Assembly (NCBI GenBank): GCA_965649765.1
Contig: OZ287756.1
Location: 5,394,001 to 5,458,000 of the forward strand
Source: Bispira polyomma
Lineage: Eukaryota
Length of the DNA stretch: 64,000 nucleotides
Direction: 5' to 3'
In this document: one piece after another, positions 1-64,000 of the stretch
How positions within the stretch are numbered: position 1 is the stretch's first letter
How the letters are laid out: the number at the start of each line of letters is the position of its first letter
The notes under the pieces: generated by a model
What the model was told of the DNA's origin: nothing
Database searches by the model: none
Seen by the model: the letters and a program-made list of their open reading frames with translations, nothing else
Program-made: the position numbers and the translations under genes

Positions 1-338
1 TATAACTGTACTCCATTTTTCTGCATTCTAAAATGGCAGCCTGTAATTGTGATAAATTGTGTGGTTGAAATATTAGCGAGAAATAAATTTTCTCAGAGTG
101 GCTTTTGTTTTGCAAACTAACTTTTTATGCATGTGTATTTGATGGAACAGCTAAAACACAAAACCATGTGGTACACATTTTAGGTATTCATGGTGTGATT
201 TTAATAGAAATGGTTTATCATTTTAGAAAAGGACTAAAATACTTCTCGAACTTTAGGCTCATTTTAAACGATCGATAGTGGGTTTAATGCATGAAGTCAA
301 AAACACTTTGCATTATTTAATTCCTATAATAATTGTAG

Positions 339-659
339 GTGGATCACGTAAGAGACAAGAGAGCCAGTGGGCTGTTCTACTGTTACTACCTGGCTCATCA
401 CCTGTGTGACTACTACATTCCCACCTGTAGTTCTTACACAATCTCCTATGTGTGTGCCCATGTCATAAATGTTCCCTCCGCTTACAACCCTCCCTGCTAT
501 TACTACGGCTACTACTACTACACCTGCTGTTGCTACAGATACACCTGCAACAACCCCCCAACTCCAGCCCCACCGACACCCGCCCCGTCCCCACCTTCCC
601 CACCATCCCCACCAATCCCTCCAATCCCACCATTTAGGGAGGAATTTGAAATTCCTTGA
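339..659 (+). CDS. Cys/Tyr/Pro-rich secreted prepropeptide, copy 1, terminal exon (exon 1 lies upstream of the window)
   Basis: Acceptor ttgtAG|GTG at 337-338, phase 0. Reads VDHVRDKR-ASGLFYCYY...TCCCYRYTCNN-PPTPAPP...FEIP*. AATAAA at 771-776. The ORF-track 'M' is a GTG Val after the splice site. Confidence 0.85.
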   Translation: MDHVRDKRASGLFYCYYLAHHLCDYYIPTCSSYTISYVCAHVINVPSAYNPPCYYYGYYYYTCCCYRYTCNNPPTPAPPTPAPSPPSPPSPPIPPIPPFREEFEIP

Positions 660-770
660 TTATAGTGAGAGCAAGAGAGAGGAAGAGGTGTGGTATGGAA
701 GATCTGTGTTATGCCTCTGTGAATGGCTGAAACATATTGAACTTATTTGATGTAAATACTGATAATAATT

Positions 771-776
771 AATAAA
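771..776 (+). terminator. polyadenylation signal of peptide gene copy 1 (homologues at 21032-21037 and 48837-48842)
   Basis: AATAAA about 110 nt after the stop, followed by a T/GT-rich tract; conserved in all three copies. Confidence 0.6.
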
Positions 777-996
777 CATACCAGTCATGTTGCATTTCTT
801 GTTTTCTTTAGTTGTTTTAGGGGGAGGCCCGCAAAAACACAATGGCTAAAGTCTAAAGTCTAATTACAAATTTGATATAAGACTAACAGCATTTTAAAAT
901 TGATTGTACACTTTATGATAGCGATAAAATAGTTTGATTGTGTTGTCGATAACGTGTGAGTAAATTTTAGAAGAAACATTGATTAACTTAATGTCA

Positions 997-3900
997 AGGT
1001 TATAACTGGCTCTGGAACAGTGTTAATAGGTCAAAAAGAAATATTATTAGAAATTAAAAATTTCTATGCAAAACTGTTTGAGAACAAAGATAACGAACTA
1101 TGCAAGTATAACCTTCATGAAATTTCTTCTTTAGTAGGCATCAACTGTTTAACGGAACAGGACTCAAACATTTTAGAAGGAATGTTAACTGTTAGCAGGG
1201 CATTAAAATCTATGAAAAATCAAAAATGCCCAGGTGTAGATGGCTTTCCAGCTGAGTTTTTCAAGGTTTTTTGGATAAAGTTAAAATATTTTGTTTTGAG
1301 GACTTTGAACTCTGGGTTTGAATCTGGAGAGATGTCTATATCTCTGAGGCAATGCATAATATCATATCTACCAAAGGTGATAAGCCAAGACAATTTGGCG
1401 AAGAATTGGCGACCTATCTCATTGCTATCGGTTATTTATAAAATTGCATCATCAGCTTTGGCTTTTAGGATGCGACCAGTTTTAGATAAATTGATATCAA
1501 ACTCTCAGTCAGGTTTTATGGTTGGTCGCTGTATTGGTGAAAACACACGTTTAATATATGATTTGATACATTATACAAATATGAACAAAATCCCAGGTTT
1601 ATTATTGCTCAATGATTTTCAAAAAGCTTTTGACTCTGTGTCTTGGTCTTTTCTTTAATCAACTCTCAAATTTTTTTCTTCAAAAAAAATTTTTGTGAAT
1701 GGATAAAGGTGCTTAATACTACTGTTAAGGCAGCCATTCTTCAATGTAGAATACTTTCAGAATTTTTTGAGATAGGGCGTGGATGTAGGCAAGGTGATCC
1801 AATAGCTGCCTAATTATTCATACTGTGTAATAATGTATCTACTAATTGTAGTGGGACGGGGGGCCACCTCGTCCGCCGTCCACTCTTCTCCGTCCGGGGG
1901 GAGGGATCGAACCCCCCCCCTGTTGCCCCGAGCCCTTGAGGGAGAACGGCCCTGCCACGGCCTGAAGGGGACCACCGGCGCCGACCCAACACACTACCGG
2001 ATGTCTGGCAGGAACCCCGCGCTACCACCGCCCAGCGCACCCCCAGAGAAAAAACCGGGAATGGGTGCTGCTGCATGAGGGACCGACCTCTTTGTCGTAT
2101 CCCCTTCCGATGGTTTCTCTTCCACCATGTATCTGCCTATCTTCTATCTATATAGGATCTAACCTATCACCCACTGACGCTAGTTATTCATACTTTCCGT
2201 TTGCTGCCACCATGTCGATTAGGTCGACAAGACCATAGACCAAGAGTTAAAACTATCCCACCTAACCAAAACTCATCTTGGTACTCTGGGTTCCCCTACC
2301 ACCCACTAGCTGGGACAACACTGGCCGGTTACCCACCGACCAACCAATTCACCCTGACCCATTTCCCGTGGTCCCACCCAGCTACCGACCAAAAGCTGTT
2401 ACTGGAATATTCTTTACGGATAGTCCAACCTTAAGTTTTCACAATCTAGTAGTGTAAACTGAGCACACTGTAGAGTCAGAGTCGTGAGCAAGTGAGATAT
2501 TGCAGCCTAGGTTCAAGGATTTCTTTGTTAGGACACCTATGCAATTTTACCTTACAACTAATTCTTGGAGGAGTACAGTCACTGTTTTCGAAGAAGATAT
2601 GTTCTACGGACGGACACGCTGTCAACCAACTCAAAAGAGTGCAGGTTTGTAAACCAAGGTCAAGGTCATTTGCCTTTAAGGTCGTGGTCGAGGTCACCCT
2701 CTAATCTTAACCCTACTGATTTTACTGGCAAACCCAGGTCAGGAGTTGATCAAAGTTATTTTAATAGAGTGGAAAACACAATAATGGAAACACAATAAAT
2801 GACATTTCAAACAAGTATATATTAACAACAAATGTAAATATTAAAACGGACAAAATAGATGTGGGGTACAATATTAAAACGGAAAGCCACACATATATGT
2901 ATATAATAGCAAACACCAATTATTAGCTGACTTAATATTAATATTAAAAGAAAGGAGATTATAAACAGTTAGGTTTTATATTTTAGAATTAGAACAATAT
3001 ATAGAAGTTAATACCCACACATAACATTGAAAGAAAGAAATAGACACAACAAACACAAATTAACCAAGGAAACACACAACATTTACTGAGGATATGACAT
3101 ATGACAAAATTGAGATTTTATTTACAATTTGGAAAATATAGGATTTAATAGTGTACTTAAACTCAAAATAATTGATTAAGGATTTTGATTTATTTAAAAT
3201 TTAGTAAAGTATGGGATTTCATAATGTTATTAAAAATAATTAAGTTTGGATTTGATATATTTTTAATTTAGAAAAGTATAGAATTTAATAATAAAGTTAA
3301 ATTATGTGATGTATTATAATGTTACATCACATAATTTGAACCAAAAGGGGGATATATACGCAGCAAGTGGTGATATAGAATAATCATTTCTAAGCAACAA
3401 AAATTGTAAAGTTTAAGAAAACAATAGTATTATGCATCTGCATCGACAATTATTTGTAAGTTAAAGAAAACAATAATATTGGCCATTTGTATTGACAATT
3501 ATTTACAAGTTAAAGAAAACAATAATATTAAGCATTTACATAAACAACTATTTGAAGGTTAAAGAAACAATATTATTATTTGTTACTCAGGTCAAATTTC
3601 ACTGTGATTATAATTAATTACTGTTGGAAACATTACTTTCAACTTAGAATTATTATTTTACCATTTCAACACAATCATTGTTTCAAGTTTAAATAATTGT
3701 CTCTATATTATAACACTAGTTCTACCAAAAATCCCACTACAATTATAAAGTTTACTTTCTTTTAAGCCTAATTAAATGACTCTATACTATAATACAAGTT
3801 CTAACGAAAAATTCCACTGTCCCAGAAATCCCTATAACTCCCATATTTCATGTACTAACTCGATCCTACCTACTGTTTAACTTAAACCTTTCCTAACCTA

Positions 3901-6727
3901 ATTAATGGGGTGCTCAATTATATTTGTCCTCCCATATTTGCTTCCCTGTACCATGTGGCGAAGTCCTGGGATGGTCTATATATAGACAGAACCCCTGCAA
4001 CTTCCCACCACATCATGGGTACGGTCAACAAATACCGGGACTGGGAAACAAAGGGTGAAACAAGGTTAAAGATCAAGGTCCAGGTCAAAGTTATATCCTA
4101 CCTACCAACATGAAAGATGACCCAGATGATTGAAATGGCAACATTTGAATAGCTACTTTCACCATACATTGCCTCATCGCCGTCGCGGATAACCAATACG
4201 GGGCAACCCGGCTAGTCTCCCCCCAAGGAACTGGCCGGCTCCTCACCTGTCTCTTTGGGACTAGAAGTACCTATGCCCTGGCTGTTGTAGCCCAAACAGA
4301 ATGGTGGTTAAAACTGCTAAGTTTGATGAAATGATAGTGATACTTCCCCATGTGACCACCTACCCATGAGGGGTACCCCTACCCCCACCACAGGGGATGG
4401 GGTACCAAAGTATTAAGGTATCCTCCAAGTATCACTAAATGAATGAGGTGAATGATATTATAAAATTACAGTAATGAAAATAAAACAGGGGAGAAACTTA
4501 TCACTATGATAGGCCAAATCAAACTGACAGCCAACTCCCAATATCTAGGTCAAACTTTATCCCCATGCTTGATAACTATTTGGTCAAAAATTGGGTATAA
4601 TGATATTTAAATATAATGAAAATTCATCCCAAACCCCCCCTATCCCCACCAAATATGTTGTTACTACTGTTAAAACATAATGAGTATGAACCCTACCTTG
4701 ATTAAGCTAAAATAGTTAAATTCCAATGCACACAAAAAAAAACCATCCACAACTCTTTGTTCCCAATATGAAAGAGAGAGAGATCCAGTCTGGAAGCCAC
4801 GAGGCTGTCCTCCCAGAAACACCCACAAAATCTTATTGGCTCAGCCAGCTCACACGACAAACATCCCACCTTATATCTCCCTGTATATAACCCATCTAAA
4901 TATAGTAACTCCTGATGACCTCAGCTTGTTTACATCTATTTAGAATACTTCAGTACTGGGTAGTTTTAATGCAGCATTTGAAACAGCTGAAAAACCTAGC
5001 CAAAATCAGGCTGTATTTACTTTTTGAAATTCCCAATTTTGCTTGGTGAAATTACCGAAATTTGGCAACTTAAGGGTCTCATGGAAATGGCATTCGCCAC
5101 ATAATTATGAATGAAAAATGAATTAAAGGCATTCAAATTAACAAAATAAAATATAAAATCTCACAATTTGGCGATGATACAACTTTAATTTTGAATGAAA
5201 GTAAGGAGTCCCTTTTGGTAGCTTTAAATGTTTTAGAAATTTTTGGCTCAATGTCTGGTTTGCAGATAAATACTGATAAAACCAAACTTATATGGATTGG
5301 TAAAAAACGAAACTTAAAAGACAAGATTGATGTAGGCAAATCATTGGTATGGGAAGCAACTACTTTTCATCTTTTTGAGATTAACTTTTCAATAAACTTG
5401 AATGAAATGATTCATATAAACTACCCTCCTACTATTGAAAAACTATTATTTTATGTTTGGAACCAAAGGTATTTGACACCCCTGGGAAGGGTAACTATAA
5501 TTAAAACATTCGCATTATCTAAACTAAAGCATCTGTTTCTTTCTTTACCATCTCCTGGAAAGGCAATTTTAAAAGTTATTGAAAATATGTTCTATAAGTT
5601 TATTTGGAGTGGTAAACCTGACAAAGTAAAGAGAACAATTTTGACAAGACAATATCTGGATGGTGGTTTAAAAATGATACACATCAACAACTTTGTGTCT
5701 GCACTTAAAATAACTTGGTTACGTCGCTTTAATAATAATTCACATGCTCCATAGGCTAAACTAGCAATAAATTTCATCGGCTATGACGAGCTTTTTTGCT
5801 TAGGTCAAATTACTCCAGAAATATTGCTAGAAATATTGACTATAAATTTTGGATGGAAACTTTAAATAGTTGGAGTAACATTATAGAGAGTCTAACTGAT
5901 CGCAGTGACGATCTATCTTTACCAATCTGGCACAATACTAAGGTATCAAAATCTAACCTTTACTGTCCCAAATGGTATAATGCAGGTATTGTTTCAATAG
6001 CCGATTTGATTTGTAGTAGTGGAGAGTTTTTGACCGAAAAAGAATTGAATTCTATTTATAAAATTAAAACTAATTTTCTCGAATATCTCGAATATTATTT
6101 TTGGATTCGCTTCCTGCAAAAGTGCAAAGACTATTATCAATTTAATATATTTAACCGCAAAAGCTTTCATTTTTAAAGTTTCAAGAAGAAAAGGTTTATT
6201 ATCACAACAGACCTTTAGTAACTATTTAAAGCAAATTTATACTGAACGGGAATATGCCTCAAAATTAAAAGATGAACATACAGCTTTTATCAAAAACTGG
6301 GAAAACATTCAGAATCTTTTTGTTTGACATTGTTGTAATTTAGTAAAATTAAATGTGGTTTGTCTACGTGCATTTGTATTGTTTTTATTGTGATATTTTC
6401 GGCTTTTTTTTCTCATTGTGTAATGTAATATCAGTTGTATCAAAGTCTTTCCTATTGTTATTGTAATTGTACTGTCATTTGTATTGTTTTTTATTGTGAT
6501 ATTTTCTGATTTTTGTTTTTCATTGTGTAATGTAATGTCAATTTTGTCATAGCTTCTTTCCTATTGCAACTGTAATGTCATTTGTATTGTTTTAATTGTG
6601 ATATTTTCGGATTTATTTTTAATTTTTTTTTTTCATTTTGTAATATAATATTAGTTGAAGAAGTGTCTTTCCTATTGTTATTGTAATTGTACTGTCATTT
6701 GTCTTATAAAAAAATTTAAAAAAAAAT
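997..6727 (+). mobile_element. 5'-truncated, degenerate L1/Tx1-clade LINE (ORF2 RT fragments), interrupted by a nested insertion
   Basis: Motifs KCPGVDGFPAEFFKVFW, NWRPISLL, DFQKAFDSV, RGCRQGDPI, SQFGDD, LTPLGRVTIIK, GGLKM; stops and frameshifts; repetitive 3'UTR and A-rich tail. TSD TTAATGTCA at 988-996 and 6728-6736; empty site at 49230-49238. Confidence 0.9.
1847..5101 (-). mobile_element. 3.25-kb non-coding TG...CA insertion (LTR-retrotransposon-derived) nested in the L1
   Basis: Ends TGTAG(T/C)GG...TTCGCCACA; 4-bp TSD TAAT (1843-1846, 5102-5105). Removing it rejoins the L1 frame (...YLLIMNEK...). No credible protein ORF. Confidence 0.75.
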
Positions 6728-7069
6728 TTAATGTCACTTGAAGACAAACATATTAAAATATTTCTGAAAAAAAAAAAGATTTTTGTGTTAAATGTGGGAA
6801 TATATAAACTTTTTTTTTAAAGAATTGAAGGCATTGAAAGATTTTAAAACTGTGAACTTTTACCATTTCTGCAAAAAGTTGTAGTTTTACACCTATCTCT
6901 GGACACACAGTGAATTGGTATGTCATATTTAAACTGACATATAAGCCTTAAAGTGGAGTGTTAAAATCAATAACTCTTGGTATAGATGTATGTGTACAAC
7001 ATAATGTCAGTATAATAAAAAATTATCTATCTATCTTTGTTTGGTTAAGACAGTAAAACTCTGATTCAA

Positions 7070-7450
7070 TTGTTGTATATTTGATCTTCATATTAATTTT
7101 GTAATTCTGTAAACTTTCTGGTACATATTCTGTGTGAATATAAGTTGTATATTTGATTTTGGCATTAATATTGTAATTATGATTCTTTGATATGTATTCT
7201 TTTGTGTAACTATGAGTTGTATATTTGATCTTGATCTTACTTTTGTTTTTGTACAGACATATTCTTGCCAAGACATATTCTTGGAAGGGGTGGTACTCCT
7301 CACTTAAAACAATGTCATTCCATAACTCAAACGGAAGAGATGGTACTTCTTTCTTAAAACAATATCACTCTATAACCTTAATGAAAGAGGTGGTACTTCT
7401 TTAGTAAAACAATGTCACTCCATAACTTAAATGGAAGAGGTAGTACTTTA
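7070..7450. repeat. two short minisatellites (~72-bp x3, ~50-bp x4)
   Basis: gttgtatatttgat recurs at about 7072, 7144, 7216; a ggaagaggtggtact-like motif recurs about every 50 bp from ~7283. Also at 27050-27430. Confidence 0.6.
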
Positions 7451-7830
7451 TCAAATCCAGTAGTCTAAATGGCTGCTAACAATGAAATTAGCCATAGGGA
7501 TGGCAGTATCTAGTGACAAATGATTTCTGATTCTTTTGATGTTACAAATGTGATAGTAACAGGAGTGACAAATGTTGCTGTGTATCAAATGTGTGTATTA
7601 AATGAGAAAGTGGAATCAATGGTGACACCAAGGCTCTTGACAGTATTGGAGGGCTGAATATCATTGCCCAGTAGTGTAATGGGTTTGAATTTGAATTTGA
7701 AACCACTAGGCCATACTGGGTAAAACTGTAATATGGTAGAAAACCCCTCCTGGATTTTGGTTATTTTGTCAGTTAAGAAATTGCCAAATTTATTAGATAA
7801 AAATGTAAGGCAATAACTGTCGGGCAAAAC
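7445..7830 (-). mobile_element. L2-clade LINE fragment (internally deleted relative to unit 2)
   Basis: Translates to PITLLGNDIQPSNTVKSLGVTIDSTFSFNTHI, matching the L2 ORF at 60025-61149. Confidence 0.75.
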
Positions 7831-9442
7831 TCGTTTAGATGTACGGTGGAGTATTATTATCCACAGCTTGAAAGGTTGAACTTAAAAGTGATTTTAATTT
7901 AAAACAGTAGAGAAGCATTAGAAATATCTTTACAGTGATTGACACAATAAACCAAACCTCTTTGTTGTTGATTTTGGGTTTAACAACGTCGTTGGACCAT
8001 GAATTTTCAGTTTCCAATGGGTGACTAGAAATATGACTCCTTCAGTTTCCAATGGGTGATTTAGACTATGAGTCTTTCAGTTTACATACTCCATGATTTT
8101 TGTTTAGGTTCCAATGCGTAATTTACAACCTAACTTCGTTGCTGGTCCCATGACTCTTTTCCTTTCAATGGGTGGTTGCGACTATGACTCTTTAAGTTTC
8201 CAATAATTGGCTGGGCCCATGAGTTCCCTTGTTTTTGACAGTTTCACGTATGTCACACATGTTATGCCAATTGTAGAACCTATAACCACACAACACATAA
8301 TAACAGAGTTATTCAGTATTATTGTCACTAGCTTCGACAGCTAAAACTAGTACTGGGCACTACAGCAGTGATTATGTTTGGAGAACAAAATGGTAAGAAT
8401 GTTAGATCATCAGTGAAATAATAGTCTATATAATAATATTTATTTACTTGGCCTAAGTCTAAAACCAAATGTGACTGAAAAACATTTTAAACATTTTAAA
8501 ATTTTAAAAAATCATATTTCTGACCAAAACTGTCAACACCTCTTTAACTTGCTGATACATATTTAGACACCCCATCCATTCTTAATTTTCCTTGGTTAAT
8601 AATAAGGACAAAAGTAACTGTTATGGCTGCAATTTACAAAAATGGCATTAATCATACCTTTCCTTCAGGAACATAAATAGTGATCAGGGCCACAGACATC
8701 TATAAAGTTTAAGTGAAATAATGATTTTATTGACATATTTTTTCCATGTTTTTAAAGGATCAATTCAAGTTAAATGTCAATATTCAGAAAGATAAGTGTC
8801 ATGCAAATTATTTGTTATCCTTAGGATACACTGTTGTTTCAATCAAATAGTGTCAGAAACTATTGCTAGTCTCTCACCAATATGGGTTCGAACCCCTTTG
8901 TTCCTTCATGTTAGAAAGTTTGTCAGCACCCTTCAGTATAGTCAATCTGGTGTGTAGTGGAAAGTAAAAATTTGGAAACAATTGGCAATAGACTTGCTAA
9001 AACCTGGTAATTTGAAAACTTTACCATCTACCCGGACTTTATAAATAATAAACTGGCTATTGTGGCATGACACATATTGATTAAACCAATGTTAATCTAA
9101 TTAAATTGATAAGCCTGTAACAGGACAGTATTGATGTCAGCATACATATATTTTTGGTAAATTCAAGAAAAGTTGAATTACTTTTCAACTAAAAGATAAC
9201 CTAAAACCAATTACACATTTTACATGACCATATGTGACCAACGTGAAAGTTGTTAGTATACTTATATAATGAGTATACTGGTACTAATATTTGTACCAGT
9301 AATAAAACATGACTTTATTAATGATAAGTTATATTGTATATTGTCAGTTTTTGATATACCTTGCTTAAATTTATATCGAAGGATATTACTGTTTTTCGTG
9401 CTGTTTTAAGTTAAATCTTATAAACAGTAATTCAATACATAC

Positions 9443-9723
9443 CTGCTATGTAGAAATATGGTATGCATCTTATTTCAAAATCTTTTTGGATGGCAACTGT
9501 AATATTGATGTTGCCAACATTCGTATTTTATTGGTCACCACCAGACAAGGACTTTTGACATCCCTAAGAAACATCACTAATGTTGTATGTAAGACATATT
9601 CTTGATCTGGACGGGAACTTAACAACTCACTTATTTTGATAAAAACTGGTGCATTAGAAGTTACATCTTTTGCAGCAGTAGCATTGATCAGGTGAGTACT
9701 GGTTGAATAGTAAGGTGATGTTT
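9443..9723 (-). pseudogene. orphan duplicated exon 2 of the CHST15-like sulfotransferase, frameshifted
   Basis: Homologous to 55600-55881 with both splice sites kept. It is 281 bp instead of 282 bp (1-bp deletion near NKNVNVG); neither the catalytic exon nor exon 1 is present in the unit. Confidence 0.85.
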
Positions 9724-10329
9724 CTGCAAATAGAAAAAAGCACAATTAAGCAAAACTAATGCATCGACAGATCCAGGATTCTGTAAAGGGGGGGGGGGGA
9801 GGGTCTGCCTCCAGAATTCATTGTTAGATTCATATTTCCTAAAATGTTAGGGGTTCCACATTCACAAAAAAGGTCTTAATGTTTACTGGTCTTAGTCTCA
9901 ACTCGATGTTTTTGTCATGGATAAAGACTCAAAAGGGCAACTAACGCTAAATAAGCTCAATGGGCCCTTAAAGGTTGCATTAGCTATAGTACAATTCACT
10001 AGGGGCGTAAAAATAATGCATTTTTAAATGAATGAAAACTACATCCTGCAGGATGATAACTATTAAATTGGGTGTGTATTATGCCTGCATCACATCCAAA
10101 CACCATCACACAACATCAGGCATCGTTGGAAGAAATGTGAGATTCATGCAAAAAATTGAAATTTTCCACCCAAAAAGATTGCAAAGAACTATTTTTTTTC
10201 CATTACCTAATGTCAATTTTACTGTAAATCAATTTCACTTCCCTTCCTCTGAAGTCCTTCTTGTCGCCCCTGAGTTGTCTCCAATCGACAAGGCCCTGCC
10301 ACGCTTCTCCATTTCAATTCATCATGCAA

Positions 10330-10835
10330 TGTTGAAAAATGTCCCAAAAAGTTTTATTACCTCGCTTTAACGATCAGACTATTCCTGTGACCGTCCCCTA
10401 CCATATGATGCTTTTCCTGTCTGTCTCTAAATTTTACTATATGTTATTGAATGTCATACAATTTTTATTTTCTCTTTGCCCTTTTCCCCCGTTTACCCTC
10501 CGTCATGAGCCTTTAGTGAAATTTATATGCTGCCCCCGCAAGTGTCCTTCCATCAGCTTCCGTTATTTGAACTAACCTTTTCAATCCATCGTGCAACATT
10601 GAAGAATGTCCTAAGAAGTGTCATAACCTCGCTTTAACCGTCATACTATTCCTGTGACCGTCTCCTACCATATGCTGCTTTTCCTGTCTTTCACTATATG
10701 TCACTGACTGCTATACAATGTTTACTTCTCTTGCCCTTTTTTAACCATTTATCCTCCGTCACGAACCTTCAATGAGATTTACATGCTGCCCCTGTAAGTG
10801 TCGTTTTATCAGCTTCCGTTATTTGAACTAACCCT
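10330..10835. repeat. local tandem duplication, ~250 bp x2 (also 38200-38700)
   Basis: acctcgctttaa...ctattcctgtgaccgtc...ccatatg...cagcttccgttatttgaactaacc occurs twice in a row. Confidence 0.65.
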
Positions 10836-11508
10836 TTAAATTCGTCCCCAAAAGCCAGGAACCATTGCACTCTGTTACATTATGTCACAAACAGCAAGAA
10901 AATTCTGTTACTAACTTTTTGTTCCAGCTTCTCTCTTCCGCATACTTCCCTATGACAGTTTCCCTACTTCTGACTAAGTGGCCCAGAACTTCACCTCCTG
11001 TCACACACCCTTTCTTTATATCCATAACCCTCAACTCTCTTTCCTGCAAGTCTGTAACCGTTGAATCAGGTCACTGAGCATAATTTTTTTTTCTGTCCGT
11101 TCACGTAAAATTATCCACATAAAAGGGCAGCCACTCTGGATTTTTTTGGCATTTAAATTTTTGCAAAGACAGGAATACATGATAATTAGACGAATGCAAT
11201 TGTTTCTACATGCTTATGTTGCTGTGCTTGCAGGACACCAAAACATGGGCACGATGTTGTGTTATGGATGAATGCTGCAGGTGCCAGGAGAAGGCGGTTA
11301 CACAGAAGACCTTGGACTAGATGTTGAATACTCAAGAGACCTGGATATGGTCTGCATTAGAACTTATTTGGGGACTTAGAGAGGAATGATCCTGTATCTT
11401 ACAGGAACCTCACTAGATGCGCACCAGACTTATTCCAGTTCATATTATAGAGAACCACACCACATATCCAAAGAACTGCAAACAACTTCAGGCCTCCTGG
11501 CAGGCCAG

Positions 11509-11750
11509 GGCTGGTATTCTCGAACGTATACTCAGCTTAAACTCATACTCAACTCAAATACAGGCCATGTGAAATTCATTGTACATGGAAATAACCTATA
11601 CTTGTGACCATTCATTTTAATAGAGCTTTCAACACTGAATTCAAATATGAAGTCAGATTTTGGATATTTTTGCTGTGTCCAGAGCTATAGAGAATCCAGA
11701 TTTGAGCTGAGTATGAGTTTAAGCTGAGTATACGTTCGAGAATACCAGGC
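11509..11750. mobile_element. PIF/Harbinger-type MITE
   Basis: ~50-bp TIRs (GGCTGGTATTCTCGAACGTATACTCAGCTTAAACTCATACTC...); TSD CAG at 11506-11508 and 11751-11753. Copy at 39377-39618; decayed relatives near 49720-49940 and 56730-56870. Confidence 0.8.
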
Positions 11751-11996
11751 CAGGGGCACAGTTAGAACCAGACCTAAGATATAAGAATATCAGATATCTT
11801 GCCTCTAGCAGTATACACAGTGACATGCAGATCTTGGTCTTTGATTTTGTCCGAAAAGATTTTTATTTTGGTCTTAGATCTAAGAACATTTATTAGCTCA
11901 CTGTTAACATTTTCTCTTAACACTAAAACAAACAGTATGCAAGTGTTAAACATTTTAGACCCTTTTGAGAATATGGCCCCAGTAAACTAAATTTAA

Positions 11997-12185
11997 AGGG
12001 GCGAATATACCTGTTCAAATCTGTCATACGAAAAATTGAATAAAATTATTTCACTTTCCTGTCCGCCATCCAAAAAAAGGCGTATCTTACTTCTGTGTTT
12101 TCTTAGACTATAATTTTTTCAAATGATGGAAACGGACGTTGGATGACAGATTTGAAAGCAAAATCGGATAGGTGTATTCACCCTT
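11997..12185. mobile_element. Tourist/Harbinger-like MITE
   Basis: Imperfect TIR AGGGG(C/T)GAATA(T/C)ACCT, flanked by TAA on both sides. Confidence 0.6.
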
Positions 12186-12427
12186 TAAGATTCTGATTCA
12201 CCCAGCATTCTGTGGCGAACTAAGGCTATTATTAAGCACTGGCACCCTAAAAAGAGCGCCGTTTCGACATCTAGCCCCAGTGATTACTTGGTGTGGCCGT
12301 TTTGACACCAAAAGAATAAATGTTTTAGTGTCAAAATTGCCACACCAACTACACACCAATGCAAATATATCATCGAGGCTGTCAAAATGGCCCACCTTAG
12401 TTGATTCAAATCAAAAGACCCCAAAGG

Positions 12428-12717
12428 CGAGTTGTTAGCATTATGAGGGATTCCATGCATATACAGGCTTCACAAAGTGAGTTCTCAGCATTACAAGAGC
12501 TTTCATGCATATACAGGCCTCACAAAGTGAGATTTTAGGGTTACGAGGGCTTCCATGCATATACAGGCTTCACAAAGCGAGTTGTTAGCATTACGAGAGC
12601 TTTCATGCATATACAGGTCTCACAAAGACAGCTCTTAGCATTACGAGGGCTTCCATGCATATACAGGCCTCACAAAGCGAGTTGTTAGCATTAAGAGGGT
12701 TATCATGCATATACAGG
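12428..12717. repeat. 50-bp minisatellite, ~6 copies (also 40298-40587)
   Basis: CATGCATATACAGG starts at 12454, 12504, 12554, 12604, 12654, 12704. Confidence 0.9.
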
Positions 12718-13896
12718 CCCCAGTTAATGTTAACCATACCTTTTTGAGATTTCAAACCAAAAAGCAGTTTCAGTTGGTCTGTGGGCAGCAACTGAATGAA
12801 GGTCAGTACTAACAACAATACAAATACCAATATAACTCCCCCAAACAATACTCTCCTGCAATATCTATAATTTTTCATTTTTCAGAAAAATAACACCGTG
12901 ACATCGGCAAGAATGGGAGGCAAAGCCAAAAATTTTTGAACATGTTCAAAATGTCCATGGGTGGTCGGCTCTGAAAGTACATCTTGAGAGAACTGGACAA
13001 AAGGGGTGTGGTCGTAGCATAAACAGGGCTTAAACTGCTTAGAAACTTGATCTGGCCAGACCTGGAGTAATTTGCTGTAATCTGGAGCAAACGTTACATT
13101 CACGTGTGACGAACTGCTTAGATCAGCGTAGGTCTGGGCATAAATTTGTCATAAACTGGTAAGATCTGGTCAAAACTGGGCATATCCTGGGCATAAACGG
13201 GGTTGATCAGGGCATAAACGGGGGATTCAAATATATGCAAATAAACATTTCGCCGCCTTTCTCTTCCGACCAGCCAAGTTCTAATGGTAGGGAGTGAACT
13301 GGTATAAAAGTGGTGCGAACTTGGACAGTGTGACTGCCACATAATTAAATTAAGTGGAATTCCATAATCTTTAATCTTAATTCTCGTATACATGAAACAT
13401 GATACAGAAAGAAGAAAAAAAAATAATAATAATACTCATAATACACACATTACGCACGCTTGCCGAAGTCTTTCACAAGCCAGTGAATACAAGTCATTGC
13501 TGGCTGGCTGTGTAACAGGTGAGAGTATAACAAAAAATGTATTTATCTATGCCGGATCAATACTTGTATTGCATCACAAGGCTTCACCATGAGTATTGTG
13601 TACAAATATGACGTTCTACAGAGATTTCAAATAGTGTGACGTCACAATGCAAGAATCGACGTAGAATTCTATGAGTATTTTATTCACTTTGTGACAAACT
13701 ATATCAGCGACGTATTTGTGTGTTTACGTTACTTAACCCTTAAAGTCACTTTATTATTGCAGTACATTTTTTCTTCTGCATTGAATTAAAAAAAATTAGC
13801 TACAAACTTTTAACATATATTGTGTTTTCTTTGTGTTTTCATTGCATTAGGTCACTAAAGACAATATAGAGGTTGTTTATATTTCCCATTTTTCTG

Positions 13897-14580
13897 GGGC
13901 TGTATTCACTAAGATGGATCAAGCTGAGCGAAAAATCAGCTCAAGATCAGCTCAGGATTAAGATCAGCTCAAAAAAAGGCTCAGCTGATCTTTGGATCAA
14001 ATCAGTATTCACAGAGCAAGGATCAGCTGAGCCAAAAATTAGATAATTTTTAAACAACAAAAACACAAGTTTAAGTTTTTATACATATTAAACAGCTGTT
14101 ATATGAATTAATTTCCATTTAGATTATATTTTTATGCATTACGTTAATTATTGTAAGCAAAAGAATATTTTAAATATTTTGGTTTTAATCCAAAAACTTA
14201 AGCTCCGCCCACTTTTGATCCTTGAAAAATACACAAAACATAGCCTCTTTTCACAACAATTTAAACCAACAAAGAACTGTAAATAGCTACTCTTAAAATA
14301 CCATATGTAAGTTTAAAGAATCCGAGATAATTTATCAAGGATTAATTTTATGAACACATTGTTAGTTTGTTTATTACAAAGCTCCAAACTTTGATCCAAA
14401 TCTTGATCTACCAAAATGGATGGATCATAGTTGAGCCAAAAGATGAGCGAAAAATCAGCTTAACATTTTAGTGAATACCAAATTTAATCTGATCCAAAAA
14501 TTTGAGCTAATTTTTGGCTCAGCTAATTTTTGGCTCAACTTGAGCTGATTTTTCGTTGATCCCTTTTGTGAATACGGCCC
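13897..14580. mobile_element. PIF/Harbinger-type MITE
   Basis: TIRs GGGCTGTATTCAC...GTGAATACGGCCC, subterminal CAGCTCA/TGAGCTG repeats, TSD CTG. The unit-2 copy (41542-~42205) has a damaged right end. Confidence 0.8.
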
Positions 14581-15419
14581 CTGGTCACCTTTTTTTGCTT
14601 TTTTTTCAGTTAAATCAGTTTATTCACCCTTTTTTTACAGTATTTAATTTCACTGACTACCGGGGAGGCGAGCGTGGAAACCTTCCATCGGTGTCTCACA
14701 GTATGATTCATACACAGTATGAATACATAAATACATTAAATTGTTAATTTTATGTTGATATAACTAAAAACAATTTTTACACAAAAGACTCAAGACACAA
14801 CACTACAATGCTACAGAATAGTTTGTGTATATTCAACTAACTTATTAAAAAATTCATATTTTTTCCATTTCTGCATGTGACACACAAGACCTAACAAATA
14901 AGTACATTTATTTGTTTTTCATTCAAATAGCACTTGAAAATATAAAAGTTTGCTTGTAGAATTAAAGTGTTAACTTCTCTGTGGTGTAAAAGATTTTTTA
15001 AATTGTATTCCAAAGTTATATTTCTCAAACTAAAAAATATGACATATTCTTTATAAAATTTTCCCCAAGTTTTAAATAAATTTAACCAGTATGTTTTAAC
15101 TTGTGAACATTTATAAAATAGATGCTCAATAGTATGAGTTTCTGTGCTGCATATGTATCAATTTGGTTCACTCCTTTTTTCATTTGATAAAGCAAATTTG
15201 TCTGTGCTAATAAACCGAAAAATATCTTGCATTGCATTTCTTTTACTTTATTCTCTATTGATAGCTTATTGTACTATAGTGAAAGTTAGTGAACATACAA
15301 TATCTTCATTGCTTTTGTTTTATCTTTCCTCCAAATATTGGCGACAAAAGATGATCATCTGCCTGACTACAACTTCTGTTATAAGCATTGCACATAACAA
15401 CATTGGATTTTGACTTAAG

Positions 15420-16870
15420 CTCTGACTTATTTTTACCACCCGAGCTACTAGAACTACCTTCATGATGTATACTGTCCTTATGGGTACGCTGTGTTAACCT
15501 TGATCTGAGGTTATGGATCTCAAATTCAAATTTTTACACTTAACTCTGCCCTTCTCCATTTATAATAATATCTGACAGTGAGCACTCTCTACAGTGTACC
15601 ACGAGGTCTCTAAGCCATCGCCCATAAGCTGCATACCATACTTGAGCATGTTATTTCTAACCTTCTCATCCCTTTCCTCATGTATACAGCCTAAATACCC
15701 TTGAAACCACATGACCTGCTTTTTACCTGAGATATTATAACAGAGCTCATGGGGCCAATTTATTACATGCTTTACATTGTGTTCGGAAGTTCTTTGAAGC
15801 CCTGATTTAACTTCTTACCACTTTCCTCGGGTGATCTGTAGAGCTGTGAGCTATGCTTATGCAGCCGCTTGTCCACCTGCGCCTGGATCTGCTTATTGGA
15901 TTGTAAGTACCTCTGGCTGGGTAGAATTACATCGTCCTGGTCATCATAGTCAGCATGGAATTCTGGGTCATAATCTGGTTGGTTTTTATGCCTGCGTTGT
16001 GGGATATTAACAGACAGTTCCTCGTCTGACTGGATGTCAGGACGATAACCACGTCGCACAGGTGAACTCTGCAGACTCTGTGAGCATCTGCAGACAACTT
16101 ATAGTCCCGATCCCTCCTCACATAGCTCATTTTGTTCTCCAACCGATTTAACTTCGCCAGTATTATATACAATTTGCTAGACTGTTCAGTTTCTCCTGGT
16201 ACCTGCTCTTCCTGGGTAATCCGCCTGGTGCCGAGGGCTCCATCACTGGGTCTGCTGTCCTCTTCCTGGGTCCTCTTCCGACTCCTGATGACAGGGAGTG
16301 TATCCATATGATTTAAAATACATTGCCTTCCCACAGGCCTCTGATGCACGGTCGGACACTTTTTACAATAGGCAGTCTTTAATGACATTTTTGTTTCCTA
16401 AAATGGTCTATGTATTGTCTGAACACTGTAAAATAAAACGTGAGGTGCTGCAGGTTATGCTTGCCAGAAAGGGAAGTGTGTGTAAATTATAAATAAAATA
16501 AAATGATGAAACTAAAAGCTTTCAGATAAAACATGCTAAGCGTGGAAAGAAAATATTGGCACACGTCTCTTTATGATAGGCTGAATAAGCCAAAACAAGC
16601 ATAAATTACAGAGTCCCCCAAGCACAACGACTCAGCATGTCTCCCAGCAAGCAACTAATGACCCTGAGGCTCTTAAACAGGGGATTTTATAGTTGTTGCT
16701 TTCCCTAACACACAACTTGGAATGACCCATTACTAGAATGGGGTGAGGGGTGAAGGGTTTATGTTTCTAAAAGGGAAGGAGGGTGTCCACCTCGGACTGA
16801 CCTTACGTGCTGCGCAGCTTACTCACAAAATAACTTATTAGCAATAACCCCCGGCTCCGACAATGATCCC
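15420..16870 (-). mobile_element. degenerate DIRS/Ngaro-like (tyrosine-recombinase retrotransposon) ORF1/gag remnant
   Basis: Frameshifted pieces give N-terminal CKKCPTVHQRPVGRQC and KSGLQ...VINWPHE...WFQGYLGCIHEERDEKVRNNMLKYGMQLMGDGLETSW...AHCQILL*MEKG, a motif pattern I associate with DIRS-group ORF1. No RT or YR seen. Confidence 0.6.
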
Positions 16871-17293
16871 TTGCTTTAATAAGTTAAGGTGGGTATAACC
16901 CTCACTTAAGGTAAGCTTACCTGAACTTAAATTTTAAGTGTTAAGGTTATTATTTTATATTAGCCACACATTTTAACATTACTTAATATCTGAAATATTA
17001 AGTAAAGATGACACTAAAATTTATGTATAACCCATTGGTATACATATTGGCACTGGAAGATACGACCACACATATATGCACTTGTCTGTATTGTTCAGAA
17101 CTTGCGTGGAGTATTTTTGTAACCTTGATCCTGCACTATAAATCACATTCATACGACACCAATGTTCAGTACCAAAGTATGTAATAACAATGCTAGACAT
17201 TCGTCATTAACCTTTAAGAAGATGACGTTTTGCATTGCTCTTTTTTTCTTTGTAAAAGTACCAAATTTCTATTGAGTTCACTGCAAATTTGTG

Positions 17294-17330
17294 TATAAAA
17301 AAAGGTAGTTTGTACTGGTATCTAATCACT
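17294..17330 (+). promoter_or_regulatory. TATA box and putative initiator of peptide gene copy 2
   Basis: TATAAAA at 17294-17300, Inr-like TCACT at 17326-17330, ATG at 17356; same layout at 44911. Confidence 0.6.
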
Positions 17331-17355
17331 CCATTGGTTGTTTGACTACACTACA

Positions 17356-17448
17356 ATGCTGAAGCTGCTTGTGTTGAGCCTGTTTTTGCTGGCTGGTCTG
17401 AATGATGCTGGACCTCTGCAACAAAGGATTCTTGGTGAAGAGAATGAG
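17356..17448 (+). CDS. Cys/Tyr/Pro-rich prepropeptide copy 2, exon 1 (signal peptide + pro-region)
   Basis: MLKLLVLSLFLLAGLNDA-GPLQQRILGEENE then donor GAG|GTGGGT, phase 0, in frame with the acceptor at 20600. Too short for the ORF track. Confidence 0.8.
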
Positions 17449-20400
17449 GTGGGTGTTTGTATTGTATGTTTGAGTTTGTATTAGTTTCGAACCAGCGAGA
17501 CGAACACACTACAACTGTTATTGTATTTATCAGTGAGTATACGTTTCCACTTTGTTTCAGATTCGTCTTCATTCAAAGCACTTTGTTTATATCCTTGATT
17601 ATTAGTGAGCATTAGTGGATATGCCACATATATTTTGGGATGTTTAAAACATTTCTGTTAAAAAGCTATTTCATAAGGGGTTTTGTCAATTTTTTCCAGT
17701 AGCGAGGTGTTGTTGGCTCGTTTTGCATTAGTGTCAATTAGTAGCAGCTAGATACAAATTGTTGGTATTGGTGAGGAATTATTGTGTATTCAGTAGTGTT
17801 TATGATGTCTTTATTTCTCATGGGTGGGCATTAGTGTGTATTCAGTAGTGTTTATGATGTCTTTGTTTCTCATGGGTGGAGATTAGTGTCAGTCGGTAGG
17901 TATATGTCAGTTTTGTAGCCCAAGCTTGTGTCAGATTGTTACAAATATGCCACAACTTTGCGGCGGTGGGTTGGAGGGATGAGGAGGTCTCTTCATGAAC
18001 AATAGGCCACGAACCAGAATTTACTATATACACCAAAACGGCTGAATATTTGTCTATATCTGACCAAGCCATTAATGCAGGTATAATTAAACTTTTAACA
18101 TAGAGATTTTCCTTGGTGCCTGTATTTTAAATATAATCCAGGTATTTTTCATTCAGCACAGGGCACTACCATCTTAGAAAAAATATGTAAGGCCTTTATG
18201 GTTGGAAGCAATCAACTGGTCCAAACTGAGGGGTGTGACATTATTGTTAATTTATCAAGCATAAATTTGCTTAGGATAACTTATTATTCATCAATCAGAG
18301 ATTTTTACTTGTTATAGCAATTAGGAACTCTAGTACTTTATTTCAAGCAAAATATTTTTAGAATTCACTCAAAACATTTAGCTTTTCTGTTAACTTTAAT
18401 GAAGAATGTCCACATTAGCTAGTGTGTATGTTATCTTTATGCTGGGACAGCATACATGTGCATATTGCAACTAAAGGAGCTGAACTTGTTTTCAATCAAA
18501 ATTTAGCAAATCCATCAGAACTTTTCAGTTTCATCAGGCATGAAATGTAGTAAATGTCTAAGTTCGAATTAGTGTCAAAACATTGATATCACAAGCAAAT
18601 AGCATCTATTAAACGTAATAATCTAATGATAAGATCATTCTCTTGATCGCATCAAATGCAGTCAGATAAAAATATTGAAAGCCACTCGTGATTTTTGTGA
18701 AAATAATGATTAGAGATTTAAAATACAAAAGTTTTAAAATGGACAATTGAATGGGATTCATTATTCATGTGTATATTTTACAAAAATTGTCATGTAGCTT
18801 TAATTTATTTTTTAAAATATTCTTATTAATACACTAATATAAAATATACATTTCACATACACACAATAATTTTTGCACACATATTACATTAACATAAAGT
18901 ACTGAATACTATTATGAATCTATGAAGAATTGTATCAAGGGATATAAATTAATGTAAAGACAAAACGTATTAAACGATTGACAACACGCCCCCCCCCCCC
19001 AAAAAAAAAAAAATAAAATGAGATTAATATATTTTATTATTACAACTAAACATTTCTTGTTGCATATATATATAGATATTTATATATCTATATAGTATGG
19101 CATAACAAGGTGAATTTATAATAGTAAGAATTCTGCTATGCTGAGAGCATTATATATTATTATTATTATTAATATTATCATTATTATTATTATTATTATG
19201 ACATTATTTCTAACTTGTTCATAATGTGCTCATTCAGCACAGATACATTCTTCCCATATACATATTTCAAAAAAGTATAAGCCGGTGATAAGAAAATAAC
19301 CTGTATTTTTTCAAGTGAATTACACATAAGCCTGTACATCAATCTGTACATCTATATATATATATATATATATCCAAATGTCATCCAGGTATATATATTT
19401 TTTTAATTAAAACTTACAAAATACTGACAGCTGCAGTGAAACGAATCTTCTATCGTATTTAGACAAAAGCATGTGAAATACAGACATAAGTTAGTAATCA
19501 AACCAACATATTAAGAACATATTGGAAACATAAAAAGCCACTTGGAAACAGAACTGTATATGTCACAGAATCTTAACATATGTCACAGAATCTTAACATA
19601 TGTCAAAGGTCTCCAGTTAAGATTAGGAACATTTAAGCTAGCGGTAAAGATGGGCAGATACAAGAAACAAAAATGTGGACATGTGGAGTGAGAAAGCACA
19701 TGTAAAATCATGCATTATTATCGGCTTGTTATCAGCTTATTATCTTGTTATCAGCTTATATATAACACTTATTGTGGTAATTTTAATGTAACTGTTTTGT
19801 GGACTGATCAATAAATGAGCCTTGTTGGATCATTAACTTCGTAAAATGATACTAATATGTAGTTGTTATGTAGAAAAGTCATTTTTGAATGTAAATTACA
19901 CACATACACCCAACCAAAACGAAAGACCTCAGCACATAGAAAATAATAGAAGTCTTTGTGTTTCATCCCTTGTTTTAAAAATTGGGGTAAAAAAAATCAT
20001 GGTAACCTTGACTTTCTGTTAAAGTCACCTCAAAGCTTAAAGCTTTTCTTGGGGGATAATGAAAACTCAAGTTAAGGTTAACATACCTAATTAATCTATT
20101 GTTTTCAAAATTGGGTTAAAACAAATCATGGCGGCCTTAACTTGATGTTAAGGTCTCCTCAAGTTGAGTTTAACTTAAAATGCATTTTTAAATGGCACCC
20201 TGTGCAATGCTTGTGAACATGTCTTTTGGGCACTGTATCAAATGCATAATACACTGTAGATAAAGTTCGGCTGTTCAATCTTTCTGTGGTAGGTTTCTGG
20301 CGGACAAAAAATTGTGTGATTGAAATATTATTGTGTGATTATTTTCTCAGAGTGGCTTTTGTTTGCAAACTAACTTTTTATGCATGTGTATTTGATGGAA

Positions 20401-20599
20401 GAGCTAAAACACAAAACCATGTGGTACACATTTTAGGTATCCATGGTGTGATTTTAATAGAAATGGTTCATTATTTTACAATAGAACTAAACTATTTCAG
20501 CTCGAAAATTAAGCTCATTTTAAATGATCAATGAAGTTGGATAAATGCATGAGGTCAAAAACACTTGTTTACATTATATAATTCCTATAATAATTGTAG

Positions 20600-20920
20600 G
20601 TGGATCACGTGAGAGACAAGAGAGCCAGTGGGCTGTTCTACTGTTACTACCTGGCTCATCACCTGTGTGACCACTACATTCCCACCTGTAGTTCTTACAC
20701 AATCTCCTATGTGTGTGCCCATGTCATAAATGTTCCCTCCGCTTACAACCCTCCCTGCTATTACTACGGCTACTACTACTACACCTGCTGTTGCTACAGA
20801 TACACCTGCAACAACCCCCCAACTCCAGCCCCACCGACACCCGCCCCGTCCCCACCTTCCCCACCATCCCCACCAATCCCTCCAATCCCACCATTTAGGG
20901 AGGAATTTGAAATTCCTTGA
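20600..20920 (+). CDS. Cys/Tyr/Pro-rich prepropeptide copy 2, exon 2 (chimeric between copies 3 and 1)
   Basis: ttgtAG|GTG acceptor; 106 codons plus stop; spliced product 137 aa. Confidence 0.85.
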   Translation: MDHVRDKRASGLFYCYYLAHHLCDHYIPTCSSYTISYVCAHVINVPSAYNPPCYYYGYYYYTCCCYRYTCNNPPTPAPPTPAPSPPSPPSPPIPPIPPFREEFEIP

Positions 20921-21262
20921 TTATAGTGAGAGCAAGAGAGAGGAAGAGGTGTGGTATGGAAGATCTGTGTCATGCCTCTGTGAATGGCTGAAACATATTG
21001 AACTTATTTGATGTAAATACTGATAATAATTAATAAACATATCAGTCATATTGCATTTCTTGTTTTCTTTAGTTGTTTTAGAGGGAGGCCCGCAAAAACA
21101 CAATCTAAAGTCTAATTACAAATTTGATATAAGACTAACAGCATTTTAAAATTGATTGTACACTTTATGATAGAGATAAAATAGTTTGATTGTGTTGTCG
21201 ATAACGTGTGAGTAAATTTTAATCTCTTGAGTTTAGAAGAAACATTGATTAACTTAATGTCA

Positions 21263-24200
21263 AGGTTATAACTGGCTCTGGAACAGTGTTAATAGGTCAA
21301 AAAGAAATATTATTAGCAATTAATATCTACCAAAGGTGATAAGCCAAGACAATTTGGCGAAGAATTGGCGACCTATCTCATTGCTATCGGTTATTTATAA
21401 AATTGCATCATCAGCTTTGGCTTTGAGGATGCGACCAGTTTTAGATAAATTGATATCAAACTCTCAGTCAGGTTTTATGGTTGGTCGCTGTATTGGTGAA
21501 AACACACGTTTGATATATGATTTGATACATTATACAAATATGAACAAAATCCCAGGTTTATTATTGCTCAATGATTTTCAAAAAGCTTTTGACTCTGTGT
21601 CTTGGTCTTTTCTTTAATCAACTCTCAAAATTTTTCTTCAAAAAAAATTTTTGTGAATGGATAAAGGTGCTTAATACTAATGTTAAGGCAGCCATTCTTC
21701 AATGTAGAATACTTTCAGAATTTTTTGAGATAGGGCGTGGACATAGGCAAGATGATCCAATAGCTGCCTAATTATTCATACTGTGTACTCTAATAATGTA
21801 TCTACTAATTGTAGCGGGACGGGGGGCCACCCCGTCCACCGTCCACTCTTCTCCATCCGGGGGGAGGGATCAAACCCCCCCCCCTGTTGCCCCGAGCCCT
21901 CGAGGGAGAACGACCCTGCCACGGCCTGAAGGGGACCGTCGGCGCCGACCCGACACACTCTACTGGATGTCTGGCCGGAACCCCGCGCTACCACCGCCCA
22001 GCGCGGCTCCCCGGAAGGGGGGCGCACCCCCAGAGAAGAAACCGAGAACGGGTGCTGCTGCATGAGGGACCGACCTCTTTGTCGTATCCCCTTCCGATGG
22101 TTTCTCTTCCACCATGTATCTGCCTATCTTCTATCTATATAGGATCTAACCTATCACCCACTGACGCTAGTTATTCATACTTTCCGTTTGCTGCCACCAT
22201 GTCGATTAGGTCGACAAGACCATAGACCAAGAGTTAAAACTATCCCACCTAACCAAAACTCATCTTGGTACTCTGGGTTCCCCTACCACCCACTAGCTGG
22301 GACAACACTGGCCGGTTACCCACCGACCAACCAATTCACCCTGACCCATTTCCCGTGGTCCCACCCAGCTACCGACCAAAAGCTGTTACTGGAATATTCT
22401 TTACGGATAGTCCAACCTTAAGTTTTCACAATTTAGTAGTGTAAACTGAGCACACTGTAGAGTCAGAGTCGTGAGCAAGTGAGATATTGCAGCCTAGGTT
22501 CAAGGATTTCTTTGTTAGGACACCTATGCAATTTTACCTTACAACTAATTCTTGGAGGAGTACAGTCACTGTTTTCGAAGAAGATATGTTCTACGGACGG
22601 ACACGCTGTCAACCAACTCAAAAGAGTGCAGGTTTGTAAACCAAGGTCAAGGTCATTTGCCTTTAAGGTCGTGGTCGAGGTCACCCTCTAATCTTAACCC
22701 TACTGATTTTACTGGCAAACCCAGGTCATGAGTTGATCAAAGTTATTTTAATAGAGTGGAAAACACAATAATGGAAACACAATAAATGACATTTCAAACA
22801 AGTATATATTAACAACAAATGTAAATATTAAAACGGACAAAATAGATGTGGGGTACAATATTAAAACGGAAAGCCACACATATATGTATATAATAGCAAA
22901 CACCAATTATTAGCTGACTTAGTATTAATATTAAAAGAAAGGAGATTATAAACAGTTAGGTTTTATATTTTAGAATTAGAACAATATATAGAAGTTAATA
23001 CCCACACATAACATTGAAAGAAAGAAATAGACACAACAAACACAAATTAACCAAGGAAACACACAACATTTACTGAGGCTATGACATATGACAAAATTAA
23101 GATTTTAGTTACAATTTGGAAAATATAGGATTTAATAGTGTACTTAAACTCAAAATAATTGATTAAGGATTTTGATTTATTTAAAATTTAGTAAAGTATG
23201 GGATTTCATAATGTTATTAACAATAATTAAGTTAGGATTTGTTATATTTTTAATTTAGAAAAGTATAGAATTTAATAATAAAGTTAAATTATGTGATGTA
23301 TTATAACGTTACATCACATAATTTGAACCAAAAGGGGGGATATATACGCAGCAAGTGGTGATATAGAATAATTATTTCTAAGCAACAAAAATTGTAAAGT
23401 TTAAGAAAACAATAGTATTATGCATCTGCATCGACAATTATTTGTAAGTTAAAGAAAACAATAATATTGGGCATTTGTATCGACAATTATTTGCAAGTTA
23501 AAGAAAACAATAATATTAAGCATTTACATCAACAACTATTTGAAGGTTAAAGAAAGAATATTATTATTTGTTACTCAGGTCAAATTTCACTGTGATTATA
23601 ATTAATTACTGCTGGAAACATTACTTTCAACTTAGAATTATTATTTTACCATTTCAACACAATCATTGAGTTTAGTTGTTTCAAGTTTAAATAATTGTCT
23701 CTATATTATAACACTAGTTCTACCAAAAATCCCACTACAATTATAAAGTTTACTTTCTTTTAAGCCTAATTAAATGACTCTATACTATAATACAAGTTCT
23801 AACGAAAAATTCCACTGTATCAGAAATCCCTATAACTCCCATATTGCATGTACTAACTCGATCCTACCTACTGTTTAACTTAAACCTTTCCTAACCTAAT
23901 TAATGGGGTGCTCAATTATATTTGTCCTCCCATATTTGCTTCCCTGTACCATGTGGCGAAGTCCTGGGATGGTCTATATATAGACAGAGCCCCTGCAACT
24001 TCCCACCACATCATGGGTACGGTCAACAAATACCGGGACTGGGAAACAAAGGGGTGAAACAAGGTTAAAGATCAAGGTCCAGGTCAAAGTTATATCCCAC
24101 CTACCAATATGAAAGATGACCCAGATGATTGAAATGGCAACATTTGAATAGGTACTTTCACCATACATGGCCTCATCGCCGTCGCGGATAACCAATACAG

Positions 24201-26709
24201 GGTAACCCAGCAAGTCTCCCCCCAAGAAACTGGCCGGCTCCTCACCTGCCTCCTTGGGACTAGAAGTACCTATGCCCTGGCTGTTGTAGCCCAAACAGAA
24301 TGGTGGTTAAAACTACTAAGTTTGATGAAATGATAGTGATACTTCCCCATGTGACCACCTACCCATGAGGGGTACCCCTACCCCCCCCACAGGGGATGGG
24401 GTACCAAAGTATTAAGGTATCCTCCAAGTATCACTAAATGAATGAGGTGAATGATATTATAAAATTATAGTAATGAAAACAGGGGAGAAACTTATCACTA
24501 TGATAGGCCAAATCAAACTGACAGCCAACTCCCAATATCTAGGTCAAACTTTATCCCCATGCTTGATAACTATTTGGTCAAAAATTGGGTATAATGATAT
24601 TTAAATATAATGAAAATTCATCCCAAACCCCCCCTATCCCCACCAAATATGTTGTTACTACTTGTTAAAACATAATGAGTATGAACCCTACCTTGATTAA
24701 GTTAAAATAATTAAATTCCAATGCACACAAAAAAGAAACCATCTACAACTCTTTGTTGCCAATATGAAAGAGAGAGAGATCCAGTCTGGAAGCCACGAGG
24801 CTGTCCTCCCAGAAACACCCACAAAATCTTATTGGCTCAGCCAGCTCACATGACAAACATCCCACCTTATATCTCCCTATATATATAACCCATCTAAATA
24901 TAGTAACTCCTGATGACCTCAGCTTGTTTACATCTATTTAGAATACTTCAGTACTGGGTAGTTTTAATGCAGCATTTGAAACAGCTGAAAAACCTAGCCA
25001 AAATCAGGCTGTATTTACTTTTTGAAATTCCCAATTTTCCTTGGTGAAATTACCGAAATTTGGCAACTTAAGGGTCTCATGGAAATGGCATTCGCCACAT
25101 AATTATGAATGAAAAATTTATTAAAGGCATTCAAATTAACAAAATAAAATATAAAATCTCACAATTTGGCGATGATACAACTTTAATTTTGAATGAAAGT
25201 AAGGAGTCCCTTTTGGTAGCTTTAAATGTTTTAGAAATTTTTGGCTCAATGTCTGGTTTGCAGATAAATACTGATAAAACCAAACTTATATGGATTGGTA
25301 AAAAACGAAACTTAAAAGACAAGATTGATGTAGGCAAATCATTGGTATGGGAAGCAACTACTTTTCATCTTTTTGGGATTAACTTTTCAATAAACTTGAA
25401 TGAAATGATTCATATGAACTACCCTCCTACTATTGAAAAACTATTATTTTATGTTTGGAACCAAAGGTATTTGACACCCCTGGGAAGGGTAACTATAATT
25501 AAAACATTCGCATTATCTAAACTAAAGCATCTGTTTCTTTCTTTACCATCTCCTGGAAAGGCAATTTTAAAAGTTATTGAAAATATGTTCTATAAGTTTA
25601 TTTGGAGTGGTAAACCTGACAAAGTAAAGAGAACAATTTTGACAAGACATTATCTGGATGGTGGTTTAAAAATGATACACATCAACAACTTTGTGTCTGC
25701 ACTTAAAATAACTTGGTTACGTCGCTTTAATAATAATTCACATGCTCCATAGGCTAAACTAGCAATAAATTTCATCGGCTATGACAAGGTTTTTTTGCTT
25801 AGGTCAAATTACTCCAGAAATATATTGCTAGAAATATTGACTATAAATTTTGGATGAAAACTTTATAGAGAGTCTAACTGATCGCAGTGACGATCTATCT
25901 TTACCAATCTGGCACAATACTAAGATATCAAAATCTAACCTTTACTGTCCCAAATGGTATAATGCAGGTATTGTTTCAATAGCCGATTTGATTTGTAGTA
26001 GTGGAGAGTTTTTGACCGAAAAAGAATTGAATTCTATTTATAAAATTAAAACTAATTTTCTCGAATATCTCGAATATTATTTTTGGATTCGCTTCCTGCA
26101 AAAGTGCAAAGACTATTATCAATTTAATATATTTAACCGCAAAAGCTTTCATTTTTAAAGTTTCAAGAAGAAAAGGTTTATTATCACAACAGACCTTTAG
26201 TAACTATTTAAAGCAAATTTATACTGAACGGGAATATGCCTCAAAAATAAAAGATGAACATACAGCTTTTATCAAAAACTGGGGAAACATTCAGAATCTT
26301 TTTGTTTGACATTGTTGTAATTTAGTAAAATTAAATGTGGTTTGTCTACGTGCATTTGTATTGTTTTTATTGTGATATTTTCGGCTTTTTTTTCTCATTG
26401 TGTAATGTAATATCTGTTGTATCAAAGTCTTTCCTATTGTTATTGTAATTGTACTGTCATTTATATTGTTTTTTATTGTGATATTTTCTGATTTTTGTTT
26501 TTCATTGTGTAATGTAATGTCAATTTTGTCATAGCTTCTTTCCTATTGCAACTGTAATGTCATTTGTATTGTTTTAATTGTGATATTTTCGGATTTATTT
26601 TTAATTTTTTTTTTTCATTTTGTAATATAATATTAGTTGAAGAAGTGTCTTTCCTATTGTTATTGTAATTGTACTGTCATTTGTCTTATAAAAAAATTTA
26701 AAAAAAAAT
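21263..26709 (+). mobile_element. L1/Tx1 LINE, unit-2 copy (extra ~0.3-kb deletion near 21317)
   Basis: Duplicate of 997-6727; TSD TTAATGTCA at 21254-21262 and 26710-26718. Confidence 0.9.
21810..25099 (-). mobile_element. 3.3-kb TG...CA nested insertion, unit-2 copy
   Basis: TGTAGCGG...TTCGCCACA; TSD TAAT at 21806-21809 and 25100-25103. Confidence 0.75.
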
Positions 26710-27429
26710 TTAATGTCACTTGAAGACAAACATATTAAAATATTTCTGAAAAAAAAAAAGATTTTTTGTGTTAAATGTGGGAATATATAAACTTTTTTTT
26801 TAAAGAATTGAAGGCATTGAAAGATTTTAAAACTGTGAACTTTTACCATTTCTGCAAAAAGTTATAGTTTTACACCTATCTCTGGACACACAGTGAATTG
26901 GTATGTCATATTTAAACTGACATATAAGCCTTAAAGTGGAGTGTTAAAATCAATAACTCTTGGTATAGATGTATGTGTACAACATAATGTCAGTATAATA
27001 AAAAATTATCTATCTATCTTTGTTTGGTTAAGACAGTAAAACTCTGATTCAATTGTTGTATATTTGATCTTCATATTAATTTTGTAATTCTGTAAACTTT
27101 CTGGTACATATTCTGTGTGAATATAAGTTGTATATTTGATTTTGGCATTAATATTGTAATTATGATTCTTTGATATGTATTCTTTTGTGTAACTATGAGT
27201 TGTATATTTGATCTTGATCTTACTTTTGTTTTTGTACAGACATATTCTTGCCAAGACATATTCTTGGAAGGGGTGGTACTCCTCACTTAAAACAATGTCA
27301 TTCCATAACTCAAACGGAAGAGATGGTACTTCTTTCTTAAAACAATGTCACTCTATAACCTTAATGAAAGAGGTGGTACTTCTTTAGTAAAACAATGTCA
27401 CTCCATAACTTAAATGGAAGAGGTAGTAC

Positions 27430-28620
27430 TTTATCAAATCCAGTAGTCTAAATGGCTGCTAACAATGAAATTAGCCAGAGGGATGGCAGTATCTAGTGAC
27501 AAACGATTTCTGATTCTTTTGATGTTACAAATGTGATAGTAACAGGAGTGACAAATGTTGCTGTGTATCAAATGTGTGTATTAAATGAGAAAGTGGAATC
27601 AATGGTGACACCAAGGCTCTTGACAGTATTGGAGGGCTGAATATCATTGCCCAGTAGTGTAATGGGTTTGAATTTGAATTTGAAACCACTAGGCCACCGC
27701 GGCCCCAGTGTAATGGGGAATAATGATCTTAAATACTCACTGTTCTTGTTACCAATGACAATAAATCCAGTTTAATCTGGATTTAATTTCAATTTGGAGT
27801 AATTCATCTAAGCCTGTAATGGTGAGAGGCAGTCAGCAAATAGACTGAGATTATTGTACGCATTATGACGTTTGAGTGAGAGATAGATTTGAGTATTGTC
27901 AGCACACAAATGGTGTTTAACATTGTGACTATCGATGACTGTAAAGTATGTGTGTAAAGTATAAAGTAAAGGCCCTAGGACTGACCCCTGGGGTACCCCG
28001 AAATGTAGATAGAAAGAGGATGAGAAGTGATCATCCAGTTTGAACTTTTGGGAGTGAGATTTGATCCGATACAATGAAGGACAGTGCCATCAAGTCCAAA
28101 CTACTGTTTTAGGGTGTTGAACAGTAGACCATGGTCAATGTTATCAAAAGCTGCCGCGAGATCTAGAAGGGTGAGGGTCACAGTTTTATCCCGATCTAAG
28201 GCAAGATTTATGTCATCACTAATGGAAATGAGGGTACTTCCTGTGGAGTGGAATTTTCTGTAAGCAGACTGGTGGAAGTTAGCAAGTTTATGTTTATTAA
28301 GGTGATCATGTTTTTTCGCAACAGCTTTCTCGATGAGTTTAGAGACAGAGCTGCGGCTAGAGCAATGAGAGAGATTAATGGTAGGGATAGGATCCAGCTC
28401 ACACGATGTGATGGAAGAGGATTCTATCAGTTTGGGAACATCATTCTCAGAAACAAGATGAAAGTGTAGAAGATTTTAAACGCTGTAGCCCTCGGATGGT
28501 GGGTAAAACTGTAATATGGTAGAAAACCCCTCCTGGATTTTGGTTATTTTGTCAGTTAAGAAATTGCCAAATGTATTAGATAAAAATGTAAGGCAAAAAC
28601 TGTCGGGCAAAACTCGTTTA
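27430..28620 (-). mobile_element. degenerate L2-clade LINE RT fragment
   Basis: LLDLAAAFDNIDH, GVPQGSVLGPLL, HHLCADNTQIY; same family as 60025-61149. Confidence 0.85.
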
Positions 28621-30019
28621 AATGTACGGTGGAGTATTATTATCCATAGCTTGAAAGGTTGAACTTAAAAGTGATTTTAATTTAAAACAGTAGAGAAGCA
28701 TTAGAAATATCTTTACAGTGATTGACACAATAAACCAAACCTCTTTGTTGTTTTCACTTTAAGGTTCTTAAAAGGTAAACGAGAATTTAACTCACAAGTT
28801 TAGACAGTAGCATTTACAACACTCTCAGCATTCTCATCTATGTTTATATCAGTGTTGATTTGATTTGATTTTGGGTTTAACAACGTCGTTGGACCATGAA
28901 TTTTCAGTTTCCAATGGGTGACTAGAAATATGACTCCTTCAGTTTCCAATGGGTGATTTAGACTGGGAGTCTTTCAGTTTACATACTCCATGATTTTTGT
29001 TTAGGTTCCAATGCGTAATTTACAACCTAACTTCGTTGCTGGTCCCATGATTCTTTTCCTTTCAATGGGTGGTTGCGACTATGACTCTTTAAATTTCCAA
29101 TAATTGGCTGGGCCCATGAGTTCCCTTGTTTTTGACAGTTTCACGTATGTCACACATGTTATGCCAATTGTAGAACCTATAACCACACAACACATAATAA
29201 CAGAGTTATTCAGTATTATTGTCACTAGCTTCGACAGCTAAAACTAGTACTGGGCACTACAGCAGTGATTATGTTTGGAGAACAAAATGGTAAGAATGTT
29301 AGATCATCAGTGAAATAATAGTCTATATAATAATATTTATTTACTTGGCCTAAGTCTAAAACCAAATGTGACTGAAAAACATTTTAAACATTTTAAAATT
29401 TAAAAAAATCATATTTCTGACCAAAACTGTCAACACCTCTTTAACTTGCTGATACATTTTTAGACACCCCATCCATTCTTAGTTTTCCTTGGTTAAAAAC
29501 AAGGACAAAAGTAACTGTTATGGCTGCAATTTACAAAAATGGCATTAATCATACCTTTCCTTCAGGAACATAAATAGTGATCAGGGCCACAGACATATAT
29601 AAAGTTTAAGTGAAATAATGATTTTATTGACATATTTTTTCCATGTTTTTAAAGGATCAATTCAAGCTAAATGTCAATATTCAGAAAGATAAGTGTCATG
29701 CAAATTATTTGTTATCCTTAGGATACACTGTTGTTTAAATCAAATAGTGTCAGAAACTATTGCTAGTCTCTCACCAATATGGGTTCGAACCCCTTTGTTC
29801 CTTCATGTTAGAAAGTTTGTCAGTACCCTTCAGTATAGTCAATCTGGTGTGTACTGGAAAGTAAAAATTTGGAAATAATTGGCAATAGACTTGCTAAAAC
29901 CTGGTAATTTGAAAACTTTACCATCTACTCGGACTTTATAAATAATAAACTGGCTATTGTGGCATGACACATATTGATTAAACCAATGTTAATCTAATTA
30001 AATTGATAAGCCTGTAACA

Positions 30020-30264
30020 ATAATAATAATAATAATAATGCATTTTTAACGCGCTTTATTGATGCCAGGCATCTTCTAAAGCGCAACAGCAGAATCAGTG
30101 ATCCAATCGTAAAGTCCATGGGCATAGCAAGGTCATAAGGGTAGGGGGGTTAACAGCTGGTTGATCAGCAAGCAACGAGATTGAGTATTAACCCACCCCG
30201 TAGCATCCGGCGGCAAGGGGCGCAACTCCCTTTCACGCTTCACATGGTGAAGGGTGCCGTAGCC
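30020..30264 (-). mobile_element. short retroposed insertion with an L2-type 3' tail (probable 5'-truncated SINE), unit 2 only
   Basis: Absent at the homologous site near 9118; TSD AACA; (TTA)n tail; last ~115 nt align with the L2 3'UTR at ~61170-61280. Confidence 0.75.
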
Positions 30265-30588
30265 AACAGGACAGTATTGATGTCAGCATACATATATTTT
30301 TGGTAAATTCAAGAAAAGTTGAATTACTTTTCAACTAAAAGACAACCTAAAACCAATTACACATTTTACATGACCATATGTGACCAACGTGGAAGTTGTT
30401 AGTATACTTATATAATGAGTATAGTGGTACTAATATTTGTAACAGTAATAAAACATGACTTTATTAATGATAAGTTATATTGTATATTGTCAGTTTTTGA
30501 TATACCTTGCTTAAATTGATATCGAAGGATATTACTGTTTTTCGTGCTGTTTTAAGTTAAATCTTATAAACAGTAATTCAATACATAC

Positions 30589-30869
30589 CTGCTATGTAGA
30601 AATATGGTATGCATCTTATTTCAAAATCTTTTTGGATGGCAACTGTAATATTGATGTTGCCAACATTCGTATTTTATTGGTCACCACCAGACAAGGACTT
30701 TTGACATCCCTAAGAAACATCACTAATGTTGTATGTAAGACATATTCTTGATCTGGACGGGAACTTAACAACTCACTTATTTTGATAAAAACTGGTGCAT
30801 TAGAAGTTACATCTTTTGCAGCAGTAGCATTGATCAGATGAGTACTGGTTGAATAGTAAGGTGATGTTT
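30589..30869 (-). pseudogene. orphan frameshifted sulfotransferase exon 2, unit-2 copy
   Basis: Duplicate of 9443-9723, also 281 bp. Confidence 0.85.
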
Positions 30870-31228
30870 CTGCAAATAGAATAAAGCACAATTAAGCAAA
30901 ACTAATGCATCGACAGTTCCAGGATTCTGTAAAGGGAGGGGGGGGGGGGTCCGCCTCCAGAATTCATTGTTAGATTCATATTTCCTAAAATGTTAGGGGT
31001 TCCACATTCACAAAAAATGTCTTAATGTTTACTGGTCTTAGTCTCAACTCGATGTTTTTGTCATGGATAAAGACTCAAAAGGGCAACTAACGCTAAATAA
31101 GCTCAATGGGCCCTTAAAGGTTGCATTAGCTATAGTTCAATTCACTAGGGGTGTAAAAATAATGCATTTTTAAATGAATGAAAACTACATCCTGCAGGAT
31201 GATAACTATTAAATTGGGTGTGTATTAT

Positions 31229-32041
31229 TGTTACGGTGACGGGAGCAAGCGCGGTAGCAATTACTGGTTGCTTTGAGGTTGTAACAGGAAAAGACAAAAA
31301 GTTTCACTTAACAAATTTATTTTAACAAATAAAATAACAATTACAGAATTACAAAATTATACAATTACAAAATTACAAAATTACAGTCAACTGAGATACC
31401 CTTAATAGCTCACACAATAATACAATAATGAAATCAATCTGACCTGACCACAGTCCTGTCCACTCAAATAACAATTAAACCAGTTTGTCCACTGTATCCA
31501 GCAATCTGTCTTGAGATCCGCTCAATGTCCACACAATGCCTGTATCCTGTTATCTGTTCAGCGTCCACGCACACAAAATGTATATATCCAGAGAATCTGC
31601 ACAACTAAGCTATCCAGTCCAGGATGCAAACAATATCCAATATGCAGTAAATCCAATCTCTGGTAGATCCACAACTTTTAACTAGTTCACTCCAATGAGT
31701 TCACCACAAAATGTATATAACAAACAGTATAGTAGTTCCTATAGCATTCATATAGCACCTCAGCTCAATTAAATCTCTTCTGTGGCCAGGCTGTCAACCC
31801 TTATATATACCACTGCTAGAGAAGGTTGCTAGAATGTGTAAGCAATCGCTAGGACATTCCAGAGATGAGATATACATATGAATACAACTTTAATAACCTT
31901 CAGAAATAAAATAGAACCGGTTTCTAGAAGCTTAGGGGTTTCCCCAAATCTATAAATAGCTCACTCCAGCAGAGTGTAAAACCATTAATACTAACTAGAC
32001 CGGTTTTTCTTCCACACACCACAATGTCCCCATATGTAACA
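31229..32041 (-). repeat. 3' LTR
   Basis: Near-identical to 37116-37928; preceded on the minus strand by the polypurine tract. Confidence 0.95.
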
Positions 32042-32241
32042 CCTCCCCCCTTAAAGAAAAATTTTGGAAGCCGAGGGGTTACAAAATTTCATATTACACA
32101 AAACATAAGTGAATATACAGTGTACATATGTAATAACATTCTATGGAACATTGTATTTTAAGTTACACAAGTAATATCCATATGTAAACATCTAAGTTTT
32201 ACAAGTTACAACTTTTCAGTTACTAACATACAAAATATCCT

Positions 32242-35200
32242 TTAACTACAACTTCTTGATAGAGCATCAGCACAAATGTTATCCTTTCCTTTAACATGCT
32301 CTATTTGTAAACTGTATTCTTGCAAAACCAAACTCCAATTCAATAGACGTCTGTTTTTGTTTTTCATTTTGTGCAAGAATACTAAAGGGTTGTGATCTGT
32401 GTACACAATAGTTGGTTTTGATGATGAAGAGATATATATATCAAAGTGTTTAATGGCTAAAATGAGGGCTAAACATTCCTTTTCTATTGTAGAGTAATTC
32501 TTTTGATGTACGCCAAATTTTTTTGAAAAATAACAAATGGGATGTTCAATATCTTCATCATCAGTCTGCAGTAAAACTGCACCTGCCCCAACATCACTGG
32601 CATCCACAGCTAACTGAAATGGTCTACTGAAGTCTGGAGCAGCTAATACAGGCTCCGAACAGAGAACACTCTTTACTTTGTCAAATGCTTTTTGACATGC
32701 TTCAGACCAGTGATATTTTACGTTTTTTTTTTTTTTAAGAGCTCAGTCAGTGGAGCAGTGACATCTGAGAAATTTTTACAAAATTTTCTATAATAACCTG
32801 ACATTCCCAGGAACCTCATTAAACTTTTCTTATTTCTAGGAATGGGATAGTCAATGATGCTTTCAACTTTTGCTTTAATTGGTGTCACAACTCCATGACC
32901 GACTACATGCCCTAAGTAAACAACCTTCGCTTTTACAAAGTCACTTTTTGATAGATTCACAGTAAGGTTGGCTTGTTTGAGCTGAAACAGAACTTGTTCA
33001 AGTCTTTTCAAATGTTCTTCCCAAGTATCACTAAAGATGACAATATCATCCACATACACTTCAACCCCTTCTAAGTTCCTTAAACATATATTCATTAGTC
33101 TCTGAAATGTAGCTTGGGAATTTTTCATGCCAAATGGCATTACCTTGTACTGATACAGACCATCGGGAGTTACAAATGCTGATATTTCTTTTGCCCGTTC
33201 AGTAAGAGGTACACACCAGTAACCTTTCAATAAGTCACATTTTGTGATATATTTGGCTTTACCAATCCGATCAATACAATCTTCCATTCTTGGGATAGGA
33301 AATGAATCGGTTTTACTCAAAACATTAACCTTTCTATAGTCTGTGCAATATCTGATAGAACCATCAGGCTTCGGGACCAAAACACAAGGAGATGCCCAAC
33401 TACTTTGACTTGGTTCAATTATATCTTTGTCCAACATGTATTGCACTTCTTGTCTTAATTTTCCAAGTTTAATCGGGTTTACCCGATATGGGTGCTGTTT
33501 GATCGGAATGGCATTGCCAACATCAACATCATGCATGAGTACATTAGTCCTGTTAGGGGCATCAGGAAATACTGACTTATACTTCAAGAGTAACTCGCTA
33601 AGTGGGATTCTCTTATCTGGAGGTACATGATTCAGTTTGGTTTCCAAATCAGCAAGAATTTCTGAATTACTCAACCTAATTTTACAGTTAACTTCAACAT
33701 CAGGAGTGTCACCCCATGCTTCATGCTCCTGATTGTTATCATTTTCCACATTACAGTCAGTAGCCATGACAGGCTTTGTCACACCCCTTTCAAAGTATGG
33801 TTTTACCATATTTACATGACACAGTTGGGTTGACTTCCTTCTGTCCGGGGTTTCAATGACATAATCCAGATCACCTACTCTTTTTAACACTTTGTAAGGC
33901 CCATGATATCTGGCCTGTAACGTGTTCCCCTGGACAGGTAATAGCACTAAAACCTTGTCTCCGGGTTTAAAAACACGGTTTTGTGACTTTCTATCATAAA
34001 GCCTTTTCATTTTTAATTGAGAATGTTTCAGATTTTGTTGCGCTAGCTCACAAGCCTTTTTCAGCCTACTCCTAAACTTTGAAACATAATCTAACAGGTT
34101 TAGGCTCTCAGAGTTCTCGGATAACCAATTTTCTTTCAACAATTTGACAGGACCACGGACTGAATGACCAAACACCAACTCAAAGGGACTAAAGCCTAAA
34201 GACTCTTGCACTGATTCCCTAACTGCAAACAATAATAAGTTGATGCCTTCATCCCAGTCTTTCTCATTGTCTAAGCAATATGTCCTAATCATATTTTTTA
34301 AAGTGGAATGGAACCTTTCAAGGGCACCTTGTGATTCTGGGTGATAAGCACTAGATTTGATCTGTTTGGCACCTAGCTGAAACACAACTTGCTGAAATAA
34401 TCCTGACATAAAATTTGACCCTTGATCTGACTGGATCTCCTTTGGTAAGCCAACTAAAGTAAAGAAATTGACTAAAGCTTTTGAGATTTTCGGGGCTGTT
34501 ATGTTGGTCAAAGGTATGGCTTCAGGGAATCTGGTTGAGGCACACATAATGGTTAGGAGATATTGGTTTCTGGATTTAGTCTTTGGTAAGGGGCCTACAC
34601 AATCAATTATCACTTTGCTGAATGGTTCCTCAAATGCTGGAATGGGTTTTAGAGGAGCTACAGGAATCTTTTGGTTTGGTTTCCCCACAACTTGACAAAT
34701 GTGACAAGTTTTACAAAATTCTGCCACACAGTGCCGGATTTGAGGCCAGTAGAAATGCTGGGTTATTTTGCCATAGGTTTTGTTGATACCTAAATGACCA
34801 CCCATTGGAGACTCATGAGCTAACCTCAATACATCATTTTGGTACATTTTTGGTAATACAATCTGATGAAGTATTGACCAGTTCTCAGAGGTAGGGACAC
34901 TTGGCGGCCTCCACTTTCGCATAAGCACACCATTTCTGATATAATAGCCTACTGGGACCTTATCTAGCTCTACTGGTGGTAACACCAATTTGAATAGAGC
35001 GGCTAATTCAGGGTCATTTTCCTGCTCTACAATCAATTTTGATTTTGAGAGTGATACATCTGGATCATCAAATTGGTCTTGTTTCCCAGAATCTTTCCTA
35101 CCTTTAGGGTCAATCTCACTATGATTTTGCACATCATGGTCACAGTTGTTTAAGAATGTATCTGATAAATCAACTAAGACATCTGCAGATTGTTTACAAT

Positions 35201-37004
35201 CTTTTGGTTCTTCTTGGGCTTTTTTAGCCATAGCTCGAGTCACAGCACAGGAGGGAAAAATACCAGGAATAACCTCTTCTAATTTCTCAGTGCTAACCAA
35301 AGTGATCGGCTTAGAAGTAACCTTAGGATCAGCAACCACCTTGCCACCTGCCAAATCATTTCCCAACAGCAAAGACACCCCTTTAATGGGTAAAGTGGGC
35401 CTGGTACCCACCACAACAGAACCAGTAACTAAGTCTGATACTAAGTTGACCTTATGTAAGGGAATGTTTACACAACCTCCTTCAATACCTTGAGCAATAA
35501 TACTTTCACCAGTAGAAGTGCTTACACTCAAAGGCAATACACCTTCTAAAAGTAGTGACTGAGTAGCACCAGTGTCTCTTAGTATCCTAATGGGAACTTG
35601 ACTGGAACTACTTTCTAAGGACACAAAACCCTCAGACACAAAAGGTTTGAACTCATCCCTAATCTCAGACTTGTCTAAACCAATACTAGATTCTGCTCTA
35701 TTGGGATTTGAACGCCAATTAGATTTGCTAGAAATAAAAGCATTAGGTGTTGCCTCCTTTTCTCTCCTTTTCTTAAGGAGCCAACAGTCAGACATAACAT
35801 GCCCAGGTTTTTTACAGTAATGGCACACAGGAGCAAAGGACCTAGGTTTCCTATCCTTACTCATTGTCTGATTTGTTGTTTGAAACTTATCGGAACTCTT
35901 TTCTGGAGCTACATTTTCGAATTTCTTTCCTACTTCAGGATAAAACTTCTTTGTGGGACCAGAGGCTTTACTCTTGTTAAAAGTGGACTTGTGAGTCAGC
36001 GCATAATCATCAGCATAAGCTGCTGCTTTTTGCAAATTTTCTACTTTCTGTTCATCCAGATAGGTTTTAATGTCATCACGAACACCCCTTTTGAACTCCT
36101 CAATTAAAATGACTTGCCTAAGCTTTTCAAAGTCTGTACCAACTTCTCTAGAATTACACCATCTGTCAAAGTACACTTCTTTTTCATGGGCAAATTCAAC
36201 ATAAGTTTGATTTTCTTGCTTACGATAATTTCTGAATTTTTGACGATATGCTTCTGGTACCAACTCATATGCTTTCAAGATAGCATTTTTCACACAGTCA
36301 TAATCTCTACATTCAGAAATTGGCAAAGCTGTATATGCCTCTTGGGCTTTGCCTTTGAAAACACTTTGCAGCAATAAAGGCCATTGGTTTGTGGGCCATT
36401 TCAAATTTTGAGCCACCCGTTCAAAGTGTTGAAAATATTTATCAACTTCCGACTCGCTGAAAGGTGGTACCAGTCGCATATTTTTACCCAAATCAAATTT
36501 GGTTGCCATGGACTCTTCATGGGCAATTCGGCGAGCATTGAGTTCCAAAGCCTTCATTTCCCTTTCATGTTTAAGTTCAAGCTCTTTTTCAAATTTTTGA
36601 GCTTCGAGCTCTTCTTTTCGCCTTTGAGCCTCAAGCTCAAGCTCTTCTTTTCGCCTTTGAGCCTCAAGCTCTTCTTTTCGCCTTTGAGCTTCGAGCTCTT
36701 CTTTTCTCTGTTGTTGCTGAGCTTCAAGCTCTTTAAGTTTTAGCTCTCTTTCAATTTCTAATCGCCTGATCTCAAATTGCCCAGAAGGTTCCATTGGCAG
36801 AGGTTCATACACTTCTAAACAACTATCATGCAAAAGGTCTTCATCAACTAACTGTTCAACAATAAGCCTTTTAAGTTCATGTTTACGTGTTGACTTTTTC
36901 ACATCTAACTGTAATTCCTGTGTTATCTGCATTAACATATCTTTTTTAAAAGTTTCTAGAACCTCAATAGATGGTGACTGTATAAACTCTTTAGCACTAG
37001 CCAT
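32242..37004 (-). CDS. gag-pol polyprotein (SCAN-like capsid, CCHC knuckle, protease, integrase, RT, RNase H), broken by a poly-A frameshift at 32723-32736
   Basis: YELVPEAYRQKFR; CHYCKKPGHVMSDC; LRDTGA; HHCC plus IDCVGP/SDQG/ALER and GPY (IN); YVDD (RT); DAS/EKE/TDH/DALSR (RNase H in ORF 32242-32607). First ATG at 37004. Confidence 0.92.
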
Positions 37005-37090
37005 TTTGAGCACTGTTGACTGTAATATATTTTCAAACAAAATAAATGATTTTTCAAAAAGCTATGAAAATAGTTAGATCAAATGGTTAG

Positions 37091-37108
37091 ATCCCGGACG
37101 AGCCCCCA
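37091..37108 (-). promoter_or_regulatory. primer-binding site, tRNA-Pro
   Basis: Minus strand TGGGGGCTCGTCCGGGAT, the canonical 18-nt tRNA-Pro PBS, 7 nt inside the 5' LTR boundary. Confidence 0.9.
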
Positions 37109-37115
37109 ATTTTCC

Positions 37116-37928
37116 TGTTACGGTGACGGGAGCAAGCGCGGTAGCAATTACTGGTTGCTTTGAGGTTGTAACAGGAAAAGACAAAAAGTTTCACTTAACA
37201 AATTTATTTTAACAAATAAAATAACAATTACAGAATTACAAAATTATACAATTACAAAATTACAAAATTACAGTCAACTGAGATACCCTTAATAGCTCAC
37301 ACAATAATACAATAATGAAATCAATCTGACCTGACCACAGTCCTGTCCACTCAAATAACAATTAAACCAGTTTGTCCACTGTATCCAGCAATCTGTCTTG
37401 AGATCCGCTCAATGTCCACACAATGCCTGTATCCTGTTATCTGTTCAGCGTCCACGCACACAAAATGTATATATCCAGAGAATCTGCACAACTAAGCTAT
37501 CCAGTCCAGGATGCAAACAATATCCAATATGCAGTAAATCCAATCTCTGGTAGATCCACAACTTTTAACTAGTTCACTCCAATGAGTTCACCACAAAATG
37601 TATATAACAAACAGTATAGTAGTTCCTATAGCATTCATATAGCACCTCAGCTCAATTAAATCTCTTCTGTGGCCAGGCTGTCAACCCTTATATATACCAC
37701 TGCTAGAGAAGGTTGCTAGAATGTGTAAGCAATCGCTAGGACATTCCAGAGATGAGATATACATATGAATACAACTTTAATAACCTTCAGAAATAAAATA
37801 GAACCGGTTTCTAGAAGCTTAGGGGTTTCCCCAAATCTATATATAGCTCACTCCAGCAGAGTGTAAAACCATTAGTACTAACTAGACCGGTTTTTCTTCC
37901 ACACACCACAATGTCCCCATATGTAACA
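37116..37928 (-). repeat. 5' LTR
   Basis: 813 bp; only two differences from the 3' LTR seen by eye. Confidence 0.95.
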
Positions 37929-40900
37929 ATTATGCCTGCATCACATCCAAACACCATCACACAACATCAGGCATCGTCGGAAGAAATGTGAGATTCATGC
38001 AAAAAATTGAAATTTTCCAGTCCAGCCCCGTCATCACCCAAAAATATTGCAAAGAACTATTTTTTTTCCATTACCTAATGTCAATTTTACTGTAAATCAA
38101 TTTCACTTCCCTTCCTCTGAAGTCCTTCTCCTCGCCCCTGAGTTGTCTCCAATCGACAAGGCCCTGCCACGCTTCTCCATTTCAATTCATCATGCAATGT
38201 TGAAAAATGTCCCAAAAAGTTTTATTACCTCGCTTTAACCATCAGACTATTCCTGTGACCGTCCCCTACCATATGCTGCTTTTCCTGTCTGTCTCTAAAT
38301 TTCACTATATGTCATTGAATGTCATACAATTTTTATTTTCTCTTGCCCTTTTCCCCCATTTACCCTCCGTCATGAGCCTTTAGTGAAATTTATATGCTGC
38401 CCCCGCAAGTGTCCTTCCATCAGCATCCATTATTTGAACTAACCTTTTCAATCCATCGTGCAACATTGAAGAATGTCCTAAGAAGTGTCATAACCTCGCT
38501 TTAACCGTCATACTATTCCTGTGACCGTCTCCTACCATATGCTGCTTTTCCTGTCTTTCACTATATGTCACTGACTGCCATACAATGTTTACTTCTCTTG
38601 CCCTTTTTTAACCATTTATCCTCCGTCACGAACCTTCAATGAGATTTACATGCTGCCCCTCTAAGTGTCGTTTTATCAGCTTCCGTCATTTGAACTAACC
38701 CTTTAAATTCGTCCCCAAAAGCCAGGAACCATTGCACTCTGTTACATTATGTCCCAAACAGCAAGAAAATTCTGTTACTAACTTTTTGTTCCAGCTTCTC
38801 TCTTCCGCATACTTCTCTATGACAGTTTCCCTACTTCTGACTAAGTGGCCCAGAACTTCACCTCCTGTCACACACCCTTTCTTTATATCCATAACCCTCA
38901 ACTCTCTTTCTTGCAAGTCTATAACCGTTGAATCAGGTCACTGAGCATAATTTTTTTTTCCTGTCCGTTCACGTAAAATTATCCACATAAAAGGACAGCC
39001 ACTCTGGATTTTTTTGGCATTTAAATTTTTGCAAGGACAGGAATACATGATAATTAGACGAATGCAATTGTTTCTACATGCTTATGTTGCTGTGCTTGCA
39101 GGACACCAAAACATGGGCACGATGTTGTGTTATGGATGAATGCTGCAGGTGCCAGGAGAAGGCGGTTACACAGAAGTTCTTGGACTAGATGTTGAATACT
39201 CAAGAGACCTGGATATGGTCTGTATTAGAACTTATTTGGGGGCTTAGAGAGGAATGATCTTATATCTTACAGGAACTTCACTAGATGCGCACCAGACTTA
39301 TTCCAGTTCATATTATAGAGAACCACACCACATATCCAAAGAACTGCAAACAACTTCAGGCCTCCTGGCAGGCCAGGGCTGGTATTCTCGAACGTATACT
39401 CAGCTTAAACTCATACTCAACTCAAATACAGGCCATGTGAAAATCATTGTACATGGAAATAACCTATACTTGTGACCATTCATTTTAATAGAGCTTTCAA
39501 CACTGAATTCAAATATGAAGTCAGATTTTGGATATTTTTGCTGTATCCAGAGCTATAGAGAGTCCAGATTTGAGCTGAGTATGAGTTTAAGCTGAGTATA
39601 CGTTCGAGAATACCAGGCCAGGGGCACAGTTAGAACCAGACCTAAGATATAAGAATATCAGATATCTTGCCTCTAGCAGTATACACAGTGACATGCAGAT
39701 CTTGGTCTTTGATTTTGTCCGAAAAGATTTTTATTTTGGTCTTAGATCTAACAACATTTATTAGCTCACTGTTAACATTTTCTCTTAACACTAAAACAAA
39801 CAGTATGCAAGTGTTAAACATTTTAGACCCTTTTGAGAATACGGCCCCAGTAAACTAAATTTAAAGGGGCGAATATACCTGTTCAAATCTGTCATACGAA
39901 AAATTGAATAAAATTATTTCACTTTCCTGTCCGCCATCCAAAAAAAGGCGTATCTTACTTCTGTGTTTTCTTAGACTATAATATTTTTTCAAATGATGGA
40001 AACGGACGTTGGATGACGGATTTGAAAGCAAAATCGGATAGGTGTATTCACCCCTTAAGATTCTGATTCACCCAGCATTCTGTGGCGAACTAAGGCTATT
40101 GTTAAGCACTGGCACCCTAAAAGGAGCGCCGTTTCGACATCTAGCCCCAGTGATTACTTGGTGTGGCCGTTTTGACACCAAAAGAATAAATGTTTTAGTG
40201 TCAAAATTGCCACACCAACTACACACCAATGCAAATATATCATCGAGGCTGTCAAAATGGCCCACCTTAGTTGATTCAAATCAAAAGACCCCAAAGGCAA
40301 GTTGTTAGCATTATGAGGGATTCCATGCATATACAGGCTTCACAAAGTGAGTTCTCAGCATTACAAGAGCTTTCATGCATATACAGGCCTCACAAAGTGA
40401 GTTTTTAGCGTTACGAGGGCTTCCATGCATATACAGGCTTCACAAAGCGAGTTGTTAGCATTACGAGAGCTTTCATGCATATACAGGTCTCACAAAGACA
40501 GCTCTTAGCATTACGAGGGCTTCCATGCATATACAGGCCTCACAAAGCGAGTTGTTAGCATTAAGAGGGTTATCATGCATATACAGACCCCAGTTAATGT
40601 TAACCATACTTTTTTGAGATTTCAAACCAAAAAGCAGTTTCAGTTGGTCTGTGAGCAGCAACTGAATGAAGGTCAGTACTAACAACAATACAAATACCAA
40701 TATAACTCCCCCGAACAATACTCTCCTGCAATATCTATAATTTTTCATTTTTCAGAAAAATAACACCGTGACATCGGCAAGAATGGGAGGCAAAGCCAAA
40801 AGATTTTGAACATGTTCAAAATGTCCATGGGTGGTCGGCTCTGAAAGCACATCTTGAGAGAACTGGACAAAAGGGGTGTGGTCGTGGCATAAACAGGGCT

Positions 40901-43039
40901 TAAACTGCTTAGAAACTTGATCTGGCCAGACCTGGAGTAATTTGCTGTAATCTGGAGCAAACGTTACATTCACGTGTGACGAACTGCTTAGGTCAGCGTA
41001 GGTCTGGGCATAAATTTGTCATAAACTGGTAAGATCTGGTCAAAACTGGCATATCCTGGCCATAAACGGGGCTGATCAGGGCATAAACGGGGGATTCAAA
41101 TATATGCAAATAAACATTTCGCCGCCTTTCTCTCCCGACCAGCCAAGTTCTAATGGTGAGAGTATAACAAAAAATCTATCTATGTATTTATCTATGCCGG
41201 ATCAATACTTGTATTGCATCACAAGGCTTCACCATGAGTATTGTGTACAAATATGACGTTCTACAGAGATTTCAAATAGTGTGACGTCACAATGCAAGAA
41301 TCGTCGTAGAATTCTATGAGTATTTTATTCACTTTGTGACAAACTATATCAGCGACGTATTTGTGTGTTTACGTTACTTAACCCTTAAAGTCACTTTATT
41401 ATTGCAGTACATTTTTTCTTCTGCATTGAATTAAAAAAAATTAGCTACAAACTTTTAACATATATTGTGTTTTCTTTGTGTTTTCATTGCATTAGGTCAC
41501 TAAAGACAATATAGAGGTTGTTTATATTTCCCATTTTTCTGGGGCTGTATTCACTAAGATGGATCAAGCTGAGCGAAAAATCAGCTCAAGATCAGCTCAG
41601 GATTAAGATTAGCTCAAAAAAAGGCTCAGCTGATCTTTGGATCAAATCAGTATTCACAGAGCAAGGATCAGCTGAGCCAAAAATTAGATAATTTTTAAAC
41701 AACAAAAACACAAGTTTAAGTTTTTATACATATTAAACAGCTGTTTTATGAATTAATTTCCATTTAGATTATATTTTTATGCATTATGTTAATTATTGTA
41801 AGCAAAAGAATATTTTAAATATTTTGGTTTTAATCCAAAAACTTAAGCTCCGCCCACTTTTGATCCTTGAAAAATACACAAAACATAGCCTCTTTTCACA
41901 ACAATTTAAACCAACAAAGAACTGTAAATAGCTACTCTTAAAATAACATATGTAAATTTAAAGAATCCGAGATAATTTATCAAGGATTAATTTTATGAAC
42001 GCATTGTTAGTTTGTTTATTACAAAGCTCCAAACTTTGATCCAAATCTTGATCCACCAAAATGGATGGATCATAGTTGAGCCAAAAGCTTAACATTTTAG
42101 TGAATACCAAATTTAATCTGATCCAAAAATTTGAGCTAATTTTTGGCTCAGCTAATTTTTGGCTCAACTTGAGCTGATTTTTCGTTGATCCCTTTTGTGA
42201 ATCCCTGGTCACCATTTTTTTGCTTTTATTTCAGTTAAATCAGTTTATTCACCCTTTTTTTACAGTATTTAATTTTGCTGACTACCGGGGAGGCGAGCGT
42301 GGAAACCTTCCATCGGTGTCTCACAGTATGATTCATACACAGTATGAATACATAAATACATTAAATTGTTAATTTTATGTTGATATAACTAAATTTTTTT
42401 TTTACACAAAAGACTAAAGACACAACACTACAATACTACAGAATAGTTTGTGTATATTCAACTAACTTATTAAAAAATTCATATTTTTCCATTTCTGCAT
42501 GTGACACACAAGACCTAACAAATAAGTACATTTATTTGTTTTTCATTCAAATAGCACTTGAAAATATAAAAGTTTGCTTGTAGAATTAAAGTGTTAACTT
42601 CTCTGTGGTGTAAAAGATTTTTTAAATTGTATTCCGAAGTTATATTTCTCAAACTAAAAAATATGACATATTCTTTATAAAATTTTCCCCAAGTTTTAAA
42701 TAAATTTAACCAGTATGTTTTAACTTGTGAACATTTATAAAATAGATGCTCAATAGTATGGGTTTCTGTGCTGCATATGTATCAATTTGGTTCACTTCTT
42801 TTTTCATTTGATAAAGCAAATTTGTCTGTGCTAATAAACCGAAAAATATCTTGCATTGCATTTCTTTTACTTTATTGATAGCTTATTGTACTATTGTAAA
42901 AGTTAGTGAACATACAATATCTTCATTGCTTTTGTTTTATCTTTCCTCCAAATATTGGCGACAAAAGATGATCATCTGCCTGACTACAACTTCCCCTGAT
43001 ATAAGCATTGCACATAACAACATTGGATTTTGACTTAAG

Positions 43040-44480
43040 CTCTGACTTATTTTTACCACCCGAGCTACTAGAACTACCTTCATGATGTGTACTGTCCTTA
43101 TGGGTACGCTGTGTTAACCTTGATCTGAGGTCATGGATCTCAAATTCAAATTTTTACACTTAACTCTGCCCTTCTCCATTTATAATAATATCTGACAGTG
43201 AGCACTCTCTACAGTGTACCACGAGGTCTCTAAGCCATCGCCCATAAGCTGCATACCATACTTGAGCATGTTATTTCTAACCTTCTCATCCCTTTCCTCA
43301 TGTATACAGCCTAAATACCCTTGAAACCACATGACCTGCTTTTTACCTGAGATATTATAACAGAGCTCATGGGGCCAATTTATTACATGCTTTACATTGT
43401 GTTCGGAAGTTCTTTGAAGCTCTGATTTAACTTCTTACCACTTTCCTCGGGTGATCTGTAGAGCTGTGAGCTATGCCTATGCAACCGCTTGTCCACCTGC
43501 GCCTGGATCTGCTTATTGGATTTTAAGTACCTCTGGCTGGGTAGAATTACATCGTCCTGGTCATCATAGTCAGCATGGAATTCTGGGTCATAATCTGGTT
43601 GGTTTTTACACCTGCGTTGTGGGATATTAACAGACAGTTCCTCATCTGACTGGATGTCAGGACGATAACCACGTCGCACAGGTGAACTCTGCAGACTCTG
43701 TGAGCATCTGCAGACAACTTGTAGTCCCGATCCCTCCTCACATAGCTCATTTTGTTCTCCAACCGATTTAACTTCGCCAGTATTATATACAATTTGCTAG
43801 ACTGTTCAGTTTCTCCTGGTACCTGCTCTTCCTGGGTAATCCGGCTGGTGCCGAGGGCTCCATCACTGGGTCTGCTGTCCTCTTCCTGGGTCCTCTTCTG
43901 ACTGCTGATGACAGGGAGTGTATCCATATGATTTAAAATACATTGCCTTCCCACAGGCCTGTGATGCACGGTCGTACACTTTTTACAATAGGCAGTCTTT
44001 AATGACATTTTTGTTTCCTAAAATGGTCTATGTATTGTCTGAACACTGTAAAATAAAACGTGAGGTGCTGCAGGTTATGCTTGCCAGAAAGGGAAGTGTG
44101 TGTAAATTATAAAATAAAATGATGAAAGCAAAAGCTTTCAGATAAAACACGCTAAGCGTGGAAAGAAAATATTGGTACACGTCTCTTTATGATAGGCTGA
44201 ATAAGCCAAAACAAGCATAAATTACAGAGTCCCCCCAAGCACAACGACTCAGCATGTCTCCCAGCTAGCAACTAATGACCCTGAGGCTCTTAAACAGGGG
44301 GTTTTATAGTTGTTGCTTTCCCTAACACACAACTTGGAATGACCCATTACTAGAATGGGGTGAGGGGTGAAGGGTTTATGTTTCTAAAAGGGAAGGAGGG
44401 TGTCCACCTCGGACTGACCTTAAGTGCTGCGCAGCTTACTCACAAAATAACTTATTAGCAATAACCCCCGGCTCCGACAA
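43040..44480 (-). mobile_element. DIRS/Ngaro-like ORF1 remnant, unit-2 copy
   Basis: Duplicate of 15420-16870. Confidence 0.6.
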
Positions 44481-44972
44481 TGATCCCTTGCTTTAACAAG
44501 TTAAGGTGGGTATAACCCTCACTTAAGGTAAGCTTACCTGAACTTAAATTTTAAGTGTTAAGGTTATTATTTGATATTAGCCACACATTTTAACATTACT
44601 TAATATCTGAAATATTAAGTAAAGATGACACTAAAATTTATGTATAACCCATTGGTATACATATTGGCACTGGAAGATACGACAACACATATATGCACTT
44701 GTCTGTATTGTTCAGAACTTGCGTGGAGTATTTTTGTAACCTTGATCCTGCACTATAAATCACATTCATACAACACCAATGTTCAGTACCAAAGTATGTA
44801 ATAACAATGCTAGACATTCGTCATTAACCTTTAAGAAGATGACGTTTTGCATTGCTCTTTTTTTCTTTGTAAAAGTACCAAATTCCTATTGAGTTCACTG
44901 CAAATTTGTGTATAAAATGAGGTAGTTTGTACTGGTATCTAATCACTCCATTGGTTGTTTGACTACACTACA

Positions 44973-45065
44973 ATGCTGAAGCTGCTTGTGTTGAGCCTGT
45001 TTTTGCTGGCTGGTCTGAATGATGCTGGACCTCTGCAACAAAGGATTCTTGGTGAAGAGAATGAG
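44973..45065 (+). CDS. Cys/Tyr/Pro-rich prepropeptide copy 3, exon 1
   Basis: Same MLKLLVLSLFLLAGLNDAGPLQQRILGEENE|GTGGGT; TATAAAA at 44911-44917. Confidence 0.8.
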
Positions 45066-46905
45066 GTGGGTGTTTGTATTGTATGTTTGTGTTTGTATTA
45101 GTTTCGAACCAGCGAGACGAACACACTACAACTGTTATTGTATTTATCAGTGAGTATACGTTTCCACTTTGTTTCAGATTCGTCTTCATTCAGAGCACTT
45201 TGTTTATATCCTTGATTATTAGTGAGCATTAGTGGATATGCCACGTATATTTTGGGATGTTTAAAACATTTCTGTTAAAAAGCTATTTCATAAGGGGTTT
45301 TGTCAATTTTTTCCAGTAGCAAGGTGTGGTTGGCTCGTTTTGCATTAGTGTCAATTAGTAGCAGTTAGATACAAATTGTTGGTATTGGTGAGGAATTATT
45401 GTGTATTCAGTAGTGTTTATGATGTCTTTGTTTCTCATGGGTGGGCATTAGTGTGTATTCAGTAGTGTTTATGATGTCTTTGTTTCTCATGGGTGGAGAT
45501 TAGTGTCAGTCGGTAGGTGTTAGTGTAGGTATATGTCAGTTTTGTAGCCCAAGCTTGTGTCAGATTGTTACAAATATGCCACAACTTTGCGGCGGTGGGT
45601 TGGAGTGATGAGGAGGTCTCTTCGTGAACAATAGGCCACGAACCAGAATTTACTATATACACCAAAACGGCTGAATATTTGTCTATATCTGACCAAGCCA
45701 TAAATGCAGGAAAAATTAAACTTTTAACATAGATATTTTCCTTGGTGCCTGTATTTTAAATATAATCCAGGTATTTTTCATTCAGTACAGGGCACTACCA
45801 TCTTAGAAAAAAATATGTAAGGCCTTTATGGTTGGAAGCAATCAACTGGTCCAAACTGAGGGGTGTGACATTATTGTTAATTTATCAAGCATCAATTTGC
45901 TTAGGATAACTTATTATTCATCAATCAGAGATTTTTACTTGTTATAGCAATTAGGAACTCTAGTACTTTATTTCAAGCAAAATATTTTTAGAATTCACTC
46001 AAAACATTTAGCTTTTCTGTTAACTTTAATGAAGAATGTCCACGTTAGCTAGTGTGTATGTTATCTTTATGCTGGGACAGCATACATGTGCATATTGCAA
46101 CTAAAGGAGCTGAACTTGTTTTCAATCAAAATTTAGCAAATCCATCAGAACTTTTCAGTTTCATCAGGCATGAAATATAGTAAATGTCTAAGTTCGAATT
46201 AGTGTCAAAACATTGATATCACAAGCAAATAGCATCTATTAAATGTAATAATCTAATGATAAGATCATTCTCTTGATCGCATCAAATGCAGTCAGATAAA
46301 AAATATTGAAAGCCACTCATGATTTTTGTGAAAATAATGATTAGAGATTTAAAATACAAAAGTATATTAAAATATTCTTATTAATACACTAATATAAAAT
46401 ATACATTTCACATACACACAATAATTTTTGCACACATATTACATTAACATAAAGTACTGAATACCATTATGAATCTATGAAGAATTGTATCAAGGGATAT
46501 TAATTAATGTAAAGACAAAACGTATTAAACGATACGATTGACAACACGCCCCCCCCAAAAAAAAAAAAAAAAAAAATGAGATTAATATATTTTATTATTA
46601 CAACTAAACATTTCTTGTTGCATATATATATAGATATTTATATATCTATATAGTATGGCATAACAAGGTGAATTTATAATAGTAAGAATTCTGTTAAGCT
46701 GAGAGCATTATATATTATTATTATTAATATTATCATTATTATTATTATTATTATGACATTATTTCTAACTTGTTCATAATGTGCTCATTCAGCACAGATA
46801 CATTCTTCCCATATACATATTTCAAAAAAGTATAAGCCGGTGATAAGAAAATAACCTGTATTTTTTCAAGTGAATTACACATAAGCCTGTACATCAATCT
46901 GTACA

Positions 46906-46907
<2 letters not shown>

Positions 46908-46990
<83 letters not shown>
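46908..46990. repeat. (TA)n microsatellite, much longer than its homologue at ~19353-19373
   Basis: Directly visible. Confidence 0.9.
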
Positions 46991-46992
<2 letters not shown>

Positions 46993-48403
46993 AAATGTCG
47001 TCCAGGTATATATATTTTTTTAATTAAAACTTACAAAATATGGACAGCTGCAGTGAAACGAATCTTCTATCGTATTTAGACAAAACCATGTGAAATACAG
47101 ACATAAGTTAGTAATCAAACCAACATATTAAGAACATATTGGAAACATAAAAAGCCACTTGGAAACAGAACTGTATATGTCACAGAATCTTAACATATGT
47201 CACAGAATCTTAACACATGTCAAAGGTCTCCAGTTAAGATTAGGAACATTTAAGCTAGCGGTAAAGATGGGCAGATACAAGAAACAAAAATGTGGACATA
47301 TGGAGTGAGAAAGCACATGTAAAATCATGCATTATTATCGGCTTGTTATCAGCTTATTATCTTGTTATCAGCTTATATATAACACTTATTGTGGTAATTT
47401 TAATGTAACTGTTTTGTGGACTGTGGACAATAAATGAGCCTTGTTGGATCATTAACTTCGTAAAATGATACTAATATGTAGTTGTTATGTAGAAAAGTCA
47501 TTTTTGAATGTAAATTACACACATACACCCAACCAAAACGAAAGATCTCAGCACATAGAAAATAATAGAAGTCTTTGTGTTTCATCCCTTGTTTTAAAAA
47601 TTGGGGTAAAAAAAATCATGGTAACCTTGACTTTGTGTTAAAGTCACCTCAAAGCTTAAAGCTTTTCTTGGGGGATAATGAAAACTCAAGTTAAGGTTAA
47701 CATACCTAATTAATCTATTGTTTTCAAAATTGGGTTAAAACAAATCATGGTGGCCTTAACTTGATGTTAAGGTCTCCTCAAGTTGAGTTTAACTTAAAAT
47801 TGTTCTAGAAGTAATTTAATTTTGGACCTTAAGTTTGGGCCTTAAAAATAACTTGAGGCCATTGTAAATTGTACTAACATGTAATGTACAATGTTAGTAT
47901 TTGTTTAACAACGGCATTGTAGTAAGTTGGATGTCCAACATGTGTCCTTGGTTGTTTACCTCTTTTGATCTGAAACTCCTCTCCATTATCCTGCATTTTT
48001 AAATGGCACCCTGTGCAATGCTTGTAAACATGTCTTTTGGGCACTGTATCAAATGCATAATACACTGTAGATAAAGTTCGGCTGTTCAATCTTTCTGTGG
48101 TAGGTTTCTGGCGGACAAAAAATTGTGTGATTATTGTGTAATTATTTTCTCAGAGTGGCTTTTGTTTTGCAAACTAACTTTTTATGCATGTGTATTTGAT
48201 GGAAGAGCTAAAACACAAAACCATGTGGTACACATTTTAAGTATCCATGGTGTGATTTTAATAGAAATGGTTCATTATTTTACAATAGAACTAAACTATT
48301 TCAGCTCGAAAATTAAGCTCATTTTAAATGATCAATGGAGTTGGATAAATGCATGAGGTCAAAAACACTTGTTTGCATTATATAATTCCTATAATAATTG
48401 TAG

Positions 48404-48724
48404 GTGGATCACGTGAGAGACAAGAGAGCCAGTGGACTGTTCTACTGTTACTACCTGGCTCATCACCTGTGTGACCACTACATTCCCACCTGTAGTTCTT
48501 ACACAATCTCCTATGTGTGTGCCCATGTCATAAATGTTCCCTCCGCTTACAACCCTCCCTGCTATTACTACGGCTACTACTACTACACCTGCTGTTGCTA
48601 CAGATACACCTGCAACAACCCCCCAACTCCAGCCCCACCGACACCCGCCCCACCGCCACCTTCCCCACCATCCCCACCAATCCCTCCAATCCCACCATTC
48701 AGGGAGGAAATTGAAATTCCTTGA
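48404..48724 (+). CDS. Cys/Tyr/Pro-rich prepropeptide copy 3, exon 2
   Basis: Same acceptor and frame. Differs from copy 1 by Y>H, S>P, F>I; all 9 Cys and RDKR kept. Confidence 0.85.
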   Translation: MDHVRDKRASGLFYCYYLAHHLCDHYIPTCSSYTISYVCAHVINVPSAYNPPCYYYGYYYYTCCCYRYTCNNPPTPAPPTPAPPPPSPPSPPIPPIPPFREEIEIP

Positions 48725-50499
48725 TTATAGTGAGAGCAAGAGAGAGGAAGAGGTGTGGTATGGAAGATCTGTGTCATGCCTCCATGTATGGCTGAAATAT
48801 ATTGAACTTAGTTCATGTAAATACTGATAAATAATTAATAAACATATCAGTCATATTACATTCCTTGTTTTCTTTAGTTGTTTAAGAGGAAGGCCTGCAA
48901 AAAACACAATGGCTTGAAAGATTTTTAGAGAAGAGCTAATGAATATAAACCTAACTCATAGTTACAGAGAAGAATACGTATCACAGAATCATTGCAGAAA
49001 TCAAAGGTCTCTCACTGCCCAATTCATATCTGGAATACTACTTCTGGCCTTTGAAACAGGAAGAAACAGATTTATCGAGTAGGATGTCTACTGTGTCATT
49101 TGAATTTTATAGAGGAATAACAGCATTTTAAAATTGATTGTACACTTTATGATAAAGTAGTTTAATTGTGTTGTCGGTAACGTGTGAGTAAATTTAAATC
49201 TCTTGAGTTTAGAAGAAACATTGATTAATTTAATGTCACTTGAAGACAAACATATTAAAATATTTCTGAATAAAAAAAAATGTGTAAATGAGGGAATGTA
49301 TAAACTTCTTTTAAAGAATTGAAGGCATCAAAAGATTATAAAACTGTGAATTTTACTATTTCTAATGGTATAGTTTTACACCTATCTCAGGACACACAGT
49401 GAATTGGTATATCATATTTAAAGTGACATATAAACCTTAAATTGGAGTGTTAAAATCAATAACTTTTGGTATAGATGTATGTGTACAACACATTGTCAGT
49501 ATAATCAAAGATTAATCAAAAATTAAAAAGTATAATAAATTTTGACCAGCCTTAAACACGGGTACTTCACTAAATTGTATGAAAACAGGCCATTAGTCTG
49601 GGAGATTTTTTGTGTATAGACTGTAGCACATAGAATTGGCATATGACATGTTTTGAACTATAACAATATTTGATTTTGATGTATTCTTGCAGTAAAGGCC
49701 AATTTTAATCAGTGCTGAGCTGGTATTCTCTAAATGAATCGTGCTTATACTCATACTCAACCCAAATAAAAGCTTGTGAACATGCTTGTAAATGACAATA
49801 ACCTATACTTGTGATCATACACCTTATTGGAGTCTTCAACACTGAATTCAAAAATGGAGTCAGATTTTATTTAGCTTTACTGTATCCAGAGTTATAGAGA
49901 ATTCAGGTGTTGAGTTGAGTAGGAGTTTGAGTATACGCTTAAGCAAAACATGAGACCTGCTTTATTTAGTGATGTCTTTTTGCAATATATTGATTATCAT
50001 TATTATGTTTACCATGAAACTCACACAATGATTTACGATAAATTAATACACACCTGCATTTTCCAAAACAACCTCAAACTTTATACAGTTATTGGAGATG
50101 TCAGTTGATTTACAATCATTACTGAAACATTACTGGACCTAGTAAACATTACTGGGCCAAGTCAATTTTATCGAATCACACTCAACTTCTCCTTGACCTT
50201 ATTTTTTGTACATTTTTTTTTATTTTGTTTTTTATAAATCAATACAACAGCACATTGCAATAGCATTATATTTGTAAAAAGTTACAAGGGTAGTAACATC
50301 TAACATCACAACACATTATTAATATGACTCTATGTTCAGATAAATAGATATACAGATCAATCACGTCATACAAAATTTTATGTAAACCTTATAAATATTA
50401 ATACATGTACTTCACATTGTCCACAAATTTGCTGTATTATTTCTATGCATTTATGACACGCTTCATTGATGTAACAGCATGATCAGCTAACCAATCATA

Positions 50500-51160
50500 T
50501 AGTTCATAAACATAGCCAGGTCGTAAGGAAGGATGTGGGGAGTACAGGAGAGAATTAAGGGTGATAAATGAGCACAGGCGAAGAGATTGATTTTTAAGGG
50601 GCTCCTAAAACACATTAGTCTTTCTAATGATCTGAGCTAAACTAGGAGACTGTTCCATAACATTGGAGCTGCTATGAAGAAAGCTCTAGATCAAGCTTTC
50701 TTGGTAACAGAGGAAACAGAAAGTTGATTATACTTCAGGTTGCTGAGAGAAAGAGGTGAAGTTGATTATACTTCAGGTTGCTGAGAGAAAGAAGTACAGC
50801 TAGGTGGGGGAGCTTTTAAGTGACAACAGCTTTGGAATTGGTGGCATGTATTTTTAACATTATTCTATAGTGAAGGGGAAGCCAATGTAGTTTCTGTACA
50901 TAAGTGACACATTCACTCAAGCACTAATCAGGCAATACATGTGGAAATTGTATTGTATTGGATATTTAACACACCTTATTGATAATATGCATCTCCTAAA
51001 GCGCCACCACCGAATCAGTAAACCAAAATATTAGTCCAAAAACATTTTCAAGGTCATAAGGAAGGATGTAGGGATGTACAGGGAAAAAACTATGGGAGTA
51101 GGCGAGTTTTAAAAGATGGGTTTTAAGTTTTTTCTAAACCTAGATAGTGTTTTAATCAAT
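50500..51160 (-). mobile_element. two decayed L2 3'-end fragments
   Basis: Reverse complement matches the ORF end and 3'UTR of the L2 at 60840-61270 (AAPxLWNSL region; cttccttacgac tail motif). Confidence 0.6.
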
Positions 51161-51309
51161 TTTAGCTTAACTTAAATTTTAGGTAAACGAAAATTAAATC
51201 TTGATTATTCCTAATTAACTGTCAAATTTAGACAGTAGCACTCGCAACACTCTCAGCATTCTCATCTATATATCAGTGTTGATTTGATTTCATTTTTTTT
51301 TCCAAAGTC

Positions 51310-51900
51310 GTTGGACCATGAATATTTAGTTTCCAATGGGTGGTTTGGACCATGATGTTCTCAGTTTCCAAAGGATGGTTTAAACCATGACTCCTTTAGT
51401 TTTCACTGGGTGGTTTGAACCATGACTCTTCCAGTTTCCAGAGACCAGGACTCTTTAGTTCCCAATGGATTATTTAGATCATGACTCTTTCAGTTTCCAA
51501 TGGGTGACTAGAACCATGACTCCTTCAGTTTCTAATGGGTGGTTTGGACCATGTCTTGTTCAATTTTCTATGGGTGGCCTGGACCATGACTCGTTCAGTT
51601 TCCGATGGGTGGTTTGGGCCATGACTCTTTCAGTTTTCAATGGGTGGTTACGACCATAACTCTTTCAGTTTCCAATGAGTGCTTTGGACCATGACTATTT
51701 CAGTTTCCAATGGGTGACTAGAACCATTAGCCCAATGGGTGGTTTGGTCCATGGCTCTTTCAGGCTCCAATGCGTAATATGGAACTAGGGTTTGTTCATA
51801 GTACATTTGCCTGCTGGTCCCATGACTCTTTTACTTTCCAATCGGTGGTTTGGACTATGACGCTTTAAGTTTCCAATAATTGGCTGGGCCCATGACTTTA
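51310..51900. repeat. 35-bp minisatellite (shorter homologues at ~7990-8220 and ~28890-29120)
   Basis: Unit ACCATGACTCTTTCAGTTTCCAATGGGTGGTTTGG. Confidence 0.85.
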
Positions 51901-53869
51901 GTTGCTATTGACAGCCTTATGTTTGTCACAAATGTTATGCCAATTGTAGAACACATAGCCACCCAACACATAATAACAAAGTTCTTCAGTAATAATGGCA
52001 CTGGCTTCTGCTGCTAAAACTAGTATTGGGCACTACAGCAGTGATTATGTTTAGAGAACAAAATGGTAAGAATGCATCTGTGCTGGATCATGAGTCAAAT
52101 AATAGTCTATATAAGAATTATTATTTACTTAAATCTAAAACCAAATGTGACTGAAAAACACTAGTAAGAGACATTTTAAGGAAAGCCATATTTCTGACTA
52201 ACACTGTCAACACCTCTTTAACTTGCTGATACATATTTAGACATCCCATCCATTCGCAGTTTTCCTCGGTTAAAAACAAGGACCAAAGTGACTGGTATGG
52301 CTGCAATTTACAAAATTGCCATTAATCATACTTTCCCTTCAGGAAGATAAATAGTGAAAATAATGATTTTATAGACATGTTTTTGCCTTTGCTCAAGACA
52401 GCGCTATTTTTTTGAAGGATCAATATAAGCTAAATGTCAATATCGAGAAATCAAAGAAAAGTGTCATGCAAAGTATTTGTTCTCTTTAAAATACCCTGTT
52501 GTATCAATCAAATAGTGTTAGAAACATCTGCTGGTCTCTTACTAATGTGGGTTCAAACCCTTTTGTACCTTGATGTTCAGAAGTTTGTCAGGTACTTGCA
52601 TTAGGTCAGTGGTTTACAGTGTTATAACAGTGGTTTGTTCCAGCAGTGAATTTGACCATTATGATCAAACTCCTTGGCTCCTTGCACCCTTTGTTATCGT
52701 CAATCTTCTACATAGTGGAACAATTTGAAAAAATTGGCAATAGACTTGCTATAACCTGGTATTTTGAAATGTTTACCATTTAGCCAAATTTTATCAATAA
52801 TAAACTGCCTATTGTGGCATAACATAAATCTAATAAAGTAATGTTAAACTAACTAATTAAATTGAGAAGCCTGTAACAAGACAATATTGATGTCAGCATA
52901 CATATATATTTGGCAAATTCATGAAAAGTCGAATCACTTTTCAGCTGGAAGACAACCTCAAACCAATTACACATTTTATATGACCATATGTGACCAACGT
53001 GGAAGTTGTTTTAGTATACTTATATAATGAGTATACCGATACTAGTATTTGCACCAATAATACAACATGAGTTTAATAATGATGAAATGTATGGTATATT
53101 GTCACTTTTGATATTTTCACAAAAACACATGTATATAGTTTAACTTTAAAGGCACAAACGGCTCTGTCTATTTATACTTTTATATATAATGAAGATATTT
53201 TCATGATTTGATCTTTCACACATCTATTTCTAATCTAATTTTTTCACTGCCTTTCCACAGTCACAAAACAAGAAGCCATAATTATCAAGTAACTGAAGTA
53301 TAATGTGATTATTTTCTGTTGAATTGAATCATATATAAAGTGTATATGTTGCAGGTATTCCAGACAAGGTTGGCCTCATCACCCGTTTAGCCGTTAGATC
53401 TATCACATTGAGGAATTTACTTGTAATATAATAAGTATCTTCGATAGTGACAAATCAATGTACAGTTATAACAATAAATCACATGAAGTAATTTGGTAAT
53501 TAACAGTCCAGGTACATAATTAGGCTCATAGGGAAGGTATGGGTTGTGTGCTGAATGAAACCTTGAGACCAATTACATTGGCTGGCCAAGACAAGAATAT
53601 TTAACTTGAAGATGATGTGATTTTGAATGGAAGGCAGTGAAAATCTTTGAGACAAGTGGTGATTTGGCTTTGGGCACCTTAATTTAGATGTGGGGTTAAT
53701 CAGAGCATTTACTTAACTTTACTGTAGGAATATATAATTGTACATTGTATAATTGAATATACAAGTGAAACATTTAGTTAGTTAGCTCTGAACACTGCAC
53801 AGCATTGCAATTGATTTCTGGACTAGATTATTTACACAAGTTTTTAATTCCATGCAACAAAAACATCAA

Positions 53870-54912
53870 TCAGTCACTCCACAAAAACCTAGTATCATTT
53901 AAAAGGTTAGCTAGTGAAGTTTTTGTGGCTTGATAAAACTGGTCCAGAAGTTCTTTAGTCTCTGGAAGCATAGCCATAGGCGAATTGGACTTGTTTTTGA
54001 CTGAAGCAGAGGAAATGGCACCTTTTACTGTGTATTTATAAGGTGGCAATCCTAAAAATGGTAGAACATGCTTTTCAATATAGTTAGCAGGTTCCTTGCT
54101 ATAGTCTTCAAACCGGAGGAACAGAAAATTTTCCCTTGGAATGATCTCTAACCAGTCTTTTATGTAAAGATCATACATGCTGACTCTCAAACGGTCTGCT
54201 GAATTCTTTTCCCACCCATACAGCGACTGGCAAGCTACGCCAGTTTCATACGGACACTTCCTTATTTTACGAGCTCTAGTTTTATCTATTATGCATGCTT
54301 CAAAGCCAAGTTCTGGTAGTCCTTCAGGAGCTTTTCCATATGCACAGGCCCTCTTGGAAGCCCCCATATGCTGTGTACAATTGTTCCACCAATCAATTGC
54401 ATCAACCACTTTACTATGGAACACTTTAGGGGTTTGTTTTCCTCTGTAGTAAAACTTAAAGTCCGACAGGAGCCTATTGGTTGGATTTCTTAAAGTAACA
54501 ATAATTTTAGCATTTGGGTTGACATGATGCAACTTGTGTGGCAGTAATACAACAGGCTCTTTCAGTAGCATATTAGAAGGATCCTCATTCCAAGTGTCAC
54601 CATGCCATATAGTTCTTGGTGTGGAATCTCCGTATAGAAGGTTCCTGAAATCATCTACATATGTGTCGGCCGCGGAACTGCTGCCATATTTGGAAAAGCT
54701 TTCCACTATATTCTCACTGCTGTATAGGTTGAAATAAGAGTCAAAGGTGTTGTTCAGCCTAAAATACATGTTATCCCAAAAATGTGCTTCCTTTAGTGAT
54801 TTTTTTACTCTCCAGCCACCTGACTTAGTTGGAAATTTTTTGTATCCACCTCTGATCAATCTATGAGCTGACAATCGTTTGTATGTATCAGAGGTCCCAC
54901 ACTTAGTAAAAC
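53870..54912 (-). CDS. CHST15: carbohydrate sulfotransferase 15-like (GalNAc4S-6ST family), terminal catalytic exon 3
   Basis: Acceptor tttcaaAG|GT at 54914-54913, phase 1. Splicing rebuilds the 5'-PSB loop CIPYFYIAG-FTKCGTSD; also KEAHFW, 3'-PB LRNPTNRLLSDF, DWLEIIPRENFLFLRFEDY, LDQFY...FLW*. The symbol is family-level, not proven orthology. Confidence 0.9.
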
Positions 54913-55599
54913 CTTTGAAATAAAATCATACATATGATAAAAGTATGTTGACTTGTGCAAGTTTATCAATATTTAAGAACTCAAAAACTTATTTTGTACT
55001 TTAGTAATTAGTACTTTTAATGTAAATCAATAGCTTGAACAATAGTAAATCGTATTTTTATTCAAATTTAGACAGTGTATGTAGCTACCTTTACCTCGTA
55101 TTCAAAGTGCTAATTAGCAATTTTATTGACTGTTGAAAGTCCACCAGCATCAGTTAACGATCATTCTGAAAGTTGAAGAGAGAGGCTTTCGAATGACAAT
55201 TTATCAATATACCCAAGGATCTTTAGCGGGCCAATGGAGATAGGATCCAGTAACAAAAAATCTCCATTTTAAGTGGTCATCTGAGGCACTAGGCAAAGGC
55301 ATGTTCATATCTTGCCAAAGAATATTATTCTTTTAATAAAGACCAAACTAACAAACAATCGTACCTGCAATTAGCAGTAGGCAAACTAGTGACCTTCCGA
55401 TCACCAGACTAAACCTAACCAGGAGTCAAACTGGGGTCCTGCTGATCATAAGACAAACTCCATAATCACTGTACCATGGAAAACCACAATGGCTTGAGTA
55501 CTACGCTCATATTGATATAGAATGATATTACAGATTTTCATTTATAAAACTTTTTAGAGACAATGTTGTTTTAAGTTAAAACAATAGTTTAATACATAC

Positions 55600-55881
55600 C
55601 TGCTATATAGAAATATGGTATACATCTTATTTCAAAATCTTTTTGGATGGCAACTGTAATATTGATGTTGCCAACATTCACATTTTTGTTGGTCACTGGG
55701 AAACAAGGATTTTTGACATCCTTAAGAAACATCACTGGTTTTGTATGTAAGACATCATCTTGATCTGGACGGGTACTTAACAACTCACTTATATTGATAA
55801 AAGCTGGTCCGTTAAAAGTTACATCTTTTGCAGCAGTAGCATTGATCAGGTGGGTACTGGTTGAATAGTAAGATGATGTTT
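55600..55881 (-). CDS. CHST15: CHST15-like sulfotransferase exon 2 (stem region)
   Basis: tttgcAG|AA...GCAG|GTATGT, 282 bp, phase 1-1; contains KNPCF and RCIPYFYIAG. Confidence 0.88.
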
Positions 55882-57491
55882 CTGCAAATAGAAAATAGCA
55901 CAATTAAGCAAAAGCATAGACAGATCTAGGATTCTGCAAAGGGGGGGGGGGGGGTTCGCCCCCAGAATATATTGTTAGATTCATGTTCCCTTAATAACTT
56001 TTTATTAAAGTTAGGGTTATACATTCACACAAAGGTCTTAATGTTCACTGGTCTTAGTCTGAACTCAAAAACAGTAGCACTCACTCTTTTGTTTAGTGTT
56101 AACTTTAATTCTAAGACTAACAGTAGGCAGTCTTAAATATTTTAGACATAATTGTTAGGCTTAATACTAAGTTAAGACTATGACCTTTGTGAATCTGGAC
56201 CCAGGGCAAATTGAAAGAATTTGATCCATTGGTCTATTTTTTATGGACTCGAAAGGGTAAGTAACACTAAATAAACTAAGTGCCCTTAATCACCATAGAA
56301 AATACTATAATTTCATAGAAAAAAAAACAGTTGTTGTCTGTATTATCAAGCTGACAGACAGGATACAATGCATTATCTATTGACAGGAAATATTCACAGT
56401 TGTGCAATCATATAAACAATCACCACCTAAACTCACAGATTTACTGGCAAGTAATTGATCTTTCATCTGGTTTTGTTTTTTTGTTACATGTATATTTACA
56501 ACATTTGATGTTTTTGTAACTGTCTTTCTTGAAAATAATGTTACATTTGTTTGTAAATATTATATTTAATCTTAGATCATAGACAACTTGCTATTATTGA
56601 GTGTGGTTAAGTGATCGTGGGAGCGTGCATAGCTTATAATAAGCAATAACTAATACCTCTGCAAATCTGTATTTTACTGGACTGATATTTTCGGTGAAGC
56701 TCAAAAAGGGTTTAATCTTAGATGTTGGTCAGTGCTGGTATACTCCAAAGAAACTCAAGCCCATACTCTAACTCCAATCTGGATTCTCTATATCCCTGGA
56801 TATAGTAGTCATATTCAACATCCGACTTCATCTTTGAATTTTGTTTTGAAATCTCTACTAAACCTCTGGATCCCTAGGTTGTTGTTCCAAGGACCTATGT
56901 CTATCAGCAAGCACTAGACACCCCCAAAATTATGTTTTACCTCAGTTTTGTGCAATAAGAAATTGTTAAGAACAGTAGACTCAAATTACGTGTAAATCTC
57001 TATTACCTATCTGTAACCTATTATTTAAAAATTTCGTTCAGTTCCCAGAGATTTTTCTTGTGGTTGAAAGTCAAATGAATGGTTAAAAGTAGATGTTATT
57101 GTCATGTACAATGATTTAGAAGACTAGGGCTGAAATTTACACAGATTCTAACTCTTATTTTTTTTTCTTAAGCAATTTGATAGGCTGGAAATATTTCTTT
57201 CAAAGAATATGATTGGCTGAGAGTAGGAAAAATTCTAGGAATTGCATTCTAAGAATGTTTGTGAATACATCCTAGAAATTCAAAATTTAAAAAACCTGCA
57301 AAGTCTTTAATTTAGCAAATTACCACTTTTTTCACGGGTGACAACTAATTTTGCTTATTTTTTTTAATGAAATGATAACTACATCATAACAAATTCACCT
57401 GTCAATCCATTGCTATACCAAACTCTTGATAAAATTTATCAATTAAAATAAGCTGTGTCCAAGTCTAACTGTTATAAGCAAATATCCTTAC

Positions 57492-57642
57492 CTTTGCTAT
57501 CCCATACTTCAACTAGAGGTGAGCCTGTTGTGATTAGTGAGTCTATGCCATATATGTGTACATATCCACCAAATATGCATGTTATAACCAAACCTGCAAG
57601 AACAGCAGTACAGTGGCTCGTGCCTGTACAGTGACGCTTCAT
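57492..57642 (-). CDS. CHST15: CHST15-like sulfotransferase first coding exon (type II membrane anchor)
   Basis: MKRHCTGTSHCTAVLAGLVITCIFGGYVHIYGIDSLITTGSPLVEVWDSK then G|GTAAGG, phase 1; in-frame stop just upstream of the ATG. Total CDS 151+282+1043 = 1476 nt, 491 aa. Confidence 0.8.
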
Positions 57643-59224
57643 TGTTTAAAGCACTTTCATTGTTTGAAGCTTTGCAAATACATTGACATATTGATGTGAA
57701 TATTTTTGTACTCATTATTAAAGGATTCCATTTTTAATCAACATTAGACAAACATGATGTGTTTTTCTTTTTAAAAAATCAATCTACCTGATTTTGTGAA
57801 TACACAATTTAGTATAGGATTGTTCACTGTTCTTATATTAATATAAATTTACAATCCATTGTAAGACACTGCACTGTTTTCAGTCAACTGGGAAATAAAC
57901 CAAACTGAATTACAATTTGAGATTTGACTTCTAAACCTTACACAAAATTTATTTTTATTGATGAAATATATTTCTGCAATGCAATAGTGTATAATGTTGC
58001 TGTACAGGTAGCTGACACAGCAGTTTTTAATGAAATATTTAGTCATATGTATAATAGAGGTCCCATCAGCATATTTTCACTATATAATTACCTTAATTAT
58101 TCAAGCTATTGTCTTATGAAGATCCATTCATCCGTTAAACTGGTAGCCAAACGTTTTAAAAATGAAATGGTAGGATTTAAGGTATTTCCTTAAAACAAAA
58201 CGTTTTGGAAACAAAATTTATACCCTAAAGCAAACCATATCATTTTCTGACACTATTTAAATATCATCTGCCCATCACTAAAGTATTTTAAAAAATTAAT
58301 AAAGATTTTTTCACAATGGGACAATTAAGAAAGTTCTAACAAGGTGAAAGCTAAAGACAATCACTCTGAAATAGAATTTGAATTTAGATGGAGTGAATTA
58401 TCTATTTTTCAGATTTTTGGATTATGTCTCTTTCCTGGATGTATTATAGATGTTCAGCTCTTTCTTGGGTGTGTTATAGATGTTCAGCTGATTTCAAAGT
58501 TAGTGCAGAGCTATCAAAACAAAATGTGGTCACTTCTGTGAAAGGATTACTGAAGATATGTTATGATAATATCTATTACCTCGATTTAAATGATAAACTA
58601 TTACCTAAAACCTTACAAGTTTCTTGTTATCACTATTGTATATATAATATTAATTGGTAGATTAAACAGAAAAATAACAAAAAAATGATACACCATCTAG
58701 GAAAAGAAATAAGCTGAAAGAAAAATGACAACAAGGAGAGATCATATATATGCCAAGACAATGGCAATGAGAAAAGATGGTAAATTATGTATGTGCTTTG
58801 ATCATTATAGACTTCGTTGGGTGAATATAAATACTTACAATTTATACATATTGCGATTACGATCAGGTGATTTAATAACTCTAGATACGATTCAAAAAGG
58901 AATGGATATATTTAATCAATTATTTAGATTTGAATATAATCTTAGCGTGAAAACATTGCAGGATATATGTGCTGAACAAATATATTACACAGGGGATTAA
59001 AATATGACTATTTTATTCACAGTATCCCATTAGAGAAGTTTTAAATTGGTATAATGAATGGGATGCGCATGCTTTCTTGATAAGGCATAAGGATAATTTA
59101 TTTTTATTTATGATATTCTTATAGTTGCTTTGGATCATAATTCTTTCGGTTTCCAATGACTGGTTTGGATTGATACGGGAATTTCACCTATCAGTGTTCA
59201 CACGTACCCAAGTCCATCAGTCTA

Positions 59225-59402
59225 ATATTTACGGAAGGTAACCATACATTTAACCACACATATAGGAAAGATAGCGCCATTAGCGTCCATATCCATAAAA
59301 GCTTTCAGACCCATCTTATAGAGATACAGATGGTACTTATGTAAATCGGTTGTGTTTTGCTATATGTGGGGTTAACTGTAAGGTTACCTCCTACGAATAT
59401 AA
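59225..59402. mobile_element. MITE-like element with ~40-bp imperfect inverted repeats
   Basis: atatttacggaaggtaaccatacatttaaccacacatatag pairs with ctatatgtggggttaactgtaaggttacctcctacgaatat. Confidence 0.55.
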
Positions 59403-59407
59403 GGACA

Positions 59408-59836
59408 ACCATGACTGTTTCAGTTTCCCATGAGTGATTTAGACCATGACTCCTCCAGTTTCCAATGGGCGATTTAGACCATGATTCTTTCAGTTTCCAA
59501 TGAGTGGTTTAAACCATGACTGTTTCAGTTTCCCATGAGTGATTTAGACCATGACTCCTACAGTTTCCAATGGGCGATTTGGACCATGACTCTTTCAGTT
59601 ACCAATAAGTGGTTTAAACCACGACTCTTTCAGTTTCCAATGAGTGATTAAGACCATGACTGTTTCAGTTCCCCCATGAATGATTTGGACCATAACTCCT
59701 TCAGTTACCAATGGCCAGTTTAGACCATGACTTTTTCAGTTTCCAATGAGTGATTTAAACCATGACTCTTTCAGTTTCCCATGAGTGATTTAGATCATGA
59801 CTCCTTCAGTTTCCAATGGGCGATTTAGACCATGAC
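59408..59836. repeat. 35-bp minisatellite, ~12 copies
   Basis: ACCATGAC at 59408, 59443 and onward; same family as 51310-51900. Confidence 0.9.
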
Positions 59837-59869
59837 TACCCAACGGGTAGTAGTTTAACAAGTAATATA

Positions 59870-61296
59870 TCTATATTATCTGTGGCTAAACAAATTTCTG
59901 ACCACCTTAATAGACAAAACATTGAAAATCGCCACCAGTCTGCTTATAGAAAATTTCACTCTACAGAAAGTGCCCTTTTTCCATCAGCAATGATGTCAAT
60001 CTTGCACTGGACCGCAACAACACAGTGGCCCTCACCCTTCTGGATCTCTCAGCTGCATTCGACACTATTGATCATGTCCTGCTCTGCGACACTCTCAAGC
60101 AGTGGTTCAGTATAAATGGCAGTGTCCTTAAATGGATCAGATCCTATCTTACTCTTAGGGCACAAAGAATTAAACTAGATGATCACCTATCATCTTCCAT
60201 AAAACTTCCATATGGAGTACCCCAGGGATCCGCCCTTGGTCCTCTACTTTTCATCCTTTATACACATCCTCTCAGCACTGTCATCAATAAACACAATATA
60301 AAACACCACATGTATGCAGACGACACTCAAGTCTATTTCTCCCTCAATCCACAAAACTCAGATACTAACATAGACGTACTTGCAGACTGTCTGTCTGATG
60401 TTCAGGCGTGGATGAACTACTCCAAACTAAAGCTTAACCCTGACAAAACAGAATTCATCCTCATAGGAAACAAGAAAAACAGTGAACTCCTAAAATCTTT
60501 GTTTCCCATCTCCCTGCTGGGAAAAGACATACTACCTTCCGAAAATGCTAAAAACCTGGGTGTCACTTTTGATTCAGCTTTTGCGTTTGATACTCATGTT
60601 GCCAACATCTGTCGCTCCTGCTATTACCACATACGCGACATCAAAAGAATCAGAAACCACTTGTCCATGGACACAGCGATAATTGTGGCAAATGCCCTTG
60701 TAAGTAGCCGCCTCGACTACTGCAATTCTCTCTTGTACGAAGCAAATAAGTCAAACATTAAAAAGCTCCAGTCCATCCAAAACTACCTATGTAGGGTCAT
60801 TTTTCGCCTGGGTTGTCGCACAGACGGTACTACTTACCTCAAAAAATTACACTGGTTGCCCATTAAATCTCGAATTTTGTTTAAAATTCACGTTACCACT
60901 TTTAAGGCTGTAATCACTCAACAGCCACCCTACCTTGCCTCCCTTCTTTCCTTTAGTAACCGCAAGAGAGGCAACAGACTCTCTGTCACTTCGGTCAGAC
61001 CAATCAGAAAGGCGGGTTTCAGAGCGTTCTCCACCGCAGCTCCACGGTTATGGAACAGTCTCCCAGTTGACCTCAGATCAGTTGACACACTTATCGGTTT
61101 TAGGAAAAAGCTGAAAACCTATCTATTTCATCTTGCCTACCCACCTTAGCTTTCCTCGTGCACGCTCCCACTTCCTTCCTTACGACTCTGCAATTTCCAT
61201 GGACTTAATGATTGGACTAATGATTCTGCTGTTGCGCTTTAGAAGATGCCTAGCATCAATAAAGCGTGTTAAAAATCTATAATAATAAATAATAAT
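59870..61296 (+). mobile_element. 5'-truncated L2-clade (CR1 group) LINE with open RT C-terminal ORF 60025-61149
   Basis: QSAYRKFHSTESAL (frameshift) LLDLSAAFDTIDH, GVPQGSALGPLLF, YADDTQ, LKLNPDKTE, SRLDYCNSLL, LHWLP, FRKKLKTYLF; (TAA)n-like tail. Confidence 0.92.
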
Positions 61297-62982
61297 ATTT
61301 ATTCAAAACAGGATTATGTGGTGTCACATTTCACATTCCCCAGGCATGTGGATTTCTATTTATATGAATGAAGAAGTACCTGGACCTTTTTTAAAAAACA
61401 TATTGCTGACCAACACTGTCAACACCTCTGTAACTTGATGATAAATAGTTTAGACACCCCAGAGAGCTATGTAAACCCAAGTAAATTCAAATTCAAATAT
61501 ATGGTTGAATTATACAACCCCTATAAACATGATGGCCTGCTGAAAGACAACAATGAGGCATAATGTGGGAATTGACAAAGGTTTACAGCTTTGTATGTAG
61601 TAACGTTGGTCTTGAAATTGATGTGGTACTTGATAGGTAGCCGATGTAGTCTTTTGAGAAAAGGAGTCACAATGACACAAGATCCAACACAGCAGACAAC
61701 TCTGTCATTTTATCCTATTGTGTGTCGATCCTATTTTGATAATTTTGTGCAAGTTAATTATTTGTCTTGTTTGTGTCTTTCATGGCCCTTCTGCAAAGTT
61801 GAAATGTTGTGTTTTAGTTATTTATTTCACAATTTTAACTTATTTATTCTGTCAAATATAGGATTACAGATATAGGATCCACCAACAAATTAACTCAAAA
61901 CTTTGTCTTATATATGGGTCTCATTAACATGGATAGCCATCATAAACGCACAATGAATGTCTTTGCATCAGCCAGTAACAGTACTTTTCAATTTTGCTTC
62001 AGATTTGCCTACATTAGCAGCACTTTGTAACTTATTTTTGTAATTTTTTTTAAAATATCAGTGAGCATTATCGCGTGGTCACAAATGTTTTGAACTGTTT
62101 AAAACAATCATGGACAGATGCTCATTCATGAGGGTTGTTGGGGGAGTTGGCGGAGGGATATACATCCAGTCAGTAGCAGTTTGTGTTGGCTTGTTGTTTG
62201 TGCTGGCTTCTTTTGCAATAGTGTCAATTAGTAACAGTTAGTGACCTTTGGTTGCGATTAGTGATATTAATAGTGGGTATTCATTGATGTTCATTATGTC
62301 TTTGTTTCTCATTAGTGAGTATTAGTGGAGGTACATGTCAGTTCTGCGACATGTCTGTCACAGTTTCATTTTAAACGCGCCTCAACTTCATGGCAGTGCG
62401 GCTGATGGAAGGATTAAGGGGGTGACGGGGCAATCTATACGTGGTGTAACAGTCCGTTTGTGACGTTACGTGCCGCAACGAAGGGTCATGGGTGCATGTC
62501 TAAAAGAGACCAGGCCTTTAGTCTACCTAATTCCAGAGAAGTATTTAGGTGTTCTTACTGAGGTGACTAATGTAAGCCCTGCCGACAATGCACTGTAACA
62601 AGCAGTACCTGCTGAAATGTGCAGTACCAGAATGGCATCAATAAGTACCAGAGATATAGAATAAAAAATACCAAGAAAGGCAGGAAATACCATTAGGATA
62701 ATTGACCATAATTATTTTTTTTGAACACAAAATAATCAGGGAATCAAATTGAGGAATCAGAGGATGGGAGTAACTTTGGTAATTATTCGATTTTTTCAAG
62801 TAGAAACCACCCGAATGGCAATCAGTAAGTATTGGTTTAAAAAAGTGAATAGCATAAGCCCAACCAAAGGTGCCTGCTGCATGTATGTGAAGCTGTATAT
62901 ATCTAAATCTGTTACACAGGATCAAGTACATCTTGTAAAAGTGTTACGTTATGCCTGCTGTCTTTTTCTTGATGAAATTTGA

Positions 62983-63205
62983 TTATTTGGGTTTTACATC
63001 ACTTTTATCAGCTTTGGTCATATTGCGATGGCCAGGATTTATGGTGGGGGAAAACTGTGCTGAAACCACTGTAAACCACTGACCTACGGCAAGTACTTGA
63101 CAAACTATCTCACATGAAGAAGGAATCTGTGGGATTTGATCACAAGAGGTGAGAGTCCAGTGATTTTGAAGCATACGCTTATAACCACTAGACCACCGTG
63201 GCCCC
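62983..63205 (-). mobile_element. tRNA-derived SINE, probably Meta/MESC-domain type
   Basis: Minus strand GGGGCCACGGTGGTCTAGTGG (A box), degenerate B box GATCAAATCCC, core CATGTGAGATAGTTTGTCAAGTACTTGCCGTAGGTCAGTGGTTT. Decayed relatives at ~52520-52670 and ~8860-8930. Confidence 0.7.
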
Positions 63206-63317
63206 TTTTTATGATCAAATCCCGATAGCCTCTGTAGGTGCCTTCGACTATGAATCATGGTAAAATTCTGCATATACCATGGTTTGTCGTGGGTTATTCT
63301 GTTCTAACATGGCAAAA

Positions 63318-63830
63318 TAACAAGATCTGAATGCCCGAATGCTCAGGTATATCGTCAGCTTCCTTCTTATCGATCACCTTTCTGAATCCAGTTGGACCTT
63401 GAACCTTATCACTGAGACTATTGACTCATACAAAAATACCCGTCAGTTCAATGGCTTTACATGTGACATTTTTTGACCTACAACACAAAAACGGTAAATT
63501 TACCCAACTTCACTTTAATCCAAGCTCAAAAATCAAACTCGACCAGTGCATTAGATTATGTGATCCTGGCTTCCCATATGCTCACAATACATTACATATC
63601 TCTAATCCCAATCGCTCTCTATCTCGCACTGTTTCCGAGATAACGGACATTTCATGTGGAAATTCAAGATGGCCGCCAAAATTAGAAAAATTTTGAAAAG
63701 TCATAGGTTTGAAACAAGATGCCGTGGGACCAAATTAGGCCTAAATCTTGCACTATTTCTGAGATAAAGGACATTAATGTTTTCATTGGCAATCTGTACA
63801 AATATTTTAAAATCTTAAAAATTCATACCG
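63318..63830. repeat. probable non-autonomous DNA/rolling-circle transposon fragment
   Basis: AACAAG start and repeated TATCTCGCACTGTTTCCGAGATA / TTCAAGATGGCCGCC motifs of a kind common in invertebrate interspersed repeats; ends not resolved. Confidence 0.35.
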
Positions 63831-64000
63831 TGAAAACTAAAAATCAGAGGAAAGTGCCATGGACAAATTTTAAGATACACGTGGCATTGTATATATATTC
63901 GAAATTACTGACTGATTATCAGGATGTCTATCAGGATGTCTGTGTCACCTGTAGTTTCAGAGATGTTGATACCCAGATCCAAAGGAATGACCCCCTATTT

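Follow-up and report, generated by a model that had tools for sequence, protein, structure and literature searches.

Three tandem two-exon genes predicted to encode secreted Cys/Tyr-rich, proline-tailed proteins in the annelid Bispira polyomma

Three intact two-exon genes in the genome of the annelid Bispira polyomma appear to make up a small family confined to a narrow taxonomic range, and each is predicted to encode a secreted precursor with a Cys/Tyr-rich core and a proline-rich tail. The genes lie in tandem within and just to the left of a 64,000-nt stretch of contig OZ287756.1 (assembly GCA_965649765.1, forward strand, 5,394,001 to 5,458,000), referred to here as the window; positions are counted from its first letter. 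Judged by its sequence features, the locus probably harbors a genuine gene whose product is secreted.

Gene structure and copy number

The initial annotation had proposed a two-exon gene (copy 2) with a TATA box and matching exon phase; both were located, together with GT/AG borders and an AATAAA signal (Table 1). Exon 1 (17356-17448, 93 nt) encodes 31 residues, finishes on a codon boundary and is followed directly by GT (GTGGGT); exon 2 (20600-20920) is preceded directly by AG and encodes 106 residues followed by TGA, both as described. Because an in-frame TAG (20597-20599) stands immediately 5' of exon 2 and exon 2 holds no Met, it could not be translated without exon 1. The promoter block holding the TATA box is ~93% conserved relative to copy 1. 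The intron carries dispersed repeats and has a GC content of 0.31, against 0.47-0.52 in the exons.

Table 1. Positions of predicted gene features and duplicated units, in window coordinates unless a genome position is given
Feature	Copy	Position	Strand	Remarks
TATA box	2	17294..17301	+	TATAAAAA; 62 nt before ATG
Signal peptide (predicted), exon 1 part	2	17356..17409	+	18 residues, MLKLLVLSLFLLAGLNDA
Propiece, first 13 residues, exon 1 part	2	17410..17448	+	
Intron (predicted)	2	17449..20599	+	3151 nt, GT..AG
Propiece end VDHVRDKR, exon 2 start	2	20600..20623	+	R-X-K-R convertase motif
Cys/Tyr-rich core of predicted mature product	2	20624..20815	+	64 aa
Affinity switch inside exon 2	2	20673..20847	+	Junction of young ~20-kb duplication
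Pro-rich tail	2	20816..20893	+	26 residues
Acidic C-terminal octapeptide FREEFEIP and TGA stop	2	20894..20920	+	
AATAAA polyadenylation signal	2	21032..21037	+	112 nt past stop
TATA box	3	44911..44917	+	
Exon 1	3	44973..45065	+	Identical to copy 2 exon 1
Exon 2	3	48404..48724	+	AATAAA at 48837-48842
Exon 1	1	G000:C9:5389278-5389370 (L007:5278-5370)		4.6 kb left of window
Exon 2	1	339..659	+	AATAAA at 771-776
Duplication unit 1		1364..20181	+	~97.6% identical to unit 2 (21323-47800)

A second two-exon model (copy 3) and a recurrence of exon 2 (copy 1) were both found where they had been claimed. An exon 1 belonging to copy 1 lies beyond the left edge of the window, so the complete genes number three. 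GT and AG are present in 3/3 copies and both exons of each lie on codon boundaries; the TATA box, splice signals, phase, stop codon and the common AATAAA signal are intact in every copy, and the R-D-K-R motif is invariant. Exon 2 of copy 3 departs from that of copy 2 by two residue changes, S to P in the tail and F to I near the C-terminus, and exon 2 of copy 1 by a single change from His to Tyr. This His/Tyr change falls in the Cys/Tyr-rich core, which is the same in copies 2 and 3.

The presence of three tandem copies was borne out by a search of the whole genome (1.04 Gb), in which three complete copies were found and no further ones. Weak rows on C11 and C3 in the six-frame genome search (E up to 10) proved to be unrelated, cysteine-poor frames when read out. 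Annelid erythrocruorin-linker (giant-haemoglobin linker) domains (PF16915) are also carried by this genome.

Coding evidence and origin of the array

The open frame is under purifying selection. Between copies 1 and 3, the oldest pair, 10 synonymous versus 4 non-synonymous changes were counted (P = 2e-4; pS 0.10, pN 0.013); this total of 14 changes was measured on paralogues only, since no other species is known to have an orthologue. The proposed frame is the sole stop-free frame of the six, which together with the excess of synonymous changes makes the open frame more than a product of chance. In exon 1 alone, the same pair shows 5 synonymous changes and 1 conservative replacement. The introns of the old copies are 78-92% identical, with many indels, versus 97.5% for exon 2; indels start right after the donor (one of 1 nt, then one of 28 nt), and further indels lie just before the acceptor.

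These patterns bear on a rival reading in which a non-functional open frame has ridden on a recent segmental duplication and owes its conservation to youth and gene conversion. The oldest pair has diverged by ~10% at silent and intron sites but by 1.3% at replacement sites, the signal peptide is still perfect after 5 silent changes in exon 1, constraint ends exactly at the splice sites, and the gene signals have survived in all three copies; the reading is therefore considered very unlikely, although copies 2 and 3 are young (units 97.6% identical) and low-complexity Tyr and Pro codon runs can come from slippage. A 175-nt core of exon 2 has zero changes between the old copies, a pattern for which gene conversion is as good an explanation as selection. 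The same reading can also appeal to the lack of homologues in protein searches and to the fact that only DNA runs hold the stretch. Those runs number three and come from one study; their contigs cross both exon-intron borders, and the exon 1-exon 2 joint was found in none of them. Variant letters in these runs were not used as population variation because they largely match copy 3.

In the explanation favored here, the array was built in two steps. An old duplication, now ~10% diverged at silent sites, was followed by a later unequal crossover within the identical exon 2 core, by which ~20 kb were duplicated (~2.4% diverged). Exon 2 of copy 2 is chimeric, being copy 3-like upstream of the affinity switch and copy 1-like downstream of it. 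Duplication unit 2 is longer than unit 1 via later insertions.

Predicted product and search for relatives

The predicted precursor of 137 residues comprises an 18-residue signal peptide, a 21-residue propiece and a 98-residue product. Judged together with its cleavage site by rule from the sequence, the signal peptide has a basic residue at position 3 and an 11-residue hydrophobic core averaging KD 2.8; the predicted cut follows N-D-A, with a small residue at -1. The secretory layout proposed at the outset stood as regards the signal peptide and the R-X-K-R site, conserved as R-D-K-R; the propiece, described there as acidic, is only weakly so (net charge -1, summed over its two exon parts). 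The cysteine scaffold C-x7-C-x6-C-x8-C-x13-C-x9-CCC-x4-C was correct on re-reading, as was the count of 16 Tyr in the 64-residue core (17 in copy 1). With its 9 Cys, the core is 25% Tyr and 14% Cys and has a net charge of 0 and no Lys. The 26-residue tail is made up of 18 Pro, 5 Ser/Thr, plus Ala and Ile, with no Tyr and no PPxY. Over its whole length, the 98-residue product lacks Lys, contains two Arg and two Gly, and carries a net charge of about -2. No transmembrane segment was detected (top 19-residue hydropathy 0.96), and a Gly-X-Y collagen stretch and a CX3C-type cysteine-rich domain are absent from the translated sequence.

Searches were run with the exon 1 or exon 2 sequence separately, and folding likewise. 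The earlier statement that the protein matches no recognised family was upheld by Pfam, protein, PDB, ESM Atlas and fold searches. The Pfam scan of both exons returned no family at E up to 10, exon 2 had no match at E <= 1 when 5.8 billion proteins were searched by word index, a full HMMER search of 1.84 billion representatives gave none at E <= 0.001, and no relative was found in the ESM Atlas with exon 2 and the core alone as queries. A lone proline-rich match in the PDB sequence search (E = 2) was rejected as chance. Single-sequence modelling produced a predicted helix and three strands at a confidence that is middling and inconsistent across the five models (pLDDT 72.8 at best and 54-61 in the remaining four). 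Against the PDB, this middling model reached a best E of 4.2 in Foldseek and a best Z of 3.6, under the usual noise, in a wide VIA-align search.

Three homologues of a neighbouring sulfotransferase gene lie on a single contig from another eukaryote. The ~67 kb around those homologues held no Cys/Tyr-rich frame and no tblastn match, a negative that is weak because orthology of the region is not established. The neighbouring sulfotransferase is of the carbohydrate (GalNAc4S-6ST-like) kind and not a tyrosine sulfotransferase, and therefore no functional link to the Cys/Tyr-rich gene is claimed.

CYYR1/Shisa-like proteins bind WW domains through PPxY motifs, and a divergent cysteine- and tyrosine-rich membrane adaptor of this type with a proline-rich tail was weighed as an alternative identity. 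The likeness is one of composition and name only, a Cys/Tyr-rich stretch being followed by a proline-rich region; CYYR1 is a transmembrane protein (PMC13654864). The worm protein has no membrane span, which already contradicts this reading, and it has neither PPxY nor Tyr in its tail, no Pfam family at E up to 10 and no match in protein searches, so that the identity is regarded as extremely improbable.

Proposed processing, possible role and known counterparts

The precursor would enter the secretory pathway via its signal peptide, and a furin-type convertase would cut after the conserved R-D-K-R, taking off the propiece. The released product would consist of the 64-residue head, a 26-residue proline rod, probably O-glycosylated on Ser/Thr, and a short acidic end. 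Four disulfides may stabilise the head; the ninth Cys left over and the many Tyr could then take part in intermolecular disulfide, dityrosine or quinone-thiol bonding. The product may serve as a cross-linkable unit from which a secreted extracellular material is built, such as tube lining, cuticle, bristle or egg coat. In mussels and tube worms, secreted proteins rich in Tyr and Cys have adhesive or cross-linking functions (PMC12817120). The DOPA, dityrosine, hydroxyproline and metal binding suggested in the initial annotation, like the biomaterial role, are putative and derive from composition alone. Known DOPA adhesives are strongly basic and rich in Lys and Gly; the product is neither, which counts against a material role, and the chance of such a role is put somewhat below even.

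A signal peptide, a propiece and R-X-K-R form the usual prepropeptide layout of bioactive peptides, and a real gene at this locus could instead encode a diffusible one (hormone-like signal, pheromone, toxin or defence peptide) rather than a structural protein. Furin-processed Cys-rich invertebrate prepropeptides share this layout, a Cys-rich mature part and tandem copies with the worm genes; effectors are typically tandemly duplicated and confined to few taxa, and the structure model suggests a compact disulfide-rich head. However, the worm Cys framework matches none found, and the odd Cys count and long proline rod are unusual in small toxins or hormones. The paralogues are near-identical in the mature part and not diversified. 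The helix-plus-sheet head, modelled at middling confidence, gave no match to the defensin/macin (cysteine-stabilised alpha-beta) or any other toxin fold (Foldseek E > 4, best Z 3.6). The defence-peptide option raised at first fits poorly: a positive charge is expected of cationic antimicrobial peptides, whereas the mature product lacks Lys and its net charge is about -2; its 25% Tyr head is also unlike theirs. A diffusible peptide is on balance unlikely.

For a material role, the nearest counterparts differ from the worm product in several respects. The byssal plaque proteins mussel foot protein 6 (mfp-6) and the related mfp-20 are likewise small, secreted and high in both Tyr and Cys, and their thiols are thought to act with oxidised tyrosine chemistry (PMC12817120). 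The worm product comes from an annelid and not a bivalve, has no sequence similarity to mfp-6 in protein searches, and adds the proline rod and the convertase-cleaved propiece. Whereas mfp-6 is strongly basic, the worm product is uncharged to slightly acidic, with no Lys and little Gly. Sabellariid cement proteins (Pc-1/Sa-1 type, Gly/Tyr-rich repeats) are annelid, secreted and Tyr-rich, and are used in tube building (PMC12817120). They are repetitive, Gly-rich and basic, unlike the non-repetitive, Cys-rich worm product with its one fixed cysteine framework, to which they showed no similarity in protein searches. Cnidarian minicollagens are propeptide-bearing, secreted proteins in which a small cysteine-rich domain is combined with polyproline and cross-linked by disulfide exchange. 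The worm product resembles them in joining a Cys-rich domain to polyproline in a propeptide-bearing secreted protein, but it has no Gly-X-Y part, its cysteine spacing is different, no homology was found, and the phylum is another.

Taken as a whole, the explanation offered here (gene, processing, material role and two-step array) is given about an even chance of being right. Rather more doubtful is the proposal that the three genes are the first representatives of a class of annelid material proteins not described before. Here a convertase would free a disulfide-knotted head, one-quarter Tyr, carried on a rigid glycosylated polyproline stalk, and the product would be locked into tube, cuticle or bristles by bonds linking its unpaired Cys and its Tyr (as DOPA or dityrosine) to neighbouring molecules, a mussel-plaque-like chemistry reached independently and without basic residues. 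If not expressed, the frame would be one more orphan open frame. If expressed in tube- or cuticle-building gland cells, the family would offer a compact and readily synthesised model of Tyr/Cys cross-linking on an uncharged scaffold, with relevance to underwater adhesives and hardened biomaterials. It would then also illustrate cleanly how a young family restricted to one lineage can grow through unequal crossover within the coding exon of its own members.

Gene model and coding constraint

The initial annotation had proposed a two-exon gene for a secreted Cys/Tyr-rich peptide, and its exons, TATA box, splice borders and coordinates were found in the window as described for the middle gene of the tandem array (copy 2), as were the repeat of the model to its right (copy 3) and an additional exon 2 to its left (copy 1). 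The first exon of copy 1 was located outside the window, bearing out the count of three tandem copies. Searches of the 1.04-Gb assembly with both exons, as DNA and as protein, returned these three copies and no fourth; weak rows (E 0.4-8) proved unrelated once read out. Exon 2 of copy 2 has an in-frame TAG immediately 5' and contains no Met, and can thus be translated only once spliced to an upstream exon.

Features of the window and of the first exon of copy 1 (window positions, except G000:C9, assembly-wide coordinates of the same genome)
Feature	Position	Strand	Remarks
Copy 1 exon 1	G000:C9:5389278-5389370		4.6 kb left of window
Copy 1 exon 2	339-659
Copy 2 TATA box	17294-17301		TATAAAAA; ATG 62 nt downstream
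Copy 2 exon 1	17356-17448		31 residues, opens with classical signal peptide; ends on codon boundary, then GTGGGT
Copy 2 exon 2	20600-20920		preceded by TTGTAG; 106 residues + TGA
Copy 2 AATAAA	21032-21037		112 nt 3' of stop
Copy 3 gene	44973-45065 + 48404-48724		same model
LTR retroelement	31229-37928		unit 2 only; LTRs 31229-32041 and 37116-37928
LTR-element frame, 1440 residues	32718-37040	minus	SCAN, zinc knuckle, integrase, then reverse transcriptase
Reverse-transcriptase open frames	1020-1658, 25105-25752, 60025-61149	plus	retroelement fragments between/after gene copies
Duplicated 153-residue frame	15927-16388, 43547-44008	minus	ATG-started; ~1 kb 5' of exon 1, units 1 and 2
Carbohydrate sulfotransferase last exon	53870-54874	minus	GalNAc4S-6ST-like, Pfam Sulfotransfer_1; 5 kb from copy 3, in convergent orientation
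Direct repeat	59407-59837		105-nt offset, 87% identity; also resembles 51328-51697

Selection was assessed on copies 1 and 3, the oldest pair of paralogues. Of the changes between them across both exons, 10 are synonymous and 4 non-synonymous (pS 0.10, pN 0.013), a silent excess with a chance probability of 2e-4; in a six-frame control count the proposed frame alone was stop-free, and it also gave the strongest silent excess. Exon 1 carries five silent changes and a single Leu/Phe exchange, which falls in the hydrophobic core and so leaves the signal peptide intact. On sequence comparison, constraint does not continue beyond the splice sites; intron positions +3 to +5 hold a 1-nt indel, with a 28-nt indel 36 nt further on, and indels also lie immediately 5' of the acceptor. 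Identity between the old copies is 78-92% in the intron against 97.5% in exon 2, the 226 nt 5' of the ATG (TATA box included) are ~93% conserved, and GC content is 0.47-0.52 in the exons against 0.31 in the intron. A 175-nt stretch in the middle of exon 2 shows zero differences between the old copies, fewer than the silent sites predict, which indicates that gene conversion is also at work there. The copies are three intact, selected, lineage-restricted genes whose encoded protein has a secretory leader, and we regard the predicted gene as probably real.

A search for sequencing runs over the locus found three, from a single study and none recorded as RNA. Their contigs span both exon-intron borders and the intron, and the runs are therefore DNA; none of the contigs joins exon 1 directly to exon 2. 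Most variant letters in these contigs match copy 3, reflecting mapping of the paralogue rather than polymorphism. In the DNA runs, contig depth in the copy 2 intron reached up to 13,000 at 17669-17793 and 18169-18293, against ~100; these peaks mark high-copy dispersed repeats.

History of the array and other genomic features

By self-comparison, a ~20-kb unit at 1364-20181 (unit 1) recurs at 21323-47800 (unit 2) with ~97.6% identity. Copy 2 is copy 3-like 5' of exon 2 and copy 1-like 3' of it; the switch falls at 20673-20847, within the invariant exon 2 core, and is the junction of this young duplication. The pattern is as expected if two older paralogues had undergone unequal crossover. The LTRs of the retroelement in unit 2 are 813 bp each, differ at 2 sites and have TG..CA ends. 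Its 5-bp target duplication (ATTAT) is matched by an empty site kept in unit 1 (10078-10082), so the insertion is younger than the duplication. It accounts for most of the greater length of unit 2. Integrase precedes reverse transcriptase in its 1440-residue frame, a Gmr1-like order.

The duplicated 153-residue frame had no Pfam match, is not conserved 5' of copy 1 and is probably a repeat fragment; the direct repeat at the right resembles a satellite or a piece of a repeat element. Three homologues of the sulfotransferase exon (52-62% identity) lie together on one contig (2.5 Mb) from a different eukaryote (L011-L013), and nothing similar to the Cys/Tyr peptide gene was found in ~67 kb around them, a region of unproven orthology. 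No link between sulfotransferase and peptide gene was found. Elsewhere in the genome (G000:C7:48557639-48568253), two neighbouring genes on opposite strands carry exons for PF16915 (erythrocruorin-linker C-terminal domain), which we take to be a domain of annelid giant haemoglobins; matches exceeded the curated cut-off, and control genomes gave none. These exons served as the phylum marker for the genome.

Relatives and predicted product

Exons 1 and 2 were each searched separately as queries. No relative was detected in Pfam, a word search of 5.8 billion proteins, a full HMMER scan of 1.84 billion representatives, two ESM Atlas searches, PDB sequences, Foldseek against PDB or a wide structural search (best Z 3.6). 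The earlier statement that the peptide matches no recognised family held throughout, and at the sequence level the family is new. A CYYR1/Shisa-like reading, prompted by name alone, was rejected (no membrane span, no profile match).

The predicted precursor comprises an 18-residue signal peptide, a 21-residue propiece (net charge -1) ending in R-D-K-R, and a 98-residue mature product with no membrane span, consisting of a 64-residue head, a 26-residue tail and FREEFEIP. The Cys framework of the head was correctly described, with 9 Cys and 16 Tyr (17 in copy 1); its composition is 25% Tyr and 14% Cys, with four His, no Lys and net charge 0. The tail holds 18 Pro and five Ser/Thr. A single-sequence AlphaFold model packed a helix (2-18) against three strands, with a mean pLDDT of 72.8 in the best model and 54-61 in the other four; such middling and uneven values make this fold a suggestion only. 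The signal peptide would be cleaved, a convertase would cut after RDKR, the head may form four disulfides and leave one free thiol, and the tail may be a polyproline-II rod bearing O-glycans.

Both a biomaterial and a defence peptide had been put forward. A defence or signalling peptide, the main rival, fits the precursor layout but agrees poorly with a product that is neutral, Tyr-laden, odd in Cys number and proline-tailed, and with paralogues that are near-identical. The material role was retained from composition and by analogy with mussel-plaque and worm-cement proteins. Tyr/Cys-rich proteins occur in the former and Tyr-rich ones in the latter (PMC12817120); the product differs in being without basic and Gly residues, which weakens the material reading. 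A structural cross-linker is kept as a tentative best guess for function, in which the product would serve as a unit for cross-linking into some secreted material.

Follow-up and report, generated by a model that had tools for sequence, protein, structure and literature searches.

The anti-Lepore HBB/HBD chromosomes of mammalian beta-globin clusters are presented in PMC4041002 as the "duplication mutant" of unequal crossing-over. A tandem duplication in a genome sequence can also be false, and for false heterotype duplications PMC9516828 gives as marks half depth, a gap between the copies and discordant read pairs. The locus described here, in Bispira polyomma, can be compared with both. It lies in a stretch of 64,000 nucleotides (the window; contig OZ287756.1 of assembly GCA_965649765.1, positions 5,394,001 to 5,458,000, G+C 35%) and carries three copies of a gene with two coding exons. 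The ends of the array are formed by two paralogues in the same orientation (plus strand) that are about 10% diverged, paralogue A (copy 1) and paralogue B (copy 3). Copy 2, between them, joins the promoter region, exon 1 and intron of copy 3 to the exon-2 end, 3'UTR and flank of copy 1. Very probably this middle copy is a hybrid that arose by unequal crossover between older tandem paralogues and is real in the animal. The array has the following features.

-4722..-4630 relative to the window, and hence outside it: exon 1 of copy 1, located by alignment, 4,968 bp before its exon 2
339..659, plus strand: coding exon 2 of copy 1 (paralogue A)
587..20847: duplicated unit 1 (A 3' end, inter-gene DNA and B-type 5' end), 20,261 bp
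997..6724 (limits approximate), plus strand: decayed LINE-type insertion in the A-type 3' flank, called L1-like in the original prediction, with an RVT_1 match in the frame 987-1655
17294..17300, plus strand: TATA-like box TATAAAA of copy 2, a putative promoter element about 60 bp before the ATG, common to all three copies
17356..17448, plus strand: coding exon 1 of copy 2, B type and the same as in copy 3, with a GT donor in phase 0
17449..20599, plus strand: predicted intron of copy 2, B type, GT..AG, 3,151 bp
20600..20920, plus strand: chimeric coding exon 2 of copy 2, with RDKR, a Tyr/His-rich domain with nine Cys, a Pro-rich tail and the stop
20673..20847, plus strand: favoured crossover interval, 175 bp that are the same in all three copies (strict interval 20612-20847)
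20848..48651: duplicated unit 2, 27,804 bp, its extra length due mainly to a 6.7-kb LTR retrotransposon
20921..21037, plus strand: A-type 3'UTR of copy 2, with AATAAA at 21032
31229..37928, minus strand: Gypsy-type LTR retrotransposon, in unit 2 only, with 813-bp LTRs that show 2 differences and a 5-bp target duplication, ATTAT
44973..45065, plus strand: coding exon 1 of copy 3 (paralogue B)
48404..48724, plus strand: coding exon 2 of copy 3 (paralogue B)

The positions of exon 2 (339-659, 20600-20920 and 48404-48724) bear out the exon spacings of 20,261 and 27,804 bp given in the original prediction. Searches of the 1.035-Gb assembly (75 contigs) returned just these three copies, with no fourth copy or remnant of either exon. 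A fourth genomic match (L017; E 0.27, two stops) was rejected as a chance Pro/Tyr match. The mitochondrial COX1, in conserved contexts, uses TGA for Trp, AGA for Ser, AAA for Lys and ATA for Met, a pattern consistent with the invertebrate code (table 5) and speaking against an echinoderm, cnidarian, ascidian or vertebrate source.

Paralogues A and B are about 10.5% apart upstream and 8.5% apart downstream, with a pS of 0.10, and their old homology is seen as collinear patches that begin about 6 kb upstream and extend as far as 10 kb downstream. The DNA upstream of copy 1, including that beside the window, can be matched to that of copies 2 and 3 only patchily, with 75-94% identity within the patches, and the DNA downstream of copy 3 is 76-88% identical to that of copies 1 and 2. 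The inter-gene interval is present twice, in lengths of 20.3 and 27.8 kb, and the two versions show 270 mismatches in 19,575 aligned bases (1.4%), plus indels, the largest of which is the Gypsy-type element, with an empty site in unit 1. The 1.4% difference cannot by itself date the event, because a crossover between homologues would bring in differences between alleles.

The affinity of copy 2 changes abruptly within its second exon. Upstream of 20672 it agrees with copy 3 at 83 of 87 informative sites, and downstream of the switch it agrees with copy 1 at 29 of 33. Divergence was counted in well-aligned sequence, with 20041-20309 and 21098-21104 excluded: in the 838 upstream sites copy 2 differs from copy 3 at 10 (1.2%) and from copy 1 at 89 (10.6%), and in the 388 downstream sites it differs from copy 1 at 4 (1.0%) and from copy 3 at 29 (7.5%). 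The core at 20673-20847 shows 0 differences in 175 bp across copies 1, 2 and 3. The maximum chi-square was 84 on 120 informative sites, a value as high as which occurred in 0 of 5,000 permutations (permutation maximum 20.7). The proposal that the middle copy is a mosaic is borne out by these site affinities and by the permutation test, and alignment also confirmed the individual matches on which it had been based, namely to copy 3 in the upstream intron, at GTG (20611) and at CAC (20672), and to copy 1 at 20848, 20849 and 20851 (CCG-TCC), at 20896 and 20906 and in the L1-bearing flank.

The strict switch interval is 20612-20847, inside the coding exon. Breaks at 20612-20631 and at 20673-20847 leave the same number of discordant sites, eight, and the switch most likely lies within the 175-bp tract at 20673-20847, which is preferred because it is the longer of the two. 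The original prediction had placed the switch between about 20675 and 20845; its location inside the coding exon and the favoured tract were upheld, and the strict interval proved to be wider. The discordant sites (about 1%) are on a par with the 1.4% background difference between the units. The 175-bp core is the longest perfect A/B tract (the next longest is 64 bp) and makes up 3.7% of the 4,777 identical A/B bases; a random junction would fall in it about 4% of the time, so its location supports a homology-driven exchange. Taken with the A/B divergence and the doubled interval, the position of the switch in the longest perfect tract favours the unequal crossover between two older paralogues that had been suggested at the outset.

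A real structure could also have been reached by another route. Replication may have switched templates at the 175-bp match, or the whole A-B pair may have been duplicated and its inner B and A genes then fused by a deletion. Both would yield the order A, 5'B/3'A, B, so that sequence should not discriminate between them and a crossover. The two-step route requires one event more, and genome searches gave no fourth copy or remnant; furthermore, the switch is in register, without an indel, and the junction has no inserted or scrambled bases. A small probability is assigned to these routes taken together. Almost none is assigned to gene conversion alone, in which half of an ordinary third copy would have been turned into the sequence of the other paralogue. 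A few sites do conflict with a single switch, and a core without silent changes hints at conversion, marginally so (P 0.065, about 0.07, allowing for the longest gap). Against conversion, the affinity extends about 20 kb to each side of the switch, across non-genic DNA and transposons, and the switch is accompanied by an extra copy of the whole interval.

The origin of the array is best modelled by the unequal crossover. Purifying selection, perhaps with some gene conversion, would have held exon 2 nearly identical in A and B, and this near-identical exon would have offered the sole long perfect match for their misalignment. A misaligned crossover would then produce the order A - unit - (5'B/3'A) - unit - B. 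The Gypsy element may have entered unit 2 afterwards, or it may have arrived with that haplotype.

Several transposon and gene fragments lie in and around the array. The Gypsy-type element at 31229-37928 has a SCAN domain, and its integrase precedes the reverse transcriptase; a more decayed relative (91.7%) lies on the other strand about 27.5-32.5 kb upstream of the window (L006/L007). The LINE-type insertion of 997..6724 is missing at the corresponding place behind copy 3. A 306-bp deletion in the LINE fragment (1058-1363 versus 21322/21323) marks unit 2, and both forms occur in the public run X1 (see below). An RT-bearing LINE fragment is present in two copies that are 97% identical, one at 59880-61294, behind copy 3, and the other about 0.7-2.1 kb upstream of the window (L004), within the intron of copy 1. 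A 351-aa stop-to-stop frame at 53870-54925 (minus strand) has sulfotransferase domains (PF00685, PF13469) and is likely the last exon of a spliced gene; its relatives show 44-62% identity, one of them named GalNAc 4-sulfate 6-O-sulfotransferase, and it sits within a 2.4-kb segment that is absent from the corresponding A-type flank (9357-9399). About 14 kb before the first exon of copy 1, a frame at L005:1055-1777 (plus strand) matches DXD glycosyltransferases (PF04488, PF05704) and overlaps a preceding 326-aa frame.

An identical sequence signature would be left if two haplotypes, each with A, the unit and B, had been joined through the common exon during assembly to give a false tandem duplication. 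From general knowledge, the alleles of an invertebrate could plausibly differ by 1.4% and by large indels. Contigs, rather than raw reads, were compared from three public runs (X1, X2 and X3) of one study, perhaps of the assembly's own material; each contig table was covered for its 24 longest records, out of over 1,300 and over 10,000. These run contigs are of the de Bruijn type, in which near-identical copies collapse. Single-contig depths were used, a contig depth not being a copy number as such, and partly mosaic contigs were treated as pure unit 2. Seven flank contigs behind copy 3 cover 7,320 bp with 0 differences and have a mean depth of 15.7 in X2 and 15.0 in X3 (sum 30.7). When this flank baseline is combined with the assembly's own 31-mer multiplicity, the depths predicted for X2+X3 are 50.9, 52.5, 48.3, 47.5 and 48.0 for five unit contigs and 77.5 for the exon contig; those observed, in the same order, were 53.3, 55.4, 53.4, 48.7, 48.3 and 80.7. 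All six contigs are at 1.01-1.11 of the assembly-predicted depth. Expressed relative to the flank, the five unit contigs stand at 1.57-1.80x and the exon contig at 2.63x, where the assembly predicts 1.55-1.71x and 2.52x.

These depths fit poorly with the joining of two haplotypes. If the flank represented two alleles, the unit contigs would be predicted at about 24-26, whereas 48-55 was observed. The artefact also requires two doses of the B-type 3' flank, which is found at one unit-allele dose (13-18 per run, versus 15-18 for allele-specific unit contigs), and the uniformity of that flank over its 7,320 bp likewise speaks against two haplotypes. The B-type 3'UTR contig corresponds to one dose (19.5 and 17.5), and B-type upstream sequence occurs in two versions, from which a real molecule linking B-type upstream to A-type downstream sequence is to be expected. 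In addition, the copies are not separated by a gap of the kind that PMC9516828 counts among the signs of false duplication, and 0 N occur in the 164,000 bases examined (the window plus adjoining DNA). On the other side, the contigs of X1, X2 and X3 include no phased record that spans the junction, and the exon contig of X2 alone (48.4) fits four copies; single runs are noisy, and the same contig is at 32.3 in X3 (under three copies). A 400-bp contig identical to copy 2 over the junction was rejected as proof, since 31-mers cannot phase 175 identical bases. On balance an assembly artefact is given a very small probability, and unequal crossover in the animal remains the preferred reading.

Allele-specific unit contigs were also near the flank depth: 15 versus 17.2 and 15 versus 17.6 in X2, and sums of 344 versus 307 (four sites) in X1, a run whose depth is too uneven for dose (44-108 in the flank) save allele against allele. 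The original prediction also had it that copy number may vary between individuals; both units are at about flank dose in these runs. Half depth over the duplicated copies, one of the two signs by which the original prediction would have recognized a false haplotype duplication, was not seen in the contig depths, the baseline flank standing for either one or two chromosomes, and false haplotype duplication is thereby disfavoured. Of 40 variant rows shown, 29 were tested on unit 2, after removal of 2 deep-repeat rows inside the range, 4 before the range and 5 in the flank: 22 have unit-1 letters, 6 are in a repeat-rich stretch and 1 has copy 1's letter. One X1 contig runs across copy 2's own deletion junction at 21322/21323 with 0 differences. 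Further noise is seen at one X3 site (7.2 versus 21.0) and in A-type upstream sequence (23.8 versus 15.3), and a few differences remain at 55850 and 58552-58977, in repeat-rich bins. With the local depth of copy 3 (37) as baseline, the implied dose of unit 1 is 24, between equal and half dose. On that baseline the duplication may yet be heterozygous. No second allele was seen in the 7.3 kb flank, which suggests low local heterozygosity or hemizygosity; if heterozygosity is low, the duplication may perhaps predate the local alleles and sit on both homologues.

The gene itself proved to be larger than the original prediction had it, which lacked a first coding exon; this exon, with a signal-like sequence, was revealed by aligning the upstream regions. 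All three copies have an open 137-aa frame across two coding exons with one phase-0 intron, where splicing is deduced from sequence and the signal peptide was called by eye. Exon 1 encodes the signal-like N-terminus and the beginning of an acidic propeptide, and the precursor as a whole begins with the hydrophobic N-terminus, continues through the acidic pro-region and RDKR into a Tyr/Cys/His-rich domain of 64 residues, nine of them Cys, and ends in a Pro-rich tail. This precursor would be secreted and cleaved at RDKR. Its predicted mature part has 98 residues, including 16 Tyr, 9 Cys (at mature positions 7, 15, 22, 31, 45, 55, 56, 57 and 62), 4 His and 22 Pro. Copy 1 and copy 3 differ by 10 silent changes in 96.7 sites and 4 replacements in 314.3 sites (pN/pS 0.12, P=1.5e-4), arguing that the gene is under purifying selection.

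Composition and general knowledge are the basis for any guess at function, and they rank a matrix or coating role over defence: the chance that the product is a cross-linkable extracellular matrix or coating protein is put at roughly even, and a defence peptide is regarded as a possible but less likely identity. Cationic antimicrobial peptides are defined by the net positive charge of the mature peptide, and no such charge is found here (2 K+R versus 4 D+E, with 4 H). Exon 2 (106 aa) gave 0 matches at E<=0.001 among 1.84 billion representatives and no protein homologue at E<=1 among 55 candidates, all with lengths of 58-186; Pfam returned 0 families for exon 2 and 0 for exon 1, Atlas no usable match for exon 2, and PDB two polyproline matches only for exon 2 (E 2.2 and 4.3). 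The homologue libraries are thin for eukaryotes, and such blank searches show neither novelty nor absence. Two single-sequence structure models disagree (pLDDT 72, alpha/beta, and pLDDT 53, all-helix), and fold searches came back blank, with a best Z of 3.6 and a best E of 1.8.

Two changes private to copy 2 (TG to AA) lie at 17301-17302, directly 3' of the TATA-like box, and could make its expression different from that of copy 3. A 156-aa open frame on the minus strand (15930-16397 and 43550-44017) is kept in both units, in a repeat-rich stretch a short way upstream of the gene; it is without a Pfam match and is probably transposon-derived.

Residues 7 and 56 separate the hybrid from copy 1 and residues 115 and 134 separate it from copy 3, the parents being different at 4 of 137 positions. 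Judged from the predicted translations, the mosaic would be almost silent in the protein and would mainly exchange promoter, intron and 3'UTR. Because the hybrid is only two residues from each parent, the effect of the event is likely one of dosage, and with all three frames intact the gene dose has likely risen by 3:2, with B-type promoters on two of the copies. A broader joint reading would make this the sole locus of a lineage-restricted protein family not yet described, whose secreted, convertase-cut members, rich in Tyr, Cys and His and ending in a polyproline tail, serve as a cross-linked extracellular coating; it would place the dose-raising crossover on both homologues and cast the hybrid as a bridge for conversion, which, sharing 20 kb with each parent, would keep the Cys core identical in the three genes. 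As a whole this joint reading is rather unlikely.

The mechanism is a textbook one and a familiar route to copy gain, and the junction itself will not surprise a specialist. The locus provides a clean invertebrate example, in which the break is placed in the longest perfect match, one preserved by selection on the exon. The gene family is the more interesting part, being a constrained, predicted-secreted precursor without a homologue in these searches, and the marker-rich hybrid junction offers a handle for testing copy number and conversion in a population.

In comparison with the false heterotype duplications of PMC9516828, as characterized there, the array is similar in having a tandem pair of copies that differ by about 1% and have k-mers of their own, and differs in that there is no gap, the units are near flank depth rather than half of it, and the junction lies in register between paralogues. 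The predicted precursor resembles the MgCRP-I peptides of Mytilus, in the features given for them in PMC4558851, by its signal peptide (here called by eye), its short pro-region ending in KR (here RDKR), a last exon that takes in the entire mature peptide together with the close of the pro-region and the 3'UTR, and growth by duplication. It departs from that description in its cysteine array (C-C-C-C-C-CCC-C, nine Cys, rather than C-C-CC-C-C), in its two coding exons with one predicted phase-0 intron rather than phase 1 and 2 introns, in its long polyproline tail and in a mature part that is conserved rather than hypervariable.

The closest parallel is with the anti-Lepore HBB/HBD chromosomes. 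As described in PMC4041002, these also involve tandem paralogues with a breakpoint at homologous sites, and their hybrid takes its 5' part from the downstream gene and its 3' part from the upstream gene and is located between both intact parents. The Bispira array differs in involving an unrelated gene family, in an invertebrate, with parents that diverge at so few residues. It shares an older pair in the same orientation, a homologous, in-register break within 20612-20847 and a 5'B/3'A hybrid between intact parents, and, to judge from the doubled interval and the agreement of all six contig depths, it appears to have gained the inter-gene interval as well.
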